Shown: positions 1 through 64,000 of the stretch, piece after piece
Layout of the letters: each line of letters starts with the position of its first letter
Position numbering within the stretch: position 1 is the first letter of the stretch
Virus record (IMG/VR): IMGVR_UViG_3300050821_013430
Span: 248,001 to 312,000 of that record
Length of the DNA: 64,000 nt
Strand: one strand, 5' to 3'
Notes under the pieces: generated by a model
What the model was told of the DNA's origin: nothing
Database searches by the model: none
Seen by the model: the letters and a program-made list of their open reading frames with translations, nothing else
Made by a program: the position numbers and the translations under genes

Positions 1-189
1 TTCAATCACGAGGAAGTGTTGCCCATTAGTATGGGTTACCTCGAAATCGAGTTCATCTGGCACTGCATTACTGCAAGGAATTTCAACCAGTTCACACTTG
101 AAATACACTCTTACTCTATCCGGCTTACCACGTCGCAAACGAAGTGATACCGAATTACTTCCAACTACAAGTAGTTCTCCACTGATCAT
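1..189 (-). CDS. hypothetical protein, runs off window edge
   Basis: Open frame MISGELLVVGSNSVSL... with GGAGG SD; not in ORF track (truncated). Confidence 0.6.
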   Translation of the reverse strand, partial: MISGELLVVGSNSVSLRLRRGKPDRVRVYFKCELVEIPCSNAVPDELDFEVTHTNGQHFLVIE

Positions 190-197
190 ATTGCCTC

Positions 198-226
198 CAT
201 ATAACTATGACAGGTTATGCAGTCAA
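198..226 (-). promoter_or_regulatory. possible sigma70-like promoter
   Basis: TTGACT-17nt-TATATG on minus strand; the -10 overlaps the SD, so uncertain. Confidence 0.3.
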
Positions 227-285
227 TTGTGAAGAATTAGCCCTCGTCGTCCGACAATCAGAGAATCGTTTGTAATGTGGCGGGC

Positions 286-573
286 TTAGACCTTACAAAT
301 CACCTGATCTTCGCGCAAAACCAAGTAGTTCTTGTTGTCAAACTTGACTTCGGACGCGGCGTGACGACGGAAGAGGATCCGATCACCGACTGCTACCTCT
401 AAGGGCAGAATGCCATTGTTGGTAATACGTCCAGAGCCGATAGCAACGATGGTGGCCTCGATCTCGGCGGAGTCGATATTGCCCGGCTTATAGAGCAAGC
501 CTCCGGCAATCTTCTCGTCTTCCTTCTTTTCGGGCGCTTCGCAGATAATTCCGTCTCGAATAGGTTGTAGCAT
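286..573 (-). CDS. groES: co-chaperonin GroES
   Basis: LQPIRDGII...GGLLY...IVAIGSG...LEVAVGDRILF...YLVLREDQVI is the GroES signature; AAGGAG SD supports start at 573. Confidence 0.93.
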   Translation of the reverse strand: MLQPIRDGIICEAPEKKEDEKIAGGLLYKPGNIDSAEIEATIVAIGSGRITNNGILPLEVAVGDRILFRRHAASEVKFDNKNYLVLREDQVICKV

Positions 574-577
574 AATG

Positions 578-1135
578 TTAGTCTCCTTGTATAGGCGTTT
601 CAATGATAGTAATGAGTTGTGAAAAGGCCTGCTTGATCCGTTTGACTTGCGCAGGTTTAGAGAGTGAGAGTTGAATATCCTTGCAAGGCTGTTTCAATTC
701 GGAGAGAAAGTCTTTCAGGATAGTAGGGTGATGATGCCAATAATCGTCTTTCAGTTTGGAATGGGCCCAGGAGATCAATTCCTTAGGCACCCAAGGCTTG
801 TCGGTTTGGATAGCCTTTTTTCTGCCCACTTGCAGGATTTTGATTTTGGAATTGGCAACGAAGAGGTGGAAGTACTTGGTGATCTTGATTGTGGGCCAAT
901 CAAATTCGGCAGCAAACTCGAAGAAGTTTCGATGTCCTCGGCGCTGGTTGCAGGGTTTGCAGGCAACGGTGAGATTGGTGGGGCAGAAGGCCCCGTCTTT
1001 TGAGTCAGGCACGATATGGTCTAAACTCACCTCTTCGAGATCGAGATAGCACTCGCAAAAACAGCAGATCGGCCCGTCTCGTTTGATCACTGCTTCGCGA
1101 ATGCGTTTCTCTTTACGGCGTTGGGAGGCGCTCAC
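578..1135 (-). CDS. HNH endonuclease
   Basis: CCFC...LDHIVPDSKDG...NLTVACKPCNQRRG. Confidence 0.85.
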   Translation of the reverse strand: MSASQRRKEKRIREAVIKRDGPICCFCECYLDLEEVSLDHIVPDSKDGAFCPTNLTVACKPCNQRRGHRNFFEFAAEFDWPTIKITKYFHLFVANSKIKILQVGRKKAIQTDKPWVPKELISWAHSKLKDDYWHHHPTILKDFLSELKQPCKDIQLSLSKPAQVKRIKQAFSQLITIIETPIQGD

Positions 1136-1429
1136 TTAGTTGCTCAGTAGGCTTCTCAACTCATCTACTGGGTTGAGAGGCTTATTGTCCGAAGCGGTAA
1201 TCAGTTTGGCCAAATCCATCAGCGCATCCGATACCGTCTCTCCGGATGCCTTGAAAGCCACTTCTTTGCCGCGGCCGAAGGCGTCCTTATGTCTGACTGC
1301 GGAGACATACCACTTACCGTTCTTCAATTGACTGACTAATACGCCTGGGGCGGTCTTATCCTTGTCATACTTGAACGTTAGTGCTTTTGCCACCAACTCG
1401 ATCATCGTTTCTGTATTCGTGTTCTTCAT
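1136..1429 (-). CDS. hypothetical protein
   Basis: Coupled ORF in minus-strand run. Confidence 0.7.
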   Translation of the reverse strand: MKNTNTETMIELVAKALTFKYDKDKTAPGVLVSQLKNGKWYVSAVRHKDAFGRGKEVAFKASGETVSDALMDLAKLITASDNKPLNPVDELRSLLSN

Positions 1430-2244
1430 TGTACCTCTGGGAATAATGCGTTGAGTTCTTCTTGATCACGGTTCAATAACAAGCGATACCTTGCGAATTG
1501 ATTGCTTGGCCCGTTGTTGATGATTACGTGATTGCGGCGGAGGAAATCGAGTGTCGTATCGTACTCCTTGGAAGTGATCTTGCACTTCATCGCCTTGTCT
1601 AAATTCTGCTTGATTGTCGTGGTCAATATCGGAGTAGTCGTGTTGAGCAACGAGACCAATTTTTCCGCGATATCCTTCACCTTTGTAGGTGCCTTGTCCA
1701 AAATCGAAGTGATGCTGGGCTTAGCAGATGGTAATCTAATCACCGGTGCTATTGTTGGCAAGGTGAGTTGCGTCGATTTGGTTTTGCCATCTCCAATTCC
1801 AGTACGGATAATTCCAAGCAATTCCTTCTTGCACGAAGTAAAACAAGGAGAGCAAACTTTTCGACCTTTCTTCTCGTACTCTTCGACTGTGCAGGGCCGC
1901 TCCTTAGTTAGTTTTTGTTGGCAGGCAGAAGCAAACACTCCATCCGCATTCTTGACCAAATGCACTTGATGCCCTTCCTTGGCGAAGTAGAGTTCGTTAT
2001 ACTTGCTATGTTTGAGAATGTCTCTCAATCCAATGCGAGGCTCCGGCGGAGCATCGTTCGGCTTTGTCGCCGCTCTCACCGTTTTCGTCTCCGATGTTGT
2101 CTTGACCACCTTCGGCTGAGGCTTGCCCCCGTCGAGGTCAAACTTCTTCGCCAGGTCGAGCGTCAGTTTCATCGCTTGATCGGGATCGTCCATGTACGAA
2201 AAAACCTCCGTGAAAATACCGATTACCGTTTCTTTATCCATCAT
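1426..2244 (-). CDS. hypothetical protein (Cys motif, possible C-terminal winged helix)
   Basis: 272 aa ORF overlapping both neighbours by 4 nt. Confidence 0.7.
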   Translation of the reverse strand: MMDKETVIGIFTEVFSYMDDPDQAMKLTLDLAKKFDLDGGKPQPKVVKTTSETKTVRAATKPNDAPPEPRIGLRDILKHSKYNELYFAKEGHQVHLVKNADGVFASACQQKLTKERPCTVEEYEKKGRKVCSPCFTSCKKELLGIIRTGIGDGKTKSTQLTLPTIAPVIRLPSAKPSITSILDKAPTKVKDIAEKLVSLLNTTTPILTTTIKQNLDKAMKCKITSKEYDTTLDFLRRNHVIINNGPSNQFARYRLLLNRDQEELNALFPEVQ

Positions 2245-2510
2245 CCATTACCTTTCTCTTGATGGGGCTCACCACATTGCGGGCAAATTCCCATTGTTCT
2301 TACCTTGTTGATTGTCTCTTGCCACCCATCCATAAACACACCATCACATTGATCACGATCGTTTTTCCAATACCACTGAGCCTGTTCTCGTATATCAAAC
2401 ACTCGTTGCGAACATCTTCGACAGCATATCTGTTCTGGTCGGTTGCTTACCTTATGTTCATCTTGATTCACAAGACTATACAGCGGCTTCTCACAACAAT
2501 AGCACTTCAT
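2241..2510 (-). CDS. CPQCG-tag family, CxxC-CxxC type
   Basis: CYCC...CCRRC...CPQCGEPH. Confidence 0.8.
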   Translation of the reverse strand: MKCYCCEKPLYSLVNQDEHKVSNRPEQICCRRCSQRVFDIREQAQWYWKNDRDQCDGVFMDGWQETINKVRTMGICPQCGEPHQEKGNG

Positions 2511-2770
2511 TGCTGCTCTCCTTTATGGCTTTCACCACACTGAGGACAAATGCCCATTGCTTTCACTTTCTCGATAGTACCATGCCAATCGCCTAAAAGT
2601 GATACGCTATCATACACACTCCTATAAACGGATTCTTTCCAATAGGATTGGCAGTCTTGCTTGATATCGAATACACGTTGAGAACATCCGCGACAACAAG
2701 TCTTGCCGCTTGCGTAAAACCCATTGCTGGACTTATAGACCGGCTTCTCGCACACATAGCACTTCTCCAT
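2507..2770 (-). CDS. CPQCG-tag family, CxxC-CxxC type (close paralog of 2241..2510)
   Basis: CYVC...CCRGCSQRVFDI...MGICPQCGESH. Confidence 0.8.
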   Translation of the reverse strand: MEKCYVCEKPVYKSSNGFYASGKTCCRGCSQRVFDIKQDCQSYWKESVYRSVYDSVSLLGDWHGTIEKVKAMGICPQCGESHKGEQQ

Positions 2771-3717
2771 TAGACGCTTCCTTCCAAAGTTTTGGCCACC
2801 TCAACGGCCAAATCCGTTTCCTCTTTCACAATGCCCTCGCCTACCACGCATCTCACGAAAGACAACACACGCACTCGTCCCGCCTCTCCGCATAGTGTAG
2901 TCGAGAGTTCATCGGCTAAGGTAGCGATAGTCTTCTTGGCAGTGATAACGCTCTCCTGTTCCAATAAGCAGGCCTCTGAATACCACTTGTTGAGTTTGCC
3001 TTCTGTGATCTTGGGCCAAGAGGCTTCCGGCTTGCCTAACTCCTTCAACTGGGTTTGGAAGATGCCATTCTGGCGCTCAATCAATTCGGGAGCCAGTTTG
3101 TCTCGACTAACCGCGATCGGCGCCATGGCAGCGATCTGCATGCACACATTGTCTGCAAACTCCAAAAAGGACTCGGAGTGCAGGGTATCGGCAGTAGGTG
3201 CCTCGAAGGAAGCCAAAACGCCGATCTTGTCGTTGTTATGAACATAGCGCCAAATCATCCGATTATCGCCCGAAACCTCCTCAACGAAGAAGCGGCGGAC
3301 TTGGATGTTCTCCTTAGTCTTAGCCACCAACTCTTGGCGTTGGACTTCCAACTGCTCGTTTATTGGCTGAGCGGTGGCGAAGTCTCTAACTGCCGAGGAA
3401 AGTAGTTGCTGCTCTATGGCATCGGCGAAGGAGAGAAACTCGGGAGTACGGGCTTGAAAGTCCGTATTCGAGGTTAGTTCGAACATAACGCCCATTGGGG
3501 TGTTGCCATTGGCATGATGAATACGAGCCCTGACAACACCCTCGGTAGCGACTCTGGTCTCGGTGTTCTTGGTCTGCTGCAAACCTCTGGATTTGATCAG
3601 GTCGGTGGCAGCCTCCATCTGGTAATCGGTCTCTTCCAAGGCGCGTTTGACCGCATTCATTGGGGCTTGCGTAGTTTCACGAAGTTGCTTGATGAGTTCG
3701 AGTTTATTGATGGTCAT
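2770..3717 (-). CDS. tsf: translation elongation factor Ts
   Basis: KLELIKQLRETTQAPMNAVKRALEET, ATEGVV, ELTSNTDFQAR, MQIAAMAP, CLLEQ, FVRCVVGEG; start re-called to MTINK. Confidence 0.93.
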   Translation of the reverse strand: MTINKLELIKQLRETTQAPMNAVKRALEETDYQMEAATDLIKSRGLQQTKNTETRVATEGVVRARIHHANGNTPMGVMFELTSNTDFQARTPEFLSFADAIEQQLLSSAVRDFATAQPINEQLEVQRQELVAKTKENIQVRRFFVEEVSGDNRMIWRYVHNNDKIGVLASFEAPTADTLHSESFLEFADNVCMQIAAMAPIAVSRDKLAPELIERQNGIFQTQLKELGKPEASWPKITEGKLNKWYSEACLLEQESVITAKKTIATLADELSTTLCGEAGRVRVLSFVRCVVGEGIVKEETDLAVEVAKTLEGSV

Positions 3718-3997
3718 GATAGGTGTCTTTCTTGGGATGTAATAGTGAGGTGAAAATGGTGCGCTTCCAGCCACATGCAGGACAACAGGCTGTTTTGATC
3801 AGTCGTGAAGGTTTCCACGGTGTGTCGCATTGAAAATTGAACCACATTCTATGAAGAGGCTGCAAACAAGCATCTACTTGTTCTTGCCATGCCTGTTGTT
3901 CTTGTTCGGAAGAAGAAAGCCAGTCTTTGGAAAAATCGAAACCTTGCCAAGTTCGGAACTCATTCCAAAGGCCATCTTGTAAAGTGCTGTTATTCAT
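3704..3997 (-). CDS. hypothetical protein with CPACG motif
   Basis: 3' part of track ORF; the upstream extension overlaps a + strand gene. Confidence 0.55.
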   Translation of the reverse strand: MNNSTLQDGLWNEFRTWQGFDFSKDWLSSSEQEQQAWQEQVDACLQPLHRMWFNFQCDTPWKPSRLIKTACCPACGWKRTIFTSLLHPKKDTYHDHQ

Positions 3998-4048
3998 GAG
4001 GTGAGTGCGATGGGGGCAAAAATTGGCATAGAGTGTAGGGAGATAAAG

Positions 4049-4810
4049 ATGCTGATAGCCGTGCAAAATCTGAGTACTATGGTAAGTGATGCTGATGTAG
4101 CGACAATGGTGGCCGCAATTGATGTGCAATTGAGGTTGCAATTTCTACCCGCTTGGCGAACGAATAGCGTATCCATTCAATTCTTTGCGAAAGGCACTGC
4201 TATCCCTGGCTATGCCTGGGTATTGGACGTAATTGACAACGATGCCAGCGTACCTGGGGCATTAGGCTACCACTCCGAAGATGGCGATAAAATCGATGGC
4301 TACATTATGGCCCAGCCAGTACTGACTAACGGCGGGGTACCTCTGATTTTCGACCCAACCAATCCTGGACGTTATACGGTAGCAGCGACACTTTCGCACG
4401 AGGTATGCGAGACGATAGCAGATCGCTTCGTCAATCTCTATGCGGACAACGGCAACACTTCCTGGGCAGTAGAGGTTTGCGACCCGGTGGAAAGCGTATC
4501 ATACGGCGTGGGTGTCAATGGGGTGGTGGTGGCAATGAGCGACTTCGTATTCCCCAACTTCTTCAACCAAGAAGCAACAGCATCTAACGCGCCGTTCTCG
4601 TTTATGAAGAGTGTTTCGGCTCCCTTTACTTTGGCATCGGGTGGGTATGCGGTGGTCAGGACGGGTGGGCCCGGAACCGAGCAACAGATCTACGGAAAAT
4701 CTATGCCCAAATGGCGCCGAGATCAAAAGCGTTCTGAGTTCTCACGGGCCTACAAACGCAGTGGCATTGGAAAGTCCTTTTGGGGAAGGCTTTCACGGGC
4801 TCTCTTCTAA
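4049..4810 (+). CDS. putative zinc-dependent hydrolase (GYH...SHExxExxxD...EVCDPVE)
   Basis: LGYHS, TLSHEVCETIAD, EVCDPVE motifs; GGGAG SD before ATG 4049. Confidence 0.65.
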   Translation: MLIAVQNLSTMVSDADVATMVAAIDVQLRLQFLPAWRTNSVSIQFFAKGTAIPGYAWVLDVIDNDASVPGALGYHSEDGDKIDGYIMAQPVLTNGGVPLIFDPTNPGRYTVAATLSHEVCETIADRFVNLYADNGNTSWAVEVCDPVESVSYGVGVNGVVVAMSDFVFPNFFNQEATASNAPFSFMKSVSAPFTLASGGYAVVRTGGPGTEQQIYGKSMPKWRRDQKRSEFSRAYKRSGIGKSFWGRLSRALF

Positions 4811-4969
4811 CCTTCGCAACGGAAACCTCTCTCCGCACACTGAGCACTTATGATAAGCGTCCTTGGCTTTCCTATTCATAGTCAGGATTAGCACTCCCTT
4901 GCACTCCTCGTTTTCACAGGGCGGGCCATACAACTCAAACATCGGGACATCGACATTCTTTGGGGACAT
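4793..4969 (-). CDS. small zinc-finger-like protein (58 aa)
   Basis: Manual translation MSPKNVDVPMFELYGPPCENEEC...HKCSVCGERF. Confidence 0.55.
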   Translation of the reverse strand: MSPKNVDVPMFELYGPPCENEECKGVLILTMNRKAKDAYHKCSVCGERFPLRRLEESP

Positions 4970-4980
4970 TGATCATCCTT

Positions 4981-5220
4981 TCAATCAACTGGATATTCGT
5001 CTTCGACCGTAGTACCAATAACCAACGGTTTGCCGATTTCCGTCCAATAATCCTCGGTTGCCAATTCTCGGGAGAAGTCTTGCGCGGCTATCTTTTTGGC
5101 CATCTCGAAGGCTTCTTCTTGTGAGGAAGCCTCTATATCTTTGAGAGATGAAAATCGTTGTTCGACAATCACTTCAATCACATAGTGTTTGAGCTTTTGC
5201 TTCTTGGTTCGCTTTTTCAT
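4981..5220 (-). CDS. hypothetical protein
   Basis: ATGA-coupled to upstream tagged ORF. Confidence 0.65.
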   Translation of the reverse strand: MKKRTKKQKLKHYVIEVIVEQRFSSLKDIEASSQEEAFEMAKKIAAQDFSRELATEDYWTEIGKPLVIGTTVEDEYPVD

Positions 5221-5615
5221 TGGTGCTCTTTCCTGCACTGCCCACACAACTTCTTCTCCTTGGCGAACATCCTATCAAGAACGCCATCGGTATAGGCCGC
5301 GTCATCTTCCCCATCATACAGTTCTTCCAATGCCATCTTGGACTTGAACGGCTTGAACAAACCGTCGAGATGACCATCCGATATGCTTCGCCATCGCTTG
5401 GAACGGGTGAGATAGATCACGGCGTTCTCAGTCGAAAGATACCATTCGAGGGCGATGAGTTTGGTATCCTCGAATATCGCGGCGAAACAATGGCCATCAT
5501 TACAATGGGCTCGAAGGGCTTTTTCGTTGTCGGAACGCAGATCGCGCTCAATCTTGCCGAAGGGCTTCTTGCAACGGGGGCAGCCACGCTTTTGTAGGTC
5601 ATCCCAAGTAATCAT
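5217..5615 (-). CDS. CPQCG-tag family variant (CGQCRKEH)
   Basis: CPRC...C..GHC...LCGQCRKEHQ*. Confidence 0.7.
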   Translation of the reverse strand: MITWDDLQKRGCPRCKKPFGKIERDLRSDNEKALRAHCNDGHCFAAIFEDTKLIALEWYLSTENAVIYLTRSKRWRSISDGHLDGLFKPFKSKMALEELYDGEDDAAYTDGVLDRMFAKEKKLCGQCRKEHQ

Positions 5616-5818
5616 CTGCCACAATCCTTTCCACACTGCGGGCACATCCCAAACGGAAACTCCATAAAGAATCTAACCATCGAGTCTATATCGCTTGGGG
5701 AGAACTTGATTGTGGTAGTGGGCTTGTAATCCAAACTTCCACCGCCAGGCAGGTGCAAATCCTCATTACGCAGCGAAACACACTTTCCAGTAGTATGGTC
5801 GTATATGGCTTGGCTCAT
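5612..5818 (-). CDS. CPQCG-tag family variant, unrelated body
   Basis: Ends MCPQCGKDCGR*; ATGA coupling. Confidence 0.65.
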   Translation of the reverse strand: MSQAIYDHTTGKCVSLRNEDLHLPGGGSLDYKPTTTIKFSPSDIDSMVRFFMEFPFGMCPQCGKDCGR

Positions 5819-5822
5819 CTGA

Positions 5823-6293
5823 CTAACATCCCCACGGCATCTCTCTGGCAATCATCTCTACATCTGCCAACTCTACCCAATCCGTGCTTTCATCGATGAT
5901 GCCAATCTTCTCTAACCAAGCATCGGCAATCCATCTGGTACCCTTATAGCCAGCAATAACGGGGCCTATACCACCGTCATTGAGATGCAGAAACTGAAAC
6001 GGTAGGTTTTGATTGCCTCGACTGACGACATCTTTGTTGGGAAGGGGAAGTGTAGTGGAAAAGGCCCTGCTCAATTTGGGGCGATCCAGGTGCATTCGGG
6101 CTATCCCTAACTGGCAGGTCGAGTTGCCCATCCCTCGGTAGAGCTCGAACGGATAGATGGTCATCGAGGAACAATGACCGATGACATCCATATTGTCTCC
6201 CACACAAACAAGGATTTTGGGGGTGGGTTTGGGTGGTGCTTTGGCTAATCCTAATTGGAAGAGCAGGTTATGGATGGTGCGTTTGAGGTTCAT
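5823..6293 (-). CDS. hypothetical protein
   Basis: Coupled ORF. Confidence 0.65.
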   Translation of the reverse strand: MNLKRTIHNLLFQLGLAKAPPKPTPKILVCVGDNMDVIGHCSSMTIYPFELYRGMGNSTCQLGIARMHLDRPKLSRAFSTTLPLPNKDVVSRGNQNLPFQFLHLNDGGIGPVIAGYKGTRWIADAWLEKIGIIDESTDWVELADVEMIAREMPWGC

Positions 6294-6778
6294 TGACTTT
6301 TAGGAGCGCTATATGCTATCGCGAAGCCACGACATTCGGGTGCGATCACTTCCTCGGCTTCCAAGGTCATCTCATCGACCAGTATCCAATCCTGAGCCAT
6401 ATAGGATGTCTGGCACTCTGTAATCCAAGCGTTTTTGACTTCCACTTTCCCCACGACAAGGTTATTCACCGTAATTTGGAAGGGCAATCTCTGAGCATTC
6501 TGATGCACAAAACCCCGGGAAAAGACTTCTGCTATCTTGGCTTTGTCGAAACGAATGTACTGGGCAGTAAGCCGATTTTCAGGCGGATCGTTATCAGTTG
6601 GAAACTCGGGCTTTGACCAATTGAGACGCTGAGCCAGTCCCACTAATTGATCGCCAACGAAGATTTGGATGCTGGCTACCGGCTCTTCTGGTTTTGCGCA
6701 AGCCTCTTGCACGGCATCGATAATCTTCTGCAAAAGAGCAATGGCTTCTTCTCGGGTCAGGTCTTGTAGCGTTTTCAT
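6290..6778 (-). CDS. hypothetical protein
   Basis: AAGGAG SD; N-terminus MKTLQDLTREEAI resembles neighbour MKPLDSFTHDEAI. Confidence 0.65.
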   Translation of the reverse strand: MKTLQDLTREEAIALLQKIIDAVQEACAKPEEPVASIQIFVGDQLVGLAQRLNWSKPEFPTDNDPPENRLTAQYIRFDKAKIAEVFSRGFVHQNAQRLPFQITVNNLVVGKVEVKNAWITECQTSYMAQDWILVDEMTLEAEEVIAPECRGFAIAYSAPKSQ

Positions 6779-6806
6779 CGTATCTCCTTGCACTTCCTAT
6801 ATCCGG

Positions 6807-7055
6807 CTATTCTACCGTCGGTTTGGGGTAGTAATCTGGCAGCGTCGATATAACCAAATCCATCTCGCACTGATTATCGAAGTCGTTGTCATAGGTAGGG
6901 ATGACCACACCTAACTCATTGGATAGCCAATATAGGAAGTCATCGGTCAGCCCGGTATGGCCAATGATATACTCTTGGCGAGCGCGGAGGGTGTTGGCGA
7001 TCCGAAGAAGTTTATCGATGGCTTCGTCGTGGGTAAAACTGTCTAATGGTTTCAT
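6807..7055 (-). CDS. hypothetical protein
   Basis: N-terminal similarity to 6290..6778. Confidence 0.65.
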   Translation of the reverse strand: MKPLDSFTHDEAIDKLLRIANTLRARQEYIIGHTGLTDDFLYWLSNELGVVIPTYDNDFDNQCEMDLVISTLPDYYPKPTVE

Positions 7056-7159
7056 TGTCTTTCTCTTTCTTACTCAGAGCGATCTATCGGACTCGAACCG
7101 ATGGTGATGTCTGCTTGGAAGGCAGATGCAGTCGCCGCTGTGCCAAGATCGCCTATATC

Positions 7160-7369
7160 TCAGTCGTCGTCCCGATCCCAACTTTGAGTATCACTCTCGA
7201 CCGGTTGAGCATCATTATCTCGATATCCACCTCGGCCATCATTGATCCAACGACCACGATTTCGACATTCGCATATCAACACTGGGCCATCTCCGCAACG
7301 ACCGTCATAATAGGCCGCTGCACCACACTTGGAACACACATAATTACTCATCACACACCTCTTTACCAC
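7160..7369 (-). CDS. small Cys-rich zinc-ribbon-like protein
   Basis: CSKCG...CGDG...CEC. Confidence 0.55.
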   Translation of the reverse strand: MVKRCVMSNYVCSKCGAAAYYDGRCGDGPVLICECRNRGRWINDGRGGYRDNDAQPVESDTQSWDRDDD

Positions 7370-7544
7370 ATCGTGTCTTGCACCGCGGGCACAATTTGAC
7401 TATCATCTCACCACAATGGGCACACTTCTCAGGTGTGAGGCCGTTGTAGTTGGTCAGTTTTCCGCAGGCATCGCAACCTACTACATTGACCAAGCCGATG
7501 GCGATGGTCTCATAGACTTCCCAGCCATTCACACCTTTATTCAT
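7344..7544 (-). CDS. small zinc-ribbon protein
   Basis: CDACG, CAHCG, CPRC. Confidence 0.6.
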   Translation of the reverse strand: MNKGVNGWEVYETIAIGLVNVVGCDACGKLTNYNGLTPEKCAHCGEMIVKLCPRCKTRCGKEVCDE

Positions 7545-7549
7545 CGCTT

Positions 7550-8644
7550 TTACTTGCCCCAGTTTATGCGGATTTCCTCGAAGGGCAAACCTAATACCAC
7601 ATCAGGCCCGACCCCCATAACGAAGGTGATCGCTTCCTCGAAAGAAACATTGGCTGCCCGTTGCACTCTCGCCACAGCGTTTTGCTCTGCTCTGGTCAAA
7701 TCTCTCCCGCCCCAAGTAGGAGCCACTACATTCGGCTCTTCCAATACACCCTCAAAACTGGTTTCGCCCTTTTCGTTATGGGGCCGGTGCTTCCAGGCGT
7801 GTTCTTCGCCTGATCCAGGTGGTAGGTGCTGAAACCCTTTGTTGATCTCGTGCTTCTTCTCGGAAGTGAAAGCGGCAGCCATATAGCCTTGCCGATATCC
7901 TGCATAGTCGATGTCGAATGGTGTCCCCACATACATCTCGTGATGCTGTTTGCGGGCGATATAAGCCTCTCGCGGACTGCCCCACTGATCCAAGTGAATG
8001 TCCTCGGTGCCATCTTGAAAGCCCTCTTGATAGGATTTGGAAGTGGCTAACTTCTCAAACCGAGCGGCAAGAGAAGCGGTCTTGGGCTCTTTGTATCTGC
8101 CAGTCGGGAATACTACCCCTAATATCATCCGACCACTATCTCGAAGTTCAAGAACAACGTCAATATGATCGCCGTAATGCCAAACGTGCTTTCTATGTGT
8201 GGCCACGGTGATGGGCGGAATAGCCTCGGTAATCACTTTGGAGAACTTCTTGAACTGATCCAGTTGCTGATCAGGCGTCAAAAAAGTCATCTCCGCTATC
8301 ATCGTCAGTTTATACGTATTGTCCGTAACAGGAGCGTCCTTGAAATGGAGGTCTGTTCCTATGGTGTTTATGCTCTTGAAATATCTGGTTAACCTATCGA
8401 ACAGGCTATATGGCGCCGAGGTATGGGCAGGCTGACGAGTAATGGGTTTTGGCTTCTCCGGCTCTTCTTTGCCTCCCCACATTTGAGCCCGCATCTTACA
8501 TTGACGACATACATAGTTCGGATCGGGATCCATATAGGGATTGTCGTAGCCGCACTCTTTGCAAACCGCAGTAGCGTTTTTGACAAGTGAAGAGGCCAGT
8601 TTATGGAAGAGAGCGGCGAGGGCGATCAGTCGTTCAGCGTTCAT
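7550..8644 (-). CDS. hypothetical multidomain protein (candidate virion/late protein)
   Basis: Start re-called to MNAERLIALA at 8644 to avoid overlap with the divergent Kelch gene; CKECG/CRQC zinc ribbon. Confidence 0.7.
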   Translation of the reverse strand: MNAERLIALAALFHKLASSLVKNATAVCKECGYDNPYMDPDPNYVCRQCKMRAQMWGGKEEPEKPKPITRQPAHTSAPYSLFDRLTRYFKSINTIGTDLHFKDAPVTDNTYKLTMIAEMTFLTPDQQLDQFKKFSKVITEAIPPITVATHRKHVWHYGDHIDVVLELRDSGRMILGVVFPTGRYKEPKTASLAARFEKLATSKSYQEGFQDGTEDIHLDQWGSPREAYIARKQHHEMYVGTPFDIDYAGYRQGYMAAAFTSEKKHEINKGFQHLPPGSGEEHAWKHRPHNEKGETSFEGVLEEPNVVAPTWGGRDLTRAEQNAVARVQRAANVSFEEAITFVMGVGPDVVLGLPFEEIRINWGK

Positions 8645-8688
8645 TTCCAAATGCCGAATTACGCATATCGGTTTTCCCGCATTCTTGT

Positions 8689-9588
8689 ATGACCTCTCCC
8701 CCTGCCGCATCCTATTGCCCCCTGGTTGATCAGCCTTCCGCCCAACAATTGGTGCTTTATAATCGAGCGATACCGGGCCCTGTTGAGTTTCCGCCCACTT
8801 CTGTTTGGGTATGGTCAGGCTCAAACTGGGCCGAGATAGTCAATCCCACCTTAGCCGATCGTGTCGATCCCCTCTTTGCCTATGATGGCATCAATGTCCT
8901 TCTTTATGGGGGTCAGAATAACTACTCCTTTACCACCGACCAAGAGACCTTTGACGGTCATAACTGGTCAGTCTCTTCCGCCATTCTTCCTCCCCCACGC
9001 ACTCGTGCTACTGGCACCTATATAGCCAGTTTAGACGAGGTGGTAATGGCCTTTGGCGAAAGTCAGAATATGCAGTTGAACGAAACCTGGGTCTTCCATC
9101 GGGGTACTCAAATATGGAAGCACGTGCACGTGCCTCAGCCCCCTTGGCGGACGGAAAGCCCAATGGCTTCGGATGGTATCAATGTGCTCTTGTTCGGAGG
9201 TCTGCCTGGTGTAGGGTTGCCCGTACTGGGAGATGTATGGAACTTCTCGAATGGGATATGGACTCAATTGAGCACTATCAATGTTCCGCCACCCCGTGCA
9301 GGTCATGGATTAGTGTTTGATACGGTAAGAAATCAGTTTGTTCTCTTTGGGGGTTATGATGGCACCGGACGATATTTCAACGATACCCATACTTTCGACT
9401 TCCACACTTTGACTTGGAAGCCATTGGAGCCTAACTTGTCTCCTACTCCTCGGGCAGGCATTAGTATGTGTTGGGATAGCACACGGAAGAATACGGTGGT
9501 TTGGGGCGGGGTTGATGGATCAGGAACGGTGTATAAGGATACCTTTCTCTGGGATGGGAATAATTACCTGCCCGTGCAAGGGATTTAG
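8689..9588 (+). CDS. Kelch-repeat beta-propeller protein
   Basis: Repeated LLFGG...TW/DVW...W...PPPR.GH units; N-terminus from MTSPP aligns with the next gene. Confidence 0.85.
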   Translation: MTSPPAASYCPLVDQPSAQQLVLYNRAIPGPVEFPPTSVWVWSGSNWAEIVNPTLADRVDPLFAYDGINVLLYGGQNNYSFTTDQETFDGHNWSVSSAILPPPRTRATGTYIASLDEVVMAFGESQNMQLNETWVFHRGTQIWKHVHVPQPPWRTESPMASDGINVLLFGGLPGVGLPVLGDVWNFSNGIWTQLSTINVPPPRAGHGLVFDTVRNQFVLFGGYDGTGRYFNDTHTFDFHTLTWKPLEPNLSPTPRAGISMCWDSTRKNTVVWGGVDGSGTVYKDTFLWDGNNYLPVQGI

Positions 9589-9631
9589 CCTACGCCTAAT
9601 TGAGCATATTAGCATACCCTAAGAGGCTTAT

Positions 9632-10585
9632 ATGACGACACTCGCTCCTTATCCTTGCGTTTTTGGCTCGTTGGTGGATTATCCAACATCATCAGTTCAG
9701 GTGCTCTATAATCCGAGCAATTATCCACGCACTAATTTCCTTGGTGGTAGCGGATCGGTCTGGTCATATAACGGAACAGCCTGGACACAGTTTGCTGGTT
9801 CTGGCCCCGCTGGAACAATCCCGAGCGATCGCACTGGTCAAACAATGTCCCAGGACGGTACGAACTTGGTTCTCTTCGGAGGTGAAGGAACTATCGCCTA
9901 TCTCGGAGACACTTGGAAAGGAACCAACTCTTCTTGGAGCCAAAGCACTGCAACTTGGTTTGGTACTGCTCCGTATCCCCGTACTAACTGCCAAACAACT
10001 TACCTCTCAGGGACACCAACGGTCGTCTTATTCGGAGGCGCTTCTCAATCTTTCGTCAATCAAGAAACCTGGACTTGGACGTCTTCTAACGGCTATTGGA
10101 CTAACCTTGGTCTTGCCAGCACGGCGCAACCTCCTTGGCGACAATATGCCTGCTTCGCGGCCGATCCAACTCACGCCATCTTATTTGGAGGACAAGGCAA
10201 TGGCAATCAGGTCTTTCAGGATACCTGGCAATTTTCAGGTGGTCTATGGAGTGATTTGAACACCATCAATACTCCCTCAGCCAGATGGGGAGCGTCCTTC
10301 GTCTATGACAGTACCAACAGCCTTTTCACTATGTTTGGAGGGTGTCAGATCAGCAATAGCGTTCCGCTCAACGAAACTTGGGTATTCAATCTGGGTACAT
10401 TGACCTGGACTAACTTGTCCGCTGGACTAACCAATGCCCCAAGTGCTCGATATGGCGCCTCGGCTTGCTGGGATAGTACGCATCACAAGATGTTGCTCTT
10501 CTCTGGTGCAAACCAAGATGGATTACTACCGGACTTTTGGACATTCTCAGGTGGGCTTGCAGGGACTTGGGTACAGGTCTTCTAA
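9632..10585 (+). CDS. Kelch-repeat beta-propeller protein
   Basis: Repeated VLFGG...DTW...W...PSAR.GA units. Confidence 0.88.
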   Translation: MTTLAPYPCVFGSLVDYPTSSVQVLYNPSNYPRTNFLGGSGSVWSYNGTAWTQFAGSGPAGTIPSDRTGQTMSQDGTNLVLFGGEGTIAYLGDTWKGTNSSWSQSTATWFGTAPYPRTNCQTTYLSGTPTVVLFGGASQSFVNQETWTWTSSNGYWTNLGLASTAQPPWRQYACFAADPTHAILFGGQGNGNQVFQDTWQFSGGLWSDLNTINTPSARWGASFVYDSTNSLFTMFGGCQISNSVPLNETWVFNLGTLTWTNLSAGLTNAPSARYGASACWDSTHHKMLLFSGANQDGLLPDFWTFSGGLAGTWVQVF

Positions 10586-10605
10586 GAAACCCAAATCCCA
10601 ATAAC

Positions 10606-10899
10606 CTACTCGTAGATCGTTTCTAACTCTACCGTTCTCAGATGAGCCAATAATCGTTCCAATTCCTTCCTCACAGTATCGAAACTGGTGAAAGGCTTTT
10701 GATCGCCATAATCAGCATATAGGCTGGCCAAACTATCGAGGGAACTCATGGCTTTGTCCAAATTTTGGATGACATTGCTCTTGGCGATCTCGGCTTGTTG
10801 TCCCGGGGGAGGGCCGAAGGAAGGTCTGGTATCAATCTGACTTGGCATTTGGGCATATTTGGCTTGGAAACGTTCGGCGAGAGAGGCAATCTTGGTCAT
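10606..10899 (-). CDS. hypothetical protein with N-terminal IASLAERF helix
   Basis: ORF; GACAT-N6-ATG upstream. Confidence 0.7.
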   Translation of the reverse strand: MTKIASLAERFQAKYAQMPSQIDTRPSFGPPPGQQAEIAKSNVIQNLDKAMSSLDSLASLYADYGDQKPFTSFDTVRKELERLLAHLRTVELETIYE

Positions 10900-10917
10900 A
10901 TGGAAATGTCGGGATAT

Positions 10918-11256
10918 TCACCAACACTCATCCAGCACCTCTTCTACATTGACTTCCTTGTAATCCCAGGCCCGTTGCACCCAATTTGGAAGCCTATCCC
11001 ACTCATCGCCATGAATAGTGAGGGTATTGGTAGGAGCAATCGCCATAGCCAACTTCTTGCCATCAAAACTACCCCAATAGAAGATGTAGCAATAGTCTTT
11101 GCCAGTTAGTCGAGCGGCAATTAGGGCATCCACCAATTCCTTGCCAGTATATGGGGAAGGGTATAGGAGTTGTTTCTCTCGGTTAGGATAGTAGCCATTG
11201 TAGATGGCCCCGATTTCACCTTGACCATTGATGCGAATGAAGAAAGGGGTCACCAC
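10918..11256 (-). CDS. hypothetical protein
   Basis: ORF coupled to rnhB. Confidence 0.65.
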   Translation of the reverse strand: MVTPFFIRINGQGEIGAIYNGYYPNREKQLLYPSPYTGKELVDALIAARLTGKDYCYIFYWGSFDGKKLAMAIAPTNTLTIHGDEWDRLPNWVQRAWDYKEVNVEEVLDECW

Positions 11257-11903
11257 TTCACCATACTCTTTACTGGCTCGTACGAAACCCGATGCAAAGG
11301 CGTTGCTCCATATTTCTTCAACGCGGCCTTATGGTCTTTTGTCCCATATCCCGAATTTTCGGCCCATCGATACTCAGGATGTAATTGTCCCCAAATTGCC
11401 ATCCTTCCATCTCGATAGCATTTGGCCAGAATTGAGGCTGCCATCACCTGGGGAACGAAGTTATCGGCCTTGGGCAACCATCTGACATCGGTCATATTGG
11501 CGGGAGGCTCTCCCTTGGGTCGTGCTCCGTCTATAATGAGATATGAAGAGGTTTTGAGGTCGGTTTGGGCCTTGGCTACCATCGTACCAATCGCCTCGCT
11601 AAACGCCTCTGAGAGGCATTGAGTAATACCGTAATGGTCAATATGGAGATTAGAGCGCTCTGCAATGGCAAAGCCTATCTCTCTCCGTTCATATGCGGCT
11701 CCGATAATTGCTCGCATTTCTTCTCGACGCTTCTTGGAAAGAGCCTTGCTATCGTTGAGACCCTCTAATGTCCAGGATTTAGGGGCAAGAATGGCACAAC
11801 AAACACACGGGCCTGCAAGTGCGCCCGTACCGACATCATCCGCCCCTATCACCCAATCCTGAGTAATATGACTAAGTTCTTCTTCCCATCGTTTATCCAT
11901 CAT
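11250..11903 (-). CDS. rnhB: ribonuclease HII
   Basis: IGADDVGTGALAGP, LNDSKAL, IIDG, KADN...MAASILAKCYRD, GYGT..H...GATPLHRVSY. Confidence 0.92.
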   Translation of the reverse strand: MMDKRWEEELSHITQDWVIGADDVGTGALAGPCVCCAILAPKSWTLEGLNDSKALSKKRREEMRAIIGAAYERREIGFAIAERSNLHIDHYGITQCLSEAFSEAIGTMVAKAQTDLKTSSYLIIDGARPKGEPPANMTDVRWLPKADNFVPQVMAASILAKCYRDGRMAIWGQLHPEYRWAENSGYGTKDHKAALKKYGATPLHRVSYEPVKSMVKW

Positions 11904-12100
11904 CGGTGATCCAATCCGCATTGTTGACAGCAGCCAGAAAGACCTGAGCCGTTGCAAACGGGACAAGTTCGGGCTCCGACATTCTCAGGTTCGTTGTAAT
12001 CGAGATATTGCTCCTGACCTTCACCACCACAATTGGAACAGGCGCCAGGCGGAAAAATGGTCTCGCTCTTTTCGATCAATTTCCAATCGAAGTCTCTCAA
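11900..12100 (-). CDS. CPQCG-tag family variant (DnaJ-like CxxCxGxG body)
   Basis: CSNCGGEG...CPVCNGSG...CQQCGLDHR*; probable TTG start overlapping the upstream stop. Confidence 0.6.
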   Translation of the reverse strand: MRDFDWKLIEKSETIFPPGACSNCGGEGQEQYLDYNEPENVGARTCPVCNGSGLSGCCQQCGLDHR

Positions 12101-12300
12101 TGGGTTTCTCCGCATTGAGGACATCGTTCTACTACGACAAAGCGTAATTGGCTATAACTGCCTGGCAGCCCACTGATCTTGTAGTCGGGGTTGTGCACTT
12201 CTGCGTCATACACCTGTCCCAAAACCAGTTGCATCTCCTTATCGAAGTATTCCGGCGAGGCATTGAACCTGTTGGAGACATCAATGCACTTGACTTTCAT
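12097..12300 (-). CDS. CPQCG-tag family, MKVKCID type
   Basis: MKVKCID...LGQVY...RFVVVERCPQCGETH*. Confidence 0.8.
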   Translation of the reverse strand: MKVKCIDVSNRFNASPEYFDKEMQLVLGQVYDAEVHNPDYKISGLPGSYSQLRFVVVERCPQCGETH

Positions 12301-12482
12301 GGATGTATCTCTCCACATTGGGAACAAGCATTACTCGGCACAATTTGGAAGCGGTGCTTGAACCACCACCCAGCACCTTTCAAATGATAACCATCACCGT
12401 ATTCAGAAATCACTTCATAAACCCTGCCTTCAAATAATGGCATACGAATACAATCACACCCTTCTACACACTTGACTTTCAT
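12297..12482 (-). CDS. CPQCG-tag family, MKVKCID type
   Basis: MKVKCVE...GRVYEV...WFKHRFQIVPSNACSQCGEIHP*. Confidence 0.8.
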   Translation of the reverse strand: MKVKCVEGCDCIRMPLFEGRVYEVISEYGDGYHLKGAGWWFKHRFQIVPSNACSQCGEIHP

Positions 12483-12697
12483 TAGTGAGTTTCTCCGCAT
12501 TGAGGACAACGCTCGCCCTCTTTGACTATCACGAAACGGTTGCTACGCCACCAATCAGACAAACCTATTAGGTGGTACATCGTCATATTGAGGGTGGAAG
12601 AGTGGTATGCGCTAAGCACTTCATACTCTTTGTCTATTACGAGATCGCTTTTCTGATCCAGATCGCCCGGAGCAGCATCTATACATCTAACTCTCAT
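12482..12697 (-). CDS. CPQCG-tag family, MKVKCID type
   Basis: MRVRCID...KEYEV...RFVIVKEGERCPQCGETH*. Confidence 0.8.
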   Translation of the reverse strand: MRVRCIDAAPGDLDQKSDLVIDKEYEVLSAYHSSTLNMTMYHLIGLSDWWRSNRFVIVKEGERCPQCGETH

Positions 12698-12966
12698 TGA
12701 TGTACCTCTCCACATTGATGGCAACGAGACTTCTTCGCGAAGGCTTCCAATTCGGCAATGATGCCTTTATTGAACCACCAACGAGGTAATTGGTTATCAT
12801 CCCTAACTATATCCAAAGCGCCCCACGCACGGGTGGCGAAGTCCTGATGCCATTGTGCTAAGGTAGAGAAACACTTAGCACACCAGAGATACCAGTCTTC
12901 ACTGGTGTAGTTTTTGGTTCCGGGCATTGATATGCCGCAACACTTGCAATTAGCCATCTTTTCCAT
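12694..12966 (-). CDS. CPQCG-tag family, CxxC-CxxC type
   Basis: CKCC...CAKC...CHQCGEVHQ*. Confidence 0.8.
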   Translation of the reverse strand: MEKMANCKCCGISMPGTKNYTSEDWYLWCAKCFSTLAQWHQDFATRAWGALDIVRDDNQLPRWWFNKGIIAELEAFAKKSRCHQCGEVHQ

Positions 12967-13002
12967 CTACAATCACACCTATGGGTTATTTCGCATCCTG
13001 AT

Positions 13003-13563
13003 ATGTCCGCCAAGTTATCCAAACTAAGCCGGAAACTGCTCCTAAAATGGGCGATGAAACTCAACATCTCCGACGCCCCCTACTATTCACCAGTCCCAAA
13101 GGGAGAGGAATGGGGGAAGTTGGAAACCGGCTCAGATCCTCTTTTACCAGTCGCGCCTTCTACCGCGCCATCCCTTTTAGACCTGTTGAAATCGAAGGCT
13201 ACCCAGATATACACGGAGGGCAATACCCTTCGGATCTACTTGGAAGCCGCGGGCGGAGAAGATGACCACGGCCCGCAACGGCAAACCCCATCTAAACGCC
13301 ACCTACTGATGAAAGAGGCAGCCAGAGAGGTCGTTAGAGCCATTACTGAGGTGGCCGATATTCTCAATGCGATAAGGAAAGGCGATCATTCCGTTGATGA
13401 TCTGGCTGCGAAAGCCAAAAGCCTTTGGAAACTGACCCAAACGCTAATGGCCAAAGAGTATTCCTTAGAGATGGAAGAGTTGGAACGGTTTCATCTCTAT
13501 CTTGAACAGTTCCTTGGACTATTGAGTAGTATCGTTGAATATGAGGATTACAAGGAGTTCTAA
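13003..13563 (+). CDS. hypothetical protein with N-terminal amphipathic helix
   Basis: ORF; GCAT-N6-ATG upstream, no SD. Confidence 0.7.
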   Translation: MSAKLSKLSRKLLLKWAMKLNISDAPYYSPVPKGEEWGKLETGSDPLLPVAPSTAPSLLDLLKSKATQIYTEGNTLRIYLEAAGGEDDHGPQRQTPSKRHLLMKEAAREVVRAITEVADILNAIRKGDHSVDDLAAKAKSLWKLTQTLMAKEYSLEMEELERFHLYLEQFLGLLSSIVEYEDYKEF

Positions 13564-13733
13564 TCCTTGATCTTGCCATCTTTGCCCAAAACGATAGGCT
13601 TCTTTTTTCCGTTGCGATCTACCTCGACCAATATCGGTAAGAGGACGGTATAGGCATTACCATCTTCATCCTTATAGGTTGAGTAGATGCGATTATCGCT
13701 GTAAAAGTGCCTTACTAATTCAGCCCTCTTCAT
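13560..13733 (-). CDS. small hypothetical protein (57 aa)
   Basis: Manual translation MKRAELVRHFYSDNRIY...; abuts upstream stop. Confidence 0.55.
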   Translation of the reverse strand: MKRAELVRHFYSDNRIYSTYKDEDGNAYTVLLPILVEVDRNGKKKPIVLGKDGKIKD

Positions 13734-14015
13734 TTAGCCTAACCGATAGGAAGATACCTTGCCACGCTCAATAAAGAGATTGACCCGCCCCGTCTTGATA
13801 TCATCGGTTAGTAATCGAGTGTCCCCATCTTCTTGGGCAAGACGCCATTCACGTTTGTTGGTTTCTAAGGTGGTGATGGCCGCTTCCTTGGTCATTCCGA
13901 CGATGGAAGTGAGTTGGAATCCCTTGACCGAAACCGTATCAGGCTCCACATCTCGTATCTCGGTATGAATTTCAGAGAGTTGTTCGGGAGTAATCTTCTT
14001 GTCAGTAGTATCCAT
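13734..14015 (-). CDS. possible I78/potato-inhibitor-like protease inhibitor
   Basis: IVGMTKEAA...WRL...DG...[19 protein letters not shown]...LG resembles the T-x-D-x-R-x-x-R-x-N pattern. Confidence 0.5.
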
Positions 14016-14076
14016 TTTGTCTTCTTTCTTATTATTTTATTTGAAATGTCAAATAACTTCCGATATATATGTATAT

Positions 14077-15078
14077 ATGAAACTATTTGAACAGTTTGAG
14101 TTGTTATGTGTTCCAGAGCCTAATAGTGGATGTTGGTTATGGGCCGATGAAATGGATTCCAGAAACCAATATGGCATATTTAGAGTTGGCGGTATTCCGT
14201 TTGGAGCCCATCGTATCGCGTTTGAGTTATACAAAGGGCAGATACCAGCAGGACTGCAAATATGTCATAGTTGCGATGTTATGGCTTGCGTCAATCCAGA
14301 ACATTTATGGCTTGGAACAAAAGAGGATAATGCTCTCGATGCCGCTGCAAAAGGCATTTTAGCCAAAAGAACAAAGAAATCAAACAATGTAATTTGTAAT
14401 TATTCCCAAAATAATATAAAATTCATCCAACCCACTTACCAATATAATCAGATCACTTTTATTGAAAGATTTCTCTCATCTTTTGATGAAACGAATAACT
14501 GTTGGAATTGGAAATCAGAATTGAATTATGCTGGTTATGGCATCATACGAATTGGGAAAACGCAGATACTTGCTCATAGGCTTAGTTTTCAACTATTGAA
14601 AGACGATCTTACTAAGGGATTATTTATTTGTCATTCTTGCGATAATAGGAAATGTATCAATCCAAAACATTTATGGTTAGGAACTCAGAAAGAGAATATG
14701 GCTGATGCAAAAGCAAAAGGAAGAATGAATCGCGGAGAAAATAATTGGAGCGCCAAACTAAATGAAAATGATATTAGAAATATTTTTGATATGTATCATA
14801 ATGGATATAGAACTGCTGAAATAGCACAAAAATATGATTTAGATCAGAGTTATGTTTCTCATATATTGAGAGGGTTGGTCTGGAATCATATTGATACACC
14901 AAAAATCAAATCAACAAGAACAAATAATGTCAGTAATAAATTGACACAAAATCAAATTGACGAGATCAATATACTGCGTCCAACAATGACAATAACCGAA
15001 TTGGCCAATAAATTTGTTATTTCTCGAACCACCATACAACGAGTATTATCAGGTAAATTGACGGGGCGAAGAAAGTAA
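14077..15078 (+). CDS. free-standing homing endonuclease, two HNH domains plus HTH tail
   Basis: Two CW.W...YG...AHR...ICHSCDN..C.NP.HLWLGT...N units; AT-rich; opposite strand to neighbours. Confidence 0.88.
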
Positions 15079-15570
15079 TTTTGTTTTATATGTTCTAAAC
15101 AATCTATCAAACAAGAACATAAAAATTGAAAAATTTGTCCTCATATCCAAGTGATGAAAATAATGTAATTCTACTAATTTATTGTATCCCTTTCCACCAA
15201 TCTTACCTATCCAATGATTGGTGATGTGAAAACTGTCGTGTAAGAAACCGTTGATCCCGCCGATCAGCAGTATCTCGACTACCAATCCCAGTGCCAGCCA
15301 GATGCCGAAAACCCCGCAGAGCCAAAGTACAATAGGCAATAGCAGGAGAGGGGCACCGCCCATAACGAAGATGATGGTAGAGTCGTCCTTGCCCGCGTCT
15401 CGATACTTGTCCGAGGTGAAATCGTGAGCCGGATAGAGTTTTTGGTGATGGGCCAGATGATTACGATACCACCGTCCTGCACGAGGGGTGTGCAGGAAGC
15501 GATGGAAAGCGTAGCCAAAGAAACAAGTGAGTAGAAAAGTGAAGATGAATAACGATACTGCTAAAAGCAT
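15049..15570 (-). CDS. fatty acid hydroxylase / sterol desaturase family membrane enzyme
   Basis: Four His boxes HRFLH, HLAHH, HDSFH, HYFHH plus hydrophobic segments. Confidence 0.82.
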
Positions 15571-15573
15571 AGT

Positions 15574-15930
15574 CTAATTCCCAGGTCGAATATTAGGTCG
15601 AGTCCTCTCAAAGTGCTTGATCAATTTGACCACTTCGGAGGCTTGTAATTGGGCATCGCCAAAGTAGAAGTTGCTGGCGATCCCTTTTAGGAAGTGCTTG
15701 ATGTGGGGGAGCGCCGCGACATCTACCATACGCTCATCTATCGCTTGCTCTACGCCATACTCAATGATGGCTTCGATTTGATGCTGCATATTCCATCCTA
15801 AGCGATGGTATTCTTTGCAGACGGTGAGAATGTCAGAGATATCCAAGGGTAAATCCAAGTAAGGAGTTTCTTCGGTTGAGACCGTTTCATTGATGAGAGC
15901 GAGTGATTTGTCGGAAACTGGGGGTCGCAT
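15574..15930 (-). CDS. hypothetical protein
   Basis: AGGAG SD. Confidence 0.7.
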   Translation of the reverse strand: MRPPVSDKSLALINETVSTEETPYLDLPLDISDILTVCKEYHRLGWNMQHQIEAIIEYGVEQAIDERMVDVAALPHIKHFLKGIASNFYFGDAQLQASEVVKLIKHFERTRPNIRPGN

Positions 15931-16100
15931 AGCGGCTCCTATGAGAGCAGAAAGTTATGGGTCTTGCGGGGAAGTTTGTAGATACACCTCCGATGTCGGA
16001 CTCGAATGTCCGTTGTGGTAATAAGTGATTGGGAGTGCTAAATCGAAACGGCAGGCACCTTTGCAGGCACCCGCCGTAAGATGTTGTCGTGGCGGGTGAA

Positions 16101-16280
16101 TTAGGCGGACTTGCTAAACAAGCCCATAACCGCAGTCCATGCCTTTTTGAGAGCACTGACAACAAATTGAACTGGCACCATAACGGTGTTGAGGGCAGCC
16201 TCGACAACGGGAAGTCCCGCCATCAAATGCATGGCAAACGCGCCAACAACACAGCCTACGACGAATGATAATAGCGACAT
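16101..16280 (-). CDS. small hydrophobic/amphipathic protein (59 aa)
   Basis: Manual translation MSLLSFVVGCVVGAFAMHL...; GGAG SD. Confidence 0.6.
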   Translation of the reverse strand: MSLLSFVVGCVVGAFAMHLMAGLPVVEAALNTVMVPVQFVVSALKKAWTAVMGLFSKSA

Positions 16281-16339
16281 GATATTCTCCTTCTGAACTG
16301 ACTTACCCGTTCAGAGAAGATGCGCTATTATGCCCCAAT

Positions 16340-16756
16340 TCATCCCAATTCGTCGAACAAAAAGTCCGCACCGAAATCCTTGTAGAGTTGCGAGAGTTTA
16401 TCTCTCACTCCGGGATTGGATTTAGAGGCGGTGGTGGATGTATTCTGGTGAATGTCTTCCAATACGTCTAATAGGACGTCGAGATCGTACTCCGCCTTCA
16501 ATCCTCGGATGGTGCCGCGCAGAGCCTCCAAGGAGAGTTTGGCGCCCACATACTGATTCATATTGGCCGTAAGAGACTGAATGTAATGGACTTTCACTTG
16601 CAGTCCATCAATCTGATCTGGCACCATCTCAGAAACTACGTTGTCCATTCGATGAACATAAACGATGAGTGCTTTGGGGCCATCTTGAATGACTTGTCCC
16701 GAAAACCAATCGTACTTGGTGAGTTGTTCTTTGAGTTGTGTAATCTGAGTATCCAT
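16340..16756 (-). CDS. hypothetical protein
   Basis: AAGGA SD. Confidence 0.7.
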   Translation of the reverse strand: MDTQITQLKEQLTKYDWFSGQVIQDGPKALIVYVHRMDNVVSEMVPDQIDGLQVKVHYIQSLTANMNQYVGAKLSLEALRGTIRGLKAEYDLDVLLDVLEDIHQNTSTTASKSNPGVRDKLSQLYKDFGADFLFDELG

Positions 16757-16765
16757 AGATGTTCC

Positions 16766-17881
16766 TTATAGGTGTTGGGCGCAGTAGCCACCATCGGCAT
16801 TGACCCACTGTTCTTGAATCAACCAATCCAATCCATCCAAGTGTTGATTGGCGGGACTACCATTGGCACTTGAATAAGTGGTGGCATATATCCAACTACA
16901 TTCATCACTTTCCTCCTCAAATCCTGTCCAAGACTCCGATGTTGGATCGGTCGTTGCCTCACTCAATTCGTGGAAGATGATGCTCGCCATACTATCAGAC
17001 GAGAAGTCTCCGTTAGGGGTTGGCAATGCGGCATCATACCCACCAGCATCTTCCAACAAGGCCCACTCATCACATAGACCGGGACATTGGATCGGATCGC
17101 CCACAAAGGCGATCTTGATGGTGTCATTACCGAAGGGATAGAAACTATGGTAGCCGCAGTATATCGAACACTCATTACCTTCCACAACATCCTTAGATGT
17201 CAGGACGAAGTATACCCCATTAGTATCGACCGGCAAACTCTTGTCAGTAAGGTGGCTGGATACGATGTCCCAGATGTTGTTGCCTTGTAAATTGGCGCCA
17301 AGTGAATAGAGATCATTGACAGACTGCACCAATTGGACTTTGCCGCTGACATAACTGGGATACCAAAACGGCGGGGGCGATTCATCAATACCAGCATCAC
17401 CATAGACAATGGTGCCGCAGTGATCAAACTGATAACCTACTGGGCCACCATCGGTTCCTATCCCGTCTAACTGATAGTAGCCGGTGTTGATATCAAGTAT
17501 GGGTGAGGCATTCAATCCGACAATCAGATCGTTGACTAACCCTGGTGCTTTGGGCGCGTATGACCAATCTCCGTACCAGATCAGATAGACATTGACAGTA
17601 TTGAGGATGACTGGCCCACCACCATAAGGAAGCCCATTGTCAGGGACGGATACCGAAACACAGCCCGAAGTGTCAGGCTGAAAACCAGCATCGCTATCAT
17701 CACCGTCCGTGAAAGATGGATAGCCATCGGAAAAGGGACGCCCTACATCAGGACTACTGGTATCGTGAGAAGCATCTACAATAACCATCCCACCATCTAA
17801 TGCGGTGGTATCGTCACCCATGCAGGCGATGAAAAGGAGAGGGCAGATCGAGAATAGGACAAAGAGCCAACGCTTGTTCAT
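16766..17881 (-). CDS. lipoprotein with Phi-1/EXORDIUM-like domain
   Basis: Lipobox-like LFIAC; GGPV...VYLIWYG.W, YFVLTS.DV, YCGYH, SIIFHELSEATTDP, DECSW. Confidence 0.72.
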   Translation of the reverse strand: MNKRWLFVLFSICPLLFIACMGDDTTALDGGMVIVDASHDTSSPDVGRPFSDGYPSFTDGDDSDAGFQPDTSGCVSVSVPDNGLPYGGGPVILNTVNVYLIWYGDWSYAPKAPGLVNDLIVGLNASPILDINTGYYQLDGIGTDGGPVGYQFDHCGTIVYGDAGIDESPPPFWYPSYVSGKVQLVQSVNDLYSLGANLQGNNIWDIVSSHLTDKSLPVDTNGVYFVLTSKDVVEGNECSIYCGYHSFYPFGNDTIKIAFVGDPIQCPGLCDEWALLEDAGGYDAALPTPNGDFSSDSMASIIFHELSEATTDPTSESWTGFEEESDECSWIYATTYSSANGSPANQHLDGLDWLIQEQWVNADGGYCAQHL

Positions 17882-17902
17882 TGAGGTACCGTTGAATGAA
17901 GG

Positions 17903-18154
17903 TTAGGAGGATTTGAGGAGCGGCAGCAACATACGCATGCGGGACGTGTCAGGATGCTTCGGATACCAGTGATTGAAATTACGCCCATCAGCAGCATCAT
18001 ACTGAATACGGTGCGCGGCGAGCGACGTCTCATTACGTACGGTGCAAGAGCGACACAACACAACGCTGAAAATCTCTGCGAAATCTCCCCAGTAATAACT
18101 GGTCAGATTGTTGGGAGAAAACTTCTGCTCACAACAGCAACATATCACTTCCAT
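17903..18154 (-). CDS. CxxC-CxxC small protein lacking the tag
   Basis: CCCC...LCRSC; body resembles the tagged family. Confidence 0.6.
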   Translation of the reverse strand: MEVICCCCEQKFSPNNLTSYYWGDFAEIFSVVLCRSCTVRNETSLAAHRIQYDAADGRNFNHWYPKHPDTSRMRMLLPLLKSS

Positions 18155-18167
18155 AGTACACCTGTTC

Positions 18168-18716
18168 TTACTTTGAGTCTTGTACGACGGGGCCCATCTC
18201 AGCCCAGTCCTTATCTGCTAATCGGTAATTCGAGTACTGCTTCTCTTCGGTGACCTCTTTGGTAATCTCTAACCAAGGCGGTAATTCGACCTTCTGTTGC
18301 TTACTCTCTAATTCCAATTCCAGGATGATCATCCCTTTTCGTTTGGGAAAGATATCCAACTCGAAATCCTGACCATTGTAGTCGAAGGTATAACGGACTT
18401 TGCTTATCGGGTCTTTCTTAGGATCGGCTCGTTCCAAGAACTTATCGTACTGTTCTTTGGTGATTTGGTTCTCGACCTCCCGATTGACACCGTTTTCAAT
18501 CAGGGTCTTCTTAGTATGCCAATAGGTCTTGTTGGTACCGAAGAAATCGTGGCTGACTTCTCGTACTCGTTCAGTGTCCTTGTCGGTAGAAGACTTCATA
18601 TAGGATTGGGAGATGTACTCGATATCTTTGGCATTAGAGACGATATGCTCGATGGCCTCTATCGAAAGAGGGTGCTCGACGCGCCATCTTCTTTCTATTT
18701 CCAATTCGTCAGTCAT
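18168..18716 (-). CDS. CYTH-domain protein (triphosphatase/adenylate cyclase-like)
   Basis: ELEIERRW, ISQSY, RVR, KVR..F..ELDIF, ELELE, YSNYRLA. Confidence 0.88.
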   Translation of the reverse strand: MTDELEIERRWRVEHPLSIEAIEHIVSNAKDIEYISQSYMKSSTDKDTERVREVSHDFFGTNKTYWHTKKTLIENGVNREVENQITKEQYDKFLERADPKKDPISKVRYTFDYNGQDFELDIFPKRKGMIILELELESKQQKVELPPWLEITKEVTEEKQYSNYRLADKDWAEMGPVVQDSK

Positions 18717-19285
18717 TTCCAATTATTGCCATAGATGATGTCTTTGATACAACTTACGGAAACACCATATTTCCGTGCTAAGGTGGTACAAGCACCATAT
18801 TTTGGCCGCTTGATATGATTTGGCATCCAATACGCATCATACTCTTTCCGAATATTTGCTACTTGAACATCAGTAAGAATGGCGCGGCCGTTTTTGCTTC
18901 CACTTTGAGAAATGGACATTTTTTCCAACGTTTCGTTAGTATGTTTCGTGCCCCTTCTCGAAAAACCAAACTCTAATAAATTATAGCCGTTGTCAATGCT
19001 GTCAAATTTTTTGATGAAGAAGTTTTCCCAGTAATCGGCTATTTCTTGCGTATGGCATATCATCAAACAATGGATGAAAAAATTGTCTTTGCCATACTTA
19101 GCGATGGCTCTGGCTATCTTGACACAATGGTTATGCGGGCCTATCCGACAATGAGACATAAATCGAAACTGTAAATTCTTCCAAGTCTGCCCCACATATA
19201 CCTTGTCATTGACCGTATTTCGGATCACATAAATAAAACAATGGGTCGTTTGATTTTCGGCTAAACTTCTTGGGCAATACACCAT
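18713..19285 (-). CDS. GIY-YIG homing endonuclease with NUMOD3/HTH
   Basis: FIYVIRNTVNDKVYVGQT...RF..H...GYN; KHTNETLEKMS; AT-rich. Confidence 0.88.
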   Translation of the reverse strand: MVYCPRSLAENQTTHCFIYVIRNTVNDKVYVGQTWKNLQFRFMSHCRIGPHNHCVKIARAIAKYGKDNFFIHCLMICHTQEIADYWENFFIKKFDSIDNGYNLLEFGFSRRGTKHTNETLEKMSISQSGSKNGRAILTDVQVANIRKEYDAYWMPNHIKRPKYGACTTLARKYGVSVSCIKDIIYGNNWK

Positions 19286-19334
19286 ACAAGTCTGCTAATT
19301 TATTGGCAGATTGCAAGTCATTTCGGAAGTAAGA

Positions 19335-19604
19335 TCAGTGTTTTTCTCCGCACTGAGGGCAATTTTCTTCGGCTATCAGTTTTTTGAGGGCCTCATAGAA
19401 CTCATCGCCATCTTCGAGAACGAAAGAGTAGAGAGACTGCGTTTTGAGATCGTTCCATAGGCTGCCCCCAACGACTTCACGGACTCGATAAGCACACGGC
19501 CCACATACCACGCCAATGAACGATTTTGGATCGAAGACAAGTCTATAATGGTAAGACCATCCCTCGGTCAGTAGTTTGCGACAAAGAGGACACTTATAGT
19601 CCAT
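19335..19604 (-). CDS. CPQCG-tag family, CxxC-CxxC type
   Basis: MDYKCPLC...CGPC...CPQCGEKH*. Confidence 0.8.
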   Translation of the reverse strand: MDYKCPLCRKLLTEGWSYHYRLVFDPKSFIGVVCGPCAYRVREVVGGSLWNDLKTQSLYSFVLEDGDEFYEALKKLIAEENCPQCGEKH

Positions 19605-19848
19605 GTCGTTCTCCGCACTGAGGACAATATCCGAGTTTGATCCTGGCCTTGTATAAGGCACTAACGAAACTTGGGCTTCCCCCATCCACACAGAAAGTCC
19701 ATCCTGCTTCCGTACCCGCATACCACTCAGCATGGAACGGCTCTCCCTTTTCCCGATACACCAATTCAGCGCAGGACAGGCATGTAATCCCAATATTAGC
19801 ACCTATTTCCCTGGGTATTGAACATTGACACAAGAAACACTTAGACAT
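19594..19848 (-). CDS. CPQCG-tag family, CxxC-CxxC type
   Basis: CFLC...CLSC...CPQCGERHGL*. Confidence 0.8.
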   Translation of the reverse strand: MSKCFLCQCSIPREIGANIGITCLSCAELVYREKGEPFHAEWYAGTEAGWTFCVDGGSPSFVSALYKARIKLGYCPQCGERHGL

Positions 19849-20029
19849 GCACTTCTCCGCATTGAGGGCAAGGCTCTTCCACTACCTCAAAGCGAGTTTT
19901 GGCCCAGCACAATCGCTTATTCTCGACCAATTCATAGTGGTTTTTGTGCTCTACTGCGACCGTATAAACTACGGTCATACCGAGAGTGCCGTGGCCAAAC
20001 CCACGATCATTGATGCATCTTACCTTCAT
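19841..20029 (-). CDS. CPQCG-tag family, MKVKCID type
   Basis: MKVRCIN...RFEVVEEPCPQCGEVHV*. Confidence 0.8.
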   Translation of the reverse strand: MKVRCINDRGFGHGTLGMTVVYTVAVEHKNHYELVENKRLCWAKTRFEVVEEPCPQCGEVHV

Positions 20030-20286
20030 AGGTGTTTCTTTCCGCACTGAGGACAATTGCCGTTCTTTCTGCTTTGCAGAATATCCAACACCGCCTTATC
20101 CAAAGGCGAGTCGCCGTTATAGCCAGTTGCTCCGTATTGTCGATACATTCCCGGTAGTCCTAATTTACTTACTGCTTGAACAGCAGGATGTTGATAGGCA
20201 ATTTCAGCACAAGGAATGCAAAGAAACTTAGAACAGCCACTAAGCGCCGTATGTACTTCGATTCTGCATATCTCGCAGTTATTCAT
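20026..20286 (-). CDS. CPQCG-tag family, CxxC-CxxC type
   Basis: CEIC...CIPC...CPQCGKKHL*. Confidence 0.8.
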   Translation of the reverse strand: MNNCEICRIEVHTALSGCSKFLCIPCAEIAYQHPAVQAVSKLGLPGMYRQYGATGYNGDSPLDKAVLDILQSRKNGNCPQCGKKHL

Positions 20287-20473
20287 GTCGCTCTCCACAT
20301 TGGGGACAACCATTCTCTGGCACCTCTACAAAACGCCACTTGAAAAAGACCCAATGCGGATTTCCTAACTCATAGCAATCAGATCGGCTATAATTGGAGC
20401 GAGTTCGATATACCTGGCCCAAAACAAGCCATCCACTGATATCGCCGCTTACATCAATGCACTTGACTCTCAT
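20279..20473 (-). CDS. CPQCG-tag family, MKVKCID type
   Basis: MRVKCID...LGQVY...RFVEVPENGCPQCGERHE*. Confidence 0.8.
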   Translation of the reverse strand: MRVKCIDVSGDISGWLVLGQVYRTRSNYSRSDCYELGNPHWVFFKWRFVEVPENGCPQCGERHE

Positions 20474-20730
20474 TGATGCTTTTCTCCACACTGCGGGCAG
20501 TACAATTCCGCTCGGGCTTTGAGAATGGCTTTTTGGGTAGCCAGATGCCTACCATCTTTCTTTTCCTTCCCATAGCAGATAAATCCCGAACAAGAGCAGG
20601 TGTATTGGGCACCATAGTCTTGCTCTAACATCTTAGCGCAAGGATCGCATAGGTATCCAATACCAGCCCAACCATGCTTGTCAATTAGGCAACTACAAAG
20701 ATCACAGCGTTTTTCCAGATTAGGCATCAT
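20470..20730 (-). CDS. CPQCG-tag family, CxxC-CxxC type
   Basis: CDLC...CDPC...CPQCGEKHQ*. Confidence 0.8.
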   Translation of the reverse strand: MMPNLEKRCDLCSCLIDKHGWAGIGYLCDPCAKMLEQDYGAQYTCSCSGFICYGKEKKDGRHLATQKAILKARAELYCPQCGEKHQ

Positions 20731-20742
20731 TCATCTCCTACA

Positions 20743-20778
20743 CAAAGACAAAAGGCCCAGACCTTTCGATCTGGGCCT
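20743..20778 (-). terminator. Rho-independent terminator
   Basis: AGGCCCAGA/TCTGGGCCT stem followed by TTTTGTCTTTG on minus strand. Confidence 0.75.
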
Positions 20779-20803
20779 CCTTGGCTTACAACCTCATTTT
20801 TGC

Positions 20804-21115
20804 TTACTGGCTATCCGAAGTATCCGTCTCAGTAGATGAGGTCGAATTTACCTTGCGGGTGCCCTTGACTGGCTTCTCGCCGCGAATGTATCCGCCAAAC
20901 TTGCCGCGGGATACATAACCCTCGGGCTCGTTGTTATGAGCAAACCAATCAACGAAAGGTAGCACTGACTTAGGCTCTGCCCCTACCGTGCGACCTACAT
21001 TGATGGACATCTCCATCAGGGAGATGCGATCTCCGAGGCTCATGCTGTCGTTCTCTGTCTCGAATGCGTCGAGGATGTTCCCAACGCGCTCTGTTAGTGT
21101 TTTGCGTGTCTTCAT
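20804..21115 (-). CDS. small putative DNA-binding protein
   Basis: GGAG SD; YVSRGKFGG motif shared with 35987..36343 (YIERGMKGG). Confidence 0.65.
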   Translation of the reverse strand: MKTRKTLTERVGNILDAFETENDSMSLGDRISLMEMSINVGRTVGAEPKSVLPFVDWFAHNNEPEGYVSRGKFGGYIRGEKPVKGTRKVNSTSSTETDTSDSQ

Positions 21116-21170
21116 AATGTCAATTCTCCATAATTGGGCGGTCATCACGACCGTCCGTGTAAGTACCAGG

Positions 21171-21199
21171 AATATAGGGCCCCTGGTGAGCCTTGTCAA
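21171..21199 (-). promoter_or_regulatory. sigma70-type promoter
   Basis: TTGACA-17nt-TATATT on minus strand. Confidence 0.7.
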
Positions 21200-21232
21200 T
21201 GGCCTACTCTCAAACAGGTAGGATAAGATGCG

Positions 21233-21517
21233 CTAATTGAGGAGAGTGGCGCTAAACTCACGATTGATGGCGTCCAAAACTTCGGAATATCCCGCCTTCT
21301 CATCTGGGTCGGTCGTCGTCATCAATTGGTTTCTAATCATCCCCGTATAGAGTTCAACGACTTTTTGGTCGCCCACGGCATCAGCCGCAATTGTCAGTAA
21401 TTTGGATAGGGTTTGGGTGGCCTCTTTGGTTTCCGACCAATCTCTTTCAGGAGAGAGGGTTTCGGCTTTTTTGACGAGGCCGAAGAGGACTTTGACAAGG
21501 CGGTCGAGATCAGTCAT
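21233..21517 (-). CDS. hypothetical protein
   Basis: ORF. Confidence 0.65.
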   Translation of the reverse strand: MTDLDRLVKVLFGLVKKAETLSPERDWSETKEATQTLSKLLTIAADAVGDQKVVELYTGMIRNQLMTTTDPDEKAGYSEVLDAINREFSATLLN

Positions 21518-22112
21518 TCGTTGGGTCTATATCGCCGCTTTCGGAGATCAATTCGCCATATTTGGTGAGGAGGTAATCTGCCATTGCCACTACTTTGTCG
21601 CGACGGTAATACTTGGATTTTGGGGGTTTAGGGACGGGAAGTTTTTCGCGGAGGCCTAATTGGACTTGGCGAGCATAACGGCCCGCGCATTCTCTACCAC
21701 AAAAGGCGGAGACCTTTCCTTTGCTGGACTTGTCTCTAATCAAGCGAGGGCTACGCTCAAACTTCTTCTTGCACATCGGACATTTGAGTTTGACCATTTT
21801 GACCCTGCGAGTATCAGATGCTGAATGTTCGGAGCGAGGAAGTAATTGGAGGTTTTCCATTCGATTATCATTCCTATCACGATTGATATGATCGACTGTC
21901 ATCTCGGCAGGAATATCACCGTGATGCTGCTGATAGAGCCAACGAGCCTCTGACATTGTTTTTCGAGTGCCATCAGGCCAGAGAAGGATGACAAAACTAC
22001 GATCGGCTTTGTTGCGATACGGCCCGAACACTTTTGGCTTCTTTTTTGCCGTAGCAATAAGTTCGTAGAGTTCCGCAAATTCGGAAAGATCGCTATACTT
22101 TTCCACACCCAT
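21510..22112 (-). CDS. HNH endonuclease with zinc-finger extension
   Basis: TVDHINRDRNDNRMENLQLL...EHS; CPMC...FCGREC. Confidence 0.85.
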   Translation of the reverse strand: MGVEKYSDLSEFAELYELIATAKKKPKVFGPYRNKADRSFVILLWPDGTRKTMSEARWLYQQHHGDIPAEMTVDHINRDRNDNRMENLQLLPRSEHSASDTRRVKMVKLKCPMCKKKFERSPRLIRDKSSKGKVSAFCGRECAGRYARQVQLGLREKLPVPKPPKSKYYRRDKVVAMADYLLTKYGELISESGDIDPTND

Positions 22113-22167
22113 ATGCCACTATAATGGCATACCACTATGTATGGGCCCTTATAAAGAAGGCAAATGA

Positions 22168-23346
22168 ATGAAACTCAATGAATACGCTAAGACCTTAGGT
22201 ATCAGTTATAGTGCAGCACGAGATCGTTATTACGGAGGGAAGATAGATGGCGCCTATCAAGATATCAAGGGTAGAAGCCTGCTTATCAATACTGGCGATT
22301 ATGACAATGATCTAATCCAGTGCGGCAAATATCGATACAACTTGGGAACACTTACCAGAGAAGACGCCAACTCATTCTACATCCTCGGCGCATTCATCAC
22401 CGATGGTAATATCATCTCCAACAATGGATGTAGTTGGCAATGCGAAATCAAGTCAATAGACTATGATTGGTTAGAGTTGATGGCATCAAAATTGGGGCCG
22501 GACTTGAAACTACATCCGACACATAATAGGTGTAAGAGGATACGGTTATTCAGCCGAGAAATCGGAGATTGGTTCATCGCTCATAACTGCACGCCTAACA
22601 AGTCGATGACAGTAAAGATGCCTAATGTCCCGTCGCAATATCTACCAGACTTCATTAGAGGAGTAATTGATGGTGATGGAACACTAACCATACCACCCAA
22701 TAGAAGTGATAGGGCTTCGTGCCATGTATCCATAACGACTGCGAGTATCGATTTCGCAATGTCAATGCGGCAGGCGATTTCTAATACCTATGGAGTGTAT
22801 GTTGGCCTAACTCTTCCCAAAATGCGAGACTGTATGATAGATGGACATCCAGTGATAGCGCGAAACCAATTATACACAATAGGGGTAAGTGGGGAGGGGT
22901 GCCGAAAACTACTTGAAAAGGTGTATTTCCCTGGTCATGAAATGGCGCTCAAAAGAAAAGCCGCTCTTGCCTTGAAAATCATCGCCAGACAAGAACAAAT
23001 CGCTTTGCAAGCGGCAGAGCGAAAAACTTACTACCTCAGGTCAGACGGAAGCAAATTCTTTTGGCCACCGATAGAAAATTTGGTCTCAATGATCAATGAG
23101 AGTGGTGTTGAAAATCTCGGCAAGGAATTGAACATCGGCCCACAAGCCATTAGAAGGCAAATCAAGAAGTTTGGGATGGAAGACAAAATCAAGAAGTGGA
23201 AAACACCCAAAAGAGTATTACTACCATTCTCAAAAGAGGAGATTATCGACTTGCTCAAAACGCACAACTATGTTCAGATCGCTAAAATGGCTAACACATC
23301 AACAACTACGCTTCGGCAAAAGATGAAAGAGATGGGATTACCTTAG
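22168..23346 (+). CDS. free-standing LAGLIDADG homing endonuclease with N- and C-terminal HTH
   Basis: FYILGAFITDG and DFIRGVIDGDG; N-terminal MKLNEYAKTLGISY. Confidence 0.85.
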   Translation: MKLNEYAKTLGISYSAARDRYYGGKIDGAYQDIKGRSLLINTGDYDNDLIQCGKYRYNLGTLTREDANSFYILGAFITDGNIISNNGCSWQCEIKSIDYDWLELMASKLGPDLKLHPTHNRCKRIRLFSREIGDWFIAHNCTPNKSMTVKMPNVPSQYLPDFIRGVIDGDGTLTIPPNRSDRASCHVSITTASIDFAMSMRQAISNTYGVYVGLTLPKMRDCMIDGHPVIARNQLYTIGVSGEGCRKLLEKVYFPGHEMALKRKAALALKIIARQEQIALQAAERKTYYLRSDGSKFFWPPIENLVSMINESGVENLGKELNIGPQAIRRQIKKFGMEDKIKKWKTPKRVLLPFSKEEIIDLLKTHNYVQIAKMANTSTTTLRQKMKEMGLP

Positions 23347-23504
23347 TCATATTGCTGCAAATTGTTCATCTCTTGCAGGATTTCGTCCTTGACGCTGGCA
23401 GGAAGACGCATAAGCATATAGGTGTTGAACAAGAGGAAAATGGCCAACAATAGCCAGCCTAAGACATTCCAAACCCGATCCTTGCTATCGTCTCGTCCCA
23501 TCAT
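23343..23504 (-). CDS. small membrane protein (53 aa)
   Basis: Manual translation with one TM segment; ATGA coupling. Confidence 0.5.
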   Translation of the reverse strand: MMGRDDSKDRVWNVLGWLLLAIFLLFNTYMLMRLPASVKDEILQEMNNLQQYD

Positions 23505-23713
23505 AGTAGTTTCCAATACGGTGTCAGCGGAGGATTGATCTTACCCACCAATTTCTCGATTACTTCTTCGAGAGGCCTATCTTCTTCCTCAATGTCGAGG
23601 AAGCGGGCCAGGCGACGGATATCCTCGGGTTTTGATCGACGAAGTTGAGATGCTTTGATTATCACTCTACTTCTCCTTTGCGGTCGCGAGGTGAAAAAAC
23701 CCACACAGACCAC
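23501..23713 (-). CDS. hypothetical protein
   Basis: ORF; true start uncertain. Confidence 0.5.
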   Translation of the reverse strand: MVCVGFFTSRPQRRSRVIIKASQLRRSKPEDIRRLARFLDIEEEDRPLEEVIEKLVGKINPPLTPYWKLL

Positions 23714-23871
23714 ATTGATAGGATTTCATCGGTCGATTATAGAGGGCTGCAACGGTTTTGGCTTCCTCTTTTGCTTTGGTAGCCGTTTTATAGACCGTTT
23801 TACCGCGACACTGATCATTCATATCGTTCATAGCGTCTATGCCTACTGTTTAGTAGTTGGCTACTGAGCCA

Positions 23872-24273
23872 CTATAATAGGTCTTCCCTCAGTTGTTTCT
23901 CGGTCGCTCTAACTTCTTCGAGAGTTTTCAGACCCTCAAACCGTTTGAGACAACTGATGAAATGATCCGATCGATAGTCAGCGCCTACGGCTATCTTGCA
24001 CAAGGTTTTCACCTGATCAAGCCTACACACCCTCATCGCATCGCATAGATAGACCAGCAATGAATGCTCGCTTTGGGCGAGACGCGTCTTGTATTCGCAC
24101 TCGGCGCACTCACCGCCTTCTGCATAAGTAATCCTACCACATCCAGAACATCTCTTTTCCAAACTATCGACCTTAGGTAGATGATGAACCTCAGCGTGCC
24201 TCTTGACATACTCTTCAAGAGAACGAACACGATTGGTCTTGCCATCGTGATATGTCCAACAGAGATGACACAT
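23872..24273 (-). CDS. hypothetical protein with CxxC motifs
   Basis: CHLC, CSGCG, CAEC. Confidence 0.65.
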   Translation of the reverse strand: MCHLCWTYHDGKTNRVRSLEEYVKRHAEVHHLPKVDSLEKRCSGCGRITYAEGGECAECEYKTRLAQSEHSLLVYLCDAMRVCRLDQVKTLCKIAVGADYRSDHFISCLKRFEGLKTLEEVRATEKQLREDLL

Positions 24274-24461
24274 TACCTAACCACCTTCCACACTTCCTCG
24301 CGAATCTGCGTCTTGGCCTTATTGACCTTCCGGCATTCCTTGGCCATTGTTTCGGCCTCTTCGATTGAGAGGTACATCCATTCGTTCCAAGGGCCGATGT
24401 ACTTGCCGTTGCGTTTGTAGAAGACTGAATAGAGTTTAGTCATTACTGTCCCTTTTCCCAT
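24273..24461 (-). CDS. hypothetical protein
   Basis: Coupled ORF. Confidence 0.6.
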   Translation of the reverse strand: MGKGTVMTKLYSVFYKRNGKYIGPWNEWMYLSIEEAETMAKECRKVNKAKTQIREEVWKVVR

Positions 24462-25042
24462 ACAACAGCATACCGTTTCACAACACTTTCCTCATCAATA
24501 TGGCAGTCATCACAAGTGCCACCCAAGGTATTGATGTTGCCAATGAGATATTGAGTGATCTTGCCGCTTCTGTCTTCGATTTCAATCAATACCCCGGCCT
24601 TGTTGAGACCACGGCCGCAAAAGGATTTGGTGTTCTGTACCATATCGTCCGCCTTAGTAATCTCGTCGCACTGCTTATTCCACTCAATCATCTCTGGCTG
24701 CTCATCGAGCCAGGCATTATAGCGCGTAAGAAAGTCGTAGTAATCCAACACCTTGTTGATTACCGGCTTATTGAGTTCTCGGAGATAAGTGTCTCTTGCC
24801 TTGCGCTCACGCCCAACATCTCTAAGCGCTTCGCTCCCGGCATACCAATATTCATCGTGATTAGGATGATCGAGATATGATTCGTCTTCTTTGAGACCGG
24901 GGAAAGCCTTCTGCTCCTCTTCTTTGATAGTAGAGCCTAAGGCGGTTTCAGCCCGAACGCTTAGATCGGGGACGGGCGGAAACTCCGGCCGTTCATAATT
25001 GTAGCACTTGAACGGTAGATTGAGATCAATCCATTTGGTCAT
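24443..25042 (-). CDS. hypothetical protein
   Basis: 199 aa ORF. Confidence 0.7.
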   Translation of the reverse strand: MTKWIDLNLPFKCYNYERPEFPPVPDLSVRAETALGSTIKEEEQKAFPGLKEDESYLDHPNHDEYWYAGSEALRDVGRERKARDTYLRELNKPVINKVLDYYDFLTRYNAWLDEQPEMIEWNKQCDEITKADDMVQNTKSFCGRGLNKAGVLIEIEDRSGKITQYLIGNINTLGGTCDDCHIDEESVVKRYAVVWEKGQ

Positions 25043-25081
25043 TGGGAAGTTCTTTCGTTGGTGTTAGGATGGCATTGAGGT

Positions 25082-25357
25082 ATGCAATTGGAAGCAATTC
25101 AGGAGTTGGCCAATCGGTTCTGCAAACTGGCCATCCATAACTACTATGCGAATGATGGACTGAGCGCCGAGGATCGGAACGAGATCGATCTCTCGATGGC
25201 GAATGACAAGCATTATCCGTCGTGGGTGGCAGACCGCAAAATCTGGGATCGGGCGAAAAAGAAGGTCAATAAGGTATGGAAACGGTACAAGAATCCGTAC
25301 AAGATCATATCGACAATCTACTTTTCGATGCACGGGACAAAGAAAAAGGCTAAGTAG
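25082..25357 (+). CDS. hypothetical protein with N-terminal amphipathic helix
   Basis: Isolated + strand gene; GCAT-N6-ATG upstream. Confidence 0.7.
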   Translation: MQLEAIQELANRFCKLAIHNYYANDGLSAEDRNEIDLSMANDKHYPSWVADRKIWDRAKKKVNKVWKRYKNPYKIISTIYFSMHGTKKKAK

Positions 25358-25358
25358 C

Positions 25359-25673
25359 CTATTCTATTCTCCTAAGCACTTGCGTCGTATGCTTGCGCAC
25401 TTCTACACACGCCAGCCATTTGAGATCATCCAGGTCTTTTGACCGCTCCTCGATATAGCGATTGGCATAGGCTACCGCTTCTTCCTCAGTAGGGAAGAAG
25501 TGCTCTCGTTGCGTGCGCTCATCTGGCTTGTCTATGGGGAGAATAATCATCTCACCATTCTCATCGATATCGTAGGGCAGATCACCAACGTCCCAATCCA
25601 CAGTATATACAGTGTAGTGAGTTTCAATGGGGCCGGGAACGGCGACTTCAATTTGGTAGGGTACTGGTTTCAT
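25359..25673 (-). CDS. hypothetical protein
   Basis: Coupled ORF. Confidence 0.65.
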   Translation of the reverse strand: MKPVPYQIEVAVPGPIETHYTVYTVDWDVGDLPYDIDENGEMIILPIDKPDERTQREHFFPTEEEAVAYANRYIEERSKDLDDLKWLACVEVRKHTTQVLRRIE

Positions 25674-25954
25674 ACTTCCTCGATTACTGCCTTGAATCCA
25701 TAGTTCTGGGCAAACCTAACGAGAGCCTCTAAAAACTGAGGGTCGTTCGGTCTAATTCTCTTCGTACGGATATCGTAGTCAGGCTGACCACTGGTACCAG
25801 TTTCGATTTGTTCTTGCAGCCCAATCTTGATGATTCTCTCCATATCAGGACGCATCAATACGGATGCGCGGACAAGAGTCAGGGCGCCATCATTACTACG
25901 CTCTACCACCGCTAATTCTTTACCATCTCCGCGATCGATTGTTAGTCGTTGCAT
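25670..25954 (-). CDS. hypothetical protein
   Basis: Coupled ORF. Confidence 0.65.
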   Translation of the reverse strand: MQRLTIDRGDGKELAVVERSNDGALTLVRASVLMRPDMERIIKIGLQEQIETGTSGQPDYDIRTKRIRPNDPQFLEALVRFAQNYGFKAVIEEV

Positions 25955-26253
25955 TGGACTGCTTTCAACTCCTGCTTGACTTTTCGTTCCAAACGGGAAA
26001 GAGCGGTAGGAAGGGTTTTGCCGGTCGCCCCCAATACTAACCAGCCATTATCCTTGTCCCACATAGAACCTTCCATCTCGGCATCAACATAAAAAGGGTG
26101 GCCATCTTGGGCGTCATAAACGACGCAAACCTGACAAGCCTTATCATCCACACAATCGATGGCTACCATCACGCTCTCGTAGTATATCTCACTGGCGATC
26201 AGTAATTGTTCAGTTAGACTCTCAATATGCTTGATCTGCGCTACTACTTCCAT
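25942..26253 (-). CDS. hypothetical protein
   Basis: Coupled ORF. Confidence 0.65.
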   Translation of the reverse strand: MEVVAQIKHIESLTEQLLIASEIYYESVMVAIDCVDDKACQVCVVYDAQDGHPFYVDAEMEGSMWDKDNGWLVLGATGKTLPTALSRLERKVKQELKAVQCND

Positions 26254-26281
26254 CTTACCTGCTCAACTTTCAATTCGTCAA

Positions 26282-26524
26282 TTAGAGGCCTTCTAACCAG
26301 GCCAATACTTCCTTCAATTTCCCCTCTAACTCAACCAGTTTCTCTTTGGAGAATTTGCCGGGATTACTCTCGTAATCGGTCAAGGCCTCGTGCAGTTTCA
26401 ATGCTCGGCGCCCAATCTTCTCTAAAAGGTGGGAGTTTCGATTGATCAGGGAAAAGAGGTCGGTGCGGGGAGGGAGGAGTTTCTCTTCCATTCGTTGGGC
26501 CAGGGCTAAAAGATTGGACTTCAT
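26282..26524 (-). CDS. hypothetical protein with N-terminal amphipathic helix
   Basis: GACAT-N7-ATG upstream, no SD. Confidence 0.65.
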   Translation of the reverse strand: MKSNLLALAQRMEEKLLPPRTDLFSLINRNSHLLEKIGRRALKLHEALTDYESNPGKFSKEKLVELEGKLKEVLAWLEGL

Positions 26525-26542
26525 AGAGGAAATGTCGAAGTA

Positions 26543-26833
26543 TTACTTGCGCTTTTTGCGTCCATCCGAGTATGCTTCGGGGTCTGCCCGACTGACATAG
26601 CCTGGGACGGACATCGCTTCATCCGCTTCTTTGACGCACTTGATGGCTAACTCGGTCATTTCCTTATTGACCTCTTTTTGAGCGGCTTTTAGGAAGGCCT
26701 TCTTTTCAGCAGGAAGCAATTCGTCCCAAGCCATTCGGAGAGCACGCATCTCGATCTTCATCTGAGTGAGATCGGTAATGCTTGGCGGGCTACCCAAAAG
26801 AGTCCGCGACCCCATATCTTTTCCGTCTTTCAT
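26543..26833 (-). CDS. hypothetical protein
   Basis: ORF. Confidence 0.6.
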   Translation of the reverse strand: MKDGKDMGSRTLLGSPPSITDLTQMKIEMRALRMAWDELLPAEKKAFLKAAQKEVNKEMTELAIKCVKEADEAMSVPGYVSRADPEAYSDGRKKRK

Positions 26834-26977
26834 TCGCGTGTTTTCCTATCGTGAAAATTGGCCCCAAAGGCTTGCTTTGATACAAGCGTCTACAATATCA
26901 TCCATCTACTCGGCCGCGTCAGATGTTGTTGGGCGCCCACAAAAGGAGGAGGAGAGGGTCGTCCGGTGATGATGTTG

Positions 26978-27226
26978 CTATTTTGCTCCTAAACTACTTT
27001 GGGATTGAACTGTTGCCGCATAGGCTCGTTCGCCTTCGGCTGTAATCTGATACTCACGCATTAGGGTAAAACGGATGAAACGCTGCGCTTCAAGGGCCTG
27101 TAAATCCTGTGCGGCGTGCTTACTGATCTGCAAAACGGCTCTGATGTTGTTCTTGTTTCGATTGTGCTTCTGAATCTGAATGAGGGAGGAGAGGATTTTC
27201 CGTTGGGGGTCAGTCAATTCAGTCAT
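26978..27226 (-). CDS. possible winged-helix protein
   Basis: LTDPQRKIL...LQALEAQRFI...YQITAEGE. Confidence 0.55.
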   Translation of the reverse strand: MTELTDPQRKILSSLIQIQKHNRNKNNIRAVLQISKHAAQDLQALEAQRFIRFTLMREYQITAEGERAYAATVQSQSSLGAK

Positions 27227-27260
27227 TCGATAGTATGCTCCGGTATGCGTAGTGAATTAT

Positions 27261-27342
27261 TGGTGCTCTCCCCAGGATTCACACCTGGATTATTCCGGGC
27301 TTTTGAGGGCCCGGTGCCGTTAGTAATTACGGCCAGAAGAGC
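27261..27342 (-). tRNA. tRNA-like gene, atypical (8-nt anticodon loop CCTCAAAA, T-loop TGTGAAT)
   Basis: 7-bp acceptor GCTCTTC/GGAGAGC plus ACCA; D stem GCCG/CGGC; T stem CCAGG/CCTGG. Confidence 0.7.
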
Positions 27343-27344
27343 AT

Positions 27345-27426
27345 TGGTGCCACCGCCCCGCCTTTCACAGGGATCATTCACGGGTTTTCAAGGCCCGAGC
27401 GTTCTGAGTTATTGAACTACAATGGC
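27345..27426 (-). tRNA. tRNA-like gene, atypical (TGA-centred loop, T-loop TGAAAGG, no long variable arm)
   Basis: Acceptor GCCATTG/CGGTGGC plus ACCA; D stem GTTC/GAAC; anticodon stem CGGG/CCCG. Confidence 0.68.
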
Positions 27427-27427
27427 G

Positions 27428-27503
27428 TGGTGCAAGGGGCTGGATTCGATACCAGCATCTTCCCACCGCGGGGGCGGGATGATCTCTGTTGATCTACCCT
27501 TGC
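27428..27503 (-). tRNA. tRNA-like gene, atypical (loop CCCCGCG, T-loop TATCGAAT)
   Basis: Perfect acceptor GCAAGGG/CCCTTGC plus ACCA; D stem GATC/GATC; T stem GCTGG/CCAGC; 76 nt. Confidence 0.72.
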
Positions 27504-27526
27504 GTGAGGTATAATCTAAACCACCC

Positions 27527-27862
27527 TCATTGGGGTGTCAAGGGGCTTTCGTTTTCTCCGAATTTGAGGAAGCCTCCGCCCTCAATCTCAGACCCAGATC
27601 GGGGATCGGGGGTGCCCGTTTTCTCGACTTCAATTGTCTCGGTTTTGGGAACGAGGGCATCGAGCGTGGCCAGCCAGCGCATCGGTCGATAATCATCGGT
27701 AATATGGCGACACTTCCCCTTATGCAGCCATATTTTGGTGCAGGGTTTCCCACCATCGTAATGCCACACCGAATGAGGTACAATATTCGTGCATCGTTTG
27801 TAGGTATAACGAGCGCGAAGTGCTTGTATCTCTTCGGCGCTAAACGGCTTGATGTCAGTCAT
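27527..27862 (-). CDS. hypothetical protein
   Basis: Coupled ORF; C...LHKGKCRH motif. Confidence 0.6.
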   Translation of the reverse strand: MTDIKPFSAEEIQALRARYTYKRCTNIVPHSVWHYDGGKPCTKIWLHKGKCRHITDDYRPMRWLATLDALVPKTETIEVEKTGTPDPRSGSEIEGGGFLKFGENESPLTPQ

Positions 27863-28017
27863 TGGTCATCCTTCTCTGGTACGGTCTTGTTCTCTTCGGC
27901 TATTCTCTTCTTCATCTTGCGTCTGATTGACCACGGGGACAACGGACAATTGAGCAGGTGATATCTGGGTTTTCTCTCTGGCCAAAAGGGTTTGCAAATG
28001 CAATCGTCCGTGTTCAT
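27859..28017 (-). CDS. small hypothetical protein
   Basis: ATGA coupled; CIC...HLLNC. Confidence 0.55.
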   Translation of the reverse strand: MNTDDCICKPFWPERKPRYHLLNCPLSPWSIRRKMKKRIAEENKTVPEKDDQ

Positions 28018-28268
28018 TGAACATCCTTGTAAGCCAGTTTCTCTTTGGCGGAGAGTGATTTTAGGTGTGCTTCCAAACGCTGCGCCTCGCTTCGGGTCGA
28101 ACGAATAAACGACCTGATGCATCTGACAGGTCGTCTGCCGCGAGTATAGCGGGCACCACGGGAAGTGTTGTTGTGTTCGTGCAGACGCCGGTCGAGATTG
28201 TTGGTGATCCCCGTATATAGAGTATCATCGGAACAACGCAGTATATAGACAAAAAAGGGCTGTTCCAT
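28014..28268 (-). CDS. small GIY-YIG nuclease (YhbQ/UPF0213-like)
   Basis: FVYILRCSDDTLYTGITNNLDRRLHEHN...ARYTRGRRP...SEAQRLEAHLKSL. Confidence 0.9.
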   Translation of the reverse strand: MEQPFFVYILRCSDDTLYTGITNNLDRRLHEHNNTSRGARYTRGRRPVRCIRSFIRSTRSEAQRLEAHLKSLSAKEKLAYKDVQ

Positions 28269-28271
28269 TGA

Positions 28272-29246
28272 TTATTCCTGAGGAAACAATTGCTCTTTGC
28301 AGCGCTTTATAGCCCTGAAAATAGTGCTCTTGGTAGCACTATATTTAGTTGCCAGTTCTTTCATAGTGATATTGCCAGCCATATATTCTCGATAGATTTC
28401 CATCTCGATTTCGGGCGAGAATTTCATTCTGGCTTTGCCAATTTTCTTTTTATGCTCCTCAGATTTGGGCCTGCCTCTCCCGGCTATAGACATTTTTTGT
28501 CTCGCTTCTTGCGAGACAATTTTACCGGTATTGGCTATCGATAGTTTTTGTCTCGTCTCTGGCGAGACGGGGCGCCTCGCGTTGGATATTGCGATTTTCT
28601 GTTTCGTCTCATCACTATGTTTTCGGCCAGTACTGGCGATTGACATTTTCCGCCTTGTTTCTTCCGATGGAGTTTTTCCGAAGTTGGGATTTCTGTTGCC
28701 CTTCTTGGTCTCTGCGATTTTCTGACGGGTTTCTTCTGAAAGGGGCCCATTCGATTTGCCCTTCCTTATCTTGCTTATTTTGCTTATTTTCTTTCTTGTC
28801 TCCCCTGAAACTGACTTTCCTTTATTGCCTTCACCAATTTTTCGTTTATGCTCTTCTGATTTTGGCCTGCCTTTTGCGGCTTTTGACAATTTTTGTCTTG
28901 TCTCTTCCGTATGTTTCCTACCTTTTCCGCCTCCCTTACCTATATAATGAGGATCGTTGTATAGTTCGGCGCCAATCAACTTGAAATAGCCATACCAAAA
29001 TTCCTCTGCATCAGGAAGTTCGGAAGTAGTTGCGTATTCTTCGATCACTTCCATTACAGGTTTTAGTCTTTGTTTTTTGAGCCCGCCGATCCAAATACAT
29101 TTCTGTTTGGTGCCCTCTTTATTTTGACAATGGGCTTCGTATCTTCTTTCTTGGTTAGAAGTGTATCCTATGTAGTGCAAGCATTTGCTGATAGGATCGA
29201 ACAGGCCATAAATTACATTGGGCCCGTCAGGTGCAGTAATGTTCAT
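28272..29246 (-). CDS. GIY-YIG homing endonuclease with tandem NUMOD3 repeats
   Basis: VIYGL...HYIGYT...RRY..H; many H/S-EETRQK(I/M)S...GR/K repeats; C-terminal HTH. Confidence 0.88.
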   Translation of the reverse strand: MNITAPDGPNVIYGLFDPISKCLHYIGYTSNQERRYEAHCQNKEGTKQKCIWIGGLKKQRLKPVMEVIEEYATTSELPDAEEFWYGYFKLIGAELYNDPHYIGKGGGKGRKHTEETRQKLSKAAKGRPKSEEHKRKIGEGNKGKSVSGETRKKISKISKIRKGKSNGPLSEETRQKIAETKKGNRNPNFGKTPSEETRRKMSIASTGRKHSDETKQKIAISNARRPVSPETRQKLSIANTGKIVSQEARQKMSIAGRGRPKSEEHKKKIGKARMKFSPEIEMEIYREYMAGNITMKELATKYSATKSTIFRAIKRCKEQLFPQE

Positions 29247-29295
29247 ACCATCATTCTAACACGTGGTATGACGGATGTCAAGGTCTGCGCTTCAC

Positions 29296-29664
29296 TTAGT
29301 TTAGTCTTCCCATCTTAGTATCGCCACGAGCGTTGATCATCCGTTCTATCCCGGGCTCCAAGGTCGGGCCCAATTCCTCGTCGAGTTTAGCCCATTCTTT
29401 GGTCATCCGATCTTCCTCATCGGGGTAGTAGAAGCGTCCTTCCTCGTAATTCCAATGGCGGTTATCGGTTATACTCAACTCATAGAAGAACAGGCGAAAG
29501 ATGGAGAACCAAAAACGGAAACCTGCGTGATCGCCTTTGTTAGTCCATCGAAAGGTGAGTTGGAAAGGATCGATGGCTAACTTTCGACCCCATTGGTATT
29601 CGAGGGACTTGTTCTTGGTGAGGGTAATGCTGCCGGAAAACCAGCCGAGGTGTAAGAAACTCAT
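29296..29664 (-). CDS. hypothetical protein
   Basis: Coupled ORF. Confidence 0.65.
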   Translation of the reverse strand: MSFLHLGWFSGSITLTKNKSLEYQWGRKLAIDPFQLTFRWTNKGDHAGFRFWFSIFRLFFYELSITDNRHWNYEEGRFYYPDEEDRMTKEWAKLDEELGPTLEPGIERMINARGDTKMGRLN

Positions 29665-30227
29665 CGATCAAACGCTTTCTGCAAGACCTCTATTATCTGC
29701 GGCAAGTTTGAGCCATCATAGCGATAGAAACGGTCATGCCTAAAATCTCTGTTCCAGGGCTGAGCAACGGCAACAACGACGCCCCGCGGTCTCTTTTCGA
29801 GCCACGGTTTGGCGTAGGGAATGAAATCGTCAATCAATACCCTACCATAAACCAATGACTTATCTTCACTCACATGCATCTTGGCATCGGGGACGTGTTC
29901 GGTCGCCCACACTAACTTCTCTGACCAGGCCGCGGGCGATGTTCTTGGGCCCTTCGTGAGAATATGGAGATCAAACCCTATCTTGCGCACCTCATCCAAC
30001 AATTGAAAGCCCAAAGGATGGCGGGGCAAATTGCGCCAGAAATCTGGCTTGGACTGTACCAGTTTGCGTCGAGCAGCAATATGAGGCTCCTCGAAGTCAT
30101 CGTGATCGCGTCCCTTGTATTCGGGCTCGCCAGGAGATTGTAGAGAGCGCATGATGGGAGTGAGAGCCGAGTCATAGTCAGCAAGAGAGCCATCGAGATC
30201 CAAAAGACAAACCTTAGCATTCACCAT
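29661..30227 (-). CDS. 5'(3')-deoxyribonucleotidase (HAD, NT5C-like)
   Basis: LLDLDGSLADY, FWRNLP, LTKGP, EKLVW, LIDD, QPWN. Confidence 0.85.
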   Translation of the reverse strand: MVNAKVCLLDLDGSLADYDSALTPIMRSLQSPGEPEYKGRDHDDFEEPHIAARRKLVQSKPDFWRNLPRHPLGFQLLDEVRKIGFDLHILTKGPRTSPAAWSEKLVWATEHVPDAKMHVSEDKSLVYGRVLIDDFIPYAKPWLEKRPRGVVVAVAQPWNRDFRHDRFYRYDGSNLPQIIEVLQKAFDR

Positions 30228-30230
30228 CGT

Positions 30231-30398
30231 TCAATTCCTCAATACTGTTGCTCTACTATCAGGCCCACAAGGGCATTCGAGTTGTAATTCGTCGTTCCTA
30301 ATGTCTTCGATGTCGTTTTCATCCTCAAACTCAACGGCGAAGATGGTACCGCACTCGGAGCACTTGAAAGTGAACTTTTGTCTCTTGGTCTCTAACAT
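30231..30398 (-). CDS. small zinc-ribbon protein (55 aa)
   Basis: Manual translation ...FKCSECGT...LECPCG. Confidence 0.55.
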   Translation of the reverse strand: MLETKRQKFTFKCSECGTIFAVEFEDENDIEDIRNDELQLECPCGPDSRATVLRN

Positions 30399-30412
30399 AC
30401 CAAGATGCCGAG

Positions 30413-30562
30413 TTATTGAACGGCGAAGCCCTTCCTTCGGCTCGGTCTATTGTTGAGCAGATATTGAGTCCAACACTTAGGGCATCCGTCTACGAAAGTA
30501 CGCGTGGGCACCGGCAGGCGCTTGGCTCTGTATTTCGGATGGGTTTTACACTTGGCTTTCAT
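30413..30562 (-). CDS. small hypothetical protein (49 aa)
   Basis: MKAKCKTHPKY...GCPKCW; SD lies inside the upstream tag. Confidence 0.5.
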   Translation of the reverse strand: MKAKCKTHPKYRAKRLPVPTRTFVDGCPKCWTQYLLNNRPSRRKGFAVQ

Positions 30563-30833
30563 ATCGATGATCCTTTCCACATTGGGGGCAGAGCCCCAGT
30601 CTTACGCCTTGTTTCAGTTTCGATACCGCATCTCCAATCCCAGATGGGCCTGTACCATCTAACTTGATAGGGCGATAATCCACTCGGCCACGACCCCGAT
30701 CTTCGGTTAGTATCCGATAGTCCTTCATGTACTGAAAGACCATCGTCTCAGCACAAGGAATGCAGATGACGTGAGTATAGGGATCGCACGGCGGGATGGG
30801 AATGTTGATGCCACAGACTTCGCAACTATGCAT
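30546..30833 (-). CDS. CPQCG-tag family, CxxC-CxxC type
   Basis: MHSCEVC...CIPC...CPQCGKDH. Confidence 0.8.
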   Translation of the reverse strand: MHSCEVCGINIPIPPCDPYTHVICIPCAETMVFQYMKDYRILTEDRGRGRVDYRPIKLDGTGPSGIGDAVSKLKQGVRLGLCPQCGKDHRYESQV

Positions 30834-31098
30834 GTACGCCTCCACATTGAGGACATTTACCTTGCCTTCTTTCGGCGAGCACTTTGTTCACCATGTCTGC
30901 AAACCGGGTGGGACGTTGATCGGCATAAGTGAAGCGGTAATCAAACCTTCCTCGTTGATAGTCAACGGATTCGATTGGCAGATGTTGTATCTTGAAACGG
31001 ACAAGCACTTCCTCAGTACAAGGAATGCAAACGACATGCGTTCTTGGTGCCACGGGAGGGATAGCGATAGAGGCAGAACATAACTGGCAACTATGCAT
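30826..31098 (-). CDS. CPQCG-tag family, CxxC-CxxC type
   Basis: MHSCQLC...CIPC...CPQCGGVHA*. Confidence 0.8.
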   Translation of the reverse strand: MHSCQLCSASIAIPPVAPRTHVVCIPCTEEVLVRFKIQHLPIESVDYQRGRFDYRFTYADQRPTRFADMVNKVLAERRQGKCPQCGGVHA

Positions 31099-31360
31099 GT
31101 TTGTTCCCACACTGAGGGCAGTGTCCGGCAAGTCTTCGTTCCAACAACTCTATCACTGCCTTATCCATCTGAGAGGTAAGAGAGTAGAGTAGTCTACCTT
31201 TTTTCCTATCACCATTAGACACTTCCCATTTGGGGTTCAGATGACGCATTGCGATCTCGCCACAAGGAATGCAGACATTCCCAATCGATCCGGTGAGGTA
31301 ATCAATGTTAGGCATCACTACATCACACAACGAACATCTATTCAACGAACATCTACTCAT
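31091..31360 (-). CDS. CPQCG-tag family, CxxC-CxxC type
   Basis: CSLC...CIPC...CPQCGNKHA*. Confidence 0.78.
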   Translation of the reverse strand: MSRCSLNRCSLCDVVMPNIDYLTGSIGNVCIPCGEIAMRHLNPKWEVSNGDRKKGRLLYSLTSQMDKAVIELLERRLAGHCPQCGNKHA

Positions 31361-31386
31361 GGGTACCTCTACATTACTGACTTGTT

Positions 31387-31641
31387 TCACCGATGAATCC
31401 CTCCGCACTGAGGACAGAACGCCTCACTTCTTAGTTCTGGGTGAGCCATTAGGATATCGTTCATCTTGGACTTGATCATGAATGGAAACTTGCCTTCGTC
31501 CTCGTTCCGGCGCACCCAAGGCGAATCCCAATTCAATCCTCCAACTTGGAAGAGACGATTGGCGCAAGGAATGCACAACACCAAGTCATACCCGGGCCAC
31601 GTCGAAATTGGAATGGCACACATGGCACAATTGTTCGTCAT
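31387..31641 (-). CDS. CPQCG-tag family, CxxC-CxxC type
   Basis: CAMC...CIPC...CPQCGGIHR*. Confidence 0.8.
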   Translation of the reverse strand: MTNNCAMCAIPISTWPGYDLVLCIPCANRLFQVGGLNWDSPWVRRNEDEGKFPFMIKSKMNDILMAHPELRSEAFCPQCGGIHR

Positions 31642-32001
31642 CTACTTCCCCTTCTTGCCCTTCTTGGGCTTTTTGCTACGGGGCCTAACTCCGGGAATAC
31701 CGATCTTCTTGGTAGGCTTGGACTTACTTTCGGCAGTGCCGTTCTTCCAGGTCTTATCACCTTCCTGATGCTTTCCCTTATGGCCCTTTTCCAAGACGCA
31801 AAAGTGCAGCATCTTATGGCAGGCGTTGCAAAACTTGGGATCATCAGTCCTGACAAGGATTTCCACCACCCGTTCGCGCATGTCTTGCACCAGGAGCGAG
31901 GCTTGGGTTTTCCGAGTAAACTCCTCCGCTAAGGATTCCAAGTCCATGGCTAACAAAACCAACTTGGCCCTACCAAACATCCATTTTTCGTCGTTGTTCA
32001 T
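31642..32001 (-). CDS. hypothetical protein, Lys-rich tail
   Basis: CNAC...CVLEKGHKGKH. Confidence 0.65.
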   Translation of the reverse strand: MNNDEKWMFGRAKLVLLAMDLESLAEEFTRKTQASLLVQDMRERVVEILVRTDDPKFCNACHKMLHFCVLEKGHKGKHQEGDKTWKNGTAESKSKPTKKIGIPGVRPRSKKPKKGKKGK

Positions 32002-32045
32002 CGGTGTTCTCTTTCTTTGACCCAGGCATTTCCTGGTATAGTTCA

Positions 32046-32663
32046 GTGCAGTTGAAAAGGCTTTTCGCGGCTGTTGTTTGCGGCATCGCTCTTTGCGTAG
32101 GGTGCGCCCCCCAGTTTCAACTCAATAAGTCGAATTACGCAGAGAACGACACCATCTACACCGTATGGCACGTCGACACACGGTTTTCCACAAGGGAACG
32201 AGCGGCTATCTTTCAGGCCACTCAGGAGTGGCAGCAATTCGCCCGAGGTAAGGTAGAGATCAGTTTGATCTTCGACTTGGACTATTCAGATCCTTCCATT
32301 CTTCGAGATGAGCGTCTGTTGATCTATTCCTCATCCAAATCCAGAGCGATAAGCCAGGCTGATAAGGAAGTCAAAAGGGATGACCCTGATGCTTACACAC
32401 TTGGGCTATTCGAGAAAGATGGGGTGCTCGGGACGCCAACGATATCGATCGCAATGGATCGGATCTGGTCGGAACGGATGTTGAAATCAGTTGTTCAACA
32501 CGAGTTGGGGCATAGTTTGGGGCTGGCACACACGAAAGGCATCGGAGTAATGAACGCGATGGCGGGATGCCATTGTCTCACGCTTGCGGATGCGGAAGAC
32601 TTCTGCGGCGTGTATGGCTGCAAACCAGCAGACCTCAATTACTGCGATCCGAGCGCTCCCTAA
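32046..32663 (+). CDS. matrixin-like zinc metalloprotease, probable lipoprotein
   Basis: HELGHSLGLAH plus Met-turn (GVM); LCVGC lipobox-like; start approximate. Confidence 0.8.
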   Translation: MQLKRLFAAVVCGIALCVGCAPQFQLNKSNYAENDTIYTVWHVDTRFSTRERAAIFQATQEWQQFARGKVEISLIFDLDYSDPSILRDERLLIYSSSKSRAISQADKEVKRDDPDAYTLGLFEKDGVLGTPTISIAMDRIWSERMLKSVVQHELGHSLGLAHTKGIGVMNAMAGCHCLTLADAEDFCGVYGCKPADLNYCDPSAP

Positions 32664-33493
32664 TACTCTAAGCATTGGAAAGTAGTCGCAAACTTCATCC
32701 AAGCATCGGGAGTGATGAGCGACTTGAAACCCATTCTCTCAAACTCTTTCCTGAGTTGGTGGAAATTGGTTTGTCCCTCTTCCACAATCAGATCATCCAA
32801 AGGGATAGACCTCAATTCAATTAGGTAGCGATTGATGGCGAAGTTGGCTCGGTTTTCTTCGATTGACATCCATTGCTCGAAGAGAGTAGGATTGGCCAGC
32901 ATTTTGAGAGCGGTCTTTTTGCCTACTAAGGAAGGTATGTTATCAGCCGTATCGCCATAAAGGGATTTCCCCGCCACCACCGGATGAGACGGGGGTTTGA
33001 CGAAGACCTTTTTGATGGGGTTGTAGATTTTGACCTGATGTCCCAATTGGGGGACTTGGAGCAGATCACTATCGTTGCTAACGACGGTTAGATCTTCCCC
33101 TTGGAGGTTTTCCACCAGTGTGAGCACTACATCATCCGCTTCCGAAGCGTCATGACGGACGCGAGTAATCGGAAGGTGCTGGACGGAATTGAGTGCTTCG
33201 TTCTTGGACAAGCGGAAACGATCTACTTCCTTTTGCGTCTTGGAAGCGATCTTGACTAAGCGATTGGCTTTGTAGCCGGGGTAAGCGTCTCTACGAAACT
33301 GAGGATCTCCTTCGAGAACAAGGAAGCATTTATGGGGTTGAAACTGCTCAATGAGAAGTCGAAGACTACGGAAGAAATTGAACACTGCCACATAGCGAGT
33401 ATCGATCGGATTCAATTCGTCAGGTTTAGACTTGAAAGCGACCTGCGCGCGCCATAAGAGGTTGTAAGTATCGAGGATAAGTATGCGATCCAC
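32660..33493 (-). CDS. 5'-3' exonuclease / flap endonuclease (T4 RNase H/Pol I 5' domain-like)
   Basis: ILILDTYNLLWRA, YPGYKANR, EADDVV, SNDSDLLQ, GDTADNIP..VGKKTA. Confidence 0.92.
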   Translation of the reverse strand: MDRILILDTYNLLWRAQVAFKSKPDELNPIDTRYVAVFNFFRSLRLLIEQFQPHKCFLVLEGDPQFRRDAYPGYKANRLVKIASKTQKEVDRFRLSKNEALNSVQHLPITRVRHDASEADDVVLTLVENLQGEDLTVVSNDSDLLQVPQLGHQVKIYNPIKKVFVKPPSHPVVAGKSLYGDTADNIPSLVGKKTALKMLANPTLFEQWMSIEENRANFAINRYLIELRSIPLDDLIVEEGQTNFHQLRKEFERMGFKSLITPDAWMKFATTFQCLEY

Positions 33494-33496
33494 CTA

Positions 33497-33775
33497 TCAA
33501 TGCGTGGATAGGCATTGGAGGCAGAAATCGGGATTGACGGTTTTAGCCTGCTCCCATATGCTCTCCCAGCGTCCGTAGTGCTCGCACACATTGGTGAAGT
33601 AGTTGCTGCTATTATGACTCCCGCCACCATCGTCTGCGATATTCGCCTTACGATGGCAGATCAAGCACCGCACAGGCACCTTGATCAAAACGCACCTGGT
33701 GTCGCGAGAATAGCCCTCTCGTCCCGCACTTCTGATCACATCCTCGCCAAGCCAAAAGTCTTGCGTTTCCATCAT
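33497..33775 (-). CDS. CPQCG-tag family, METQ type (degenerate tag CLQCLSTH)
   Basis: METQDF...PVRCLIC...CEHY...FCLQCLSTH*. Confidence 0.75.
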   Translation of the reverse strand: MMETQDFWLGEDVIRSAGREGYSRDTRCVLIKVPVRCLICHRKANIADDGGGSHNSSNYFTNVCEHYGRWESIWEQAKTVNPDFCLQCLSTH

Positions 33776-34059
33776 CGATGCTCCTTCCCGCACTGCGGGC
33801 ATATAGGGAGATTAGTGTTGAGGTGCCAGGAATGCTTCCATAGGTGAGAAGTTCCATCGATGGTGTCGCCATAGTGGAAGTGATTACAGTGATTGACGAA
33901 AGAGTCCCTCGCGCCAGGAGAATGATCGAGTTTGATGCGACGAGAGCATACGGGGCAGTGGGTAGGGATCTTGATGGTGATCAGGTCTTTCCCTACCTCG
34001 CCCCAGTTCAACGAACGGACTAACCTCATCCTCTCTACCTGAAAGTCTTGCGTCTCCAT
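33772..34059 (-). CDS. CPQCG-tag family, METQ type
   Basis: METQDF...PTHCPVC...CNHF...CPQCGKEHR*. Confidence 0.8.
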   Translation of the reverse strand: METQDFQVERMRLVRSLNWGEVGKDLITIKIPTHCPVCSRRIKLDHSPGARDSFVNHCNHFHYGDTIDGTSHLWKHSWHLNTNLPICPQCGKEHR

Positions 34060-34355
34060 TACTGATGCTCCTTACCACACTGCGGGCAGACATTGAGCCA
34101 TGGATTGAGATGGGCACAGTGCTTCCATAACATGATGGTGGTGCTATTAGCGTCGCCGGGGCCGTAGTGAAAGTGATTACACCAGTTATCCAGAATGGTG
34201 CGACTCTTATCGCTGCCACCAATAGTGGTGATCTTCTTCCCACAGACAGGACAATTCAGTGGCACTCGGATCTTGATGCACTTGGAGGAATTGCGATGGA
34301 TCGACAAACGATCGGTGAGGTATTCCTTCTCTAACCAGAACTCCTGCGTTTCCAT
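34059..34355 (-). CDS. CPQCG-tag family, METQ type
   Basis: METQEF...PLNCPVC...CNHF...CPQCGKEHQ*. Confidence 0.8.
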   Translation of the reverse strand: METQEFWLEKEYLTDRLSIHRNSSKCIKIRVPLNCPVCGKKITTIGGSDKSRTILDNWCNHFHYGPGDANSTTIMLWKHCAHLNPWLNVCPQCGKEHQ

Positions 34356-34357
34356 TC

Positions 34358-34867
34358 TTACTTCTCCAAGTGAAAGTGTCTCACCACCTCATCACAGATG
34401 GGGTGATTATGGTCGTAATCGATGGTAAGCCCACCACATTCCACCACATTGATTTGGTTATCTGCCACGAAGAGAGTAATCCACATAGTCAATTCAACAC
34501 GGGTAGCCTGAAAGCGATATAAGGACGGACTGCCAGTGATGATCTGATCCTTACTGGCTTTCCATCCGGCTCTAAGCATAGACTGGCGCTTCTTGATCCC
34601 TTCATCGAAGAGGGTACCAGAAGCGATGGTTTGGTCGATGAACAGGTGAGTCATTCCGTCATAGACGGTAATGATGTCAGGGAGGGAATGCCAACGCTTG
34701 TCGAGATCGAGTTTCCATCCTGGGCCAGAAAGGGACGCATAAGTAGCAGCAGATGCTGCCGCTTGTTTGGCTTGATGTTCCGCGATCATCGACGGAGGCA
34801 ATTGAAAACTACCTCCACCACAACCGAAGAGACAAGCAAGGATAGGGATGTATCTAAGCAGACGCAT
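34358..34867 (-). CDS. lipoprotein, paralog 1 of tandem trio
   Basis: LFGCGG lipobox; GWKLDL, VECGG, PICD...F. Confidence 0.75.
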   Translation of the reverse strand: MRLLRYIPILACLFGCGGGSFQLPPSMIAEHQAKQAAASAATYASLSGPGWKLDLDKRWHSLPDIITVYDGMTHLFIDQTIASGTLFDEGIKKRQSMLRAGWKASKDQIITGSPSLYRFQATRVELTMWITLFVADNQINVVECGGLTIDYDHNHPICDEVVRHFHLEK

Positions 34868-34870
34868 CCA

Positions 34871-35422
34871 TTACTCCGTGATGTAGAAGCCCTGCAACAC
34901 TCGATCGCAGAGCGCCTTATTGAGGTCTTGCTTGATGGTTAGACCACCACAGCCAATGATATCGGCATGCTTGCCGGTCGCAAAGATGGTCGTCCAAACG
35001 GTGATGTTCTTGATGGCCATGCTCATCTGCTGAGCGGAAACGCCATTGACAACGATGGTCATCAGATCAGATACTTGCACTTCCTTACTGGCCATCTTGT
35101 CGTGGATTTGAGGTGCCAACACAAGTAGCGGTTGATTGGTCGTCAATTGCATGAACACGATATGCGTGTCCGCATCTGCATTGTTGTCGAGAATGAACTC
35201 ATCTGTCCCATCGGAAGGGGTATTTGATAGGTGCCAGGAAGATACTCCATTCAGATTGAGATAGCATCCATTACGCGCGATCTGCGTGATATGAATTGGC
35301 ATCGGCGTTTCTTCCACTACTGGCGGTAGTGTAGGCTGAGGGGCTGGCTGAGGCTGCGTTGAGGTGGCGCCACCACAAGCGAGGAGTAGGCTGGTAAGTA
35401 GAGTAAGCAGTGTCTTTTTCAT
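34871..35422 (-). CDS. lipoprotein, paralog 2 of tandem trio
   Basis: LLACGG lipobox; IGCGG, ALCD...F. Confidence 0.75.
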   Translation of the reverse strand: MKKTLLTLLTSLLLACGGATSTQPQPAPQPTLPPVVEETPMPIHITQIARNGCYLNLNGVSSWHLSNTPSDGTDEFILDNNADADTHIVFMQLTTNQPLLVLAPQIHDKMASKEVQVSDLMTIVVNGVSAQQMSMAIKNITVWTTIFATGKHADIIGCGGLTIKQDLNKALCDRVLQGFYITE

Positions 35423-35432
35423 TGGGTGTTCC

Positions 35433-35990
35433 TTATTCAGTGATCTGAAAGCGTCTAATTGCAGAGTCGCAGATGGGTTCGTGTTTGCTTTTCACTTCGG
35501 TTTCTCCGCCACAACTCAGAACGAACGCGTGCTTGCCGGTAGTGAAGAAAGCGACCCACATTGTTGCGGGGCCGGTCGTCGTTTCCAACTCAAAACTCTC
35601 TACGCCATCACGAATTACGGCATTGTCCCAAGCAATGGTAAAGCCTTCATTCAGCATCTGAGCGCGTTTCTCAGAAGCGAAGTTGGTTAGTGTTTCCGTT
35701 GAGTCAAACTGCACCACCGTCAGCAAAGTCTGAGCAGCCTCGGCACGCAGCACTAAGGCTCTCATACCAGGACGGTGCGGGTGCATATTCACCTGACGCC
35801 AATCGGCTTCCGGCCAATTGGTCAGATCGAGTTTCCATCCGGTGCCTGCATACACACCCGGACTGCCAGCCAAGGGGCCAGGCATTGGGGCAGTATCAGT
35901 CGGGTCGGGCGTTGCGGGAACAGTTTCCACCGTAGGCCCGCCGCAACCTATCATCACACACGCCAACATCGTCATCAACATCTTCTTCAT
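35433..35990 (-). CDS. lipoprotein, paralog 3 of tandem trio
   Basis: MIGCGG lipobox; GWKLDL, LSCGG, PICD...F. Confidence 0.75.
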   Translation of the reverse strand: MKKMLMTMLACVMIGCGGPTVETVPATPDPTDTAPMPGPLAGSPGVYAGTGWKLDLTNWPEADWRQVNMHPHRPGMRALVLRAEAAQTLLTVVQFDSTETLTNFASEKRAQMLNEGFTIAWDNAVIRDGVESFELETTTGPATMWVAFFTTGKHAFVLSCGGETEVKSKHEPICDSAIRRFQITE

Positions 35991-36343
35991 ACCGTCTCTC
36001 CTTTATCTCGCAGTCCTTCTGCGATCTCTTCGTTTCGTAGTCTTTTCACTTCGGCTTCCTCAGCCTGAACTTTCTCTCTTGCGTCTCGCATTGTCTTCCA
36101 TTGCACTCCGCCCTTCATTCCTCGCTCGATGTAGTAATCGGAATGCGTGCGGACATAGGAGCGGATGATCAATTCCAATCCAGGCACCAAGGACGGATCC
36201 AATTTGAGTTTCGCACCGATGGCCCCCATCATCGTAGGAAGGGACACGCCCTTCTCCTGATTGATCCATTCGGCCATTATGGCTTCAATGGTCTCAAACA
36301 CTCGCTGATGGTAGGCGAGGGCCTTTTGGACGTTCGCGTTCAT
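35987..36343 (-). CDS. small putative DNA-binding protein
   Basis: Similar to 20804..21115 around Y-x-x-RG-x-x-GG. Confidence 0.65.
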   Translation of the reverse strand: MNANVQKALAYHQRVFETIEAIMAEWINQEKGVSLPTMMGAIGAKLKLDPSLVPGLELIIRSYVRTHSDYYIERGMKGGVQWKTMRDAREKVQAEEAEVKRLRNEEIAEGLRDKGETV

Positions 36344-36558
36344 CGCTGCGTCTTAGTCAGTAGTTTGCTGCGGGCTCGGAGGTAGAAACTGACGCCGAAC
36401 GCTGCTACCAAACCGATTACGAATGCGACCGTCGAAGAGCCACTTAGCATACCAGCATAGCCAAAAGCCAAGTCAAAGACCGACACAATCAAAATGAAGT
36501 CGCACAAGAACATCAACCCAAACATCATCCATCTATTCATCAGTCTTCTCCTTAGCAA
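36340..36558 (-). CDS. small membrane protein
   Basis: Two hydrophobic segments. Confidence 0.6.
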   Translation of the reverse strand: MLRRRLMNRWMMFGLMFLCDFILIVSVFDLAFGYAGMLSGSSTVAFVIGLVAAFGVSFYLRARSKLLTKTQR

Positions 36559-36901
36559 GGTGTTCGATTCCCAGATCGAGGAGAATCATCTCGTCATCAT
36601 AGTCCAGTTTGCCGCGGATCAATTGTCCGCCTGAGGTGTCATTCAGGAAGTCCTGAGCCGCGCAGATCAGGTAATTGGGCTCGCTAATGTCCCATAACTC
36701 CTGCCAAGCAAACTTCTCGAAGGCACCTGATAGAGACCATTGATAGGCCTTCTCGTTGGTCGGATCGATCTCTTGCCCAAGCGTATCGACCGCCTTCGGC
36801 CAATACACCCAAGTCTTAGGTGTCAAGAACAACTCTCTGGTCATTCTCAACAGCCTAAGGACTTGCTGGGCATCTACTTCGCGCCATCCGAAGAACGGCA
36901 T
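36533..36901 (-). CDS. hypothetical phage protein
   Basis: W...AVDTLG...P....A.QWSLSGA. Confidence 0.65.
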   Translation of the reverse strand: MPFFGWREVDAQQVLRLLRMTRELFLTPKTWVYWPKAVDTLGQEIDPTNEKAYQWSLSGAFEKFAWQELWDISEPNYLICAAQDFLNDTSGGQLIRGKLDYDDEMILLDLGIEHLAKEKTDE

Positions 36902-36915
36902 TGATAGTCTCCTCT

Positions 36916-37170
36916 TTACTGACGTTCCAACCGCAGTTTCAACTGTCGGAGGCATTCTCCAAACTTCGCGTGGAAGTCTTCGGCTTCTTCAACCGACCAG
37001 TAGAAAGTCTCGTCCCACTCCGAATAAGCGTACTTCGCATCGAAAGCATCCGAGCCAGCAGTCCCCCAAAAGTGGGCTTTGATCTCGTTATGAGCGGTCA
37101 GGCTGATCTCTTCGTTGCCACGATCTTCTGGCAACGGGTATCCATAATCAAGTGTATCGATTGTTATCAC
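36916..37170 (-). CDS. hypothetical protein
   Basis: Coupled ORF. Confidence 0.6.
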   Translation of the reverse strand: MITIDTLDYGYPLPEDRGNEEISLTAHNEIKAHFWGTAGSDAFDAKYAYSEWDETFYWSVEEAEDFHAKFGECLRQLKLRLERQ

Positions 37171-37385
37171 TGTTGCAGTTCCTTCTCTTGCTTGCGCGAG
37201 AGTCTCGTCTTCAAGCGCTGAATAGCGTTTCCAAGTTCATTGTAGAGGAACTCCGCCCTATCGAGATCCAATTGAAACTGGTCATCGAAACCGGCCTCAT
37301 CCCAATCAACCTCTCCCTCAAAGCGGAGATCAATTCGATCTGCGCTTGATACTCCAACCGTTATGTCTAAACTGTTCTCACTCAT
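37167..37385 (-). CDS. hypothetical protein
   Basis: Coupled ORF. Confidence 0.6.
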   Translation of the reverse strand: MSENSLDITVGVSSADRIDLRFEGEVDWDEAGFDDQFQLDLDRAEFLYNELGNAIQRLKTRLSRKQEKELQQ

Positions 37386-37818
37386 TGTCTTTCTCCTTAG
37401 TGTAATCAGTTCGTATCCGTTCACCCATCTGATAGGCTTCCAAGTCTTTCGGCCGTACTTTCTCTTCCAAGGCCCCTCCATCAAATCCGCGCCAGAAGTG
37501 AGCCAACCATTGGAAACTGCGTTGCAACTTCTCCTCCAATATCCAGGCTCGGAAGTCGGTCTTGTACTTAGGGTCTTCTTCCTGACTCTCTAAGATGACG
37601 CAACTCAATGCGCAGCAGGTCTTAGCCTTCTTATCGACGAAGTGCCAGTTTTCCTTCTTGCTCCACTCTACTCCCCAAGTGCCGGGAACAACGGTAATGC
37701 CTTTCTCAACACACTTGTTGCAGGCCTCTCGGATCAGTTTCTCCACTTCCTCATCGGATAGGAGAACGACCTCTTCAATCACCGGAGTGATAACCTCTTC
37801 CACTTTGACTGCTTCCAT
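37378..37818 (-). CDS. hypothetical protein, paralog of 38966..39331
   Basis: ALSCV and W...F...W/F.G shared. Confidence 0.65.
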   Translation of the reverse strand: MEAVKVEEVITPVIEEVVLLSDEEVEKLIREACNKCVEKGITVVPGTWGVEWSKKENWHFVDKKAKTCCALSCVILESQEEDPKYKTDFRAWILEEKLQRSFQWLAHFWRGFDGGALEEKVRPKDLEAYQMGERIRTDYTKEKDNE

Positions 37819-38111
37819 CAGTTCTTCTCCCTTGATTTGCCACCGAAAATGCTCTCAAAGATGCCCGGTACCTCACCCTTAGGTTTAGTCGCCAAGCGAG
37901 AGAGTTGAGAGAAGTCTCCCTGCAATAGTAGGGCTTCGTTCTGAATGCCAGCACAAAGTCCAATCAGTTTGGATACGGCCACGATGCATTCGGTGTTGCT
38001 TACCTTGTCATCCTCATAGAGTCCGCGTAGGTTAGTTGTTCCCCCATTCAATTCCCTCAATAGGGCACTAAGCACCTCTAAGTCGGGTATCTCAATATTC
38101 GAGTTCGTCAT
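37818..38111 (-). CDS. hypothetical protein
   Basis: TGATG coupled. Confidence 0.6.
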   Translation of the reverse strand: MTNSNIEIPDLEVLSALLRELNGGTTNLRGLYEDDKVSNTECIVAVSKLIGLCAGIQNEALLLQGDFSQLSRLATKPKGEVPGIFESIFGGKSREKN

Positions 38112-38718
38112 TGTTCCTCATCGTAAGTTTGAGTCTATCCAAGTCCACCAGTCGAAAGTTGCCACCGGCGTCCTTCATTACGTTCCGAGTATGTAGGTCT
38201 AAGTGCTGAAATTGACCCGATCGCACTTGCCAGTAGAGCAATCTAACCCCCGCTATTGAGAAGTCAAGTCCCTTCGCTAATCCTTCCAATACTCCATCCA
38301 ATTCCTTCTCATTGTAGTCGTGTCGTAGATGTCGGTCTTCGTGAGAGAGTATAGTCTGAAACACCTTCTGCTCATCCTCTGTCAGGGGTAGTAATTTCTC
38401 CATCCGGCAGTAATAGACCAAGTAGGGATGATCTTGCGGCATCAGGGTGCCATAAGTCAGTACATTGAGATCATACACCCTCACCAAGTAAGGAGGTCGT
38501 CGATCCCTCACCTGATGCAACACCCACCAAATCCGGGCATACTCTTCGTGCAGGTCGAGCCCCTTGTCTGCCCAATCCGAAAGCACCGTCAGTTTGACTG
38601 CTGCCGTATCTGAAAGAGAGAAGACTTCCCCATCGCTTCCACCCCCAAGCGATTGAGAGAGATCGAAGGGCACGGTAAGATGCGGGTGATGCTCTTGCAA
38701 GAAGGTCGCAACTCTCAT
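38092..38718 (-). CDS. protein kinase-like (Ser/Thr kinase fold)
   Basis: LGGGSDGEVF Gly loop, AVK, MEKL, HLDLHTRNVM catalytic loop, LVDLD. Confidence 0.82.
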   Translation of the reverse strand: MRVATFLQEHHPHLTVPFDLSQSLGGGSDGEVFSLSDTAAVKLTVLSDWADKGLDLHEEYARIWWVLHQVRDRRPPYLVRVYDLNVLTYGTLMPQDHPYLVYYCRMEKLLPLTEDEQKVFQTILSHEDRHLRHDYNEKELDGVLEGLAKGLDFSIAGVRLLYWQVRSGQFQHLDLHTRNVMKDAGGNFRLVDLDRLKLTMRNNDELEY

Positions 38719-38957
38719 TGAGCGAGAGACTTCAAGTTGTTGGCTGTAAGGATCAATTCCATCTCCTGAGCAGAGATGGTACGACGTTCCTTCTGCCAGA
38801 AGTCAAGAACGGTTTGTAGAGTAGCGGGCTTATCGCCTAACTGGTAATGGACATCATCCATCACGGCGATGGTCATGAAACCGTAAGCAGTTTCGTCGCG
38901 AAAGAGTTCCACGACCTGGCCGAGCACATCGGCTCGGTAATAGTCAAGCACTACCAT
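38715..38957 (-). CDS. hypothetical protein
   Basis: Coupled ORF. Confidence 0.6.
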   Translation of the reverse strand: MVVLDYYRADVLGQVVELFRDETAYGFMTIAVMDDVHYQLGDKPATLQTVLDFWQKERRTISAQEMELILTANNLKSLAQ

Positions 38958-38965
38958 ATCGACAC

Positions 38966-39331
38966 CTACTTAGTGTAGAGAGAGCGGATCTTACGACCCA
39001 TTAGATAGCCACTGATTGAGTTGCCGTGATTGGGGAAGCCTTGCCAGGCAAACTGAAAACTGTCCACCCAGATAAGACGACGATCGAAGTACTTAGCGAT
39101 GGTGGCGATGGCGATGTTGTCATAGCCTTTGCCAGCAGGTTCGATCTGATTGGCAACCAAGACGCAGGATAAAGCATCCGCTTGTAGCGAAGAGCGCCAA
39201 GCGTTCTCCCTACTAATCCAAAAGGCGCTGAAACAACCGTCTTCTACGCAGGAGAAGTCTAATGAGTGTCCTACGACGAGCAGTTTGTCGATCGCGGCAC
39301 AGATCAATTTCTCGATGGTGAGGTCGTTCAA
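38966..39331 (-). CDS. hypothetical protein, paralog of 37378..37818
   Basis: Shared motifs. Confidence 0.6.
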   Translation of the reverse strand: MNDLTIEKLICAAIDKLLVVGHSLDFSCVEDGCFSAFWISRENAWRSSLQADALSCVLVANQIEPAGKGYDNIAIATIAKYFDRRLIWVDSFQFAWQGFPNHGNSISGYLMGRKIRSLYTK

Positions 39332-39362
39332 GGCATAAGAGATGCGATCTTATGCGGAGAGG

Positions 39363-39563
39363 CTATTTAGAGCGCTTCTTACGAGGCTTGATCTCTTTGA
39401 CCTGACACCCAAGTTCTTCGAGAGGAGCGACCAGACTGATCTGCATCTTCTCCAACTTCTCCTTGTGTTTGTTGAGAGAACGGACTGCACCCTCTTCGGA
39501 CTTGGCGTTGCAGGTGTAGGTGAGTTTGACAACTGCGTGATAGGAGGCTTTGTATCGCTTCAT
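39363..39563 (-). CDS. hypothetical protein
   Basis: ATGA-coupled to tagged ORF. Confidence 0.6.
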   Translation of the reverse strand: MKRYKASYHAVVKLTYTCNAKSEEGAVRSLNKHKEKLEKMQISLVAPLEELGCQVKEIKPRKKRSK

Positions 39564-39805
39564 TGATGATACCGTTTGCATTGATGGCATCGTTGAGGAA
39601 CGGAGATGCCAAGTTGTTCGATATACTCTGTCCAAACCCTGATGGTAAAGGCATTGCCTCCGGATTGCTGGTAGATCCCCGCTGAAACGGGGTAATTGGC
39701 CTCTGCCGCGAGTTTCGCAGAACAGGATGGACAGGCTGCCATTTGATCGGCGTGCATTGCGAATGACAGTTTGACCTCGGCAGTTTGGCAGATGAAGCAC
39801 TTCAT
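39560..39805 (-). CDS. CPQCG-tag family, CxxC-CxxC type
   Basis: CFIC...CPSC...CHQCKRYHQ*. Confidence 0.75.
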   Translation of the reverse strand: MKCFICQTAEVKLSFAMHADQMAACPSCSAKLAAEANYPVSAGIYQQSGGNAFTIRVWTEYIEQLGISVPQRCHQCKRYHQ

Positions 39806-40650
39806 TGGCTACTCACCTGGCAACATCTCCCGTCTGTGAAGTTATGATACCCAGCCCCATGGTTTTTGGTGATGGGGCGACAGCGATGTCTGCCACCAAA
39901 CATTGTTCCCCCTTTCAATCCTGAGCGAAGCATCAAACCAGGAACGGAAGAATGCGCATACTGCGGAACTTCAATCCAATCATCAGTATCTCCCACCATC
40001 TGATGAACATGGTATTGCAGACTGGTGCATCCAGGAAACTCCGTAATGTTGGCGCGGTAATCACATGCCTTGTTTCCGCACATAATCGGTTGGCGCTCAG
40101 TATTACAGGTGGTATTGCTAAACTCAAAACCGCTGCCGTAAGGATAAGGTGCCATATCCTCCCCCTCGCAGGCCATATTCCATTGATCCTCGTCGCATAA
40201 CTTCGCGCCACGATCCGTACACATCTTTTGCGCCTCACCCCAGGTTAGATCATACGGCATCCCCATCTCATCATGCAGTTCTTCCCGATCGATGCAGTAA
40301 TCCATATGCACACGCTGCTTGGATAGACATACAGATGGCTGTTGGTATCGTTTGCATCGAGCCCAAGGCTTATCAGCCTCTTCCTTAGACATCCATTCGA
40401 GACACTTCTGTTCGACTTTGGGGCAGTAATCGCCCACCACATGCACCATTCCATTAGGGCAATAAGTAGGCTCGGGAACAACGGTAAAAGTACCCTCTAT
40501 CTTCACTGAGTTAGCAGGAGGTGGAGGATTAGGGCAACCGTTAGGATAGCAGACATTGTGTAGATTATTGGGAGGTGGTGTGGTTTGCTGCACCGTATGC
40601 TGACAAGCCATTACACTCAGACAGATGATTGATGGAATCATGATGCGCAT
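39802..40650 (-). CDS. lipoprotein with FGE-sulfatase (SUMF1/EgtB/PvdO-like) domain
   Basis: VMAC lipobox; YCIDREE, TWGEAQKMC...KLCDEDQWNMACEG...YPYG, HQMVGD..DW, GRCC; AAGGAG SD. Confidence 0.78.
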   Translation of the reverse strand: MRIMIPSIICLSVMACQHTVQQTTPPPNNLHNVCYPNGCPNPPPPANSVKIEGTFTVVPEPTYCPNGMVHVVGDYCPKVEQKCLEWMSKEEADKPWARCKRYQQPSVCLSKQRVHMDYCIDREELHDEMGMPYDLTWGEAQKMCTDRGAKLCDEDQWNMACEGEDMAPYPYGSGFEFSNTTCNTERQPIMCGNKACDYRANITEFPGCTSLQYHVHQMVGDTDDWIEVPQYAHSSVPGLMLRSGLKGGTMFGGRHRCRPITKNHGAGYHNFTDGRCCQVSSQ

Positions 40651-40664
40651 GATGATACTCCTTG

Positions 40665-41033
40665 CTACTGAGAATGAACGAGACCACATTGAGAACAGGC
40701 GTTTTCTTCAACCACTACAAAACGATCTTGAAACCAAGGGTTGCCGGATACTTCTGCCAACACGTACCCGCATTGCGGACACGCTCCATAGTAGTCGATA
40801 GTGTTTCGCACCGCCCTCTCATGAGCATAATGACCTTTCAGCATCTCGATCCTTTTCCCGTTCTTGACGAACTCTTTCCAGGAGTCGCCAGGGAATAGGT
40901 CTTGTCTCAACGCAGTGGTGCGGTCATAGATGCCCTTGGCGCAGGAGCAACAAAACTCGTACCAGCCAGGACTAAACTCTTTGTCTTCGCAAGAAGAGTA
41001 CTGGCCGCACATGTCGCACTTGAACTTGATCAT
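40665..41033 (-). CDS. CPQCG-tag family, fused double-tag unit
   Basis: CDMC...CCSC...CPQCG-YVLAEVSGNPWFQDRFVVVEENA-CSQCGLVH. Confidence 0.78.
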   Translation of the reverse strand: MIKFKCDMCGQYSSCEDKEFSPGWYEFCCSCAKGIYDRTTALRQDLFPGDSWKEFVKNGKRIEMLKGHYAHERAVRNTIDYYGACPQCGYVLAEVSGNPWFQDRFVVVEENACSQCGLVHSQ

Positions 41034-41040
41034 CGATATC

Positions 41041-41340
41041 TCACGAAGGGTAAGGAGTGGGCGTAATGTCGTGTACAAACCCACACTGACCGCAGGTAGT
41101 CCAGTGAGACTTGACTTGCTCGACCGCAGCGGCAAAGTGCGGATTGCTTCTGCTGTAAAAGAAGCCCCTTTTGTCCGCTTCTGTATGCGCTATCCGTTTA
41201 TGCCAGCCATACTCTGATCGGTCTGCATAGAAGCCCGGCGCATGGAGGAAGACCTCCCTCGCACAAACGGGACACAAGTGCCAGTAGGCATCATATTGCT
41301 TGCCAATCACCCCGACGCCACATAGATCGCACTTGTTCAT
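41041..41340 (-). CDS. CPQCG-tag family, CxxC-CxxC type
   Basis: CDLC...CPVC...CGQCGFVH. Confidence 0.78.
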   Translation of the reverse strand: MNKCDLCGVGVIGKQYDAYWHLCPVCAREVFLHAPGFYADRSEYGWHKRIAHTEADKRGFFYSRSNPHFAAAVEQVKSHWTTCGQCGFVHDITPTPYPS

Positions 41341-41636
41341 TGGCTCACCTCTAACTGAATGGGCGGAACCCAATGACACATTCCACACTGCAAACAAGTA
41401 CCATACTCGGCTTTGATGGCCTTGATAGTCTGATCGAATGAAGGATAGTCGACATAGTTGAATCCACCACCACGCCCATCGAATATCTCGTTCCATTTGA
41501 GCCATGCTTGTTCAGAATGATCGGGGAAGAAAGCGTCCCGAAGGAATATCTGCTTGGCGCAATGGACACACACCTTACGATATTCTGAGCGAAGGTCGAA
41601 GTCTAACTTGACGCCGCATATGTAGCACACACTCAT
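41337..41636 (-). CDS. CPQCG-tag family, CxxC-CxxC type
   Basis: CYIC...CVHC...CLQCGMCH. Confidence 0.78.
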   Translation of the reverse strand: MSVCYICGVKLDFDLRSEYRKVCVHCAKQIFLRDAFFPDHSEQAWLKWNEIFDGRGGGFNYVDYPSFDQTIKAIKAEYGTCLQCGMCHWVPPIQLEVSQ

Positions 41637-41637
41637 C

Positions 41638-42246
41638 TTAGTACCTCGCCTCTGGGTTCTCGAAAGGATCGGTCAAAGAGTTGGTCTCCTGGTAGTAGGC
41701 GTCCAACAGTTTTCGATACACCCGCATATTGGGCTTGAATCGACCGGAGAAAAACTCCTCGTCGTTTCCGAACAAGGCCTTGCTCAACGCTCCGGCTACA
41801 CCACTCGATCTGCTAATTCCGCCATCACAATGGATGACGATGCGTTGAATGTAGTGCAGGTGCTTTCTGACGAATGACCAGATTTCGCCAGCCTGCAAAG
41901 CAGTGAAGAGTTGGCTCTCAGTAGTTTGACCGACAGCCACATCGGCATCCGCAAAGGTCAGCCCCAAAGTTCCCAAGCAAAGAGGGTTGGTCGGTATCTT
42001 CGGTACATCATCCGCTCTGCTGGTGATTGAGATGATGATATGCGGTACCTCTTGCGGAGCCACTCTTTCGATGGCAGCCCGACTATACACCAGTATCTCC
42101 ACCTTCTTGTTCTCTTGCTGCTCATAGAGACGAGGAGCAAAGAGGATCTTATGCCACTGATGCTTCTGATAACTCCGATATTGGAGGTAGAGGAAGAAAC
42201 CAGCAGAGCCAACAGAGAGGATCGAGAAGAAGTCTATCCAATTCAT
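41638..42246 (-). CDS. Cys-based (CX5R) protein phosphatase-like protein
   Basis: IISIT, L.FAD, IVIHCDGGISRSSGVA, PN..VY; N-terminal TM segment. Confidence 0.8.
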   Translation of the reverse strand: MNWIDFFSILSVGSAGFFLYLQYRSYQKHQWHKILFAPRLYEQQENKKVEILVYSRAAIERVAPQEVPHIIISITSRADDVPKIPTNPLCLGTLGLTFADADVAVGQTTESQLFTALQAGEIWSFVRKHLHYIQRIVIHCDGGISRSSGVAGALSKALFGNDEEFFSGRFKPNMRVYRKLLDAYYQETNSLTDPFENPEARY

Positions 42247-42446
42247 TGAGAGTCCTTATTGCGACCAGCGATCGCCATTACGAAGGATGCTACCACCATC
42301 ATTGGGGAGAAGAGCCAGAGCAACACTCTGGGGGACAAAGGCGCCTTACCTTCGGTCTGATGCGAGGGCAAGAACACCAATGCTCCCCAGAGATAGGAAG
42401 AGAGGAGGAACACGAACAGAGTGAGTCGTAGCAGAGTATGGATCAT
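42243..42446 (-). CDS. small membrane protein
   Basis: Two TM segments. Confidence 0.55.
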   Translation of the reverse strand: MIHTLLRLTLFVFLLSSYLWGALVFLPSHQTEGKAPLSPRVLLWLFSPMMVVASFVMAIAGRNKDSQ

Positions 42447-42715
42447 TGGGTGGGGTTATGGTGAATGGAAGTGCTGAGGTTTCCTTTCATCCGCTCGATG
42501 GTAGTACCGATCTCGGTATTGGCTTGATTGAAGAAGACGATCTCCAACTGCTTTTCCAGATGGTTCTTGCGCCTGATCAGAGCGGCAGTAGGCTTCTTGG
42601 CAGCCTTAGCGGCTTCCAGTTTGACCACAATACGAGCCAACTTGGTTTCGATAGTGGCAGCATCGATCGACTTTTGCATGGCCTTGATGCGGCGTTTTAG
42701 GTTCTTACGGCTCAT
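42443..42715 (-). CDS. basic hypothetical protein
   Basis: Coupled ORF. Confidence 0.6.
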   Translation of the reverse strand: MSRKNLKRRIKAMQKSIDAATIETKLARIVVKLEAAKAAKKPTAALIRRKNHLEKQLEIVFFNQANTEIGTTIERMKGNLSTSIHHNPTQ

Positions 42716-42966
42716 GATGCCACCTCTTCCTTCTTGGGAGAGTGTTGTATGACCAGTTTGGCGCGCTGCTTCTTAGCACCAAGACCAACGCCGAGTCTGC
42801 TATCCAACAGAGCGATCTTCTGCTCGGTAGAAAGCCCGGCAAAGAACGCCTGACGCTCGATGGCTTCCTCACGCTTGTGTTTCTTGTTGTCCGGACGACG
42901 ACCATTGCAACCAGGATTACGACGCTGACGAATATGCTTACCGCGTTTCGATACGAGAGGTTCCAT
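42712..42966 (-). CDS. basic hypothetical protein
   Basis: Coupled ORF. Confidence 0.6.
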   Translation of the reverse strand: MEPLVSKRGKHIRQRRNPGCNGRRPDNKKHKREEAIERQAFFAGLSTEQKIALLDSRLGVGLGAKKQRAKLVIQHSPKKEEVAS

Positions 42967-43517
42967 TATTGTCTTCCTTGTTTGAGTGAATATGCAAACA
43001 GAGCCGCAGCACTTGCAGCCCCAACATTGATTGATCGAACAGAGCCGCGCATTGATATCTCTACCAGATGATCCAGCAACGCCAATATCTCAGGCTGCAA
43101 ACCGTCCTTCTCTTCGCCAAAGCATAACAGCGGTTTCTCGGGCCATTGGAAGTCTTGCAGTGGCGTAGTTCCGTTGATATTGTTCTCCAATCCGACGAAG
43201 GCATATCGCTCTTTCAGAGCGGACACGGCTTCGATAGAAGGAAGATGGATGACATCAGTATATCGGTAGGTGCCTTGTGCGGCTCTGCGATCCCAGTGTC
43301 TTCGACCATAGTAATAGACCGCTTCGGCTCCAAAGGCATTAGCGTTCCTGACCAAGCAACCGAAGTTGAAGTCGTGTTCGATCTGAGCCATCAATACTGC
43401 GCAAGGCAGCGCTTTGGCTTTCAGATCAGCCTTGATCTCTTCGGTGCTTAGTGCCCTATAGCAGTCTCGGACATTGCGTTGCCAGAGGAAGCGCTCATCG
43501 TACTTCTGCTCTTCCAT
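42966..43517 (-). CDS. TrmH/SpoU-family RNA 2'-O-methyltransferase
   Basis: HDFNFGCLVRNANAFG, LCFGEEKDGL, VEISMRGSVRSINVGAASA. Confidence 0.9.
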   Translation of the reverse strand: MEEQKYDERFLWQRNVRDCYRALSTEEIKADLKAKALPCAVLMAQIEHDFNFGCLVRNANAFGAEAVYYYGRRHWDRRAAQGTYRYTDVIHLPSIEAVSALKERYAFVGLENNINGTTPLQDFQWPEKPLLCFGEEKDGLQPEILALLDHLVEISMRGSVRSINVGAASAAALFAYSLKQGRQ

Positions 43518-43767
43518 AATTGACTCCGCAGATCAATCCAATCAGTTTAGTGATCAGGAAAAAGACGAGTCGATTCCACCAAGTGAAAGGGATGTACTCT
43601 CCACACTTGACACCTCTTACTTCGTCCTCGAAGGGAGAAAGGACGGGATAGACCCAATGAAAACGACTGGGGAAGTAGCCACGATTGTCTTCCTCACGCC
43701 AAGAGCCATCCCACTCACAATAGGAGACCTCGCCACAGGTACGACAGAACTCGCGGATGCGTTTCAT
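43495..43767 (-). CDS. hypothetical protein
   Basis: ATGA coupled; CRTC. Confidence 0.55.
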   Translation of the reverse strand: MKRIREFCRTCGEVSYCEWDGSWREEDNRGYFPSRFHWVYPVLSPFEDEVRGVKCGEYIPFTWWNRLVFFLITKLIGLICGVNYGRAEVR

Positions 43768-44396
43768 AGATCGATGACGATGGGAGGATTGATTGGCTGA
43801 TAATGTCGATTGCAGGATGAGGCATTGACGAACTTGACGCCATTTCTTTCGGCAGTGCCATAGCCTTCGTGTATGTGCCCACAAGCAAAAAGGCGCAACT
43901 GCTTCAACTGGTCAATACGACCCAACAAGTCTTTATCTCCAACCTTCTCTCCGGCTTTGGTAGTATCCAACATCCCGTAGGCAGGCCCGTGTGTCAAAAG
44001 AACTTGTGTGTCGTCTGGTATTTTGGCCCAAACCGCAGCGATATCCGCACCTCGACGAACATTGAATGCCCAATCAAAATACCACGCAGAGCAAGGCGAG
44101 CCGTAGATTTTGAGCCCATCGATCTCGATTGCTTCGTTCTCCAAGTAGATCGTGCCTGACTCTCTAATCAGATTGACGCAAACATCACGATCTCTATTCT
44201 CGAAACAGAAGTCGTGGTTTCCCGCAATGAACACTTTGTGCTTGTGCGGTAGTCCTCGAAGCCAGTTGGCAAACTTGGCGATCCGATCTACGGCACCGTG
44301 ATAAGTCGCGTCGCCAGTATGGATGAAAATGTCCCCGTCCGGAACGACTACTTTCTCTTCCTGTTCGTGTGTATCTGATGCTAAAACTAAGCGCAT
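43764..44396 (-). CDS. calcineurin-like metallophosphoesterase
   Basis: SDTHE, HTGDAT, AGNHD, THGP, CGHIHE. Confidence 0.92.
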   Translation of the reverse strand: MRLVLASDTHEQEEKVVVPDGDIFIHTGDATYHGAVDRIAKFANWLRGLPHKHKVFIAGNHDFCFENRDRDVCVNLIRESGTIYLENEAIEIDGLKIYGSPCSAWYFDWAFNVRRGADIAAVWAKIPDDTQVLLTHGPAYGMLDTTKAGEKVGDKDLLGRIDQLKQLRLFACGHIHEGYGTAERNGVKFVNASSCNRHYQPINPPIVIDL

Positions 44397-44416
44397 ACTC
44401 TAAGACCCTTTCCTAA

Positions 44417-44590
44417 TCAACGACCACAATGATATCCACACCCACACTTTCCGTTGCGACAATAGACCTTCTCGGCCCAAAAGTGCCAAGACCGCGGGTG
44501 CTTACACTCCGTACAGACCTCTCCTTTCGAGAAGCCAAAGCGCCACCATAACCACCAAGCATAGTGTTGCAAGTCGCGATACCAGTTCAA
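44417..44590 (-). CDS. small Cys-rich protein
   Basis: CTECKHPRSWH...C..GKCGC; probable TTG start inside upstream tag stop. Confidence 0.5.
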   Translation of the reverse strand: MNWYRDLQHYAWWLWWRFGFSKGEVCTECKHPRSWHFWAEKVYCRNGKCGCGYHCGR

Positions 44591-44850
44591 TGCACATCCC
44601 CACACTGAGTGCAGCGACTACTAATTGCTTCCTTCACTCTTCCTTCGTTCCAATTATCCCACCCCGTATATCCATGTTCCAAATTGGTATCATCAATTGA
44701 TGGTATCCATAGGCTATGACCAGCCTTGCTTATGGCCTGCTTGTAGATAAGGCAGCAGGCTTTACACATCACAATGTGCTTGCTGGTGGTATAATGCCCT
44801 GGCCTACATATCACGCTCTGCTTACAATGCAGGCACTTATGCTCGTTCAT
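44587..44850 (-). CDS. CPQCG-tag family, CxxC-CxxC type
   Basis: CLHC...CKAC...CTQCGDVH*. Confidence 0.78.
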   Translation of the reverse strand: MNEHKCLHCKQSVICRPGHYTTSKHIVMCKACCLIYKQAISKAGHSLWIPSIDDTNLEHGYTGWDNWNEGRVKEAISSRCTQCGDVH

Positions 44851-45038
44851 TTCTTCCCACCTTCCAAAGTCTTCTCCAACTTGTTGCACCCCTGCCGTAT
44901 CATCAGCAGTTGCTCTCGGATAGTCTTGTCGTCTGACTTATTGAGCAGGGTAGAAGAGGTCATCTCCAATACTCGTTTCAGGTCGATCAACATCTTGCCC
45001 TTCTCGGTCAGTCCGTACTCTTTCTCTTCGACTTCCAT
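44847..45038 (-). CDS. hypothetical protein
   Basis: Coupled ORF. Confidence 0.6.
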   Translation of the reverse strand: MEVEEKEYGLTEKGKMLIDLKRVLEMTSSTLLNKSDDKTIREQLLMIRQGCNKLEKTLEGGKK

Positions 45039-45039
45039 C

Positions 45040-45285
45040 TTAGTGCCTCTTTCTGCATTGGGGACAGATCTCAGCCAGAATCTTGTCTACTTGATCACTG
45101 AAACAACCACCGGAGCGCACGAATGTGAACCAATCTTGGGTAAGTATACTCGCATATCCTATCCCGTGCTTATCGTCTAACCCTTTATAGACTTCCACTG
45201 CACAGGCAGGGCAAACAACACCTGTCGTTGATTGGTTTGCGGGCGGGTGTACGAGTTTTAGACACATCTCACACGACTTTTCCAT
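45040..45285 (-). CDS. CPQCG-tag family, CxxC-CxxC type
   Basis: MEKSCEMC...CPAC...CPQCRKRH*. Confidence 0.8.
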   Translation of the reverse strand: MEKSCEMCLKLVHPPANQSTTGVVCPACAVEVYKGLDDKHGIGYASILTQDWFTFVRSGGCFSDQVDKILAEICPQCRKRH

Positions 45286-45287
45286 TG

Positions 45288-45536
45288 TCAGTGTACCTTT
45301 CGACATTGAGGACAAGTCTTCCCAATCATCCTGTCTACCTGGCCAGCAAACTTCGGGGAGCTATTACTGAACGACCACCAATTACCCTCTGATTCGTGCT
45401 GAGCGTCCGAGGCACCTTCTTCGTCTCCTATCTCACGATAGACTTCCGCCGCACAATCAATGCAGAGCATACGATGCTTCATTTGGTTGGCGGACGGATG
45501 GACTATTCTCAAACAGAGTTCGCACGGCTTTTCCAT
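45288..45536 (-). CDS. CPQCG-tag family, CxxC-CxxC type
   Basis: MEKPCELC...CIDC...CPQCRKVH*. Confidence 0.8.
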   Translation of the reverse strand: MEKPCELCLRIVHPSANQMKHRMLCIDCAAEVYREIGDEEGASDAQHESEGNWWSFSNSSPKFAGQVDRMIGKTCPQCRKVH

Positions 45537-45545
45537 CTCTTCACC

Positions 45546-45746
45546 TCAGTGTTGAATGCCACATTGCGGACAGGAGCCGGGCGCAAGCACTGTAAAGTGC
45601 CAGGCATAGTACCACGCTAATAGGCCCAGGTTATTGATCAGTTGATAATCACCCACATTGTCGGGGTTCGATACCGTATAGACCTTCCCCACGGTCAACT
45701 TGTTCTCATCTACACCAGTGGTGTTGATGCACTTGACTTGCTTCAT
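45546..45746 (-). CDS. CPQCG-tag family, MKVKCID type
   Basis: QVKCIN...LTVGKVYTV...CPQCGIQH*. Confidence 0.8.
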   Translation of the reverse strand: MKQVKCINTTGVDENKLTVGKVYTVSNPDNVGDYQLINNLGLLAWYYAWHFTVLAPGSCPQCGIQH

Positions 45747-45759
45747 TCAGTCTCTCTTC

Positions 45760-46017
45760 TTAGTGTTTCAGACCACACTGCGGACAATGGCCACGCTTGA
45801 TGCGTAGTATTTCCAGCCCTTCGGCAATGTTCTTGCTAGTCTTGTCGAAGTCCCACCATCCCTCAGTGTCTCTCTCGGCACGGTCTCGTCTTTCGCGATC
45901 CCCCACTTCCACATAGGCATCTACGGCGCAAGTAGTACACACCACTCGTCGTGTAAGAACTTCCACGCGCGAAGGACATTCCAATACCTTCGAACACAAT
46001 TCACAGTGTCTTGTCAT
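45760..46017 (-). CDS. CPQCG-tag family, CxxC-CxxC type
   Basis: CELC...CTTC...CPQCGLKH*. Confidence 0.8.
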   Translation of the reverse strand: MTRHCELCSKVLECPSRVEVLTRRVVCTTCAVDAYVEVGDRERRDRAERDTEGWWDFDKTSKNIAEGLEILRIKRGHCPQCGLKH

Positions 46018-46040
46018 TGTCTTTCCTCCTCGATTGAGGG

Positions 46041-46253
46041 TTAGTTAGAAGTCTTCGGCGGGCCCCAACCAGAATCGATATGCTTCAACTCTTCGTGTTG
46101 GTATTGCTCGGGAGTATACCCACAGCGTTTCAACCACTCTACATACTTATGGTAGTAGGCAGCCGCTTCGTGATAATCCTTGGCCATCGCCATCTGACTA
46201 ATCAGGGCATCGGCTCGTTCGGATACGAAGTGATATGGGAGTTTAGCGGCCAT
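46041..46253 (-). CDS. hypothetical protein
   Basis: GCAT-N6-ATG upstream. Confidence 0.6.
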   Translation of the reverse strand: MAAKLPYHFVSERADALISQMAMAKDYHEAAAYYHKYVEWLKRCGYTPEQYQHEELKHIDSGWGPPKTSN

Positions 46254-46264
46254 ACCACTATGCC

Positions 46265-47260
46265 TTATTCTGCGCAGCGATTGATCCTCTCTACCGCTTC
46301 CTGCAAGGTTTTAGCCTCCACCGCCAAATTGATCCTGATATGGCCTTCCTTACCGAAGTGCTTTCCATCTGGCACTGAAATCTTGGCCGCTTTCAGAACA
46401 TCCGGTCTCTTGCATTGTACGAAGGCGAACATTCCGGGCTGTTCCGGCAAATCCTTGGGAATATCCAAAACGGTTGGATTGATCTTGACCAAGGTTTTCT
46501 TGGCTTCTTTCAAGGCGTGCCGAGCATCAGCCTCAAAGGCTAACTGCTTCTCGGGACATTCCTGCATAGCCCGTAGCAGGCCGTAAACGGCCTTCTGAGA
46601 GGCAATTGAGACCCCGACCGTGGTCATCTCCACATACTCACGGATAAGCCCGTAGAAGTCAGAATTGGGGCATACGGCCCATCCTACTCGGAGGCCGGAT
46701 AATCCCAGATATTTGGAAGCGCTGAATAGTTGGATATCACCGATTGGGGGTAGAGGATAATCGGCGGGAAGATAGAGATGGTTGTAATAGACCGCATCGT
46801 GAATGAGCGGCACACCCTCGAAAGCCCATTCTCTTTCTGAGGTATCAAGTGAATTGTCTGGATTATTAGGTAGCACCAATAGTTGAGCATCAGAAGGCAA
46901 AAGGGGATCAAACTCGCAAGTAAGACCGTGGCAGTGCATCACGGGCGGAAGCAAACACCAATAGATCGGGCCCAGTCCGATCGATCTTTTGCCCATCTTA
47001 TGCAGGGCATACGCTATACTTCCGAGACCCTGCTTGGCTCCGTTGGTAATCACAACCGGAGCCTTATACTGCTCTTCCAAAAGACCGACCAATGGTTTAT
47101 AGCCAGAGGGATCGGGATACTCATACTCGTGGTCAGTGAGTTTGTAGAAGGGAAACTCGAAGTGTTTGGACAAGGCTTGCCGGACTAAAACCGCTTCACC
47201 AACTGATAAGTCTATCCAATCAGCGGGCAGTTTTGGTTTGGCAAGGAGCATGTCGGTCAT
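46265..47260 (-). CDS. PLP-dependent aminotransferase class I/II
   Basis: IDLSVGE, ITNGAKQGL, PNNPD, HDAVY, SASKYLGLSGLRVGW, GHIRINLA. Confidence 0.9.
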   Translation of the reverse strand: MTDMLLAKPKLPADWIDLSVGEAVLVRQALSKHFEFPFYKLTDHEYEYPDPSGYKPLVGLLEEQYKAPVVITNGAKQGLGSIAYALHKMGKRSIGLGPIYWCLLPPVMHCHGLTCEFDPLLPSDAQLLVLPNNPDNSLDTSEREWAFEGVPLIHDAVYYNHLYLPADYPLPPIGDIQLFSASKYLGLSGLRVGWAVCPNSDFYGLIREYVEMTTVGVSIASQKAVYGLLRAMQECPEKQLAFEADARHALKEAKKTLVKINPTVLDIPKDLPEQPGMFAFVQCKRPDVLKAAKISVPDGKHFGKEGHIRINLAVEAKTLQEAVERINRCAE

Positions 47261-47294
47261 ATAAGGATGTCGGAAAGTTAGCGGGCCTCAATAC

Positions 47295-47420
47295 CTAACG
47301 AGAGGGATGATTTTCACAGCAATGGACTACGAGATAGAAGCAGCGATCGCATTTTGATCCGAGGTCTGTCTTCGTCCAACGATGTCCGAATAACCGACAC
47401 CAGATGCGCCTCCAATTCAC
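47295..47420 (-). CDS. small zinc-binding prophage-type protein (41 aa)
   Basis: Manual translation WCRLFGHRW...CDRC; GTGA coupling. Confidence 0.5.
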   Translation of the reverse strand: MNWRRIWCRLFGHRWTKTDLGSKCDRCFYLVVHCCENHPSR

Positions 47421-47602
47421 TTGATCTCCGTTCCACCATCAGCGGCAGCGCATACAACGCGTTTGGTACAAAGTTGCGGAGAAGTGCTTTCGCAATAGGT
47501 CTCGATCAACTGAAACGGATAGCACTTCTTTTGATCCTCAGTTGCTTGATAAGTCTCAACACACCCAGCACACATCAACACTGCCAGCATTAGCCACTTC
47601 AT
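47417..47602 (-). CDS. small Cys-rich lipoprotein
   Basis: MKWLMLAVLMCAGC lipobox. Confidence 0.6.
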   Translation of the reverse strand: MKWLMLAVLMCAGCVETYQATEDQKKCYPFQLIETYCESTSPQLCTKRVVCAAADGGTEIK

Positions 47603-48024
47603 TCGCTCTTTTCCTTCCGCAGTTTCAGGTCGAACCCTTCCTTGCGATTGATCTTGGTCAGGTCATATCCCGCCTTCTTCAATCCCATCAGGGCGCAGCA
47701 AGCCTCATCGTCATTCTTGCCGTTGCAAGCCCAGGTGATCTTCTGGGTAGCCTCCGCCTCAGTCAGTATCGGCTCTTCTTCCATCGCAGGCTCTAAGACT
47801 TTCAGCAGTCGAGACCAATCCTCTTTTCGGAGGAGGAAGTTGTCGAAGTGAAAGGACTTGCCAAACCCGAGAACGTACTCAGCGGCGACTTGCAACCTCT
47901 TCAAGAGGGGAAGTGCCGGATTGAGGTAGAAGTCGAAGTTGAACTCTTTGTCCTCTTCGTCAAACTCGATCTGCATGACGTGAGAGGGATCAGAACACTG
48001 ACAGGTAAAGTGGGCGGTATTCAC
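47599..48024 (-). CDS. hypothetical protein
   Basis: CQC...H motif. Confidence 0.65.
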   Translation of the reverse strand: MNTAHFTCQCSDPSHVMQIEFDEEDKEFNFDFYLNPALPLLKRLQVAAEYVLGFGKSFHFDNFLLRKEDWSRLLKVLEPAMEEEPILTEAEATQKITWACNGKNDDEACCALMGLKKAGYDLTKINRKEGFDLKLRKEKSE

Positions 48025-48203
48025 TTGGTCTCCTTGATCTCAGTTTGGACATACATCTTACCCTGGTAGTCGCTGCGGTATTCCAGTTTCAATTCTTGTT
48101 GCCCCAATTCGGGATAGAGGCGTTGGAGAAACTCGGTTGTAGCCCGTTGCAACTCGTTGGGAGTAAGAACGAAGATGGTGGTCTTAGTCATGGGCAGACT
48201 CCT

Positions 48204-48599
48204 TTATATGCGGAAGGTCTTCTCTTCGCCAGTCATGGGGTACAATACCCCGTATGACGAACCGTCTATTGTATAGGCAACTTTTTGGGTGCGCTTAGAA
48301 CGGAGGTAGATCTGGCAAACTGGACACGGCCGGGAAAGCGTCCAGCCACCACTTTTCTTCGAGATACGAGCCACCGCCATTACACCTTCGGCGCCAAGTT
48401 TCCGAAGCAGTCTGACTTCGGCATGGGCTTCTGGTATGGGAAAGTAGCGATCTACTTCGGTAGAAAACACGGCACCGTTTTGGGCCCGCACGATAGTCGA
48501 GTCTTTTCGTTTGCCAGCCGCGCCAACAAGGAAGTTCCTGGCATCGTTCTCATCATTCGGCAACGCATAACTGGCCGCAAGTTCCAACAAGTCAATCAT
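48204..48599 (-). CDS. cytidine/deoxycytidylate deaminase-like protein
   Basis: HAEVRLL...SRPCPVC zinc-binding motifs; VGAA, AQNG. Confidence 0.82.
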   Translation of the reverse strand: MIDLLELAASYALPNDENDARNFLVGAAGKRKDSTIVRAQNGAVFSTEVDRYFPIPEAHAEVRLLRKLGAEGVMAVARISKKSGGWTLSRPCPVCQIYLRSKRTQKVAYTIDGSSYGVLYPMTGEEKTFRI

Positions 48600-48765
48600 T
48601 GTCTCTCCACTATCCCCAGTACCTTGAATCGCTTTCGGTCAATCGTCTTCTTGGCTTGCTTCTTGGCCTTGCGTTTGCTCTTGGCCCACAGGAAGTACGT
48701 GCCTTCCGTTTGCAGACCCTCACGAGCAATCACCTTGACCAGATACTCTTTGAGAGTCATGGCAA

Positions 48766-49068
48766 TCACTTATCGGCTTCTTCCCACTTGACCAACTTCT
48801 TGGCATACTGATTCATCTGTTTGTCGTAATCGGGATTGGGTACAGTCTCCTGCCAACTGATGTATAGGTATGCATCAGCACCGTCTTCCGGCCATTCACT
48901 ACGATAGTCCTGTATCACGTCCACCAGAGCGATATCTCTGTATTTGACCGGCACTGACTTCTTGACCCACTTTACGAAGTCAGAGAGGCCCATTGAAGGA
49001 TCCCCTTCTTTCTTCTTGACTTCTCGGGTAATGACCATGGTCTTGGTAGGTCGTTTAGGCTTGTTCAT
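48766..49068 (-). CDS. hypothetical protein
   Basis: GGAG SD. Confidence 0.6.
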   Translation of the reverse strand: MNKPKRPTKTMVITREVKKKEGDPSMGLSDFVKWVKKSVPVKYRDIALVDVIQDYRSEWPEDGADAYLYISWQETVPNPDYDKQMNQYAKKLVKWEEADK

Positions 49069-49070
49069 GC

Positions 49071-49841
49071 TCAATTCTCCTCGTCTTCCCATACGTCTAA
49101 AAGGAAGGCTCCGCCCTTACCCTCTACAAACTTGACATCAATGCTATCGTCATCTAACTCGATCTGAGACCCATCTGCTACCCCTCGAAGATAAGCGATC
49201 GGATCTTCCACCTTGGACTGAGCCCCAACATCAGCCGTAGACTCAATCTTGGGCGGGGCAATCTTCTCTTCGGTATCGGTCTTGACCATCTTGGTCTTGT
49301 CTTCCGCTTTGATCTCGGGCTTGACCTTGACCATCTTGGGAAGACTGAACTCTAAGTAGTCGAGTACCTCACGAATACCGTTGACCGCACCCTCTTGATA
49401 GGAAGAGAGATAGCGTTCGCCACGTCCCACACAGTTAGTAGCAACCAACTCCTCGATCTTGGCAAGGAAGGCATTGAAGAGGTGCTTGACCAACGGAGCG
49501 TCCTCATCATCACCGTAGAGGAAGTAGACGTACTCACTTGGGCCTTCTGACGGGACTTGGTGTTCCTGCACGACATAAGAGTCATACTTCTGACTGAGCA
49601 GCAACGATAATAGCGACTTCCATCCCACTATGGTTGGCGTCCTGAAAAGGATATCGCTGTCATCATAGAGAGGCAATTCAGAACGAATGCTCTCACTCAA
49701 TTCTTGCTCGGAGATGCCGTGCTTGTCAATCAGTTTTTGAGCGAGGGTCTTGGCAGCGAGGGCTTCATTCTCGTTGGGAGAAGCAGCAAGCCGTTGTAGG
49801 TACTTCACTTTCGTCAGGATCTTGGGATCAGTTTCGCTCAT
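49071..49841 (-). CDS. DUF2786-like N-terminal domain protein
   Basis: KILTKVKYLQRLAASPNENEALAAKTLAQKLIDKHGI. Confidence 0.7.
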   Translation of the reverse strand: MSETDPKILTKVKYLQRLAASPNENEALAAKTLAQKLIDKHGISEQELSESIRSELPLYDDSDILFRTPTIVGWKSLLSLLLSQKYDSYVVQEHQVPSEGPSEYVYFLYGDDEDAPLVKHLFNAFLAKIEELVATNCVGRGERYLSSYQEGAVNGIREVLDYLEFSLPKMVKVKPEIKAEDKTKMVKTDTEEKIAPPKIESTADVGAQSKVEDPIAYLRGVADGSQIELDDDSIDVKFVEGKGGAFLLDVWEDEEN

Positions 49842-50010
49842 CGATCATCTCACGAAGGTGCTTCTTGGTTTGGTGCAATTCGCAGCCGCTGGTATGGCAG
49901 AACTTGTTGATGTCATAGCACACCGGGCAATGCTCGTAGTAGACAAACTCAAAGCGATCAAGGAAGGTCAGTGCAGAGGTAAGCGTTTGTTGGGTAGTAG
50001 GGGTGTTCAT
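49828..50010 (-). CDS. small zinc-binding protein
   Basis: CPVC...HTSGCEL. Confidence 0.55.
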   Translation of the reverse strand: MNTPTTQQTLTSALTFLDRFEFVYYEHCPVCYDINKFCHTSGCELHQTKKHLREMIDERN

Positions 50011-50231
50011 TGATGGACTTTCCGGCATTGAGGGCAGACTTTGAGTAGGTCATCGCGGAAGGACTCGGGCCAAAGATCATAGTCCATACCGCTTCGCCAG
50101 AGGCGATTACCCTTAGACGCATAGTAGGCCTTGGCACAAGGAGTGCATACGTAAACTCTGGCTTCCAAAGGTACATCGTAGGAAAGCCAGATCTCGGCAT
50201 GACAGATCAGGCATTGAGTAATGCAACTCAT
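50007..50231 (-). CDS. CPQCG-tag family, CxxC-CxxC type
   Basis: CLIC...CTPC...CPQCRKVHQ*. Confidence 0.8.
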   Translation of the reverse strand: MSCITQCLICHAEIWLSYDVPLEARVYVCTPCAKAYYASKGNRLWRSGMDYDLWPESFRDDLLKVCPQCRKVHQ

Positions 50232-50455
50232 TGATGAAACCCTTTGCATTGTGGGCAGTGGGCCTGAACGAGACGATCGTGCTGTTCACTGCGCTTTCCG
50301 ATCAGTCCGTAAGGAATGACACAATCCTTCACAACGGAGACTCGGCCTATGATCTTCCCAGCCTTTCCAGCGCAGGCAAGACACAAGTAGGTAGCATTAC
50401 CCGCACCACCACGAGTGCTGTCAATGAGGGCTTGGCAAAAGAAACAGTTGATCAT
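50228..50455 (-). CDS. CPQCG-tag family, CxxC-CxxC type
   Basis: CFFC...CLAC...CPQCKGFHQ*. Confidence 0.8.
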   Translation of the reverse strand: MINCFFCQALIDSTRGGAGNATYLCLACAGKAGKIIGRVSVVKDCVIPYGLIGKRSEQHDRLVQAHCPQCKGFHQ

Positions 50456-51369
50456 TGAGTCTCCACAAACGGCTTCACCAGTCCACTCTTGGTATCCGCC
50501 TGAAACTTCTCCCAATACCCTTTCGGGTATAGTTTGAGGATCTCCGGCCCGTTCTCAAACGCAAACTCTCGAAACCATCCTGAGGTAATGGAAGACATTA
50601 CCTTGCCCAGAGCAAACTTCCACGCACGCTCAGGCGTCCATACGCCAACATGAGGAACAAGGGAACGCTCGATGGCCAATACAGCCGCTTCTTCCACCAC
50701 ACCAGATAGTTGGATCTCACGTGTACAGGCGAAGAACTTTTCCTTGTCGCACTGCACCTGAGCCCCGTCTTTCATGTAGTAGGTGTAAGCAGGCTTCTCT
50801 TGTTGGGCCACGGAGAGATGCACGGTATCGTGATCCCAGATATAGGTTAGCCCATCGCTCTTGAAGAAGCCTTCCTTATCCTGATTGAGTTTGGGATGCT
50901 GATAGGTATAGGTCTCCTTCTCGCGTTGAGCAAGGAAGTCTCGATACTCAGGACGCACCTTCGCACCCAATCGTTTCATCACGTGGTAGTCTCGGAAGGT
51001 CTTCCAGAAGACGTGATCGGAGTACTCAAACTTCCGATACCGATGAGAGGCCTTGATGGTGAAAAGCAAGTCGAGAGTGGGCACCCAGCCGAGAGATGTC
51101 TTGATGCTCTCTTCGTTATCCTCTACCAGGCCTTTCAACATCTGGCAGGAAGTGTCGGGCTGAATGATCTCAAACTCGCAATTGGTCAGACCTTCCACGA
51201 TCATCTTCCCATTCTCGGGATAGACCTTGGTAGGTTTGACCTGAGCGGAATTGATCTTCATCCAATGCTCATACTCTTGCTGAGTGCAGACCCAATCGAA
51301 GTCCTTGGGATACCGAGAAAGGGCGTCGGGACATCGGAGGAAGAAGGCTCGGGAGCCGATGAGGATCAT
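50452..51369 (-). CDS. conserved phage protein with nucleotidyltransferase-like N-terminus
   Basis: LIGSRA...KDFDWV resembles a GS...DxD motif; KASH, WDHDTVH. Confidence 0.55.
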   Translation of the reverse strand: MILIGSRAFFLRCPDALSRYPKDFDWVCTQQEYEHWMKINSAQVKPTKVYPENGKMIVEGLTNCEFEIIQPDTSCQMLKGLVEDNEESIKTSLGWVPTLDLLFTIKASHRYRKFEYSDHVFWKTFRDYHVMKRLGAKVRPEYRDFLAQREKETYTYQHPKLNQDKEGFFKSDGLTYIWDHDTVHLSVAQQEKPAYTYYMKDGAQVQCDKEKFFACTREIQLSGVVEEAAVLAIERSLVPHVGVWTPERAWKFALGKVMSSITSGWFREFAFENGPEILKLYPKGYWEKFQADTKSGLVKPFVETQ

Positions 51370-51373
51370 GGGA

Positions 51374-51577
51374 TCAGCAGCCTATCGAGGAATTAGACCA
51401 ACCATCTTTTTCCAGGTCAAAGAGAGCGTCAGACAGACCAGAGGTGGAGTATTCATCTCGAAAAACATCGTGCTCATTGACTATCTCAGAGGCTTCTTTG
51501 AGCAACTTGGTGGCAGCCTCTATCTTGGACTGCACTAACTTGATGTACTCTTGCTCCAACTTGTTCGTCTCTTCCAT
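51374..51577 (-). CDS. hypothetical protein
   Basis: ORF; start approximate. Confidence 0.55.
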   Translation of the reverse strand: MEETNKLEQEYIKLVQSKIEAATKLLKEASEIVNEHDVFRDEYSTSGLSDALFDLEKDGWSNSSIGC

Positions 51578-51618
51578 CTCAGTCTCCATTTCTATGGGCC
51601 AAACCATTGGGATGTTCC

Positions 51619-51831
51619 TTAGTGAAACCTTCCGCATTGAGGACAGGTATGCCCTTTCAGGTTGTTATGGAACGGCCAGTCCTTATGGTAAGCGACCGAA
51701 CCGTAGTCAATAACCAGACCTAAACGAGCCATGACCTTGGCACAATCCAAACACGCGTGTAGAAACTCGGGTTTGGTGTATTCAGTAGGTGTCAATCCAA
51801 CGCCGCAAGTATGACAGGTGTGAGTATGCAT
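51619..51831 (-). CDS. CPQCG-tag family, CxxC-CxxC type
   Basis: CHTC...CLDC...CPQCGRFH*. Confidence 0.8.
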   Translation of the reverse strand: MHTHTCHTCGVGLTPTEYTKPEFLHACLDCAKVMARLGLVIDYGSVAYHKDWPFHNNLKGHTCPQCGRFH

Positions 51832-52082
51832 TTAGACCTCATGAATATGCAGGCATTGGGGGCAGGCGTGGCTCTTATGCTGCTCTAAGAGAGGCCAATG
51901 TCGCCAAACTCGTTCTTCAACGGATACATCTCAAAACGAGTATCCTTATGCAGGTTGGTGTAGTAGTCCCAACCGTTCTTGCGCTCTAACATGAGGACAT
52001 CGTGGTAGATGCCATCATCGCTGGGGGCGATCCAAAGTCGTAGGGGGCCATAGCAATGATCAACGCCGGATACTATCGACAT
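51832..52082 (-). pseudogene. probable frameshifted tag-family unit
   Basis: ORF 51885..52082 stops 5' of an out-of-frame CPQCLHIHEV* tag at 51832..51864. Confidence 0.45.
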
Positions 52083-52624
52083 GCCTGCTCCTTGCAAAGG
52101 AAAGTGATGTCATCTTCATAGAGGTGAAAGTCCGTTTCAACTTCATGCCTGATGGCTTCGTTCATTATAGCCGGGTGTTCAATACTGAGATCAGGTAAGT
52201 TCATGACATGGCCAAACTCATGCGAAGCGAACACTCTCAACTCCGACATTCTACTCACTCGATCTTCCATTAGCCAGATCGTATTGGTCGCAGGCTCATG
52301 CAATCCCATCGTCCAGAGCCCCGGATGATCATAGGTGCTCGTGATCCATCGTCTCTTCTCCCCAAACGGTATCTTGACTTGAATGGCATTGGGCTCGCAA
52401 CGCTCGACAAACCTTGCCTCAGGCGCCCTATAATCCCATATGGCCGCGCCCTCTCTAATCATCTGCTTCTCTTGATCGGAGAAACCATCGCTGATGCAAT
52501 ATGATCGCTGCACGAAGGCAGGGCGTTCAACGCTGCGATGTAGGAAGGTAAGTGTCCAAACCAGAATGACAGCAATCAGAGCGAAGCGTAAGCCTAAGGA
52601 AAGCCAGATGGACTTGAAGGTCAT
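52073..52624 (-). CDS. matrixin-like zinc metalloprotease with N-terminal anchor
   Basis: HEFGHVMNLPD...AIMN; start coupled to upstream tag. Confidence 0.72.
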   Translation of the reverse strand: MTFKSIWLSLGLRFALIAVILVWTLTFLHRSVERPAFVQRSYCISDGFSDQEKQMIREGAAIWDYRAPEARFVERCEPNAIQVKIPFGEKRRWITSTYDHPGLWTMGLHEPATNTIWLMEDRVSRMSELRVFASHEFGHVMNLPDLSIEHPAIMNEAIRHEVETDFHLYEDDITFLCKEQACR

Positions 52625-52854
52625 TGGTGTATCTCTCCACATTGAGGACAAGGGGGATGCAATCGCATCTCCTCGATGAGAGCGTTCCACTTGTATTGAG
52701 GGGACAGAGAGAAACGACAAGGGTTGGTTTCCAAACCCCCGTCATGACGCTTCCATAATCGACCAGAGCACCTGCCGCAACACAATACCATCTCATCAGA
52801 AGGGCCAAGGCCATACGATACGCTGGCTGAACACACATAGCACGGATTGATCAT
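52621..52854 (-). CDS. CPQCG-tag family, CxxC-CxxC type
   Basis: CYVC...CCGRC...CPQCGEIHQ*. Confidence 0.8.
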   Translation of the reverse strand: MINPCYVCSASVSYGLGPSDEMVLCCGRCSGRLWKRHDGGLETNPCRFSLSPQYKWNALIEEMRLHPPCPQCGEIHQ

Positions 52855-53063
52855 CAATGAACCTCGGCGCAAACACCCACATACGAGCCACCGCCCTTGT
52901 AGCAGACGAAACCGCTACTGCACTGACTATCGCTCACACAATGGGGATCAGGGTTAGTGGAAGCGACAGGAGCCGCATTAGGAGTGTTCGGATCGCTACA
53001 CAAAGAAGCGTAGCAATAATCGCCACACCCCAACATCAACAAACAGAGGCAAGCAATTCTCAT
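52854..53063 (-). CDS. small Cys-rich lipoprotein
   Basis: LMLGC lipobox; CVSDSQCSSGFVC...GVC. Confidence 0.65.
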   Translation of the reverse strand: MRIACLCLLMLGCGDYCYASLCSDPNTPNAAPVASTNPDPHCVSDSQCSSGFVCYKGGGSYVGVCAEVH

Positions 53064-53275
53064 GACAGCACCGGAGGCTCAAAGTCATCAATGATTAGGT
53101 AGTAAGGATGCACCGCTTCTCTAACCATCTCAATCTTGTTCTCGGGGCACTCTATCAACCGTACTTCACCATGAGTGCTAAGGATACGCAACTCCTGAAA
53201 CGACTGCACCAAATGCTCGAAACGAGGAACGGTGATGGTGGTTGGGGAGGGGGTGAAAAACGCGACATACCTCAT
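53060..53275 (-). CDS. hypothetical protein
   Basis: MRYVAFF...; ATGA coupled. Confidence 0.55.
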   Translation of the reverse strand: MRYVAFFTPSPTTITVPRFEHLVQSFQELRILSTHGEVRLIECPENKIEMVREAVHPYYLIIDDFEPPVLS

Positions 53276-53766
53276 TGACGGAATACCTTGTTGCAATCGG
53301 TGTTTGCCCCATTCTCTACCACGCTTTCCAAACAAGCCCGATAGGACTCGAAGTTGCGAGAGATGCGGGTGGGGGTGCAGAAGCGGTAAGTACCTGCGTA
53401 ATTGGCCATGTACTCGGTGATAGTGGGCTCTCGTTTCAGCCACTTGCGACAGAAGTCTCTGTTCTTGGCTATCAGATAGGTGCCCATCCGGATGTTGGTC
53501 TCAGGATTGAACAGGTCTTGGCAGGGAGCCTTATAGGCAAGACCGCACCTGATTTGCATAAGCCCATAATCGAGATGATCAGAAGAGATAGCCATTGGAT
53601 TCCAACGGCTCTCGTGTTTCGCCACTGAAACCGTGAGTAGGGGGTCAATGTCAAACACCTCGGCCTGCTGTTTGATGATCTTGGCGTAGGCTTCTGCCTG
53701 CACGGCTGGCATTGTCGGTGCAGAGAGTTGAATAGCGAGGACGATCTTGGCAAGTTCTCGGAACAT
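53272..53766 (-). CDS. SLT-domain lytic transglycosylase
   Basis: IDPLLTVSVAKHESRWNP.A...DYGLMQI...LFNPETNIRMGTYL...NY. Confidence 0.88.
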   Translation of the reverse strand: MFRELAKIVLAIQLSAPTMPAVQAEAYAKIIKQQAEVFDIDPLLTVSVAKHESRWNPMAISSDHLDYGLMQIRCGLAYKAPCQDLFNPETNIRMGTYLIAKNRDFCRKWLKREPTITEYMANYAGTYRFCTPTRISRNFESYRACLESVVENGANTDCNKVFRQ

Positions 53767-53812
53767 GAGGTTATCCTTTGTCGGTTAGGTGCCTTCCCCA
53801 CGGCAAAGTTGG

Positions 53813-53852
53813 CTCGACAGGCAAAGACCGTTTGGATCTTTGCCCCGTCGAG
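53813..53852. other. long intergenic hairpin (about 16 bp stem)
   Basis: CTCGACAGGCAAAGACC-GTTT-GGATCTTTGCCCCGTCGAG. Confidence 0.5.
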
Positions 53853-53859
53853 GTGCTGC

Positions 53860-54522
53860 TTAGAGCGCTGCCCAATCGATGGGATCAGCGCCGTTATCGG
53901 TCAAGAACTGATTGGTGCGTGAGAAGTACCGTCCGCCAAACCATCCGCCACGATTAGCGCTGAGCGGACTGGGATGTACTGCCTCGATGATGAGATGCTT
54001 GGTGTTGTCCAGTAGGTGCCTTTTGCTCTTGGCAAACGACCCGAACAACAGGTACACCACCGATCTATCCAAACCATTCACCACTCGGATGATTTGGTCG
54101 GTAAAGGTCTCCCACCCAGCGGTCTTATGGGAGCCAGATTGTCCTTGTCGGACGGTAAGAACAGAGTTGAGCAGAAGAACACCTTGCTTGGCCCAACCAA
54201 TCAGACACCCATGAGATGGCGGATCGATGTTGAGATCGTCTTTCAACTCCTTGTAGATGTTGAGGAGAGAAGGCGGAGGGTCAATGCCTTTGGGTACGGA
54301 GAAGGAAAGACCGTGGGCTTGGCCTGGGTTGATATAGGGGTCTTGGCCTAAGAGAAGGCAACGCACATTATCCAAAGATGTATGCTTGAAGGCATTGAAA
54401 ATCTGGTTATGCGGAGGATACACCTCGAACTTCTTGGCATCTTCCTGCACGAACTTGATGATGTCTTGGAAGTAGGGCTTGGCTTTTTCCTCTTCGATGA
54501 TCTGCTTCCAGTTCAACTCCAT
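53860..54522 (-). CDS. ung: uracil-DNA glycosylase family 1
   Basis: LGQDPY..PGQAHGLSFSV, LLLNSVLTV, HPSPLSA. Confidence 0.95.
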   Translation of the reverse strand: MELNWKQIIEEEKAKPYFQDIIKFVQEDAKKFEVYPPHNQIFNAFKHTSLDNVRCLLLGQDPYINPGQAHGLSFSVPKGIDPPPSLLNIYKELKDDLNIDPPSHGCLIGWAKQGVLLLNSVLTVRQGQSGSHKTAGWETFTDQIIRVVNGLDRSVVYLLFGSFAKSKRHLLDNTKHLIIEAVHPSPLSANRGGWFGGRYFSRTNQFLTDNGADPIDWAAL

Positions 54523-54824
54523 ACCAATCCGATAGTGTTCTTGTTCTCTTTGGTGATCTCAGAAGGACGAGGCTCACACTGATTCACGAACCAAAAGATT
54601 GCTTCCCTCTTCTTAGACTCCTTAGGAAGACCCACATTCACTGAGCAGAAGAAGTCGTCGTCGATCTTGATGGTGGCCCCCATCTTCTCCAACTTGGTGA
54701 GAAGGGTTATGACCTCAGCATCGGTATTGAAGTTGCCATCGCCGAAAGTGTAATCGTCATAAGCAGTCATCTTGTGTATCTTGTGTCGTTCCTCAAACTC
54801 TTTACGCCAGTTCTTCTTGTACAT
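54513..54824 (-). CDS. hypothetical protein, paralog of next
   Basis: KNWRKEF...L..LE.MG..I.ID. Confidence 0.7.
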   Translation of the reverse strand: MYKKNWRKEFEERHKIHKMTAYDDYTFGDGNFNTDAEVITLLTKLEKMGATIKIDDDFFCSVNVGLPKESKKREAIFWFVNQCEPRPSEITKENKNTIGLVWS

Positions 54825-54836
54825 CGTCGTTTCCTT

Positions 54837-55136
54837 TCAGTCCCATTCTAAGACCATCTTGTTCCGTGTTTCCATATGTGCTTCCCTCGGAAGCGGCTCA
54901 GCGGTCATTGTTCGCCGTAGTATTCGATCCCTTACTCCGTGCTTGTTCTTCCCGATCGGGAGGGTCAATCGCACCTTGTTGAAGCAGACCTCATCGATCT
55001 CGATCTTGACCCCCATCTCTTCCAGGTCGGAGAGGTATTGGACTGCGTGAAGATCATCGACGAAACTGACACCACCGAAGGCGTTATGTCCTTCTTCTTG
55101 TCGGAGGTCAAACTCTTTGCGCCAGTTCTTTCTCAT
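54837..55136 (-). CDS. hypothetical protein, paralog of previous
   Basis: MRKNWRKEF...; start coupled to tag. Confidence 0.7.
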   Translation of the reverse strand: MRKNWRKEFDLRQEEGHNAFGGVSFVDDLHAVQYLSDLEEMGVKIEIDEVCFNKVRLTLPIGKNKHGVRDRILRRTMTAEPLPREAHMETRNKMVLEWD

Positions 55137-55405
55137 GGATGCCTCTGATAGCATTGAGGGCAGATATCGCAGATGACAGCCACCTTCCTCGCGGCCGAAG
55201 CATACTTGCCTCCCTCCGCCTCGAAAGGCCAATGAGTGAAACCCTCATCGCGTATAAGGCTATCATCAACGGAAGTCCATATGTCCTTCAATGAGCCTTT
55301 GAGGGACGAACAGCACTCTGAACACAAGATGACAGAAGGAAGATACACCTGAGCAAAGCCTCTGGCATCGAAGGATTTTCCGCAACGGCAACAACACCAG
55401 TTCAT
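55133..55405 (-). CDS. CPQCG-tag family, CxxC-CxxC type
   Basis: CCRC...CSEC...CPQCYQRHP*. Confidence 0.8.
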   Translation of the reverse strand: MNWCCCRCGKSFDARGFAQVYLPSVILCSECCSSLKGSLKDIWTSVDDSLIRDEGFTHWPFEAEGGKYASAARKVAVICDICPQCYQRHP

Positions 55406-55665
55406 GGATGAATCCTTTCGCATTGAGGACACAAGGGATACTTGGGTGTGATGGCGTCAATGAAGAGTCGGTTTTCCGACCACCAAGTATAACCGCACTG
55501 CTCGATCATAAGTTGGCATCCGTACGTCCAAAGTCCATTCACGCTAAGAAGCGTCTTCATGTTCTCTAAGCAGCAGTCTCGACACCAACTAACACGATCG
55601 AAACCGATCTCCCTTGTACCGTTTGTCCTTATCTCTTTGCCACAGTGAGCGCAAGGGAAGATCAT
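55402..55665 (-). CDS. CPQCG-tag family, CxxC-CxxC type
   Basis: CAHC...WCRDC...CPQCERIHP*. Confidence 0.8.
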   Translation of the reverse strand: MIFPCAHCGKEIRTNGTREIGFDRVSWCRDCCLENMKTLLSVNGLWTYGCQLMIEQCGYTWWSENRLFIDAITPKYPLCPQCERIHP

Positions 55666-55943
55666 CCGTGAACTCTCCTACACTGCGGACAAACCGAAGG
55701 CAAGGGAAGAAGCGCTTCCGCTCGCTTGGCTCGATCGGTCATATTGGGACGATCCAAGATCCAACGAGTGTATGGCTGATAGTCCAGCATGTGTTGATCG
55801 TCCTCTCCCCAGATCCCATTATCGACCAGCAGTTGTTTATCGATCATGCAACACTCTTTGCACCAGAAGACGTTCAGGTCGGTATAAGCGTATTCAACGG
55901 TCGTGATGAGTCGACCGCAGTGATGGCACCAGATCTGCTGCAT
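55662..55943 (-). CDS. CPQCG-tag family, CxxC-CxxC type
   Basis: CHHC...WCKEC...CPQCRRVHG*. Confidence 0.8.
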   Translation of the reverse strand: MQQIWCHHCGRLITTVEYAYTDLNVFWCKECCMIDKQLLVDNGIWGEDDQHMLDYQPYTRWILDRPNMTDRAKRAEALLPLPSVCPQCRRVHG

Positions 55944-56224
55944 TAGTGCTTCTTTCGGCATTGGGGGCACACGCCTTCAACAGGCATGATAGCGGCCACC
56001 TTGGCTGCTTGCTCCGCAAACACCACCCAACGCTCTAACGGCCAATGCGTATAGCCGTACTTTTCGAGTAGGCCTCGATCTTGGCCATCTATATTCACCT
56101 TCGAGGAGAGCAGGGCTGCATAGTCGGTGCAGCACTTCTTGCACCAAACGATAGTGGGCCCATAGTCTTCCAGATGCCCCTGCGAATCGATCGGGGCCGC
56201 ACAGTGATTACACGAGTACTCCAT
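55943..56224 (-). CDS. CPQCG-tag family, CxxC-CxxC type
   Basis: CNHC...WCKKC...CPQCRKKH*. Confidence 0.8.
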   Translation of the reverse strand: MEYSCNHCAAPIDSQGHLEDYGPTIVWCKKCCTDYAALLSSKVNIDGQDRGLLEKYGYTHWPLERWVVFAEQAAKVAAIMPVEGVCPQCRKKH

Positions 56225-56284
56225 ATCAGTTCTCCTTCTGTGTCTTGGTAAGCGTTGCAAACTTCATGGACAGGGCGTTCTGCT

Positions 56285-56680
56285 TCATCTGGTTGTGCAC
56301 TCCGCGTAAAAGGTGGCCGTGTAATACTGAGGAGCAACAACCATCGTCCAAGTCTTGGACTGATGGTCGGGAGCATCGGACTTGCAGGTGATGGTAGAGC
56401 CGATTGGCGTATGACCGTTGCTGCAAGCAAAGCCGGTGGTGTAGAACTTGTCATCCGAACTCGGAGAGATGCCAAGACGAACGCAAGCCCAATTGGCTTT
56501 GATCATCCGAGCAGGAAGAGAGACGCCAACGGTTTGACGAGGATCCTCCGGATACTCTACCTTGCCACGAGCATCCTCCACATAGAAGGAGTAAGTGGTA
56601 TGCAGAGGCTCGTCCGCCTTGATGGTGGTGGCGGTAGAGAGACAGGCGGTAATGAAACACAGAGAGAGAAACTTGACCAT
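56285..56680 (-). CDS. secreted hypothetical protein
   Basis: Signal-peptide-like N-terminus; AAGGAG SD. Confidence 0.65.
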   Translation of the reverse strand: MVKFLSLCFITACLSTATTIKADEPLHTTYSFYVEDARGKVEYPEDPRQTVGVSLPARMIKANWACVRLGISPSSDDKFYTTGFACSNGHTPIGSTITCKSDAPDHQSKTWTMVVAPQYYTATFYAECTTR

Positions 56681-56690
56681 GGAAAACTCC

Positions 56691-56945
56691 TTAGGGATGA
56701 ATCTTGTCGCATTGCGAACAACGAACGACTTTGGGGATGGCGCGAATGCGCTGCTTCATCTCGGCATTCACGATGCTGCTGAGGCTTGCAATTTCCTCGC
56801 AGCCCTCAACGGTGCATGGTGGCGTGAAACCAACCTCTTTCAACAGGTCAATGCCTTCGCGATGATAACAGTCAGCACACCAGAAGAGTGCGGTAGGAGC
56901 GTTATTACTCGATCGCAGAAACCTACCACAGTGATCGCAATCCAT
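56691..56945 (-). CDS. CPQCG-tag family, CxxC-CxxC type
   Basis: CDHC...WCADC...CSQCDKIHP*. Confidence 0.78.
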   Translation of the reverse strand: MDCDHCGRFLRSSNNAPTALFWCADCYHREGIDLLKEVGFTPPCTVEGCEEIASLSSIVNAEMKQRIRAIPKVVRCSQCDKIHP

Positions 56946-56947
56946 CT

Positions 56948-57223
56948 TCAACCTCCAAACGAAACCAACCAAGCCCAACTCAGATCCGCATTCAGCGGAT
57001 ACATCTCGTTCCTACCAGATAACTGGCGGGCGTCCCAGTATCGTCCCTTGTCGTCCAACCACCAGTTTTTCAGGGTGGGGAGATCGCAAGGACGCAGGAC
57101 GCTCATCGAGAAGTCTCCCCGAAACTCGGAGAGCATGACGATCCGACAGTCGGGATGGATCAGATCAGCAGAAGGAATGGGTGCCGGGCGCCATACCAAT
57201 TCGGATAGTGAGCGAATGATCAT
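56948..57223 (-). CDS. hypothetical protein (untagged)
   Basis: MIIRSL...EMYPLN; EMYPL shared with 51885..52082. Confidence 0.6.
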   Translation of the reverse strand: MIIRSLSELVWRPAPIPSADLIHPDCRIVMLSEFRGDFSMSVLRPCDLPTLKNWWLDDKGRYWDARQLSGRNEMYPLNADLSWAWLVSFGG

Positions 57224-57462
57224 GGATGGAGGTTTCCGCATTGGGGACAGATATGCTTGGCTTTATGCGCATTCAACTGCTCTGTCCATCCATCGAAACC
57301 CATCGCAAGACTGCCCTTCAACTCCTCGATATAACTCACGCTAAACTGATAGAGCCTTTGCAGTTCGGTCGCGCAAGAGAAGCAAACGATCTGATAGGAA
57401 GGACTATAAGCCCTGACGGGGCTGCACTTTTTACCACAGCAGTAGCAATCGAACATGATCAT
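57220..57462 (-). CDS. CPQCG-tag family, CxxC-CxxC type
   Basis: CYCC...CFSC...CPQCGNLHP*. Confidence 0.8.
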   Translation of the reverse strand: MIMFDCYCCGKKCSPVRAYSPSYQIVCFSCATELQRLYQFSVSYIEELKGSLAMGFDGWTEQLNAHKAKHICPQCGNLHP

Positions 57463-57468
57463 CTCCGT

Positions 57469-57705
57469 TCAGTGTTTGAGACCACACTGGGGGCATCGTG
57501 CAAGGACGTCCAGTTGGGACTCCCAGTATGTAGACCACGCCACTCCGTCGTGTTGCTTGTAGAAGATGGGGTAATCTCGCTCCCAATCGCAGCCGATGTA
57601 GTCGTAGACACGCTTGGAACAAGCGAGACAGGCTATCTTGGGCGAATACGAGGAAAGGCCATAGGGCTTATGACAAGTCGTTCCACAGAATATGCACTTA
57701 TGCAT
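57469..57705 (-). CDS. CPQCG-tag family, CxxC-CxxC type
   Basis: CIFC...CLAC...CPQCGLKH*. Confidence 0.8.
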   Translation of the reverse strand: MHKCIFCGTTCHKPYGLSSYSPKIACLACSKRVYDYIGCDWERDYPIFYKQHDGVAWSTYWESQLDVLARCPQCGLKH

Positions 57706-57949
57706 GTAGATCTCCACATTGAGGGCAATGGCCCATCCTGACTTTGACTACCGAGACAGCAAGATCCAATCTGTCCGCGCTCCCAATACTACTTTCCCAT
57801 GTCCATCCGTTTTTGATTCCCCAATCAAGGGGAGGGAATCGACCACAATACTCTTTGTACACCGGCTGCAAACACTTGGCACAAAGGATCTTCTCACAAG
57901 CCGATAGGCTCCTGTCAATGAAGACCTTGCAGATCATGCAATTAGCCAT
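57698..57949 (-). CDS. CPQCG-tag family, CxxC-CxxC type
   Basis: CMIC...CAKC...CPQCGDLHA*. Confidence 0.8.
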   Translation of the reverse strand: MANCMICKVFIDRSLSACEKILCAKCLQPVYKEYCGRFPPLDWGIKNGWTWESSIGSADRLDLAVSVVKVRMGHCPQCGDLHA

Positions 57950-57986
57950 GATGTAGCCCTCCACATTGGGGACAGCGGATGATCAA
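57942..57986 (-). other. 'empty' tag-only mini-ORF (14 codons, TTG start)
   Basis: TTG ATC ATC CGC TGT CCC CAA TGT GGA GGG CTA CAT CAT GGC TAA = (M)IIRCPQCGGLHHG*. Confidence 0.6.
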
Positions 57987-58264
57987 TGGACTTCTCCGCA
58001 CTGAGCGCATCTTACGCCCTGTTTATGGGCCTTATCGATATACTGCTCCCAATTATCGGGATACAGGGTGCCATCGGTATTGGGATACCACTCATCGTAG
58101 TTGGCTTTACATCTCTCCACCTCAGACGGAGAGTACTCACCATAAACAGCAGGAGAACAAGTCTTGCAAACCGCCAGCGGAGAATAGCCAACAAACGAGG
58201 CAGCATGAACGCGGTAAAGAGGTTTCAAGCAGAGAAAGCAGATATGAGTAGGGTTAGTGTTCAT
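57983..58264 (-). CDS. CPQCG-tag family, CxxC-CxxC type
   Basis: CFLC...CKTC...CAQCGEVH*. Confidence 0.8.
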   Translation of the reverse strand: MNTNPTHICFLCLKPLYRVHAASFVGYSPLAVCKTCSPAVYGEYSPSEVERCKANYDEWYPNTDGTLYPDNWEQYIDKAHKQGVRCAQCGEVH

Positions 58265-58467
58265 TGGCATAGTCCTATCTGGTTAGAGACGAGGCCGGAG
58301 CCAAGAATGGCCAAGGCCACACCCCATACGAAGAGGGCAATGAATAGGTAGAGGAAGGCATAGTTGACCGGATCTGTTTTGATCCGAGCGTCTTTATGCA
58401 GGTAGGCAAGGAAGACGAAGACAAAGGCGCTGACCACGAAGTAGAGGATGTTCCACCAGTACATCAT
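58261..58467 (-). CDS. small membrane protein
   Basis: Two TM segments; coupled to tag. Confidence 0.6.
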   Translation of the reverse strand: MMYWWNILYFVVSAFVFVFLAYLHKDARIKTDPVNYAFLYLFIALFVWGVALAILGSGLVSNQIGLCQ

Positions 58468-58718
58468 GAGTGAACACACTTACACTGAGGGCAGGTCAAC
58501 TCTTTTCTGACCGCTCTTAGTTCGGTAATCCAACCTTCTGCGAAACACACGGCATCAACTCTTTTAGCGGCTATCACGGCCAATCTCTCTTCCTCCTGCC
58601 CTTTATAGACAGAACTGACTTGATAGGTCTTCTTACCACATGGAAAACAGGTCATAAAGACCGCCCATTCAGGCATCAATCGTTGTAAGGTGGTTCCACA
58701 GCAAAAGCAAGTGTTCAT
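58464..58718 (-). CDS. CPQCG-tag family, CxxC-CxxC type
   Basis: CFCC...CFPC...CPQCKCVHS*. Confidence 0.8.
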   Translation of the reverse strand: MNTCFCCGTTLQRLMPEWAVFMTCFPCGKKTYQVSSVYKGQEEERLAVIAAKRVDAVCFAEGWITELRAVRKELTCPQCKCVHS

Positions 58719-59152
58719 CAGTCGTCTCCCTTATACACCGGCAGTGGAATGATCCCTTCCGGTACCTTGTAGTGTTTGGCAATCAGTCGGATGAAGTTCT
58801 CCACCTTCCGACCATCATTACGCCGCTTGACATTGAGCAAGCACTGAGCGGGGTCGTTCTCGAAGAAGACCCACTCAATAGTGGCGTGGGCACTAACTAA
58901 CTTCTCTACTGCTGTTCGGTTCTCGGGAAAGCAGAAGTGCGGATCGATCAACACCACCTTCTTGCCCTCAGCAATAGCGGCAAAGGCATCTTCCTTCTTA
59001 GAGGCTCGTCCGAGATCATCAAAGACCAGGTATCCTTGCGTGGCGTACTGAGCGCCGAGATAGGTCTTACCGCAGCCTGGCGCGCCACATATTCCAATGA
59101 CAAGCGGATCAGCCAACTTTCCCTGCCTTGACCAATCGGTCATATAGGGCAC
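58718..59152 (-). CDS. P-loop nucleotide/polynucleotide kinase-like protein
   Basis: GICGAPGCGKT Walker A, FDD, CLLNVKRR. Confidence 0.75.
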   Translation of the reverse strand: MPYMTDWSRQGKLADPLVIGICGAPGCGKTYLGAQYATQGYLVFDDLGRASKKEDAFAAIAEGKKVVLIDPHFCFPENRTAVEKLVSAHATIEWVFFENDPAQCLLNVKRRNDGRKVENFIRLIAKHYKVPEGIIPLPVYKGDD

Positions 59153-59570
59153 GGAGTTTGATCGTCTTCTTGGCGTAATCAGTGTAGTTGCCGTAGTAGT
59201 CGTTGCTACGATCTTCTGATCGAGTGATTAGATCTCGTGAAAGCCCCTTGTACTGGATGAAACTGATCTCAGGCCATAACCGCTCCAACACCTTGTCGAG
59301 AACATCGAAATCCGGCTCGGGCTCAGCATCACAAGCATAATGACTGCTCTTACCATCATCCCAACAAGAGCCACCATATTGGCCACCAGTTGTCCAATCA
59401 ACGCTTATCTGATCTCTTTCGAGACCATCCAAACCAACCAGATCGGAGATGCCATCGAGAAACTTCCGATACTCCTCAGGCTCAATCTCAGCCAGGGCCT
59501 TCTGCTTAGCCTTCTCCTGCTGCTTCTCCTGCTGCTCCTCCCACGAAGGGCGCTTCTTCTCCTTAGCCAT
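59109..59570 (-). CDS. hypothetical phage protein
   Basis: DWTTGGQYGGSCWD; start re-called. Confidence 0.65.
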   Translation of the reverse strand: MAKEKKRPSWEEQQEKQQEKAKQKALAEIEPEEYRKFLDGISDLVGLDGLERDQISVDWTTGGQYGGSCWDDGKSSHYACDAEPEPDFDVLDKVLERLWPEISFIQYKGLSRDLITRSEDRSNDYYGNYTDYAKKTIKLRALYDRLVKAGKVG

Positions 59571-59572
59571 TG

Positions 59573-59854
59573 CTATACCCCTTCCACCACCGGCTCCCAG
59601 AAACACTCCGTTCCGAAAATCCTCTGACCATCTCCCAACAGGAACATCCGGTTCAGTTTCCTTTTCGAGTGTATCTGGTACTGCGAGCCTAAGTATCGCT
59701 TGCCACGATGTCTGCCAGAAGTCCAACACCATCCCTGATAGATGGCTTCTTGTCCGTTGGACTTCTTCTCCGTCGCAACCTTCCTATTGTCGATCGCGAT
59801 CTTGACCTTGCTTCCGACCTTGATGTCTAACTCAGTTCTCTTCGTCTTCTTCAT
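59573..59854 (-). CDS. hypothetical protein
   Basis: GGAG SD. Confidence 0.6.
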   Translation of the reverse strand: MKKTKRTELDIKVGSKVKIAIDNRKVATEKKSNGQEAIYQGWCWTSGRHRGKRYLGSQYQIHSKRKLNRMFLLGDGQRIFGTECFWEPVVEGV

Positions 59855-60017
59855 CGTCATCATCTCCAATGGGCAATTCACCCTCGTCTAAGCCAACCAA
59901 CTCCTCATCCACCTCTTTCAATCCGGTATGGATGATGATCTCACCATCTTCCCCCTCAGCGAGCTCAAAGTCATTCAGAATCTCGGATAGGGCTTCCTCC
60001 AACTCGAAACGGTTCAT
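59832..60017 (-). CDS. small acidic protein
   Basis: AAGGAG SD. Confidence 0.6.
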   Translation of the reverse strand: MNRFELEEALSEILNDFELAEGEDGEIIIHTGLKEVDEELVGLDEGELPIGDDDDEEDEEN

Positions 60018-60028
60018 ACTGATACTCC

Positions 60029-60445
60029 TTAGCCCAATGAGGATGTTGCCAGGCTGGCAATGGTTTCGACGGAATCCATCTCCATCGACCTCTGCTTAGC
60101 AGCATACTGCATCCACGCTTGCGCGGCCTTGCGGGTGCGATTGGGGATCTTCTTGTCCTTGATGACATCATCCACCACTTCACGAAGGAGTTCGTGCAAG
60201 GTCGATTTAGTCCAAGGCATCAGCACTCGATTGGGGTCTTCGATGGCCCGACCCAAAGCCAATTGGCGACCAACCTTGCACTTGCAATGGTCAGCGGGAT
60301 TGCAGGTCGAGACACCATAGGAGACTTCCATTCGACTCTTGGGAATTACCATCGCAATACAAGCAACCGGAGTTCGATTCTTGTCGCGTAGGTAAAGGTA
60401 GCGGATCTGGGGAGTGTCGGTGAGATCAGTTTTCGCGAGTCGCAT
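60029..60445 (-). CDS. hypothetical phage protein
   Basis: YGVSTCNPAD...K.VGRQLALGRA. Confidence 0.7.
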   Translation of the reverse strand: MRLAKTDLTDTPQIRYLYLRDKNRTPVACIAMVIPKSRMEVSYGVSTCNPADHCKCKVGRQLALGRAIEDPNRVLMPWTKSTLHELLREVVDDVIKDKKIPNRTRKAAQAWMQYAAKQRSMEMDSVETIASLATSSLG

Positions 60446-61064
60446 GTGGTGCTTCCTTCTGTTTGAGGATCGATTTCAGGGCCAATACGATGTTGGTGAT
60501 CTGGGTTTCGGTTTCTTCGATGGTACCATCGGTAGAGACAGGTATGTCTGCGTACTTCATCTTCTCTGCTACCGGCATCTGAGCATTGACCCGTAGCAGC
60601 GCTTCTTCCCGAGAGAGGGGGTTGCGTTTCATCAGACGTTGTACTTGGGTTTCAGGAGAGCAGTAGATAAGGATGAGTGGCTTATAGACCAGCGCATGGC
60701 CCGATTCGATGATGGTAGCACCATCGAAGCAGATCAGTCTATGACCCTCTTCCGACAACTTCCCAAACTGCTTCTTGGCCTCTCGATTGATAGCGGGCAA
60801 CATCAACTTGTTGAGGACGCGTAGATGTTCAGCATCGCCAAAGACTAACGCTCCTAACTTGGTACGATTGAGAGTGCCATCGGCGTTTAGATACTCTCTA
60901 CCAAAGGTCTCAATCAGATCATCCAAAAGGAAGGTGCCCGGCTCAACCACTTGGCGAGCGATAAGATCAGCATCCACAATGGGGATGTCGTGCTTGGCGA
61001 TGACATTGGAAGCGGTGGTTTTGCCCGCGCAGATACCGCCTGTAAGACCAAAGACCCAACTCAC
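60426..61064 (-). CDS. coaE: dephospho-CoA kinase
   Basis: GLTGGICAGKTT, VDADLIARQVV, LNRTKLGALVF, Q..RLMKRN, RVNAQMP, AD...DG. Confidence 0.93.
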   Translation of the reverse strand: MSWVFGLTGGICAGKTTASNVIAKHDIPIVDADLIARQVVEPGTFLLDDLIETFGREYLNADGTLNRTKLGALVFGDAEHLRVLNKLMLPAINREAKKQFGKLSEEGHRLICFDGATIIESGHALVYKPLILIYCSPETQVQRLMKRNPLSREEALLRVNAQMPVAEKMKYADIPVSTDGTIEETETQITNIVLALKSILKQKEAPHATREN

Positions 61065-61396
61065 AGTTCCACCTCGGTCTCTTCTTCAACCGGCTCTATC
61101 GGCTCAATTGGCTTGATCTCTTCCTCTACCTTAGTCTCTACGACTGGGATAGAGTTGAGCCGTTGGCACATAGCCAGATGTTGTTGGCCCGCCTCGAAGA
61201 GGTTAGTAGCGACTTCGAGATTGGTGGGCCCTACGATACACCACTGATTGATGGAGAAGAGGGTATGTACCTTCCGACCATCGGCGAGGGTGGTGCGAAT
61301 CCTAAGCAGGGGCTCAAACACTGAGCCACCTGAGTTTCTTGACCAGAAGCCACTTTCCAATGCGCTTGGAGAAGAGGAGAGTGAGAAACGGAACAA
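61061..61396 (-). CDS. hypothetical protein
   Basis: Coupled ORF. Confidence 0.55.
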   Translation of the reverse strand: MFRFSLSSSPSALESGFWSRNSGGSVFEPLLRIRTTLADGRKVHTLFSINQWCIVGPTNLEVATNLFEAGQQHLAMCQRLNSIPVVETKVEEEIKPIEPIEPVEEETEVEL

Positions 61397-61766
61397 GAAG
61401 CGTGCCTATCCCGATAAACCAACCGACCAGCCAACTTCCCATTTCATCGGCAGTCCCAAGTGATTGTTTGGTCAATTGCAATCCGTACCAATGACGACCC
61501 ACATATAGTCCAAGGTCGGACGTCTTGGGGAAGACCACCCAAAGAGCCAACAAGGCCACCATCGTGGCTGCGGCGAGAAAGAGCATCCCACTTAGCATGA
61601 TGAGAGCGTGCTTGCCAATCTTGGGCATATGGTTGCTCTTGCGAAGAAAGGCTTTCAGCAGAGCCGAGAGTTTCTCTCCCGTCCCAACGCCCGCCTCTCC
61701 GGTCAATAGTCCGGAACGATAGGGATGATTGGAGACGACTTGATGGCAGGTCTTACAGGTGTCCAT
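61314..61766 (-). CDS. membrane protein
   Basis: Two TM segments. Confidence 0.55.
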   Translation of the reverse strand: MDTCKTCHQVVSNHPYRSGLLTGEAGVGTGEKLSALLKAFLRKSNHMPKIGKHALIMLSGMLFLAAATMVALLALWVVFPKTSDLGLYVGRHWYGLQLTKQSLGTADEMGSWLVGWFIGIGTLLVPFLTLLFSKRIGKWLLVKKLRWLSV

Positions 61767-62115
61767 GTTGTTTGACTCGCTTGATTAGGGTTTTGGTGCG
61801 CTTACTGGGCTTCTTAGTGAGGAATCCACATCCACGCGCAGACGCGTAGGGTGGAATAGAGATGAACTGCTTCTTGGTCAGATCGAGTATCTTGCCCGAC
61901 TCGTGTTTCAGAAACCAGTGAGTAGCGTTCTCGTGGCGGACGACCATCGGTTTCCATCCGGCTTTCTTACCGCCAAGGAGATGATAGGCACATTCAGATG
62001 CCGTATAACAATGATATGCCGTGGGGTGTATTCTTGCGCGCCATTGATACTTGGGTTTCAGTAAGTCGTCAGTCAGACTGGCTTGGATCAGTGAAGTAAG
62101 TTTGCGTAGGGTCAT
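61753..62115 (-). CDS. hypothetical phage protein
   Basis: HCYTASECAYHL...THWFL...ILDLT. Confidence 0.7.
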   Translation of the reverse strand: MTLRKLTSLIQASLTDDLLKPKYQWRARIHPTAYHCYTASECAYHLLGGKKAGWKPMVVRHENATHWFLKHESGKILDLTKKQFISIPPYASARGCGFLTKKPSKRTKTLIKRVKQHGHL

Positions 62116-62570
62116 CTAACGGTCATCCAGACTATCGGGATCAGAAAGAGAAGGTGAGTGAATTGATCGATGGCGATCATCAGGATGGCTCCAACCGGCT
62201 CTTGGATGGTGGTGCGAAAGGCTCGGATATCTGCTTCATCAATCCGCCAACGAAACTTCATGTCAGTCATGGCAGCAAAGGCGGGGGCCTTGCGGATATA
62301 CTTCATCCACATTACTGTTGAGTAGTAAGTGTCAATGGCGTGATGACTAACGAACAGGATGGCAAGTGATGCCAGTATCTTCCACCAGCACATTCCAAAC
62401 ATGAGGAGTACTGGTAGGAAGAGAAGCGCGTAGATGGCACAATGCTTGGTGCGGATGCGGAAGTTGGTACTCTTGTTAATAGCCTCAAAGTGAGACTGAG
62501 GTATCCAATCACTCAACACATGCACAAATGCATACCACGCGAAGTATCCACCAGCGATACCGTAGATCAT
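62112..62570 (-). CDS. DUF3307-like membrane protein
   Basis: HVLSDWIPQ, HC.IY, SHHAID, IDQFTH. Confidence 0.75.
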   Translation of the reverse strand: MIYGIAGGYFAWYAFVHVLSDWIPQSHFEAINKSTNFRIRTKHCAIYALLFLPVLLMFGMCWWKILASLAILFVSHHAIDTYYSTVMWMKYIRKAPAFAAMTDMKFRWRIDEADIRAFRTTIQEPVGAILMIAIDQFTHLLFLIPIVWMTVR

Positions 62571-62824
62571 AGTTCGTCCTCTTTCTCCGTCTCATCCCGC
62601 TCGAAAAACTGACACCCCATATGCTCGTACGAAAGAAGCCCTGCTCGCTCCGAAAGAGGATTCGTACAGACACCCCAGTCATATCCCTCATCACCTTTCA
62701 ATGGATGAAAGTGTTTGCACCCACACGAGCAATCAGGTTTCTCGTGGTTATCAGTATCGGTGCCAGCCTTATAGGCTTCTTGATCTCGACACACTTTCCA
62801 TAGTTGCAAGTGCGTAGCCATCAT
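62567..62824 (-). CDS. small Cys/His-rich protein
   Basis: CSCGCKHF...DWGVCTNP.S.RAG....EH.GC. Confidence 0.65.
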   Translation of the reverse strand: MMATHLQLWKVCRDQEAYKAGTDTDNHEKPDCSCGCKHFHPLKGDEGYDWGVCTNPLSERAGLLSYEHMGCQFFERDETEKEDEL

Positions 62825-63009
62825 TCATCTCCTACCAGCCACAACTCGTTCTCTACCACTGGCAACTGCATGTAGTAGCAGCGCATCGTAGTAGCAGCAA
62901 GGAGAGCAGCCTGCACATTGTCGGTCTCGACGACCAAAGTCTTCTTGCCCAACACCATAGTGATTGAGCACTGAAACTCTTGATCGCCTACTTGGATGGG
63001 GAAAGTCAT
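62821..63009 (-). CDS. hypothetical protein
   Basis: Coupled ORF. Confidence 0.55.
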   Translation of the reverse strand: MTFPIQVGDQEFQCSITMVLGKKTLVVETDNVQAALLAATTMRCYYMQLPVVENELWLVGDE

Positions 63010-63085
63010 TGGCTACCGCCGAATGATGAGGTAGAGGATGATTCCAACCATCAATACCAAAGCCGTAATCTCTGCGCCGTATTGT

Positions 63086-63334
63086 CTAAGCATGTACAGT
63101 CTCCATTAGTTGGGCGTCGATAGGACGCCAATGCACTTCCATGATGTCCCGCCCGTCCAGAGTATGGACAAACGGCAACCCCTCTTGACTGAGACGGATA
63201 TCCACCTTCTCTCCTTGGTAGAAGCGAGAGCGATGCCATTCCGATCCCAGGTAGCGATGATTGAGTTTGACGAAGAGGAACTCCCCCTTAGCCTGTACTG
63301 TCCGTTTCATCTGCCTTGGCATCTGCTCGAACAT
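63086..63334 (-). CDS. hypothetical protein
   Basis: GGAG SD before MFEQ. Confidence 0.5.
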   Translation of the reverse strand: MFEQMPRQMKRTVQAKGEFLFVKLNHRYLGSEWHRSRFYQGEKVDIRLSQEGLPFVHTLDGRDIMEVHWRPIDAQLMETVHA

Positions 63335-63500
63335 AGTTGTCTCCCCAGGCGATAGCCGCAGCATCGTCCTTGAAACCTGCCTGCTCGAATAGCAGTACCC
63401 CGTCCTTGTAGATGAATAGCCAGGTGCCATGATTACCATCCAACATTACGAGAGCGTAGGTAGTGTCGCCTATCTGAATCGTCTTCTCTCGGTTACGCAT
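63288..63500 (-). CDS. hypothetical protein
   Basis: ORF. Confidence 0.55.
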   Translation of the reverse strand: MRNREKTIQIGDTTYALVMLDGNHGTWLFIYKDGVLLFEQAGFKDDAAAIAWGDNYVRADAKADETDSTG

Positions 63501-63837
63501 TGAACACCAATCCATCGTGGGTATGGATACTGACTACCTGATCATTTGAGTTCAGATACACCAAGTCTCCGGTGTTGTACTTGATGGATGTACGACCAAT
63601 ACCGATGATGGCGGTCTCCTCAGCACCATTGGCATAATGCTTGATGACCAGATCGCTCTCCTTCAACTCATCTTCCTGGTGTCCCTTATGCCACTCACGG
63701 CACTTGGGGACATCGCATTCCAGGAATCCGTCAGCGTGCCAAGTCCAATGAACCGTTGAAACCATCGTTATTCCTTTGCTTATCACGTCGCAACTTCGCG
63801 ATTTCATTTGGTAATCAGGGCATAATGGTGCATCCAC
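63493..63837 (-). CDS. hypothetical protein
   Basis: ORF; start uncertain, abuts TnpB. Confidence 0.5.
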   Translation of the reverse strand: MDAPLCPDYQMKSRSCDVISKGITMVSTVHWTWHADGFLECDVPKCREWHKGHQEDELKESDLVIKHYANGAEETAIIGIGRTSIKYNTGDLVYLNSNDQVVSIHTHDGLVFNA

Positions 63838-63845
63838 TTAGACCC

Positions 63846-64000
63846 ATGATGACCTTCAAGTACAAACTCTACAAGAGCCATAAGTTTGGCTACTTAGAGG
63901 CACTTTTGCCCATCGCCTGCGATATCTACAACTGGGTGCTTTTGACCAAACGGGAAGCATATTCATGGGATAAGACCAACATCAGCCTTTATGAGATGCA
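63846..64000 (+). mobile_element. tnpB: IS200/IS605-family TnpB, N-terminal fragment (runs off window)
   Basis: Manual translation MMTFKYKLY...LEALL..ACDIYNWVL..KREAY..DKTNIS resembles the OrfB/TnpB N-terminus (T-Y-K-Y-R-L-Y...YN..L..R..AY). Confidence 0.65.

What the first reader, a model, noticed from the sequence alone, without database searches (positions are those of the whole stretch)
27261..27503. Three tandem CCA-ended tRNA-like genes, each with a broken anticodon loop and T loop
Seen: three cloverleaves separated by only 2 and 1 nt. All begin with GC, end in GC-ACCA, and have intact acceptor, D and T stems. None has the canonical TTCRA T loop (TGTGAAT, TGAAAGG, TATCGAAT). Anticodon arms are extended to about 6 bp, with loops CCTCAAAA (8 nt), C-CTTGAAA-A (TGA-centred, C-A mismatch) and CCCCGCG (no U33, no purine 37). 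The Leu/Ser-like anticodons lack the long variable arm those tRNAs normally have. Compensated stems with non-canonical loops argue against random decay. Inference: tRNA mimics, such as decoys for anticodon nucleases or uncharged-tRNA sensors, non-ribosomal aminoacyl donors, or frameshift/quadruplet suppressors. The TrmH methyltransferase, deaminase and nucleotidyltransferase-like genes in this window could act on them.
Basis: partly seen in the sequence, partly recalled or inferred. Interest (0 to 1): 0.72.

Follow-up and report, generated by a model that had tools for sequence, protein, structure and literature searches.

The report
Three remodelled tRNA-like genes in phage
A 473-kb soil phage carries, where a relative keeps its main tRNA cluster, three back-to-back CCA-ended cloverleaf genes whose stems have been kept by selection while the loops a normal tRNA needs are altered, so they look like working non-standard tRNAs or tRNA mimics rather than plain decay; their function is unproven.

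Summary
On the minus strand lie three cloverleaves: tL1 27503-27428, tL2 27426-27345 and tL3 27342-27261. They are separated by 1 and 2 nt, and each ends in an encoded ACCA. All three keep U8, G53, T54, A58 and C61. All lack the G18G19/Psi55-C56 elbow pair set and have 6-7-bp anticodon stems.

With lax filters the Rfam tRNA model scores tL1 at 41.2 bits, tL3 at 29.2 and tL2 at 25.5 (threshold 29).

The array sits at the position syntenic with the main tRNA cluster of a 433-kb relative. A sigma-70-like promoter ends 10 nt upstream. A Seg-type GIY-YIG homing endonuclease gene lies upstream.

tL2 and tL3 are paralogs. They differ by 8 fully compensated base pairs and no broken ones in the acceptor, D and T stems, while their unusual loops are conserved. 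That argues for selection on RNA structure, not neutral decay.

No homolog was found outside this phage, and no RNA data were available.

Best reading (about 0.4): expressed, tRNA-processed, non-standard tRNAs or mimics tied to phage-host conflict over tRNAs. Rivals are odd but genuine decoders, pseudogene relics, endonuclease-immune alleles, and processing signals.

Novelty: a new variant of a known kind. Interest is moderate.

The parts
27513..27541 (-). Sigma-70-like promoter: TTGACA (27541-27536), 17-nt spacer, TAGATT (27518-27513). It ends 10 nt upstream of tL1, so the predicted transcript starts only 2-4 nt before tL1's G+1.
   Evidence: 10 of 12 consensus matches. This is a consensus match only, and expression is not shown. 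The phage's five canonical tRNAs have no such site and follow directly after ORF stops.
27428..27503 (-). tL1: 76-nt Arg(CCG)-type tRNA-like gene. It has a 7/4/6/5-bp cloverleaf, D loop AACAGA (no G18), anticodon loop CCCCGCG (C33, C37; folds as 7 bp + 5 nt), T loop UAUCGAAU (the canonical loop plus 1 nt), and A73-CCA encoded.
   Evidence: Rfam tRNA model 41.2 bits. Its best pairwise match is the phage's own tRNA-Arg(UCU).
27345..27426 (-). tL2: 82-nt Ser(UGA)-type tRNA-like gene and paralog of tL3. It has a normal 7-nt loop CUUGAAA on an extended stem that carries U.U and C.A mismatches. D loop AAUAACUCA, variable region AAUGAU, T loop UGAAAGG, A73-CCA encoded.
   Evidence: 46.6 bits with the tL3 model; 25.5 bits, below threshold.
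27261..27342 (-). tL3: 82-nt Leu(CAA)-type tRNA-like gene on a class-I body. It has a 6-bp anticodon stem and an 8-nt loop C+CUCAAAA. That 7-mer is identical to the loop of the phage's canonical tRNA-Leu(CAA). D loop UAAUUACUAA, variable region AAUAAU, T loop UGUGAAU, A73-CCA encoded.
   Evidence: (29.2 bits).
26978..27226 (-). 82-aa ORF that starts 34 nt after tL3's CCA. It is the first of a run of small same-strand ORFs, probably co-transcribed, which would make the array the 5' leader of that unit.
   Evidence: No Pfam or PHROG family. No relative in viral contigs.
27527..27862 (-). 111-aa ORF immediately upstream, function unknown. Its stop codon overlaps the promoter-like site.
   Evidence: No family. 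Only itself among 5.8 billion proteins.
28014..28268 (-). 84-aa stand-alone GIY-YIG domain gene. Its homolog in relative G002 lies just upstream of that phage's tRNA cluster and serves as the synteny anchor.
   Evidence: GIY-YIG, 1e-17. (49% identity to G002 399754-399981).
28272..29246 (-). 324-aa Seg-type homing endonuclease (GIY-YIG + NUMOD3 repeats + C-terminal HTH), 770 bp upstream of the array. It is absent from relatives G002, G003 and G004.
   Evidence: phrog_314, homing endonuclease; SegD-like hits; no homolog in G002-G004.

Best explanation
The locus holds three tRNA-derived small-RNA genes, not random hairpins and not freshly dead tRNA genes.

**Shown**
- Each folds into a 7/4/6-7/5 cloverleaf with an encoded A73-CCA.
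- Together they occupy the slot where the nearest large relative keeps its main tRNA cluster.
- tL1 is a lightly remodelled Arg(CCG)-type tRNA.
- tL2 and tL3 are an old duplicate pair. Their stems diverged only through compensated changes. Their unusual D loop, variable region and anticodon arm stayed alike, so selection has acted on the RNA fold and on those loops.

**Inferred**
- Host RNA polymerase starts at the sigma-70-like promoter a few nt before tL1.
- RNase P cuts at each G+1. The 1-2-nt spacers and the 3' trailer are trimmed back to the encoded CCA. This releases three stable tRNA-shaped RNAs and the mRNA of the small-ORF unit behind them.
- All three lack the G18G19-Psi55C56 elbow lock and have anticodon helices 1-2 bp too long. 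tL1 has no U33 and tL3 has an 8-nt loop. They are therefore poor candidates for ordinary ribosomal decoding.

**Most likely role**
They serve as non-standard tRNAs or tRNA mimics in the contest between phage and host over tRNAs. They present an acceptor/CCA end and an Arg-, Ser- or Leu-type anticodon stem-loop to host tRNA-binding factors. They would act either as stand-ins that host tRNA-directed nucleases do not recognise, or as decoys that occupy such nucleases. The phage also carries an Rnl1-type RNA ligase, a CCA-adding-type enzyme, a SpoU methylase and EF-Ts, which fits a tRNA-centred conflict.
For: - Cloverleaves and CCA ends.
- tRNA ancestry: Rfam tRNA model gives 41.2, 29.2 and 25.5 bits.
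- Locus homology: window 11250-42966 is collinear with G002 430451-379644. The array falls where G002 has more than 20 CCA-ended tRNAs at 401161-407805, behind the same GIY-YIG gene.
- Paralogy of tL2 and tL3: 46.6 bits, against 13-28 bits for unrelated tRNAs.
- Compensation: 8 double changes, 1 single change and 0 broken in 16 pairs. About 9 broken pairs are expected under random substitution, and the probability of none is about 5e-6.
- The conserved segments are not contiguous. The D loop and anticodon arm are conserved while the D-stem strand between them has diverged. A single gene-conversion tract therefore cannot explain the pattern.
- tL1 and tL3 have no stem mismatch at all, although the positions most conserved in tRNAs are altered.
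- Promoter-like site.
- The anticodon loops copy real ones. tL3's CUCAAAA equals the loop of the phage's own tRNA-Leu(CAA).
- tRNA-repair and tRNA-handling genes in the genome.
- Elbow-less tRNAs with a 6-bp anticodon stem can be functional, as tRNAPyl and mitochondrial tRNAs show (PMC7609411).
- Phage tRNAs are known to counter tRNA-cleaving defences (PMC10264068, PMC11464382, PMC11555353; abstracts listed).
Against: - There is no expression or processing evidence. No RNA run was listed.
- No homolog exists outside this one phage strain, so the only comparative signal is between the two paralogs.
- tL2 is thermodynamically weak and has two mismatches in its anticodon stem, as a decaying copy would.
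- Selection in the past does not prove function today.
- No cognate host nuclease or host organism is known.
- No phage aminoacyl-tRNA synthetase of the Ile/Leu/Val, Ser/Thr/Pro or Arg classes was found, and no EF-Tu.
- CGG, the codon tL1 would read, is the phage's rarest Arg codon, so there is no decoding demand to argue from.
Confidence: 0.4

Rival explanations
1. They are genuine, if odd, decoding tRNAs reading CGG (Arg), UCA/UCG (Ser) and UUG (Leu). Host synthetases charge them and the ribosome uses them, much as elbow-less tRNAPyl or mitochondrial tRNAs are used. Their divergence makes them insensitive to host anticodon nucleases.
For: - tL2 has a textbook 7-nt loop (C32 U33 UGA A37 A38). 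tL3 keeps U33 and A37, with one extra 5' nucleotide.
- U33, A36, A37 and A38 are conserved between the paralogs, while positions 34 and 35 differ.
- tL1 passes the Rfam threshold.
- U8, G53, T54, A58, C61, A73 and CCA are kept in all three.
- Relatives carry other class-I-shaped tRNAs with Leu anticodons, and tRNAs with U56 and AU-rich D loops.
- TTG is the phage's commonest Leu codon.
- tRNAPyl shows that such cores can work in bacteria (PMC7609411).
Against: - tL1 has C33 and C37, and its arm prefers a 7-bp stem with a 5-nt loop.
- All three anticodon helices are 1-2 bp too long, without the shortened connectors that compensate for this in tRNAPyl.
- From established identity rules, bacterial SerRS needs the long variable arm and LeuRS needs the G18G19 core. 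tL1 lacks A20, which ArgRS requires.
- The phage already has a canonical tRNA-Leu(CAA).
- No phage synthetase was found.
Confidence: 0.25
2. They are pseudogenes. On this view they are the last remnants of a once large tRNA cluster that was eroded in this lineage, for instance by repeated homing-endonuclease cuts and imprecise repair, and they have no present function.
For: - They sit at the syntenic site of a tRNA cluster that has about 20 genes in G002, while this phage has only 5 canonical tRNAs in total.
- Seven homing-endonuclease genes lie between 578 and 29246 in the window, three of them within 10 kb upstream.
- The altered positions are exactly those whose loss inactivates a tRNA.
- tL2 shows mismatches and a weak fold.
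- The array is an orphan with no conserved homolog anywhere.
Against: - tL1 and tL3 have 22 of 22 pairs intact.
- tL2 and tL3 differ by 8 compensated pairs and none broken, P about 5e-6, with non-canonical loops conserved between them.
- An extra anticodon-stem pair appears in all three.
- All three keep ACCA and precise 1-2-nt spacing, and a promoter-like site is retained.
Confidence: 0.2
3. This is a DNA-level explanation for the T loops and is not exclusive of the others. The neighbouring Seg-type GIY-YIG endonuclease, like T4 SegB, would recognise the GGTTCRANTCC motif that encodes the T stem-loop. The three genes next to it would then survive because their T-loop DNA no longer matches the motif. 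The RNA oddities would be partly a by-product of that immunity.
For: - T4 SegB sits inside the T4 tRNA cluster, and its essential recognition element is GGTTCRANTCC (PMC2330249).
- A 324-aa Seg-like gene lies 770 bp upstream of the array.
- All three T loops break the motif in different ways: a 1-nt insertion in tL1 and substitutions in tL2 and tL3.
- G002, G003 and G004 lack this gene. G002 keeps canonical T loops at the syntenic cluster.
- T54A/A58U 'GATCG' T loops, which also break the motif while keeping the fold, recur in this phage clade.
Against: - The target of this particular enzyme is unknown. Seg-family enzymes have many different targets.
- Four canonical tRNAs elsewhere in the same genome keep the motif.
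- It does not explain the loss of G18G19, the lengthened anticodon stems or the altered anticodon loops.
- The association rests on comparison with only three relatives, and only G002's syntenic locus was examined.
Confidence: 0.15
4. They are cis-acting tRNA-like punctuation. On this view only the acceptor/T minihelix matters. The elements recruit RNase P and 3' trimming to define and stabilise the 5' end of the downstream small-ORF mRNA, like the t-elements of plant mitochondria or the RNase P-matured C4 RNA of phages P1/P7 (both recalled from memory, not checked here).
For: - The array is the first thing behind the promoter-like site and lies 34 nt before the next ORF.
- Stems are preserved while decoding nucleotides are not.
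- T4 makes its tRNAs, the species I and II RNAs and segB mRNA from one processed transcript (PMC2330249).
Against: - One element would be enough; three with different anticodon arms are not needed.
- The D loop, variable region and anticodon arm are conserved between tL2 and tL3, which a pure minihelix signal would not require.
- The encoded CCA on every unit is typical of RNAs that are themselves the product.
Confidence: 0.1

Closest known systems
Phage-encoded tRNA gene clusters (T4, T5, jumbo phages), including the cluster of relative G002
   Same: - Same genomic slot as G002's cluster, and same strand as the surrounding genes.
- Tight tandem spacing and encoded CCA.
- Homing endonuclease genes interspersed with the tRNA genes.
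- Cloverleaf with U8, G53, T54, A58 and C61 (PMC2330249).
   Different: - No G18G19/Psi55C56 elbow.
- 6-7-bp anticodon stems.
- Loops of 5 or 8 nt in two of the three.
- Leu and Ser anticodons without the long variable arm.
- Two of the three sit at or below the Rfam threshold.
tRNAPyl and mammalian mitochondrial tRNAs (type I Ser-UCN; type II without D/T-loop interaction)
   Same: Lengthened (6-bp) anticodon stem together with absence of G18G19 and T-Psi-C, in RNAs that are nevertheless functional (PMC7609411).
   Different: - The known examples compensate with a 1-nt connector, a 3-nt variable loop and a small D loop. tL1-3 have 2-nt connectors, 4-6-nt variable regions and 6-10-nt D loops.
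- No CUA anticodon.
- No dedicated synthetase found in the phage.
Phage tRNAs that defeat tRNA-cleaving defences (T5 tRNA-Lys against PARIS; phage tRNA-Tyr against retron Eco7; anticodon-loop variants against anticodon nucleases)
   Same: Phage-borne tRNA genes whose anticodon stem-loops differ from the host's. The phage also carries an Rnl1-type ligase, as in T4's repair of nuclease-cut tRNA.
   Different: Those are otherwise canonical, chargeable, decoding tRNAs. Here the body is remodelled as well, and decoding is doubtful for tL1 and tL3. No defence system or host is known for this phage.
T4 species I and II RNAs, small stable RNAs encoded in the tRNA cluster
   Same: Non-tRNA stable RNAs that are co-transcribed and co-processed with phage tRNAs (PMC2330249). 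That their function is still unknown is recalled from memory, not checked here.
   Different: No sequence comparison was made here. The T4 species are not three tandem cloverleaves with anticodon-like loops.
Non-decoding tRNA look-alikes: murine gammaherpesvirus 68 vtRNAs, Staphylococcus non-proteinogenic tRNA-Gly, Bacillus cereus tRNA-Other
   Same: tRNA-shaped, tRNA-processed RNAs that are kept out of normal translation. vtRNAs are reported as not aminoacylated (PMC4337559, listed). NP tRNA-Gly has reduced affinity for EF-Tu and feeds Fem transferases (PMC12256121).
   Different: - vtRNAs are eukaryotic pol III products with CCA added afterwards.
- NP tRNA-Gly keeps a normal anticodon loop and is charged.
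- tRNA-Other is recalled from memory, not checked here.

Membership tests
Canonical bacterial-type elongator tRNA (Rfam RF00005) | Covariance-model score at or above the gathering score of 29 bits | tested here: inconclusive
   tL1 scores 41.2 (passes), tL3 29.2 (borderline) and tL2 25.5 (fails). None is found with Rfam's default filters. The phage's accepted tRNAs score 38.7-57.8.
Canonical bacterial-type elongator tRNA (Rfam RF00005) | Cloverleaf with 7-bp acceptor, 3-4-bp D stem, 5-bp anticodon stem and 5-bp T stem | tested here: not met
   Acceptor (7), D (4) and T (5) stems are met. The anticodon stems are 6 bp (7 when folded) in tL1, 7 positions with 2 mismatches in tL2, and 6 bp in tL3.
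Canonical bacterial-type elongator tRNA (Rfam RF00005) | Elbow nucleotides G18, G19, Psi55 and C56 | tested here: not met
   No GG in any D loop. T loops are UAUCGAAU, UGAAAGG and UGUGAAU. Only tL1 could still form G19-C56 (alignment).
Canonical bacterial-type elongator tRNA (Rfam RF00005) | 7-nt anticodon loop with U33 and a purine at position 37 | tested here: inconclusive
   Met by tL2 (CUUGAAA). tL3 has 8 nt with U33 and A37 present. tL1 has C33 and C37, and a 5-nt loop in the minimum-free-energy fold.
Canonical bacterial-type elongator tRNA (Rfam RF00005) | Aminoacylation and use by the ribosome | not testable with these tools
   No RNA run was listed. This needs acid-urea northern blots or charging assays.
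Class II tRNA-Leu / tRNA-Ser | Long variable arm (10 nt or more, with a stem) | tested here: not met
   The variable regions are AAUGAU and AAUAAU, 6 nt each. The phage's real tRNA-Leu(CAA) has the long arm.
tRNAPyl-type / mitochondrial Ser(UCN)-type compact tRNA | 6-bp anticodon stem combined with a 1-nt acceptor-D connector, 3-nt variable loop and 4-5-nt D loop; CUA anticodon for Pyl | tested here: not met
   Only the long anticodon stem and the missing GG/T-Psi-C are shared. Connectors are 2 nt, variable regions 4-6 nt, D loops 6-10 nt, and anticodons CCG/UGA/CAA (features from PMC7609411).
Other curated RNA families (tmRNA, YrlA/Y RNA, T-box and others) | A match to any Rfam family other than tRNA | tested here: not met
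   Besides tRNA there was only a chance-level PYLIS_1 match on the opposite strand (12 bits, E 7.5). ARAGORN finds no tmRNA.
Phage counter-defence tRNAs (nuclease-insensitive isoacceptors) | A functional phage tRNA that restores decoding when a host nuclease destroys the host isoacceptor | not testable with these tools
   Host and defence system are unknown. The only context is an Rnl1-type ligase and a CCA-adding-type enzyme in the genome.
tRNA pseudogene | Neutral pattern of change: stems hit as often as loops, and no compensation | tested here: not met
   There are 0 mismatches in 44 paired positions for each of tL1 and tL3. Between tL2 and tL3 there are 8 compensated and 0 broken pairs, P about 5e-6. 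tL2 alone shows some decay-like features.

The most novel reading that the evidence does not exclude
The three RNAs would be a dedicated set of phage-made tRNA decoys. They would be processed to CCA-ended, elbow-less, long-armed cloverleaves that cannot enter translation. They would display Arg-, Ser- and Leu-type anticodon stem-loops that bind and neutralise host tRNA-directed immune nucleases or toxins. Alternatively they would serve as private acceptor RNAs for a phage enzyme. A fourth gene elsewhere in this genome (359398-359481) has its anticodon arm replaced by a tetraloop-capped helix, and would belong to the same strategy. This would be the first case of RNA decoys, rather than replacement tRNAs, used against tRNA-targeting defence.
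Probability: 0.15. Interest if true: 0.85.

Novelty: new variant of a known kind. Interest (0 to 1): 0.55.

Why it matters
Phage tRNA genes are now understood partly as weapons against host defences that cut tRNAs. Every studied case so far is an otherwise normal, decoding tRNA.

Here a huge soil phage has almost no ordinary tRNAs. At the old cluster site it keeps three tRNA-shaped genes whose fold is under selection while the decoding and elbow nucleotides are rewritten. If they are expressed, they would extend the repertoire from replacement tRNAs to remodelled or non-decoding tRNA mimics.

They would also supply natural examples of bacterial-world tRNAs that lack the D/T-loop lock and carry long anticodon arms, which is of interest for orthogonal tRNA engineering.

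The adjacency to a Seg-type endonuclease raises a further testable idea: homing endonucleases that target the T-loop motif may drive tRNA gene remodelling or loss in phages.

If they turn out to be relics, the locus is still a clean example of tRNA-cluster erosion.

Tried and rejected
1. **Alternative genetic code as the reason for odd tRNAs.** The standard code already gives 77% coverage by ORFs of at least 150 aa across the genome. Recoding any one stop codon only inflates ORF counts, and ARAGORN called no tRNA with a stop-codon-reading anticodon in this genome.

2. **Homologs through flanking proteins.** The 111-aa and 82-aa neighbours have no relatives in IMG/VR. The 111-aa protein has none among 5.8 billion proteins.

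3. **Homologs through relatives.**
   - Large terminase found 80 related contigs.
   - blastn of the array against 5 large relatives found nothing.
   - The tL3 model found nothing on 43 related records, although the tool's first-look filter is strict.
   - An unfiltered search of G002's syntenic 75 kb gave only generic tRNA scores.
   - Loci around homologs of the 5'-3' exonuclease held nothing.

4. **Pattern scans.**
   - The motif shared by tL2 and tL3 (variable region, T arm and CCA) gave 0 hits in viral contigs.
   - In metagenome contigs it found only an identical copy of the same phage plus chance hits.
   - The anticodon-arm motif found nothing cloverleaf-like.
   - tL1's T-stem-plus-acceptor pattern gave 45 hits in 185,579 species genomes, none of which looked like a tRNA gene on inspection. 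It gave 7 hits in viral contigs, one of them an unrelated tRNA-Tyr. tL1 is therefore not a recent capture of a known bacterial tRNA.

5. **Expression.** No RNA run was listed. DNA contigs from four metagenome runs (three soil, one seawater) covered parts of the 3-kb stretch. The two soil runs whose contigs overlap parts of the array show no differences there, so microdiversity gives no information.

6. **Shared phage promoter motif.** A motif shared between the array and the fourth odd tRNA gene is not enriched over shuffled sequence.

7. **D-loop/T-loop covariation between tL2 and tL3.** By eye, one candidate pair among eight is about what chance gives. I dropped it.

8. **Phage-encoded partners.** No class Ia, IIa or Arg synthetase, no EF-Tu, no RtcB, no CDA deaminase and no NTP_transf_2 enzyme was found.

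Full report
**Where the window lies.** The window is bases 248001-312000 of a 472,749-bp viral record that CheckV rates complete. It is a tailed phage: PHROGs recognises a portal protein, a large terminase and RIIA. It uses the standard genetic code. Nearly identical DNA turns up in several soil metagenomes.

On the minus strand the order is tL1 (27503-27428, 76 nt), one spacer base, tL2 (27426-27345, 82 nt), two spacer bases, tL3 (27342-27261, 82 nt). Each begins with GC and ends with GC-ACCA.
- Default ARAGORN reports only tL3, as Leu-CAA. With a lowered threshold it draws all three cloverleaves, as Arg-CCG, Ser-UGA and Leu-CAA.
- ViennaRNA gives the cloverleaf as the minimum-free-energy fold of each. 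The fold is very stable for tL1 (-35.3 kcal/mol, z -5.2) and tL3 (-37.7, z -4.2). It is weak for tL2 (-24.8, z -1.0).
- tL1 and tL3 have 22 of 22 stem positions paired. tL2 has two mismatches (U.U and C.A) in its anticodon stem and three G-U pairs.
In addition, all three keep U8, G53, T54, A58, C61 and A73. All three lack G18G19. All three have anticodon helices 1-2 bp longer than the universal 5 bp.

- The elements are less alien to tRNA models than they first seemed. Rfam's tRNA model missed them in the whole-window and 1.8-kb scans. On the 266-nt stretch, where the filters are laxer, it scores tL1 at 41.2 bits, tL3 at 29.2 and tL2 at 25.5, against a threshold of 29. The phage's accepted tRNAs score 38.7-57.8.
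- tL1's T loop is the canonical UUCGAAU with one inserted A, and a G19-C56 pair remains possible.
- tL1's anticodon arm prefers a 7-bp helix with a 5-nt loop.

**Context.**
- A sigma-70-like site (TTGACA, 17 nt, TAGATT) ends 10 nt before tL1. The phage's five canonical tRNAs have no such site and simply follow ORF stop codons.
- An 82-aa ORF starts 34 nt after tL3, followed by a run of small same-strand ORFs. The array therefore looks like the leader of a transcription unit.
- Upstream lie an orphan 111-aa ORF, an 84-aa GIY-YIG gene and a 324-aa Seg-type GIY-YIG/NUMOD3 homing endonuclease.
- Four more homing-endonuclease genes lie elsewhere in the first 23 kb of the window.

**Synteny.** The closest large relative is G002 (433 kb, 63% terminase identity). 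I fetched it whole.
- Window genes from 11250 to 42966 are collinear with G002 430451 to 379644.
- The array falls exactly where G002 has its main cluster of more than 20 canonical, mostly CCA-encoding tRNAs (401161-407805). That cluster lies just behind the homolog of the 84-aa GIY-YIG gene.
- The three elements are therefore positional counterparts of a tRNA cluster.
- None is an ortholog of any G002 tRNA. Pairwise and covariance-model scores are generic.
- This phage has only five canonical tRNAs in all.

**Evidence for selection.**
- A covariance model built from tL3 alone scores tL2 at 46.6 bits. tL1 scores 25.5, the window's tRNA-Gly 21.4, and G002's cluster tRNAs 13-28. tL2 and tL3 are therefore paralogs.
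- The 16 base pairs of their acceptor, D and T stems show 7 identical pairs, 1 one-sided change, 8 double compensatory changes and no broken pair.
- Seventeen random substitutions in those 32 nucleotides would break about 9 pairs. They leave none broken with probability about 5e-6.
- The non-canonical D loop (AAUWACUMA), the variable region (AAURAU) and the anticodon arm are conserved between the two.
- The conserved and diverged segments alternate. The D loop is conserved, the 3' strand of the D stem has diverged, and the anticodon arm is conserved. One gene-conversion tract cannot explain this.
- This is the signature of selection on an RNA fold whose unusual loops already existed at the time of duplication.
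- On the three-way structural alignment, 98.5% of pair cells are paired and 14 of 22 pairs show double changes. No shuffle reached either value (0 of 500), and slid-partner controls gave 38-52%. That part would also hold for three unrelated tRNAs, so I count it only as confirmation of the fold.

**No outside comparators.** Flank-protein searches, blastn, covariance-model searches on 43 related records, three motif scans of IMG/VR, one scan of JGI metagenomes and one of 185,579 species genomes gave only an identical copy of the same phage. No RNA run was listed. Expression, processing and charging therefore remain inferences.

**Can they decode?**
- tL2 has a normal loop (CUUGAAA). The extra C in tL3's loop lies 5' of U33, and its 7-mer CUCAAAA equals the loop of the phage's own tRNA-Leu(CAA).
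- tL1 has C33 and C37.
- All three have over-long anticodon helices without the shortened connectors that compensate for this in tRNAPyl or mitochondrial tRNA-Ser(UCN) (PMC7609411).
- Established identity rules (SerRS needs the long arm, LeuRS the G18G19 core, ArgRS A20) argue against charging by standard enzymes.
- The phage has no synthetase of the relevant classes and no EF-Tu.
- Codon usage gives no demand signal. CGG is the rarest Arg codon.
- Relatives do carry other deviant tRNAs. G002 403514-403588 and G004 331376-331451 have U56 and D loops without GG. G004 has 76-nt class-I tRNAs with Leu anticodons. Unusual but probably working tRNAs are thus a habit of this clade.

**The phage's tRNA toolkit.** The genome encodes an Rnl1-type RNA ligase, an Rnl2-type ligase, a CCA-adding-type nucleotidyltransferase, a SpoU-family methylase and an EF-Ts homolog. 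This fits a lifestyle in which tRNAs are contested. Published work shows that phage tRNAs counter anticodon nucleases, PARIS and retron Eco7. None of these genes is specifically tied to the array. The SpoU gene is also present in G002, which has no such array.

**A DNA-level lead.** T4 SegB is a GIY-YIG homing endonuclease located inside T4's tRNA cluster. Its essential recognition element is GGTTCRANTCC, the DNA of the T stem-loop (PMC2330249).
- The three genes next to this phage's Seg-like gene all break that motif, each in a different way.
- G002, G003 and G004 lack the gene. G002 keeps canonical T loops at the syntenic site.
- This could explain the T loops, and perhaps the erosion of the cluster. 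It does not explain the D-loop, anticodon-stem or anticodon-loop changes.
- The enzyme's real target is unknown.

**Verdict.** The elements are tRNA-derived genes kept under structural selection, probably transcribed from their own promoter and matured like tRNAs. They are too remodelled to be assumed ordinary decoders.
- I rate 'functional non-standard tRNAs or tRNA mimics in the phage-host tRNA conflict' at about 0.4.
- 'Genuine odd decoders' is at about 0.25 and 'relics' at about 0.2.
- Endonuclease immunity (about 0.15) and processing punctuation (about 0.1) are partial or overlapping alternatives.
- This is a new variant of a known kind (phage tRNA or tRNA-like genes) and is of moderate interest. 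It would be of high interest if the RNAs prove to be stable, uncharged decoys.

Noticed in passing
G000:C1:359398-359481 (minus strand; outside the window; held in L003): A fourth odd tRNA-like gene in the same phage. It scores 39.7 bits with the Rfam tRNA model and has canonical D and T arms. Its anticodon arm folds as a long interrupted helix capped by a GCAA tetraloop, so it has no anticodon loop, and no CCA is encoded. No homolog in G002-G004.
   Followed up: partly
window 2770-3774 (-): A full-length elongation factor Ts homolog (Pfam EF_TS, 2.5e-49) encoded by the phage. No EF-Tu gene is present in the genome.
   Followed up: partly
window 578-1135, 13999-15078, 18713-19285, 21510-22112, 22168-23346, 28014-28268, 28272-29246: A dense set of homing-endonuclease-type genes (HNH, GIY-YIG, LAGLIDADG, Seg-like GIY-YIG+NUMOD3) surrounds the former tRNA-cluster locus. 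The 324-aa Seg-like gene is absent from relatives G002-G004.
   Followed up: partly
G000:C1:345394-345482; G002 402169-402242, 406614-406689, 407560-407725, 22772-22846; G004 275392-275467: Recurrent T loops of the form GATCG..., an apparent T54A/A58U swap (judged by eye from the listed sequences) that would keep the reverse-Hoogsteen pair while changing the DNA motif GGTTCRANTCC. They occur in otherwise normal phage tRNAs of this clade.
   Followed up: no
G002 58637-58710; G004 303576-303651; G004 279976-280051 and 318040-318115: The relatives carry tRNA(CUA) genes of amber-suppressor type. G004 has 76-nt class-I-shaped tRNAs with Leu anticodons UAA and UAG on Arg-like bodies. This hints at stop-codon recoding or identity switching in related phages.
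   Followed up: no
window 42966-43517 (-): SpoU-family RNA 2'-O-methyltransferase, 183 aa, conserved in G002 (47% identity). Its subtype (TrmH, TrmL or TrmJ) was not resolved.
   Followed up: partly
G000:C1:201734-202441, 320147-320623, 131532-131927 (outside the window): An Rnl1-type RNA ligase, an Rnl2-type ligase and a short (251-aa ORF) CCA-adding/poly(A)-polymerase-family nucleotidyltransferase. Together these look like a possible tRNA repair kit.
   Followed up: no
window 9632-10585 (+), 16766-17881 (-), 46265-47260 (-): Domains unusual for a phage: Kelch repeats, a Phi_1/EXORDIUM-like region and an alliinase/aminotransferase-like C-terminal domain.
   Followed up: no
window 7077-7152 (-): A canonical tRNA-Gly(UCC) without encoded CCA (54.1 bits). 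It is the only standard tRNA in the window.
   Followed up: yes
window 11250-11966, 32660-33493, 53860-54522, 60426-61064 (all -): RNase HII, a 5'-3' exonuclease, a uracil-DNA glycosylase family protein and a dephospho-CoA kinase (CoaE, 2.6e-49). The last is an uncommon auxiliary metabolic gene.
   Followed up: no

What the first reader, a model, noticed from the sequence alone, without database searches (positions are those of the whole stretch)
40665..41033. Fused double-tag unit: type B body joined at CPQCG to the tail of a type A gene
Seen: after a complete CxxC-CxxC...CPQCG (40767-40781) the frame continues YVLAEVSGNPWFQDRFVVVEENACSQCGLVH. That segment matches the C-terminal half of MKVKCID members (12297: YHLKGAGWWFKHRFQIVPSNACSQCGEIH). 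The first tag lacks its xxH-stop, and the N-terminal half of the type A gene is missing. Inference: an in-frame deletion whose breakpoint falls right after CPQCG, direct evidence that units recombine at or near the tag and that mixed-type arrays shuffle.
Basis: partly seen in the sequence, partly recalled or inferred. Interest (0 to 1): 0.66.

Follow-up and report, generated by a model that had tools for sequence, protein, structure and literature searches.

The report
Recombinant double-tag gene in huge phage
In a 473-kb phage with about 100 small genes that all end in the same zinc-knuckle tag (CPQCGxxH), one gene is a recent natural chimera of two unit types joined at the tags, and a nearly identical strain still carries the unfused version.

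Summary
Window 40665-41033 (- strand) encodes a 122-aa protein. It has a complete type B body, an internal CPQCG that lacks its His-stop, about 20 residues that match only the C-terminal half of the SH3-like type A units, and a normal terminal tag (CSQCGLVH). It is not an assembly artefact, because four separately assembled datasets carry it. A fifth contig (L001) is 99.4-99.9% identical on both flanks and holds the unfused B gene, ending CPQCGYVHGIN-stop. So the fusion is recent.

The event was not a simple deletion between neighbouring B and A genes. L001 has two type C genes where the window has 68 nt of A-like sequence. Three more distant relatives also have type C genes next to the downstream FGE-like gene. 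No parent type A gene was found anywhere. The likeliest history is that about 503 nt were replaced by a short patch from an unknown type A donor. The left joint is out of register, 8 nt after the CPQC codons. The right joint is in register, inside the last tag.

Tags are conserved as protein, but unrelated units share exact runs of up to 17-24 nt in them. About half of the tags also carry the next gene's ribosome-binding site. Reads could not be examined.

The parts
40665..41033 (-). Fused ORF, 122 aa (P0002): type B body, internal tag, type A-like tail, terminal tag
   Evidence: identical protein in JGI, Logan and ENA assemblies
40782..41033 (-). Type B body, residues 1-84. It has an N-terminal CxxC...CxxC zinc ribbon followed by helices, and is 100% identical to the unfused allele P0001.
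   Evidence: invariant C6, C9, C28, C31; AF2 is confident only for residues 1-40
40761..40781 (-). First tag, CPQCG-YV, now internal and lacking His-stop. The left joint lies at its 3' end: the last shared base is 40762 and the first differing base is 40761.
   Evidence: L001 continues H-G-I-N-stop
40694..40761 (-). Window-specific segment of 68 nt, which replaces L001 860-1362 (503 nt). Residues L92-N111 (40701-40760) resemble strands 3-5 of the SH3-like type A units.
   Evidence: no donor copy in the genome or in IMG/VR
40665..40700 (-). Terminal tag A-CSQCGLVH-SQ-stop. From 40693 onward it is identical to the tail of the type C gene C2 in L001. An outgroup C2 (P0006) has the same ACSQCGLVH. 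The right joint is in register, within or just 5' of this tag.
39802..40650 (-). Downstream FGE-sulfatase-like gene (282 aa), identical in the fused and unfused haplotypes. It serves as the anchor for synteny.
41041..41343 (-). Upstream type B paralog (tail CGQCGFVH...), same local subfamily as the B part
41337..41636 (-). Second upstream type B paralog (tail CLQCGMCH...)
12297..12482 (-). Type A reference unit (61 aa), the closest paralog of the tail. It was modelled as a five-stranded SH3-like barrel.

Best explanation
The 122-aa ORF is a recent recombinant allele in a tandem array of translationally coupled small genes that share a C-terminal CPQCGxxH zinc-knuckle tag.

The ancestral locus was B - C1 - C2 - FGE, as in contig L001. 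In the lineage of the window, about 503 nt were replaced by a patch of about 57-68 nt copied from a type A (SH3-like) unit of an unknown donor, probably a co-infecting relative. The replaced stretch ran from 8 nt past the CPQC codons of B, through both type C genes, up to the tag of C2.

The left joint is illegitimate and out of register: tag to mid-body, probably at a G-Y-V / GGnTAYGT microhomology that coincides with the conserved Y-x-L of type A. The right joint is tag-to-tag and in register, so the chimera still ends in a canonical tag.

Shown here:
- the two haplotypes and the positions of the joints;
- the polarity of the event;
- the type A likeness of the patch.

Inferred:
- the donor;
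- the mechanism, which could be a double template switch or short-patch recombination at microhomology;
- whether the protein functions.

The tag itself is most likely a Cys2-His zinc knuckle that pairs with an N-terminal Cys of the body. In about half the units its Gly-Glu codons double as the ribosome-binding site of the next gene.
For: The fused allele is real:
- It occurs in four separately assembled datasets: JGI 3300050821, JGI 3300021407, ENA ERZ27253762 and Logan SRR7093038.

The unfused allele exists:
- It is P0001 on L001.
- L001 1-859 matches window 41620-40762 with 1 mismatch. L001 1363-2743 matches window 40693-39313 with 5 mismatches. Only the middle differs: 503 nt in L001 against 68 nt in the window.

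Polarity (the window state is derived):
- The FGE protein is identical in L001 and the window.
- P0006, a C2 variant that differs from L001's C2 at 7 of 80 residues, also sits directly before FGE and ends ACSQCGLVHQQ.
- L005 and L006, whose FGE is 64% and 51% identical, also have type C genes directly upstream of FGE and no type A gene there.
- All family members end in xxH close to the stop.

The patch is type A-like. It corresponds to the last three strands of a confidently modelled five-stranded SH3-like barrel (pLDDT 90).

The mechanism is feasible:
- Unrelated units share exact runs of up to 17-24 nt in their tags.
- Strain comparison shows short patches of high divergence. One covers a single B-unit body, and its 5' edge lies in the upstream gene's tag.

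Relics of other events:
- A solo tag lies at window 57950-57976.
- An 18-aa mini-unit lies at genome 340469-340522.
Against: - No donor type A gene with this tail was found in the genome, in IMG/VR, or by the word search. The left microhomology therefore cannot be seen directly.
- The unfused state rests on one 2.7-kb contig.
- The DNA of the outgroup contig (P0006) and of the ENA assembly could not be read.
- Divergence patches also occur outside tagged genes, for example in an HNH gene. Joints at tags could therefore reflect survival of in-frame, tag-preserving products and not a hotspot.
- Reads could not be examined.
- The type A likeness without the tag is only moderately significant (E=0.006).
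Confidence: 0.6

Rival explanations
1. One reading: a single in-frame deletion between an adjacent complete type B gene and a complete type A gene. The deletion would remove B's His-stop and the N-terminal half of A.
For: - The left joint looks like a deletion joint. The Y-V of B's tag coincides with the conserved Y-x-L of type A.
- Mixed A/B arrays are common in this genome.
- Other deletion relics exist.
Against: - The only alternative haplotype has two type C genes there, not a type A gene.
- C2 with the same ACSQCGLVH tag adjacent to FGE occurs in an outgroup strain.
- L005 and L006 have type C genes and no type A gene at this locus.
- No full type A parent is on record.
- The model would need an unobserved ancestor B-C1-C2-A-FGE plus independent tag-to-tag deletions in other lineages.
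Confidence: 0.15
2. The fused form is ancestral, and L001 arose by insertion of a C1-C2 cassette that also restored a His-stop to gene B.
For: The fused form is the majority, found in four of five datasets.
Against: - An insertion would have to recreate a canonical tail (YVHGIN-stop) of the same subtype as B's tandem neighbours.
- Type C genes next to FGE are shared by three more distant relatives.
- No other double-tag protein occurs among 65 tagged relatives in 1.84 billion representatives.
Confidence: 0.05
3. An assembly chimera joined two tags of different units.
For: Short repeated tags could mislead a short-read assembler.
Against: - The same 122-aa product, or its tail, occurs in four assemblies from different samples and pipelines.
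- These include a 45-kb contig that is 99.99% identical over 9.25 kb.
Confidence: 0.03
4. A purpose-built, conserved two-module protein. For example, CPQC and CSQC spaced 24 residues apart around a beta-hairpin could form a new zinc ribbon. In that case the gene is not an accident of recombination.
For: - The frame is intact.
- The allele is the commonest one.
- Two CxxC knuckles about 24 residues apart is classical zinc-ribbon spacing (established knowledge).
Against: - It occurs only in near-identical strains.
- The unfused allele is 100% identical over residues 1-91, so there has been no time for adaptation.
- ESM Atlas's own model of the protein is poor (pLDDT 0.53).
Confidence: 0.12

Closest known systems
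PeSL-mediated modular shuffling in the hyperplastic regions of T4-type phages (Arbiol et al. 2010, PMC2839356; Comeau et al. 2014, PMC4122927)
   Same: - Closely related phages differ by insertion, deletion or replacement of small non-essential genes.
- The edges of those differences lie in a short motif repeated many times through the region.
- The motif also has a gene-expression role.
   Different: - There, the motif is an intergenic promoter plus stem-loop terminator, conserved as DNA.
- Here, it is the last eight codons of the genes themselves. It is conserved as protein with free synonymous sites, and its expression role is an embedded ribosome-binding site and stop/start overlap.
- No mini-circles were examined.
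C(P)XCG zinc-finger micro-proteins of haloarchaea (e.g. PMC11241148, PMC2253796)
   Same: These are very small proteins built around C(P)XCG knuckles. The family is large within one genome.
   Different: - That family is cellular and archaeal.
- Its motifs are not fixed at the extreme C-terminus.
- It has no invariant Gln or trailing His.
- It does not occur in tandem, translationally coupled arrays.
- No sequence relationship was shown (Pfam scan blank).
Fusion genes made by unequal crossing-over between tandem paralogs (haemoglobin Lepore type; from my own knowledge)
   Same: A chimeric gene forms from two members of a tandem family, with loss of the intervening DNA.
   Different: - Lepore-type events are single crossovers in homologous register.
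- Here the left joint is out of register (tag to mid-body).
- The A-like piece is not from a neighbouring gene in any known haplotype.
SH3-like small beta-barrels (fold of the type A body)
   Same: The AF2 model of the 12297 unit has five strands. The top 50 listed Foldseek PDB rows are all SH3 domains, with TM 0.54-0.69.
   Different: - Foldseek E-values are weak (0.06-0.2).
- Sequence identity is 7-23%.
- SH3 domains have no C-terminal zinc knuckle.

Membership tests
CPQCGxxH-tagged small-gene family of this phage clade (undescribed) | C-x-Q-C-x-x-x-H within about 12 residues of the stop codon | tested here: met
   The fused ORF ends CSQCGLVHSQ-stop. Of the 98 motif matches, 79 have 0-2 residues after the His.
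CPQCGxxH-tagged small-gene family of this phage clade (undescribed) | Exactly one tag per protein, at the C-terminus | tested here: not met
   The fused ORF has a second, internal CPQCG without His. None of 65 tagged relatives has two tags.
Type B units | Invariant C6, C9, C28, C31 plus the tag C85, Q87, C88, H92 | tested here: inconclusive
   The B part has all of these residues except H92, which is L in the fused allele. H92 is present in the L001 allele.
Type A units (SH3-like) | N-terminal M-K-V-K-C strand, G-x-V-Y strand, and Y-x-L ... W ... R-F-x-V-V before the tag | tested here: not met
   Only the Y-x-L ... RFVVV part is present. The first two strands, including the invariant C5, are absent.
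PeSL-type modular shuffling | Differences between near-identical genomes are bounded by a repeated motif | tested here: met
   Both edges of the 68-nt / 503-nt replacement lie in tags. This is a single event.
PeSL-type modular shuffling | The motif is an intergenic promoter plus terminator stem-loop conserved as DNA | tested here: not met
   The motif is coding. Its synonymous positions vary as in the rest of the genome: TGT/TGC about 50:50 and CAA/CAG 57:43.
C(P)XCG zinc-finger micro-proteins | [quoted passage not shown] | tested here: inconclusive
   The motif count is met (CDMCG, CPQCG, CSQCG). At 122 aa the protein is longer than the <70 aa class. No homology was shown.
C(P)XCG zinc-finger micro-proteins | Zinc binding | not testable with these tools
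   This needs metal analysis of purified protein.

The most novel reading that the evidence does not exclude
The CPQCGxxH tag may be a three-way module: a zinc knuckle that closes many unrelated mini-folds, the translation-initiation region of the next gene, and a source of 8-24-nt homology. Together these would let a huge phage shuffle, delete and fuse about 100 small genes in frame, a phage analogue of exon shuffling. On this reading the double-tag gene is a caught-in-the-act product.
Probability: 0.25. Interest if true: 0.8.

Novelty: new variant of a known kind. Interest (0 to 1): 0.55.

Why it matters
Huge phages carry large blocks of tiny genes of unknown function, and how those blocks diversify is poorly documented. 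This locus shows, at population resolution, one natural allele pair in which a new chimeric small protein arose. Its joints lie in a shared C-terminal motif.

It also shows that the motif is dual-coding, serving as both protein tag and ribosome-binding site. That gives a concrete, testable model for how such arrays turn over.

The tagged family itself appears undescribed:
- Pfam gives no hit.
- No isolated phage in GenBank matches.
- Only 65 tagged type B representatives occur among 1.84 billion proteins.

Tried and rejected
- **Search for the type A parent or donor.** All of these were blank:
  - a word search with the tail alone;
  - blastn and codon-anchored comparison within the genome, where the best exact run is 15 nt (best hit 20 nt at 90%) and paralog tails are 34-46% identical;
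  - two degenerate-pattern scans of IMG/VR;
- **Rearranged C1/C2 DNA as the source of the 57-nt piece.** Rejected. Local alignment on both strands gives only 10-12-nt matches.
- **IMG/VR scan with P0001.** No relatives.
- **GenBank phages.** Only a chance-level hit, E=0.4.
- **Pfam.** Nothing for the fused protein.
- **AF2 of the unfused B protein.** Confident only for the N-terminal zinc ribbon (mean pLDDT 63), so the placement of the tag in type B could not be read.
- **Fused protein.** It was not folded. MAFFT aligned all paralog tags to the second tag, which would have misled the model.
- **ESM Atlas look-alikes.** Uninformative.
- **P0079 as ortholog of B.** I first took P0079 (tail CPQCGYVHGIPQIQ) for the ortholog of B. 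By position and tail it is the ortholog of the 41337 gene, so it is used only as evidence for the local tail subtype.
- **Unavailable DNA.** The P0006 contig, the ENA 472,404-nt assembly and the Logan contig could not be read.

Full report
**Context.** The window is bases 248001-312000 of a single-contig, 472,749-bp virus record.
- Between genome positions 182 kb and 392 kb, about 100 small ORFs, all on the - strand, end in C-x-Q-C-x-x-x-H. Of the 98 motif matches, 79 have only 0-2 residues after the His.
- The bodies differ widely. Type A starts MKVKC and is all-beta. Type B has an N-terminal CxxC...CxxC. Type C has CDHCG...WCxxC...KVKAIPK. Several other body types occur.
- A profile of 24 type B units, searched against 1.84 billion representative proteins, gave 90 hits at E<=1e-3. 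Of these, 65 are small and C-terminally tagged, and 15 of those 65 are from this genome.
- Pfam gives nothing. GenBank phages give nothing real. A full-text search for the motif gave no relevant paper.

**The observation.** The ORF at 40665-41033 (-) encodes 122 aa.
- Residues 1-84 are a type B body.
- Residues 85-89 are CPQCG, followed by YVL instead of xxH-stop.
- Residues 92-111 (LAEVSGNPWFQDRFVVVEEN) lead into A-CSQCGLVH-SQ-stop.
- A type A HMM built with the tag removed hits residues 88-112 at E=0.006 among 8,488 genome ORFs. Next-best unrelated hits have E>=1.
- A phmmer search with the tail ranks five type A genes first.
- BLASTP against the 12297 gene gives 13/21 identities.
- The AlphaFold2 model of the 12297 unit (7-row alignment) has pLDDT 90 and five strands. 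The top 50 listed Foldseek PDB rows are all SH3 domains, with TM 0.54-0.69 but weak E-values of 0.06-0.2.
- The fused tail corresponds to the last three strands plus the tag. The first two strands, including the invariant C5, are missing.
- This is the only family-type CPQCG in the genome that lies inside a frame without its His-stop. The other internal one, at genome 182955, keeps its His. None of 65 tagged relatives has two tags.

**The allele is real and recent.**
- The exact 122-aa protein is on record from JGI, Logan and ENA. The locus with the fused gene occurs in four separately assembled datasets.
- One of them, a 45-kb contig from another JGI sample, is 99.99% identical over 9.25 kb.
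- The same 90% cluster holds P0001, a 95-aa protein identical through residue 91 that then ends H-G-I-N-stop.
- Its contig L001 (2,743 nt, a fifth sample) matches the window with 1 mismatch in 859 nt on the left and 5 mismatches in about 1,380 nt on the right. The middle differs: L001 860-1362 (503 nt) against window 40761-40694 (68 nt).
- The L001 middle encodes the end of B, an 85-aa type C gene (C1), and most of an 80-aa type C gene (C2) that ends KACPQCGLVHSQ-stop.
- The left joint follows the shared ...TGTCCGCAATGCGGGTACGT.
- The right joint lies in GCCTG(TT/CC)CTCAATGTGG..., which is the Cys and Ser/Pro codons of the last tag.

**Polarity.**
- The FGE-like protein downstream is identical in L001 and the window.
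- A C2 variant, P0006, differs from L001's C2 at 7 of 80 residues. It comes from a 2.5-kb contig of the same sample as the window genome, also sits directly before the FGE gene, and ends KACSQCGLVHQQ.
- The terminal tag of the fused gene (ACSQCGLVH) is therefore most simply C2's own tag.
- Relatives whose FGE is 64% (L005) and 51% (L006) identical also have runs of type C genes directly upstream of FGE, and no type A gene there.
- B - C1 - C2 - FGE is therefore ancestral and the window state is derived.
- A deletion alone cannot produce the A-like 57-68 nt. That stretch has no counterpart in L001 on either strand, no close copy elsewhere in the genome, and no match in IMG/VR or in the word index.

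**Most likely mechanism (inferred).**
- A short patch from a type A unit of an unknown donor replaced the 503 nt, through two joints.
- The right joint is tag-to-tag and in register.
- The left joint is out of register. B's tag residues G-Y-V fall exactly on the conserved (G/D)-Y-x-L of type A, with the same spacing to R-F as in the 19841 unit. This suggests a GGnTAYGT-like microhomology.
- A double template switch, or short-patch recombination with a co-infecting relative, fits these facts.
- Feasibility: tags of unrelated units (body identity about 20%) share exact runs of up to 17-24 nt.
- Short-patch exchange does occur in this population. L008, from L001's sample, is collinear with window 17.3-23.5 kb at 97.3% identity, with mismatches clustered in patches.
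- One patch (19654-19868; 36 mismatches in 215 nt) covers the body of one B unit, and its 5' edge lies in the upstream gene's tag. Other patches lie in untagged genes such as an HNH gene.

**What the tag is.**
- Synonymous sites in the tag vary as in the genome at large: TGT/TGC about 50:50 and CAA/CAG 57:43. Selection therefore acts on the protein.
- In type A the invariant residues are C5, C53, C56 and H60, plus Y32, F45, Q55 and G57. That is a Cys3-His set, which would tie the N-terminal strand to the C-terminus. This is inference, and no metal was tested.
- Type B has invariant C6, C9, C28, C31, C85, C88 and H92.
- The Gly codon is GGA in 41 of the 77 tags that have a Gly codon there (53%), against 29% genome-wide.
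- In 62 of 96 cases the next ORF's ATG overlaps or abuts the stop. In 46 of 103 tags an SD-like motif lies inside the tag, 5-10 nt before that ATG.
- The tag is thus dual-coding. This explains why relics keep it: a solo tag at window 57950-57976 supplies GGAGG for the next gene, and an 18-aa mini-unit at genome 340469-340522 is a start joined to a tag.

**Limits.**
- The unfused state rests on one short contig. Its C2-FGE joint and type C content are independently supported, as set out under Polarity.
- The donor is unknown.
- One event cannot separate a mechanistic hotspot from survival of in-frame, tag-preserving products.
- Whether the chimera functions is unknown. The ENA assembly calls only a 59-aa product there, which may or may not reflect a mutation.

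**Verdict.** The closest known analogue is PeSL-mediated modular shuffling in T4-type phages (PMC2839356), with a coding, dual-use motif in place of an intergenic regulatory cassette.

Noticed in passing
whole genome 182-392 kb (window 1-64000 lies inside): About 100 small genes with unrelated bodies all end in CPQCGxxH. There are at least six body types, including SH3-like, zinc-ribbon, MRFNVW-type and METQDFW-type. All are on one strand and most are translationally coupled. The family has no Pfam entry and no relevant paper was found.
   Followed up: partly
window 57950-57976 (-): A solitary tag (CPQCGGLHHG-stop) starts 8 nt after the stop of the preceding unit and is out of frame with it. 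Its GGAGG sits 7 nt before the next unit's ATG. It looks like a relic of a deleted unit, kept for the ribosome-binding site.
   Followed up: partly
genome 340469-340522 (-), outside the window (the enclosing 47-aa ORF call is 340466-340609): An 18-aa mini-unit, MTSCGCCDRSCPQCGEIH. It is a unit start joined almost directly to its tag, so the body has been deleted.
   Followed up: no
genome 415892-416380 (-) and 182806-183375 (-), outside the window: The first is a full type A domain whose tag is broken after ACP and is followed by about 70 more residues. The second is a 189-aa ORF with an internal CPQCGQAH followed by 41-45 residues. Both are possible further fusions or stop losses.
   Followed up: no
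L004 3199-4978 and 6590-6874: A relative phage (FGE 57% identical) has, at the syntenic place, a different small-gene family. It starts MIIKFSSGLEL and shares a different C-terminus (...RMSKLxAFL-stop). Shared C-termini may be a general habit of this phage group.
   Followed up: no
P0089 (3,226 aa, from the representative search): A giant protein with at least 16 tandem type C-like modules (CDHC...WCxxC...IPKK) and no CPQCG tags. The type C body therefore also exists as an internal repeat.
   Followed up: no
window 17294-23474 versus L008: Divergence between strains is mosaic. Long identical stretches are interrupted by patches with 10-20% mismatches: 17731-17760, 19654-19868, 21535-21933 (inside an HNH endonuclease gene) and 23376-23474. 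HNH_3 and GIY-YIG domain genes lie in this stretch. A LAGLIDADG_2 domain gene was seen in the relative locus L004.
   Followed up: partly
window 39802-40650 (-): An FGE-sulfatase-like gene with a hydrophobic N-terminus. Its nearest cellular homologues (33-39% identity) include MAGs labelled Polyangiaceae and Myxococcota. This is a weak lead to the host.
   Followed up: no
window 7077-7152 and 27261-27342 (-): tRNA-Gly(tcc) and tRNA-Leu(caa) genes lie among the arrays.
   Followed up: no
window 41638-42246, 42966-43517 and 43764-44396 (-): A DUSP-like phosphatase (weak Pfam hit), a SpoU-type RNA methyltransferase and a metallophosphoesterase sit just upstream of the B units. They are syntenic in relatives L003 and L006.
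   Followed up: no

What the first reader, a model, noticed from the sequence alone, without database searches (positions are those of the whole stretch)
57942..57986. 'Empty cassette': a 14-codon ORF that is nothing but the tag
Seen: directly after CAQCGEVH* comes TTG ATC ATC CGC TGT CCC CAA TGT GGA GGG CTA CAT CAT GGC TAA. Its TTG overlaps the previous stop, and its GGAGGG and CATG give the SD and start of the next member. Its first residues (IIR) match the start of the untagged gene at 57223 (MIIRS), which also follows a tag. Inference: a unit whose body was deleted, or a minimal acceptor unit before insertion. It preserves translational coupling through the array and shows the tag behaves as a discrete module.
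Basis: partly seen in the sequence, partly recalled or inferred. Interest (0 to 1): 0.72.

Follow-up and report, generated by a model that had tools for sequence, protein, structure and literature searches.

The report
Orphan gene stub in phage array
The 14-codon "tag-only" reading frame is real, but it is most likely the leftover end of a lost gene in a ~100-copy family of small zinc-knuckle proteins of a 473-kb soil phage, kept because that end carries the ribosome-binding site and start codon of the next gene.

Summary
On the minus strand, 57986→57942 reads TTG ATC ATC CGC TGT CCC CAA TGT GGA GGG CTA CAT CAT GGC TAA. It lies between two full members of a family, and the junction is identical in the four contigs whose DNA could be read. 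The "tag" (C-x-Q-C-G-x-x-H, then 0-6 residues and a stop) ends 96 minus-strand frames of a 472,749-bp uncultivated phage. It sits on unrelated predicted bodies. It is conserved as protein, not DNA: Cys, Gln and His codons follow background usage. In 53 junctions the next gene's Shine-Dalgarno lies inside the tag's codons.

Best explanation: a deletion or replacement scar. A strain about 99.5% identical differs from the window at 40.7 kb by a segment whose two breakpoints fall in tags, and the window's version there is a tandem double tag. Other orphan tags arise by frameshift (51832), nonsense mutation (L050) and body loss (an 18-codon ORF outside the window).

The "acceptor unit" reading is not supported: no tyrosine recombinase, no DNA-level site, no RNA structure. 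Whether the 14 codons are translated is untested. No relative of intermediate divergence covers the locus.

The parts
57942..57986 (-). The 14-codon orphan ORF LIIRCPQCGGLHHG* (TTG start, TAA stop)
   Evidence: Read directly. The frame is open for only 26 codons stop to stop.
57942..57974 (-). Intact tag CPQCGGLHHG*. It scores as a typical family tag (rank 58 of 96).
   Evidence: Leave-one-out PSSM score 24.3 against a median of 25.3.
57958..57962 (-). GGAGG Shine-Dalgarno of the downstream gene, encoded by the Gly-Gly codons of the tag, 8 nt before ATG 57949
   Evidence: In 53 junctions the SD of the next gene lies inside the tag coding sequence.
57698..57949 (-). Downstream member, 83 aa, MANCMICK...CPQCGDLHA*. 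Its ATG lies 8 nt before the TAA of the orphan ORF.
   Evidence: AF2 model pLDDT 80, pTM 0.70.
57983..58264 (-). Upstream member, 93 aa, ending CAQCGEVH*. It is atypical because no ATG-started gene begins until 33 nt after its stop.
57994..57997 (-). GGAG in the upstream gene's tag, 7 nt before the TTG. It is a possible SD for the orphan frame.
   Evidence: Read directly. This is the same geometry as other junctions.
40665..41033 (-). Comparator: a 122-aa ORF with an internal tag (CPQCGYV, 40781-40761), a 19-residue class-B-like stub and a terminal tag (40697-40665). It is the product of a tag-to-tag replacement or deletion relative to strain L038.
   Evidence: blastn breakpoints and translations.
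51832..51930 (-). Comparator: an orphan tag (...EQHKSHACPQCLHIHEV*) in a different frame from its body, which ends ...DIGLS* at about 51885. The next member's ATG follows its stop directly.
   Evidence: Three-frame view. The tag is degenerate, rank 92 of 96.
57220..57705 (-). The next two members of the local array (78 aa each), showing the typical overlapping junctions
56948..57223 (-). Untagged 91-aa gene starting MIIRS. It has no paralog in the genome.
   Evidence: tblastn against the whole genome.

Best explanation
The 45-nt frame is the orphaned 3' end (a scar) of a former member of a family of about 100 small phage proteins that all end in a C-x-Q-C-G-x-x-H zinc-knuckle tail. In this family the last 20-30 nt of each gene also encode the Shine-Dalgarno and the start codon of the next gene. 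A deletion or replacement that removes a gene is therefore only tolerated if it leaves that end behind. The body of the former gene was lost by recombination or deletion with an end point at or near the tag, and the upstream gene's stop now abuts the stub. Today the stub serves as the translation-initiation region (GGAGG, 8 nt, ATG) of gene 57949-57698. Shown: the sequence, the family, the dual coding/RBS role of tags, and a tag-bounded rearrangement and other orphan tags in near-identical strains. Inferred: that this particular stub arose by such an event, and that retention of the RBS explains its survival. Open: whether ribosomes also translate the 14 codons from the TTG after terminating on the upstream gene.
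For: 1. The tag is a typical family tag. It lies on the family's strand, inside an array, directly between two full members.
2. Of 96 tags, 58 are overlapped by the next ATG. In 53 junctions the next gene's SD lies inside the tag codons. The Gly codon is skewed to GGA, 56% against a 28% background (p 1.5e-5). The orphan has the standard -8 junction.
3. There is a direct precedent. L038 is 99.4-99.9% identical on both flanks. It has 493 nt (two gene bodies) where the window has 58 nt. The left breakpoint is inside a tag (after CPQCGYV) and the right breakpoint is at the next tag. The window's product is a tandem double tag.
4. Orphan tags arise in other ways too. One is frameshifted at 51832 and one is an 18-codon ORF, MTSCGCCDRSCPQCGEIH, that keeps both knuckles. 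One follows a TGG>TAG nonsense mutation in strain L050, with 6 mismatches in the last 60 nt of that gene against 0 in the first 120. In these four orphan cases the next start is at or within 8 nt of the orphan's stop.
5. The segment holding the orphan (membrane gene, 57983, stub, 57698) is absent from the syntenic relative L034, so this part of the array is in flux.
6. There is no recent duplicate of the stub anywhere in the genome.
Against: No relative of intermediate divergence covers the slot. All copies found are at least 99% identical and carry the same junction, so the lost gene itself was never seen. The tag is a perfect consensus, whereas the frameshift orphan at 51832 has decayed. The loss is therefore either recent, or the CPQC part, which the RBS does not need, is under selection. 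The frame of the stub coincides with the usual coupling positions (TTG at -4, ATC at -1), which also fits a translated ORF. In distant relative L047 a full-length member appears to start with just such a TTG.
Confidence: 0.62

Rival explanations
1. The 14 codons form a functional micro-ORF. Ribosomes terminating on gene 57983 would reinitiate at the overlapping TTG and translate the peptide. This would either relay translational coupling to gene 57698 or produce a free 14-residue Cys2-His2 knuckle peptide.
For: There is a GGAG 7 nt before the TTG. The tag is an intact consensus. An ATG-started, doubly coupled 18-codon mini-ORF exists elsewhere. A TTG-overlap start appears to be used by a full-length member in L047. 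The junction is invariant in all strains seen.
Against: A TTG at -4 follows automatically from CAT+TGA and occurs at 12 of 96 tags. The downstream gene has its own GGAGG at ideal spacing, and the junction RNA is unstructured (z -0.75), so no relay is needed. All strains are at least 99% identical, so their invariance carries no weight. No gene caller reports it.
Confidence: 0.2
2. An old tandem duplication of the upstream gene's own tag (R-C-x-Q-C-G-x-x-H twice), with the second copy later put out of frame by a 1-nt change that created the TGA.
For: Both tags are preceded by Arg and are 12 codons apart. Inserting one base after CAT would put them in one frame (read). An in-frame double-tag protein exists at 40665-41033.
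Against: By hand alignment of the two tags as read, they are about 49% identical at DNA level and differ at most synonymous sites. No extended match was found by blastn-short. An untranslated copy that old should have decayed. The double tag at 40.7 kb arose by fusing different genes, not by duplication.
Confidence: 0.07
3. An empty acceptor site of a cassette system (integron-like), awaiting insertion of a new body.
For: The strain-level replacement at 40.7 kb is bounded by tags. The arrays have no promoter-like sites.
Against: G000 has no tyrosine recombinase, while the control found the family in 14 of 14 genomes. Cys, Gln and His codons of the tag follow background usage, so there is no conserved DNA site. 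There is no significant structure. Only 3 of 96 tags are orphans, and each has an ordinary mutational explanation.
Confidence: 0.03
4. A chance ORF or an assembly artefact.
For: None.
Against: The motif has 0 matches in shuffles and 0 on the plus strand. Independent assemblies from several samples agree.
Confidence: 0.01

Closest known systems
Lineage-specific expansion of Zn-ribbon proteins in jumbo phages (Bacillus phage G, about 35 copies; PMC7824862)
   Same: Both are a very large phage genome carrying dozens of paralogous small Cys-knuckle proteins of unknown role.
   Different: Here there are about 96 copies. The shared element is only a C-terminal C-x-Q-C-G-x-x-H tail on different predicted folds. 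One member used as query gave no tblastn match in 50,697 GenBank phage records, and there is no Pfam or PHROG family.
CPxCG zinc knuckles of rubredoxin and zinc-ribbon proteins, and small CPxCG proteins of haloarchaea (Pfam PF07754 HVO_2753_ZBP; own knowledge)
   Same: The CPxCG knuckle is present. In the class A model the tag forms a terminal beta-hairpin. In classes A and B further invariant Cys residues could complete a metal site.
   Different: Gln and the following His are invariant, and the motif always sits at the extreme C-terminus. Class C has no conserved fourth ligand. Pfam scores are far below threshold (12-17 bits against 33). Metal binding was not tested.
Translationally coupled overlapping genes (ATGA, TGATG) in phage and bacterial operons (own knowledge)
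   Same: Starts and stops overlap, and the SD lies inside the upstream coding sequence.
   Different: The SD is provided systematically by one conserved protein motif (Cys-Gly-Glu/Gly codons), so a protein tail and an RBS are the same DNA. The orphan is a stub that keeps only that function.
Conserved gene-boundary ('linker') sequences proposed as recombination points in mosaic phage genomes (modular theory of phage evolution; own knowledge)
   Same: Short conserved sequences at gene ends coincide with exchange points between strains.
   Different: Here the conserved element is coding and is conserved at protein level. Only one tag-bounded event was observed, and another strain indel is not tag-bounded.
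Integron gene cassettes and attC sites
   Same: Both are arrays of short, promoterless, same-strand genes, each ending in a recurrent element.
   Different: There is no integrase, no DNA-level or structural conservation of the element, and the element is translated as part of the protein.

Membership tests
C-x-Q-C-G-x-x-H-tailed small proteins of this phage clade (uncharacterised) | C-x-Q-C-G-x-x-H within 6 residues of the stop, on the array strand | tested here: met
   CPQCGGLHHG*, with a PSSM rank of 58 of 96.
C-x-Q-C-G-x-x-H-tailed small proteins of this phage clade (uncharacterised) | A body of about 55-200 residues in the same frame upstream of the tag | tested here: not met
   Only 4 codons lie between the TTG and the tag, and 16 codons back to the previous stop.
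C-x-Q-C-G-x-x-H-tailed small proteins of this phage clade (uncharacterised) | SD and start of the next gene embedded in or abutting the tag | tested here: met
   GGAGG lies 8 nt before the ATG, with a -8 overlap as in 8 other junctions.
CPxCG zinc-knuckle / zinc-ribbon proteins | CPxCG knuckle motif | tested here: met
   CPQCG is present.
CPxCG zinc-knuckle / zinc-ribbon proteins | A second knuckle in the same chain that completes a four-ligand site | tested here: not met
   The orphan has only C, C, H, H within 9 residues. Full members of class A have invariant C4, C7, C23 and C26, and class B has C5.
CPxCG zinc-knuckle / zinc-ribbon proteins | Score above the curated threshold of a Pfam zinc-ribbon family | tested here: not met
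   The best hits reach 12-19 bits against cut-offs of 25-34.
CPxCG zinc-knuckle / zinc-ribbon proteins | Metal binding | not testable with these tools
Integron-type cassette / acceptor site | Tyrosine recombinase (IntI-like) encoded by the element | tested here: not met
   PF00589 has no match in G000, while the control found it in 14 of 14 genomes.
Integron-type cassette / acceptor site | Recombination site conserved as DNA or as folded structure | tested here: not met
   Cys, Gln and His codons of the tag follow background usage. The junction fold has z -0.75.
Integron-type cassette / acceptor site | Exchange of gene content exactly at the recurrent element | tested here: inconclusive
   One strain-level replacement has both ends in tags. 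Another indel is not tag-bounded.
Translationally coupled junction | Start codon overlapping or abutting the upstream stop, with an SD 5-10 nt upstream | tested here: met
   The 5' side has GGAG, 7 nt, then TTG overlapping TGA. The 3' side has GGAGG, 8 nt, then ATG 8 nt before TAA.
Translationally coupled junction | Reinitiation actually occurs | not testable with these tools
   No RNA or ribosome data were available. The listed runs appear to be DNA (kind given as 'DNA?' or unknown), and no RNA run was shown to hold the sequence.
Phage G-type Zn-ribbon expansion | Sequence homology to Zn-ribbon families of isolated phages | tested here: not met
   tblastn of one member against 50,697 phage records found no match. 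This is a single query with limited sensitivity.

The most novel reading that the evidence does not exclude
The C-x-Q-C-G-x-x-H tail may be a portable end-module with three roles at once. It would be a C-terminal metal knuckle shared by about 100 otherwise unrelated small proteins, marking them for a common partner or fate. Its codons would supply the ribosome-binding site of whatever gene follows. Its conserved codons would also act as preferred recombination points. Together these would give a huge phage an integrase-free, cassette-like way to add, swap and delete small genes while keeping every gene expressed. Tag-only frames such as 57942-57986 would then be the empty slots left behind.
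Probability: 0.2. Interest if true: 0.7.

Novelty: new variant of a known kind. Interest (0 to 1): 0.42.

Why it matters
On its own the 14-codon frame is probably a scar. It points, however, to an undescribed and very large family: about 96 copies in one complete 473-kb phage genome and dozens more in metagenomes, with no Pfam or PHROG entry. In this family a single short protein tail is appended to different folds, and its codons double as the translation signals of the next gene.

That coupling predicts which deletions a densely packed phage genome can tolerate. It also explains why gene stubs persist. The strain comparison at 40.7 kb shows one such rearrangement in nature. If tags prove to be preferred breakpoints, this would be a simple mechanism for rapid turnover of accessory genes in huge phages.

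Tried and rejected
- **Close relatives of the flanking genes.** The word-indexed protein search found only a 98% copy. The viral-contig locus search found nothing. Megablast to GenBank phages found nothing.
- **Tag-plus-stop DNA pattern in IMG/VR.** It gave 19 stretches. The only kin, G001, is a collinear fragment of the same phage that ends before the locus. The other hits are unrelated contigs selected by the pattern itself and were ignored.
- **Contigs of outside homologues** (P0016, P0030, P0117, P0023, P0046, P0099, P0007, P0026). None reaches the equivalent slot at intermediate divergence. An apparent missing gene in L035 and L036 was only an uncalled gene.
- **Searching metagenome records by handle.** These records are not held.
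- **Reads.** Only assembled contigs were available. They show no alternative joints, and no RNA data were found.
- **Recent duplication of the stub.** Rejected, because only the 16-nt tag core matches elsewhere.
- **RNA structure or promoter at the junction.** None found.
- **Fold searches.** Class A has no match. Class B has only weak SH3/KOW-like resemblance.
- **Zn co-fold.** The tool did not fold it, so it is not evidence.
- **The 'IIR = MIIRS' clue.** The untagged gene has no paralogs, and the string recurs at unrelated sites.
- **Insertion of gene 57983 into a tagged membrane gene.** Considered and set aside, because the frames do not match by my own count.

Full report
**1. What is there**

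The feature lies on the minus strand. Window 57986→57942 reads TTG ATC ATC CGC TGT CCC CAA TGT GGA GGG CTA CAT CAT GGC TAA, which translates to LIIRCPQCGGLHHG*.
- The TTG overlaps the TGA of a 93-aa gene (58264-57983) that ends CAQCGEVH*.
- GGAGG (57962-57958) lies 8 nt before the ATG (57949) of the next 83-aa gene, which ends CPQCGDLHA*.
- The frame is open for only 26 codons from stop to stop. An ATG at 58010 would give 22 codons.

**2. Reality of the feature**

The window is positions 248001-312000 of a single-contig virus record of 472,749 bp. The record is rated 100% complete. Its terminase is only about 27% identical to any isolate's.

The motif C.QCG..H occurs 78 times on the minus strand. 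It occurs 0 times on the plus strand and 0 times in 20 shuffles.

The junction is reproducible:
- The exact 93-aa protein is found on 7 contigs from at least 6 samples, one of them a second near-complete assembly of 472,404 bp.
- The next called gene always starts 34 nt after it.
- The 91-nt junction is identical in L001 (98.96% identical strain), L048 and L049.
- Laid contigs show no joints or indels here.

An assembly artefact is excluded. All these copies are at least 99% identical, so their agreement says nothing about selection.

**3. What the tag is**

A regex scan finds 96 minus-strand frames ending C-x-Q-C-x(2-3)-H plus 0-5 residues and a stop. They lie between genome positions 210 and 392 kb. 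A broader C-x-Q-C motif is found 120 times on the minus strand and 11 on the plus strand. About 108 of those 131 hits lie within 10 residues of a stop.

With the tag removed, 94 bodies fall into 50 BLAST clusters, with best identities of 30-44%. Three classes were aligned:
- **Class A** (28 window members). Invariant residues are C4, C7, C23, C26, C75, Q77, C78 and H82. The AF2 model has pLDDT 80 and pTM 0.70. It shows an N-terminal hairpin, two helices and the tag as a terminal hairpin. It has no fold match.
- **Class B.** Invariant residues are C5, C56, Q58, C59, G60 and H63. The model has pLDDT 82 and five strands. It is weakly SH3/KOW-like.
- **Class C.** It has no conserved fourth Cys or His.

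Pfam and PHROGs have no family for any class. A profile search of 1.84 billion proteins found about 60 outside proteins of 70-108 aa. Nearly all have the same architecture and tail. One member used as query found nothing in GenBank phages.

So the tag is a protein-level module: a CPxCG-type knuckle with an invariant Gln and His. Metal binding is inferred, not shown (one search gave no result).

**4. The tag's DNA also serves translation**

Cys, Gln and His codons in the tag follow background usage. There is therefore no sign of a DNA-level site at these positions. Two codons are skewed: Gly to GGA (56% against 28%, p 1.5e-5) and Pro to CCT.

Junction geometry for the 96 tags:
- 58 are overlapped by the next ATG (ATGA 39 times, -8 eight times, -1 ten times).
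- 73 have the next ATG no more than 10 nt beyond the stop.
- 54 of those 73 have an SD-like 4-mer, and 53 of these lie inside the tag codons, most often at the Gly codon.

The orphan's 3' junction is a standard -8 type. The local array has no promoter-like sites, and the junction RNA is unstructured (z -0.75).

**5. Origin**

No recent duplicate of the stub exists. Only the 16-nt tag core matches elsewhere.

The best evidence comes from another locus.
- L038 is from the same sample as L001. It is 99.9% and 99.4% identical to window 41620→40762 and 40703→39313.
- Between these two blocks L038 carries 493 nt where the window carries 58 nt.
- L038 has three normal genes, ending …CPQCGYVHGIN*, …CPQCRKVHP* and …CPQCGLVHSQ*.
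- The window has one ORF: …CPQCGYV|LAEVSGNPWFQDRFVVVEE|NACSQCGLVHSQ*.
- Both breakpoints are in or at tags, and the product is a tandem double tag separated by a stub of a class-B-like gene.

Other orphan tags:
- 51832-51864 is out of frame with its body and has decayed.
- An ATGA- and TGATG-coupled 18-codon ORF, MTSCGCCDRSCPQCGEIH, lies at L043:67-123.
- In strain L050 a class B member carries a TGG>TAG mutation, with 6 mismatches in its last 60 nt and none in the first 120.

In these four orphan cases the next start sits at or within 8 nt of the orphan's stop. The syntenic relative L034 lacks the whole segment of membrane gene, 57983, stub and 57698. True relatives' fragments show no orphans among 16 tags.

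**6. Interpretation**

The stub is most likely a deletion or replacement scar. It was kept because it is the initiation region of gene 57698-57949 (confidence 0.62).

A translated micro-ORF is not excluded (0.2).
- For it: GGAG lies 7 nt before the TTG, the tag is intact (rank 58 of 96), and a TTG-overlap start seems to be used by a full gene in L047.
- Against it: a TTG there is a by-product of CAT+TGA, seen at 12 of 96 tags, and the next gene has its own SD.

An old tandem duplication is unlikely (0.07). By hand alignment the two tags are about 49% identical and differ at most synonymous sites.

An integron-like acceptor is close to refuted (0.03). There is no tyrosine recombinase, no DNA site and no structure.

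**7. Comparison and novelty**

The nearest published parallel is the expansion of about 35 Zn-ribbon proteins in Bacillus phage G (PMC7824862). No paper mentions CPQCG in this sense.

The stub itself is ordinary gene decay in a coupled operon. The family is undescribed, as is the triple use of its tail as protein end, RBS and, in one observed case, both breakpoints of a strain-level replacement.

The decisive comparison could not be made, because no relative of intermediate divergence across this slot exists in the collections searched.

Noticed in passing
L043:67-123 (minus); G000 340466-340522, outside the window: An 18-codon ATG-started ORF, MTSCGCCDRSCPQCGEIH*, is coupled by ATGA to the gene before and by TGATG to the gene after. 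It keeps an N-terminal knuckle and the tag but has no body. In distant relative L047 a full-length member follows the homologue of the upstream gene.
   Followed up: partly
window 40665-41033 (minus) versus L038:588-1391: Strains about 99.5% identical differ by a tag-to-tag replacement: 493 nt with two genes in L038 against 58 nt in the window. In the window this gives a fused 122-aa protein with an internal and a terminal tag.
   Followed up: yes
window 51832-51930 (minus): The tag CPQCLHIHEV* is in a different frame from the body that precedes it, which ends ...DIGLS* at about 51885. This is a frameshifted member or a pseudogene, and the tag sequence is degenerate.
   Followed up: partly
L050:3597-3782 versus window 12297-12482: In a strain about 2.4% divergent, a class B member has a TGG>TAG nonsense mutation. 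All 6 mismatches of that gene lie in the 60 nt after the new stop.
   Followed up: partly
L050:5156-5379 versus window about 10923: A 78-aa predicted membrane-protein gene is present in the divergent strain and absent from the window. Its breakpoints are not in tags.
   Followed up: no
whole genome G000, 210-392 kb, minus strand: 96 frames end in the same C-x-Q-C-G-x-x-H tail on at least three unrelated predicted bodies. No Pfam or PHROG family matches them, and about 60 further members occur in metagenomes.
   Followed up: partly
tags genome-wide: Pro in the tag is encoded by CCT in 57% of cases and by CCA in 5%, against a background of 29% each. Unlike the GGA skew of Gly, this has no obvious explanation.
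   Followed up: no
L045:73-627 (minus); G000 328222-328776: A 184-aa tagged protein has a very Cys-rich middle and a run of about 14 Glu residues. It is unlike the other members.
   Followed up: no
L047:273-528: A full-length member has no in-frame ATG. Its only plausible start is a TTG overlapping the upstream stop (cATTGA), and the metagenome gene caller did not call it.
   Followed up: partly
contig of P0023 (no DNA available): A relative has an N6/N4 methyltransferase and a LAGLIDADG endonuclease on the opposite strand, inserted between the small-gene array and UDG. The window has neither there.
   Followed up: no
window 58261-58467 and 56285-56680 (minus): Untagged genes are interspersed in the array: a 68-aa two-helix membrane protein and a 131-aa protein with a lipoprotein-like signal peptide.
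   Followed up: no
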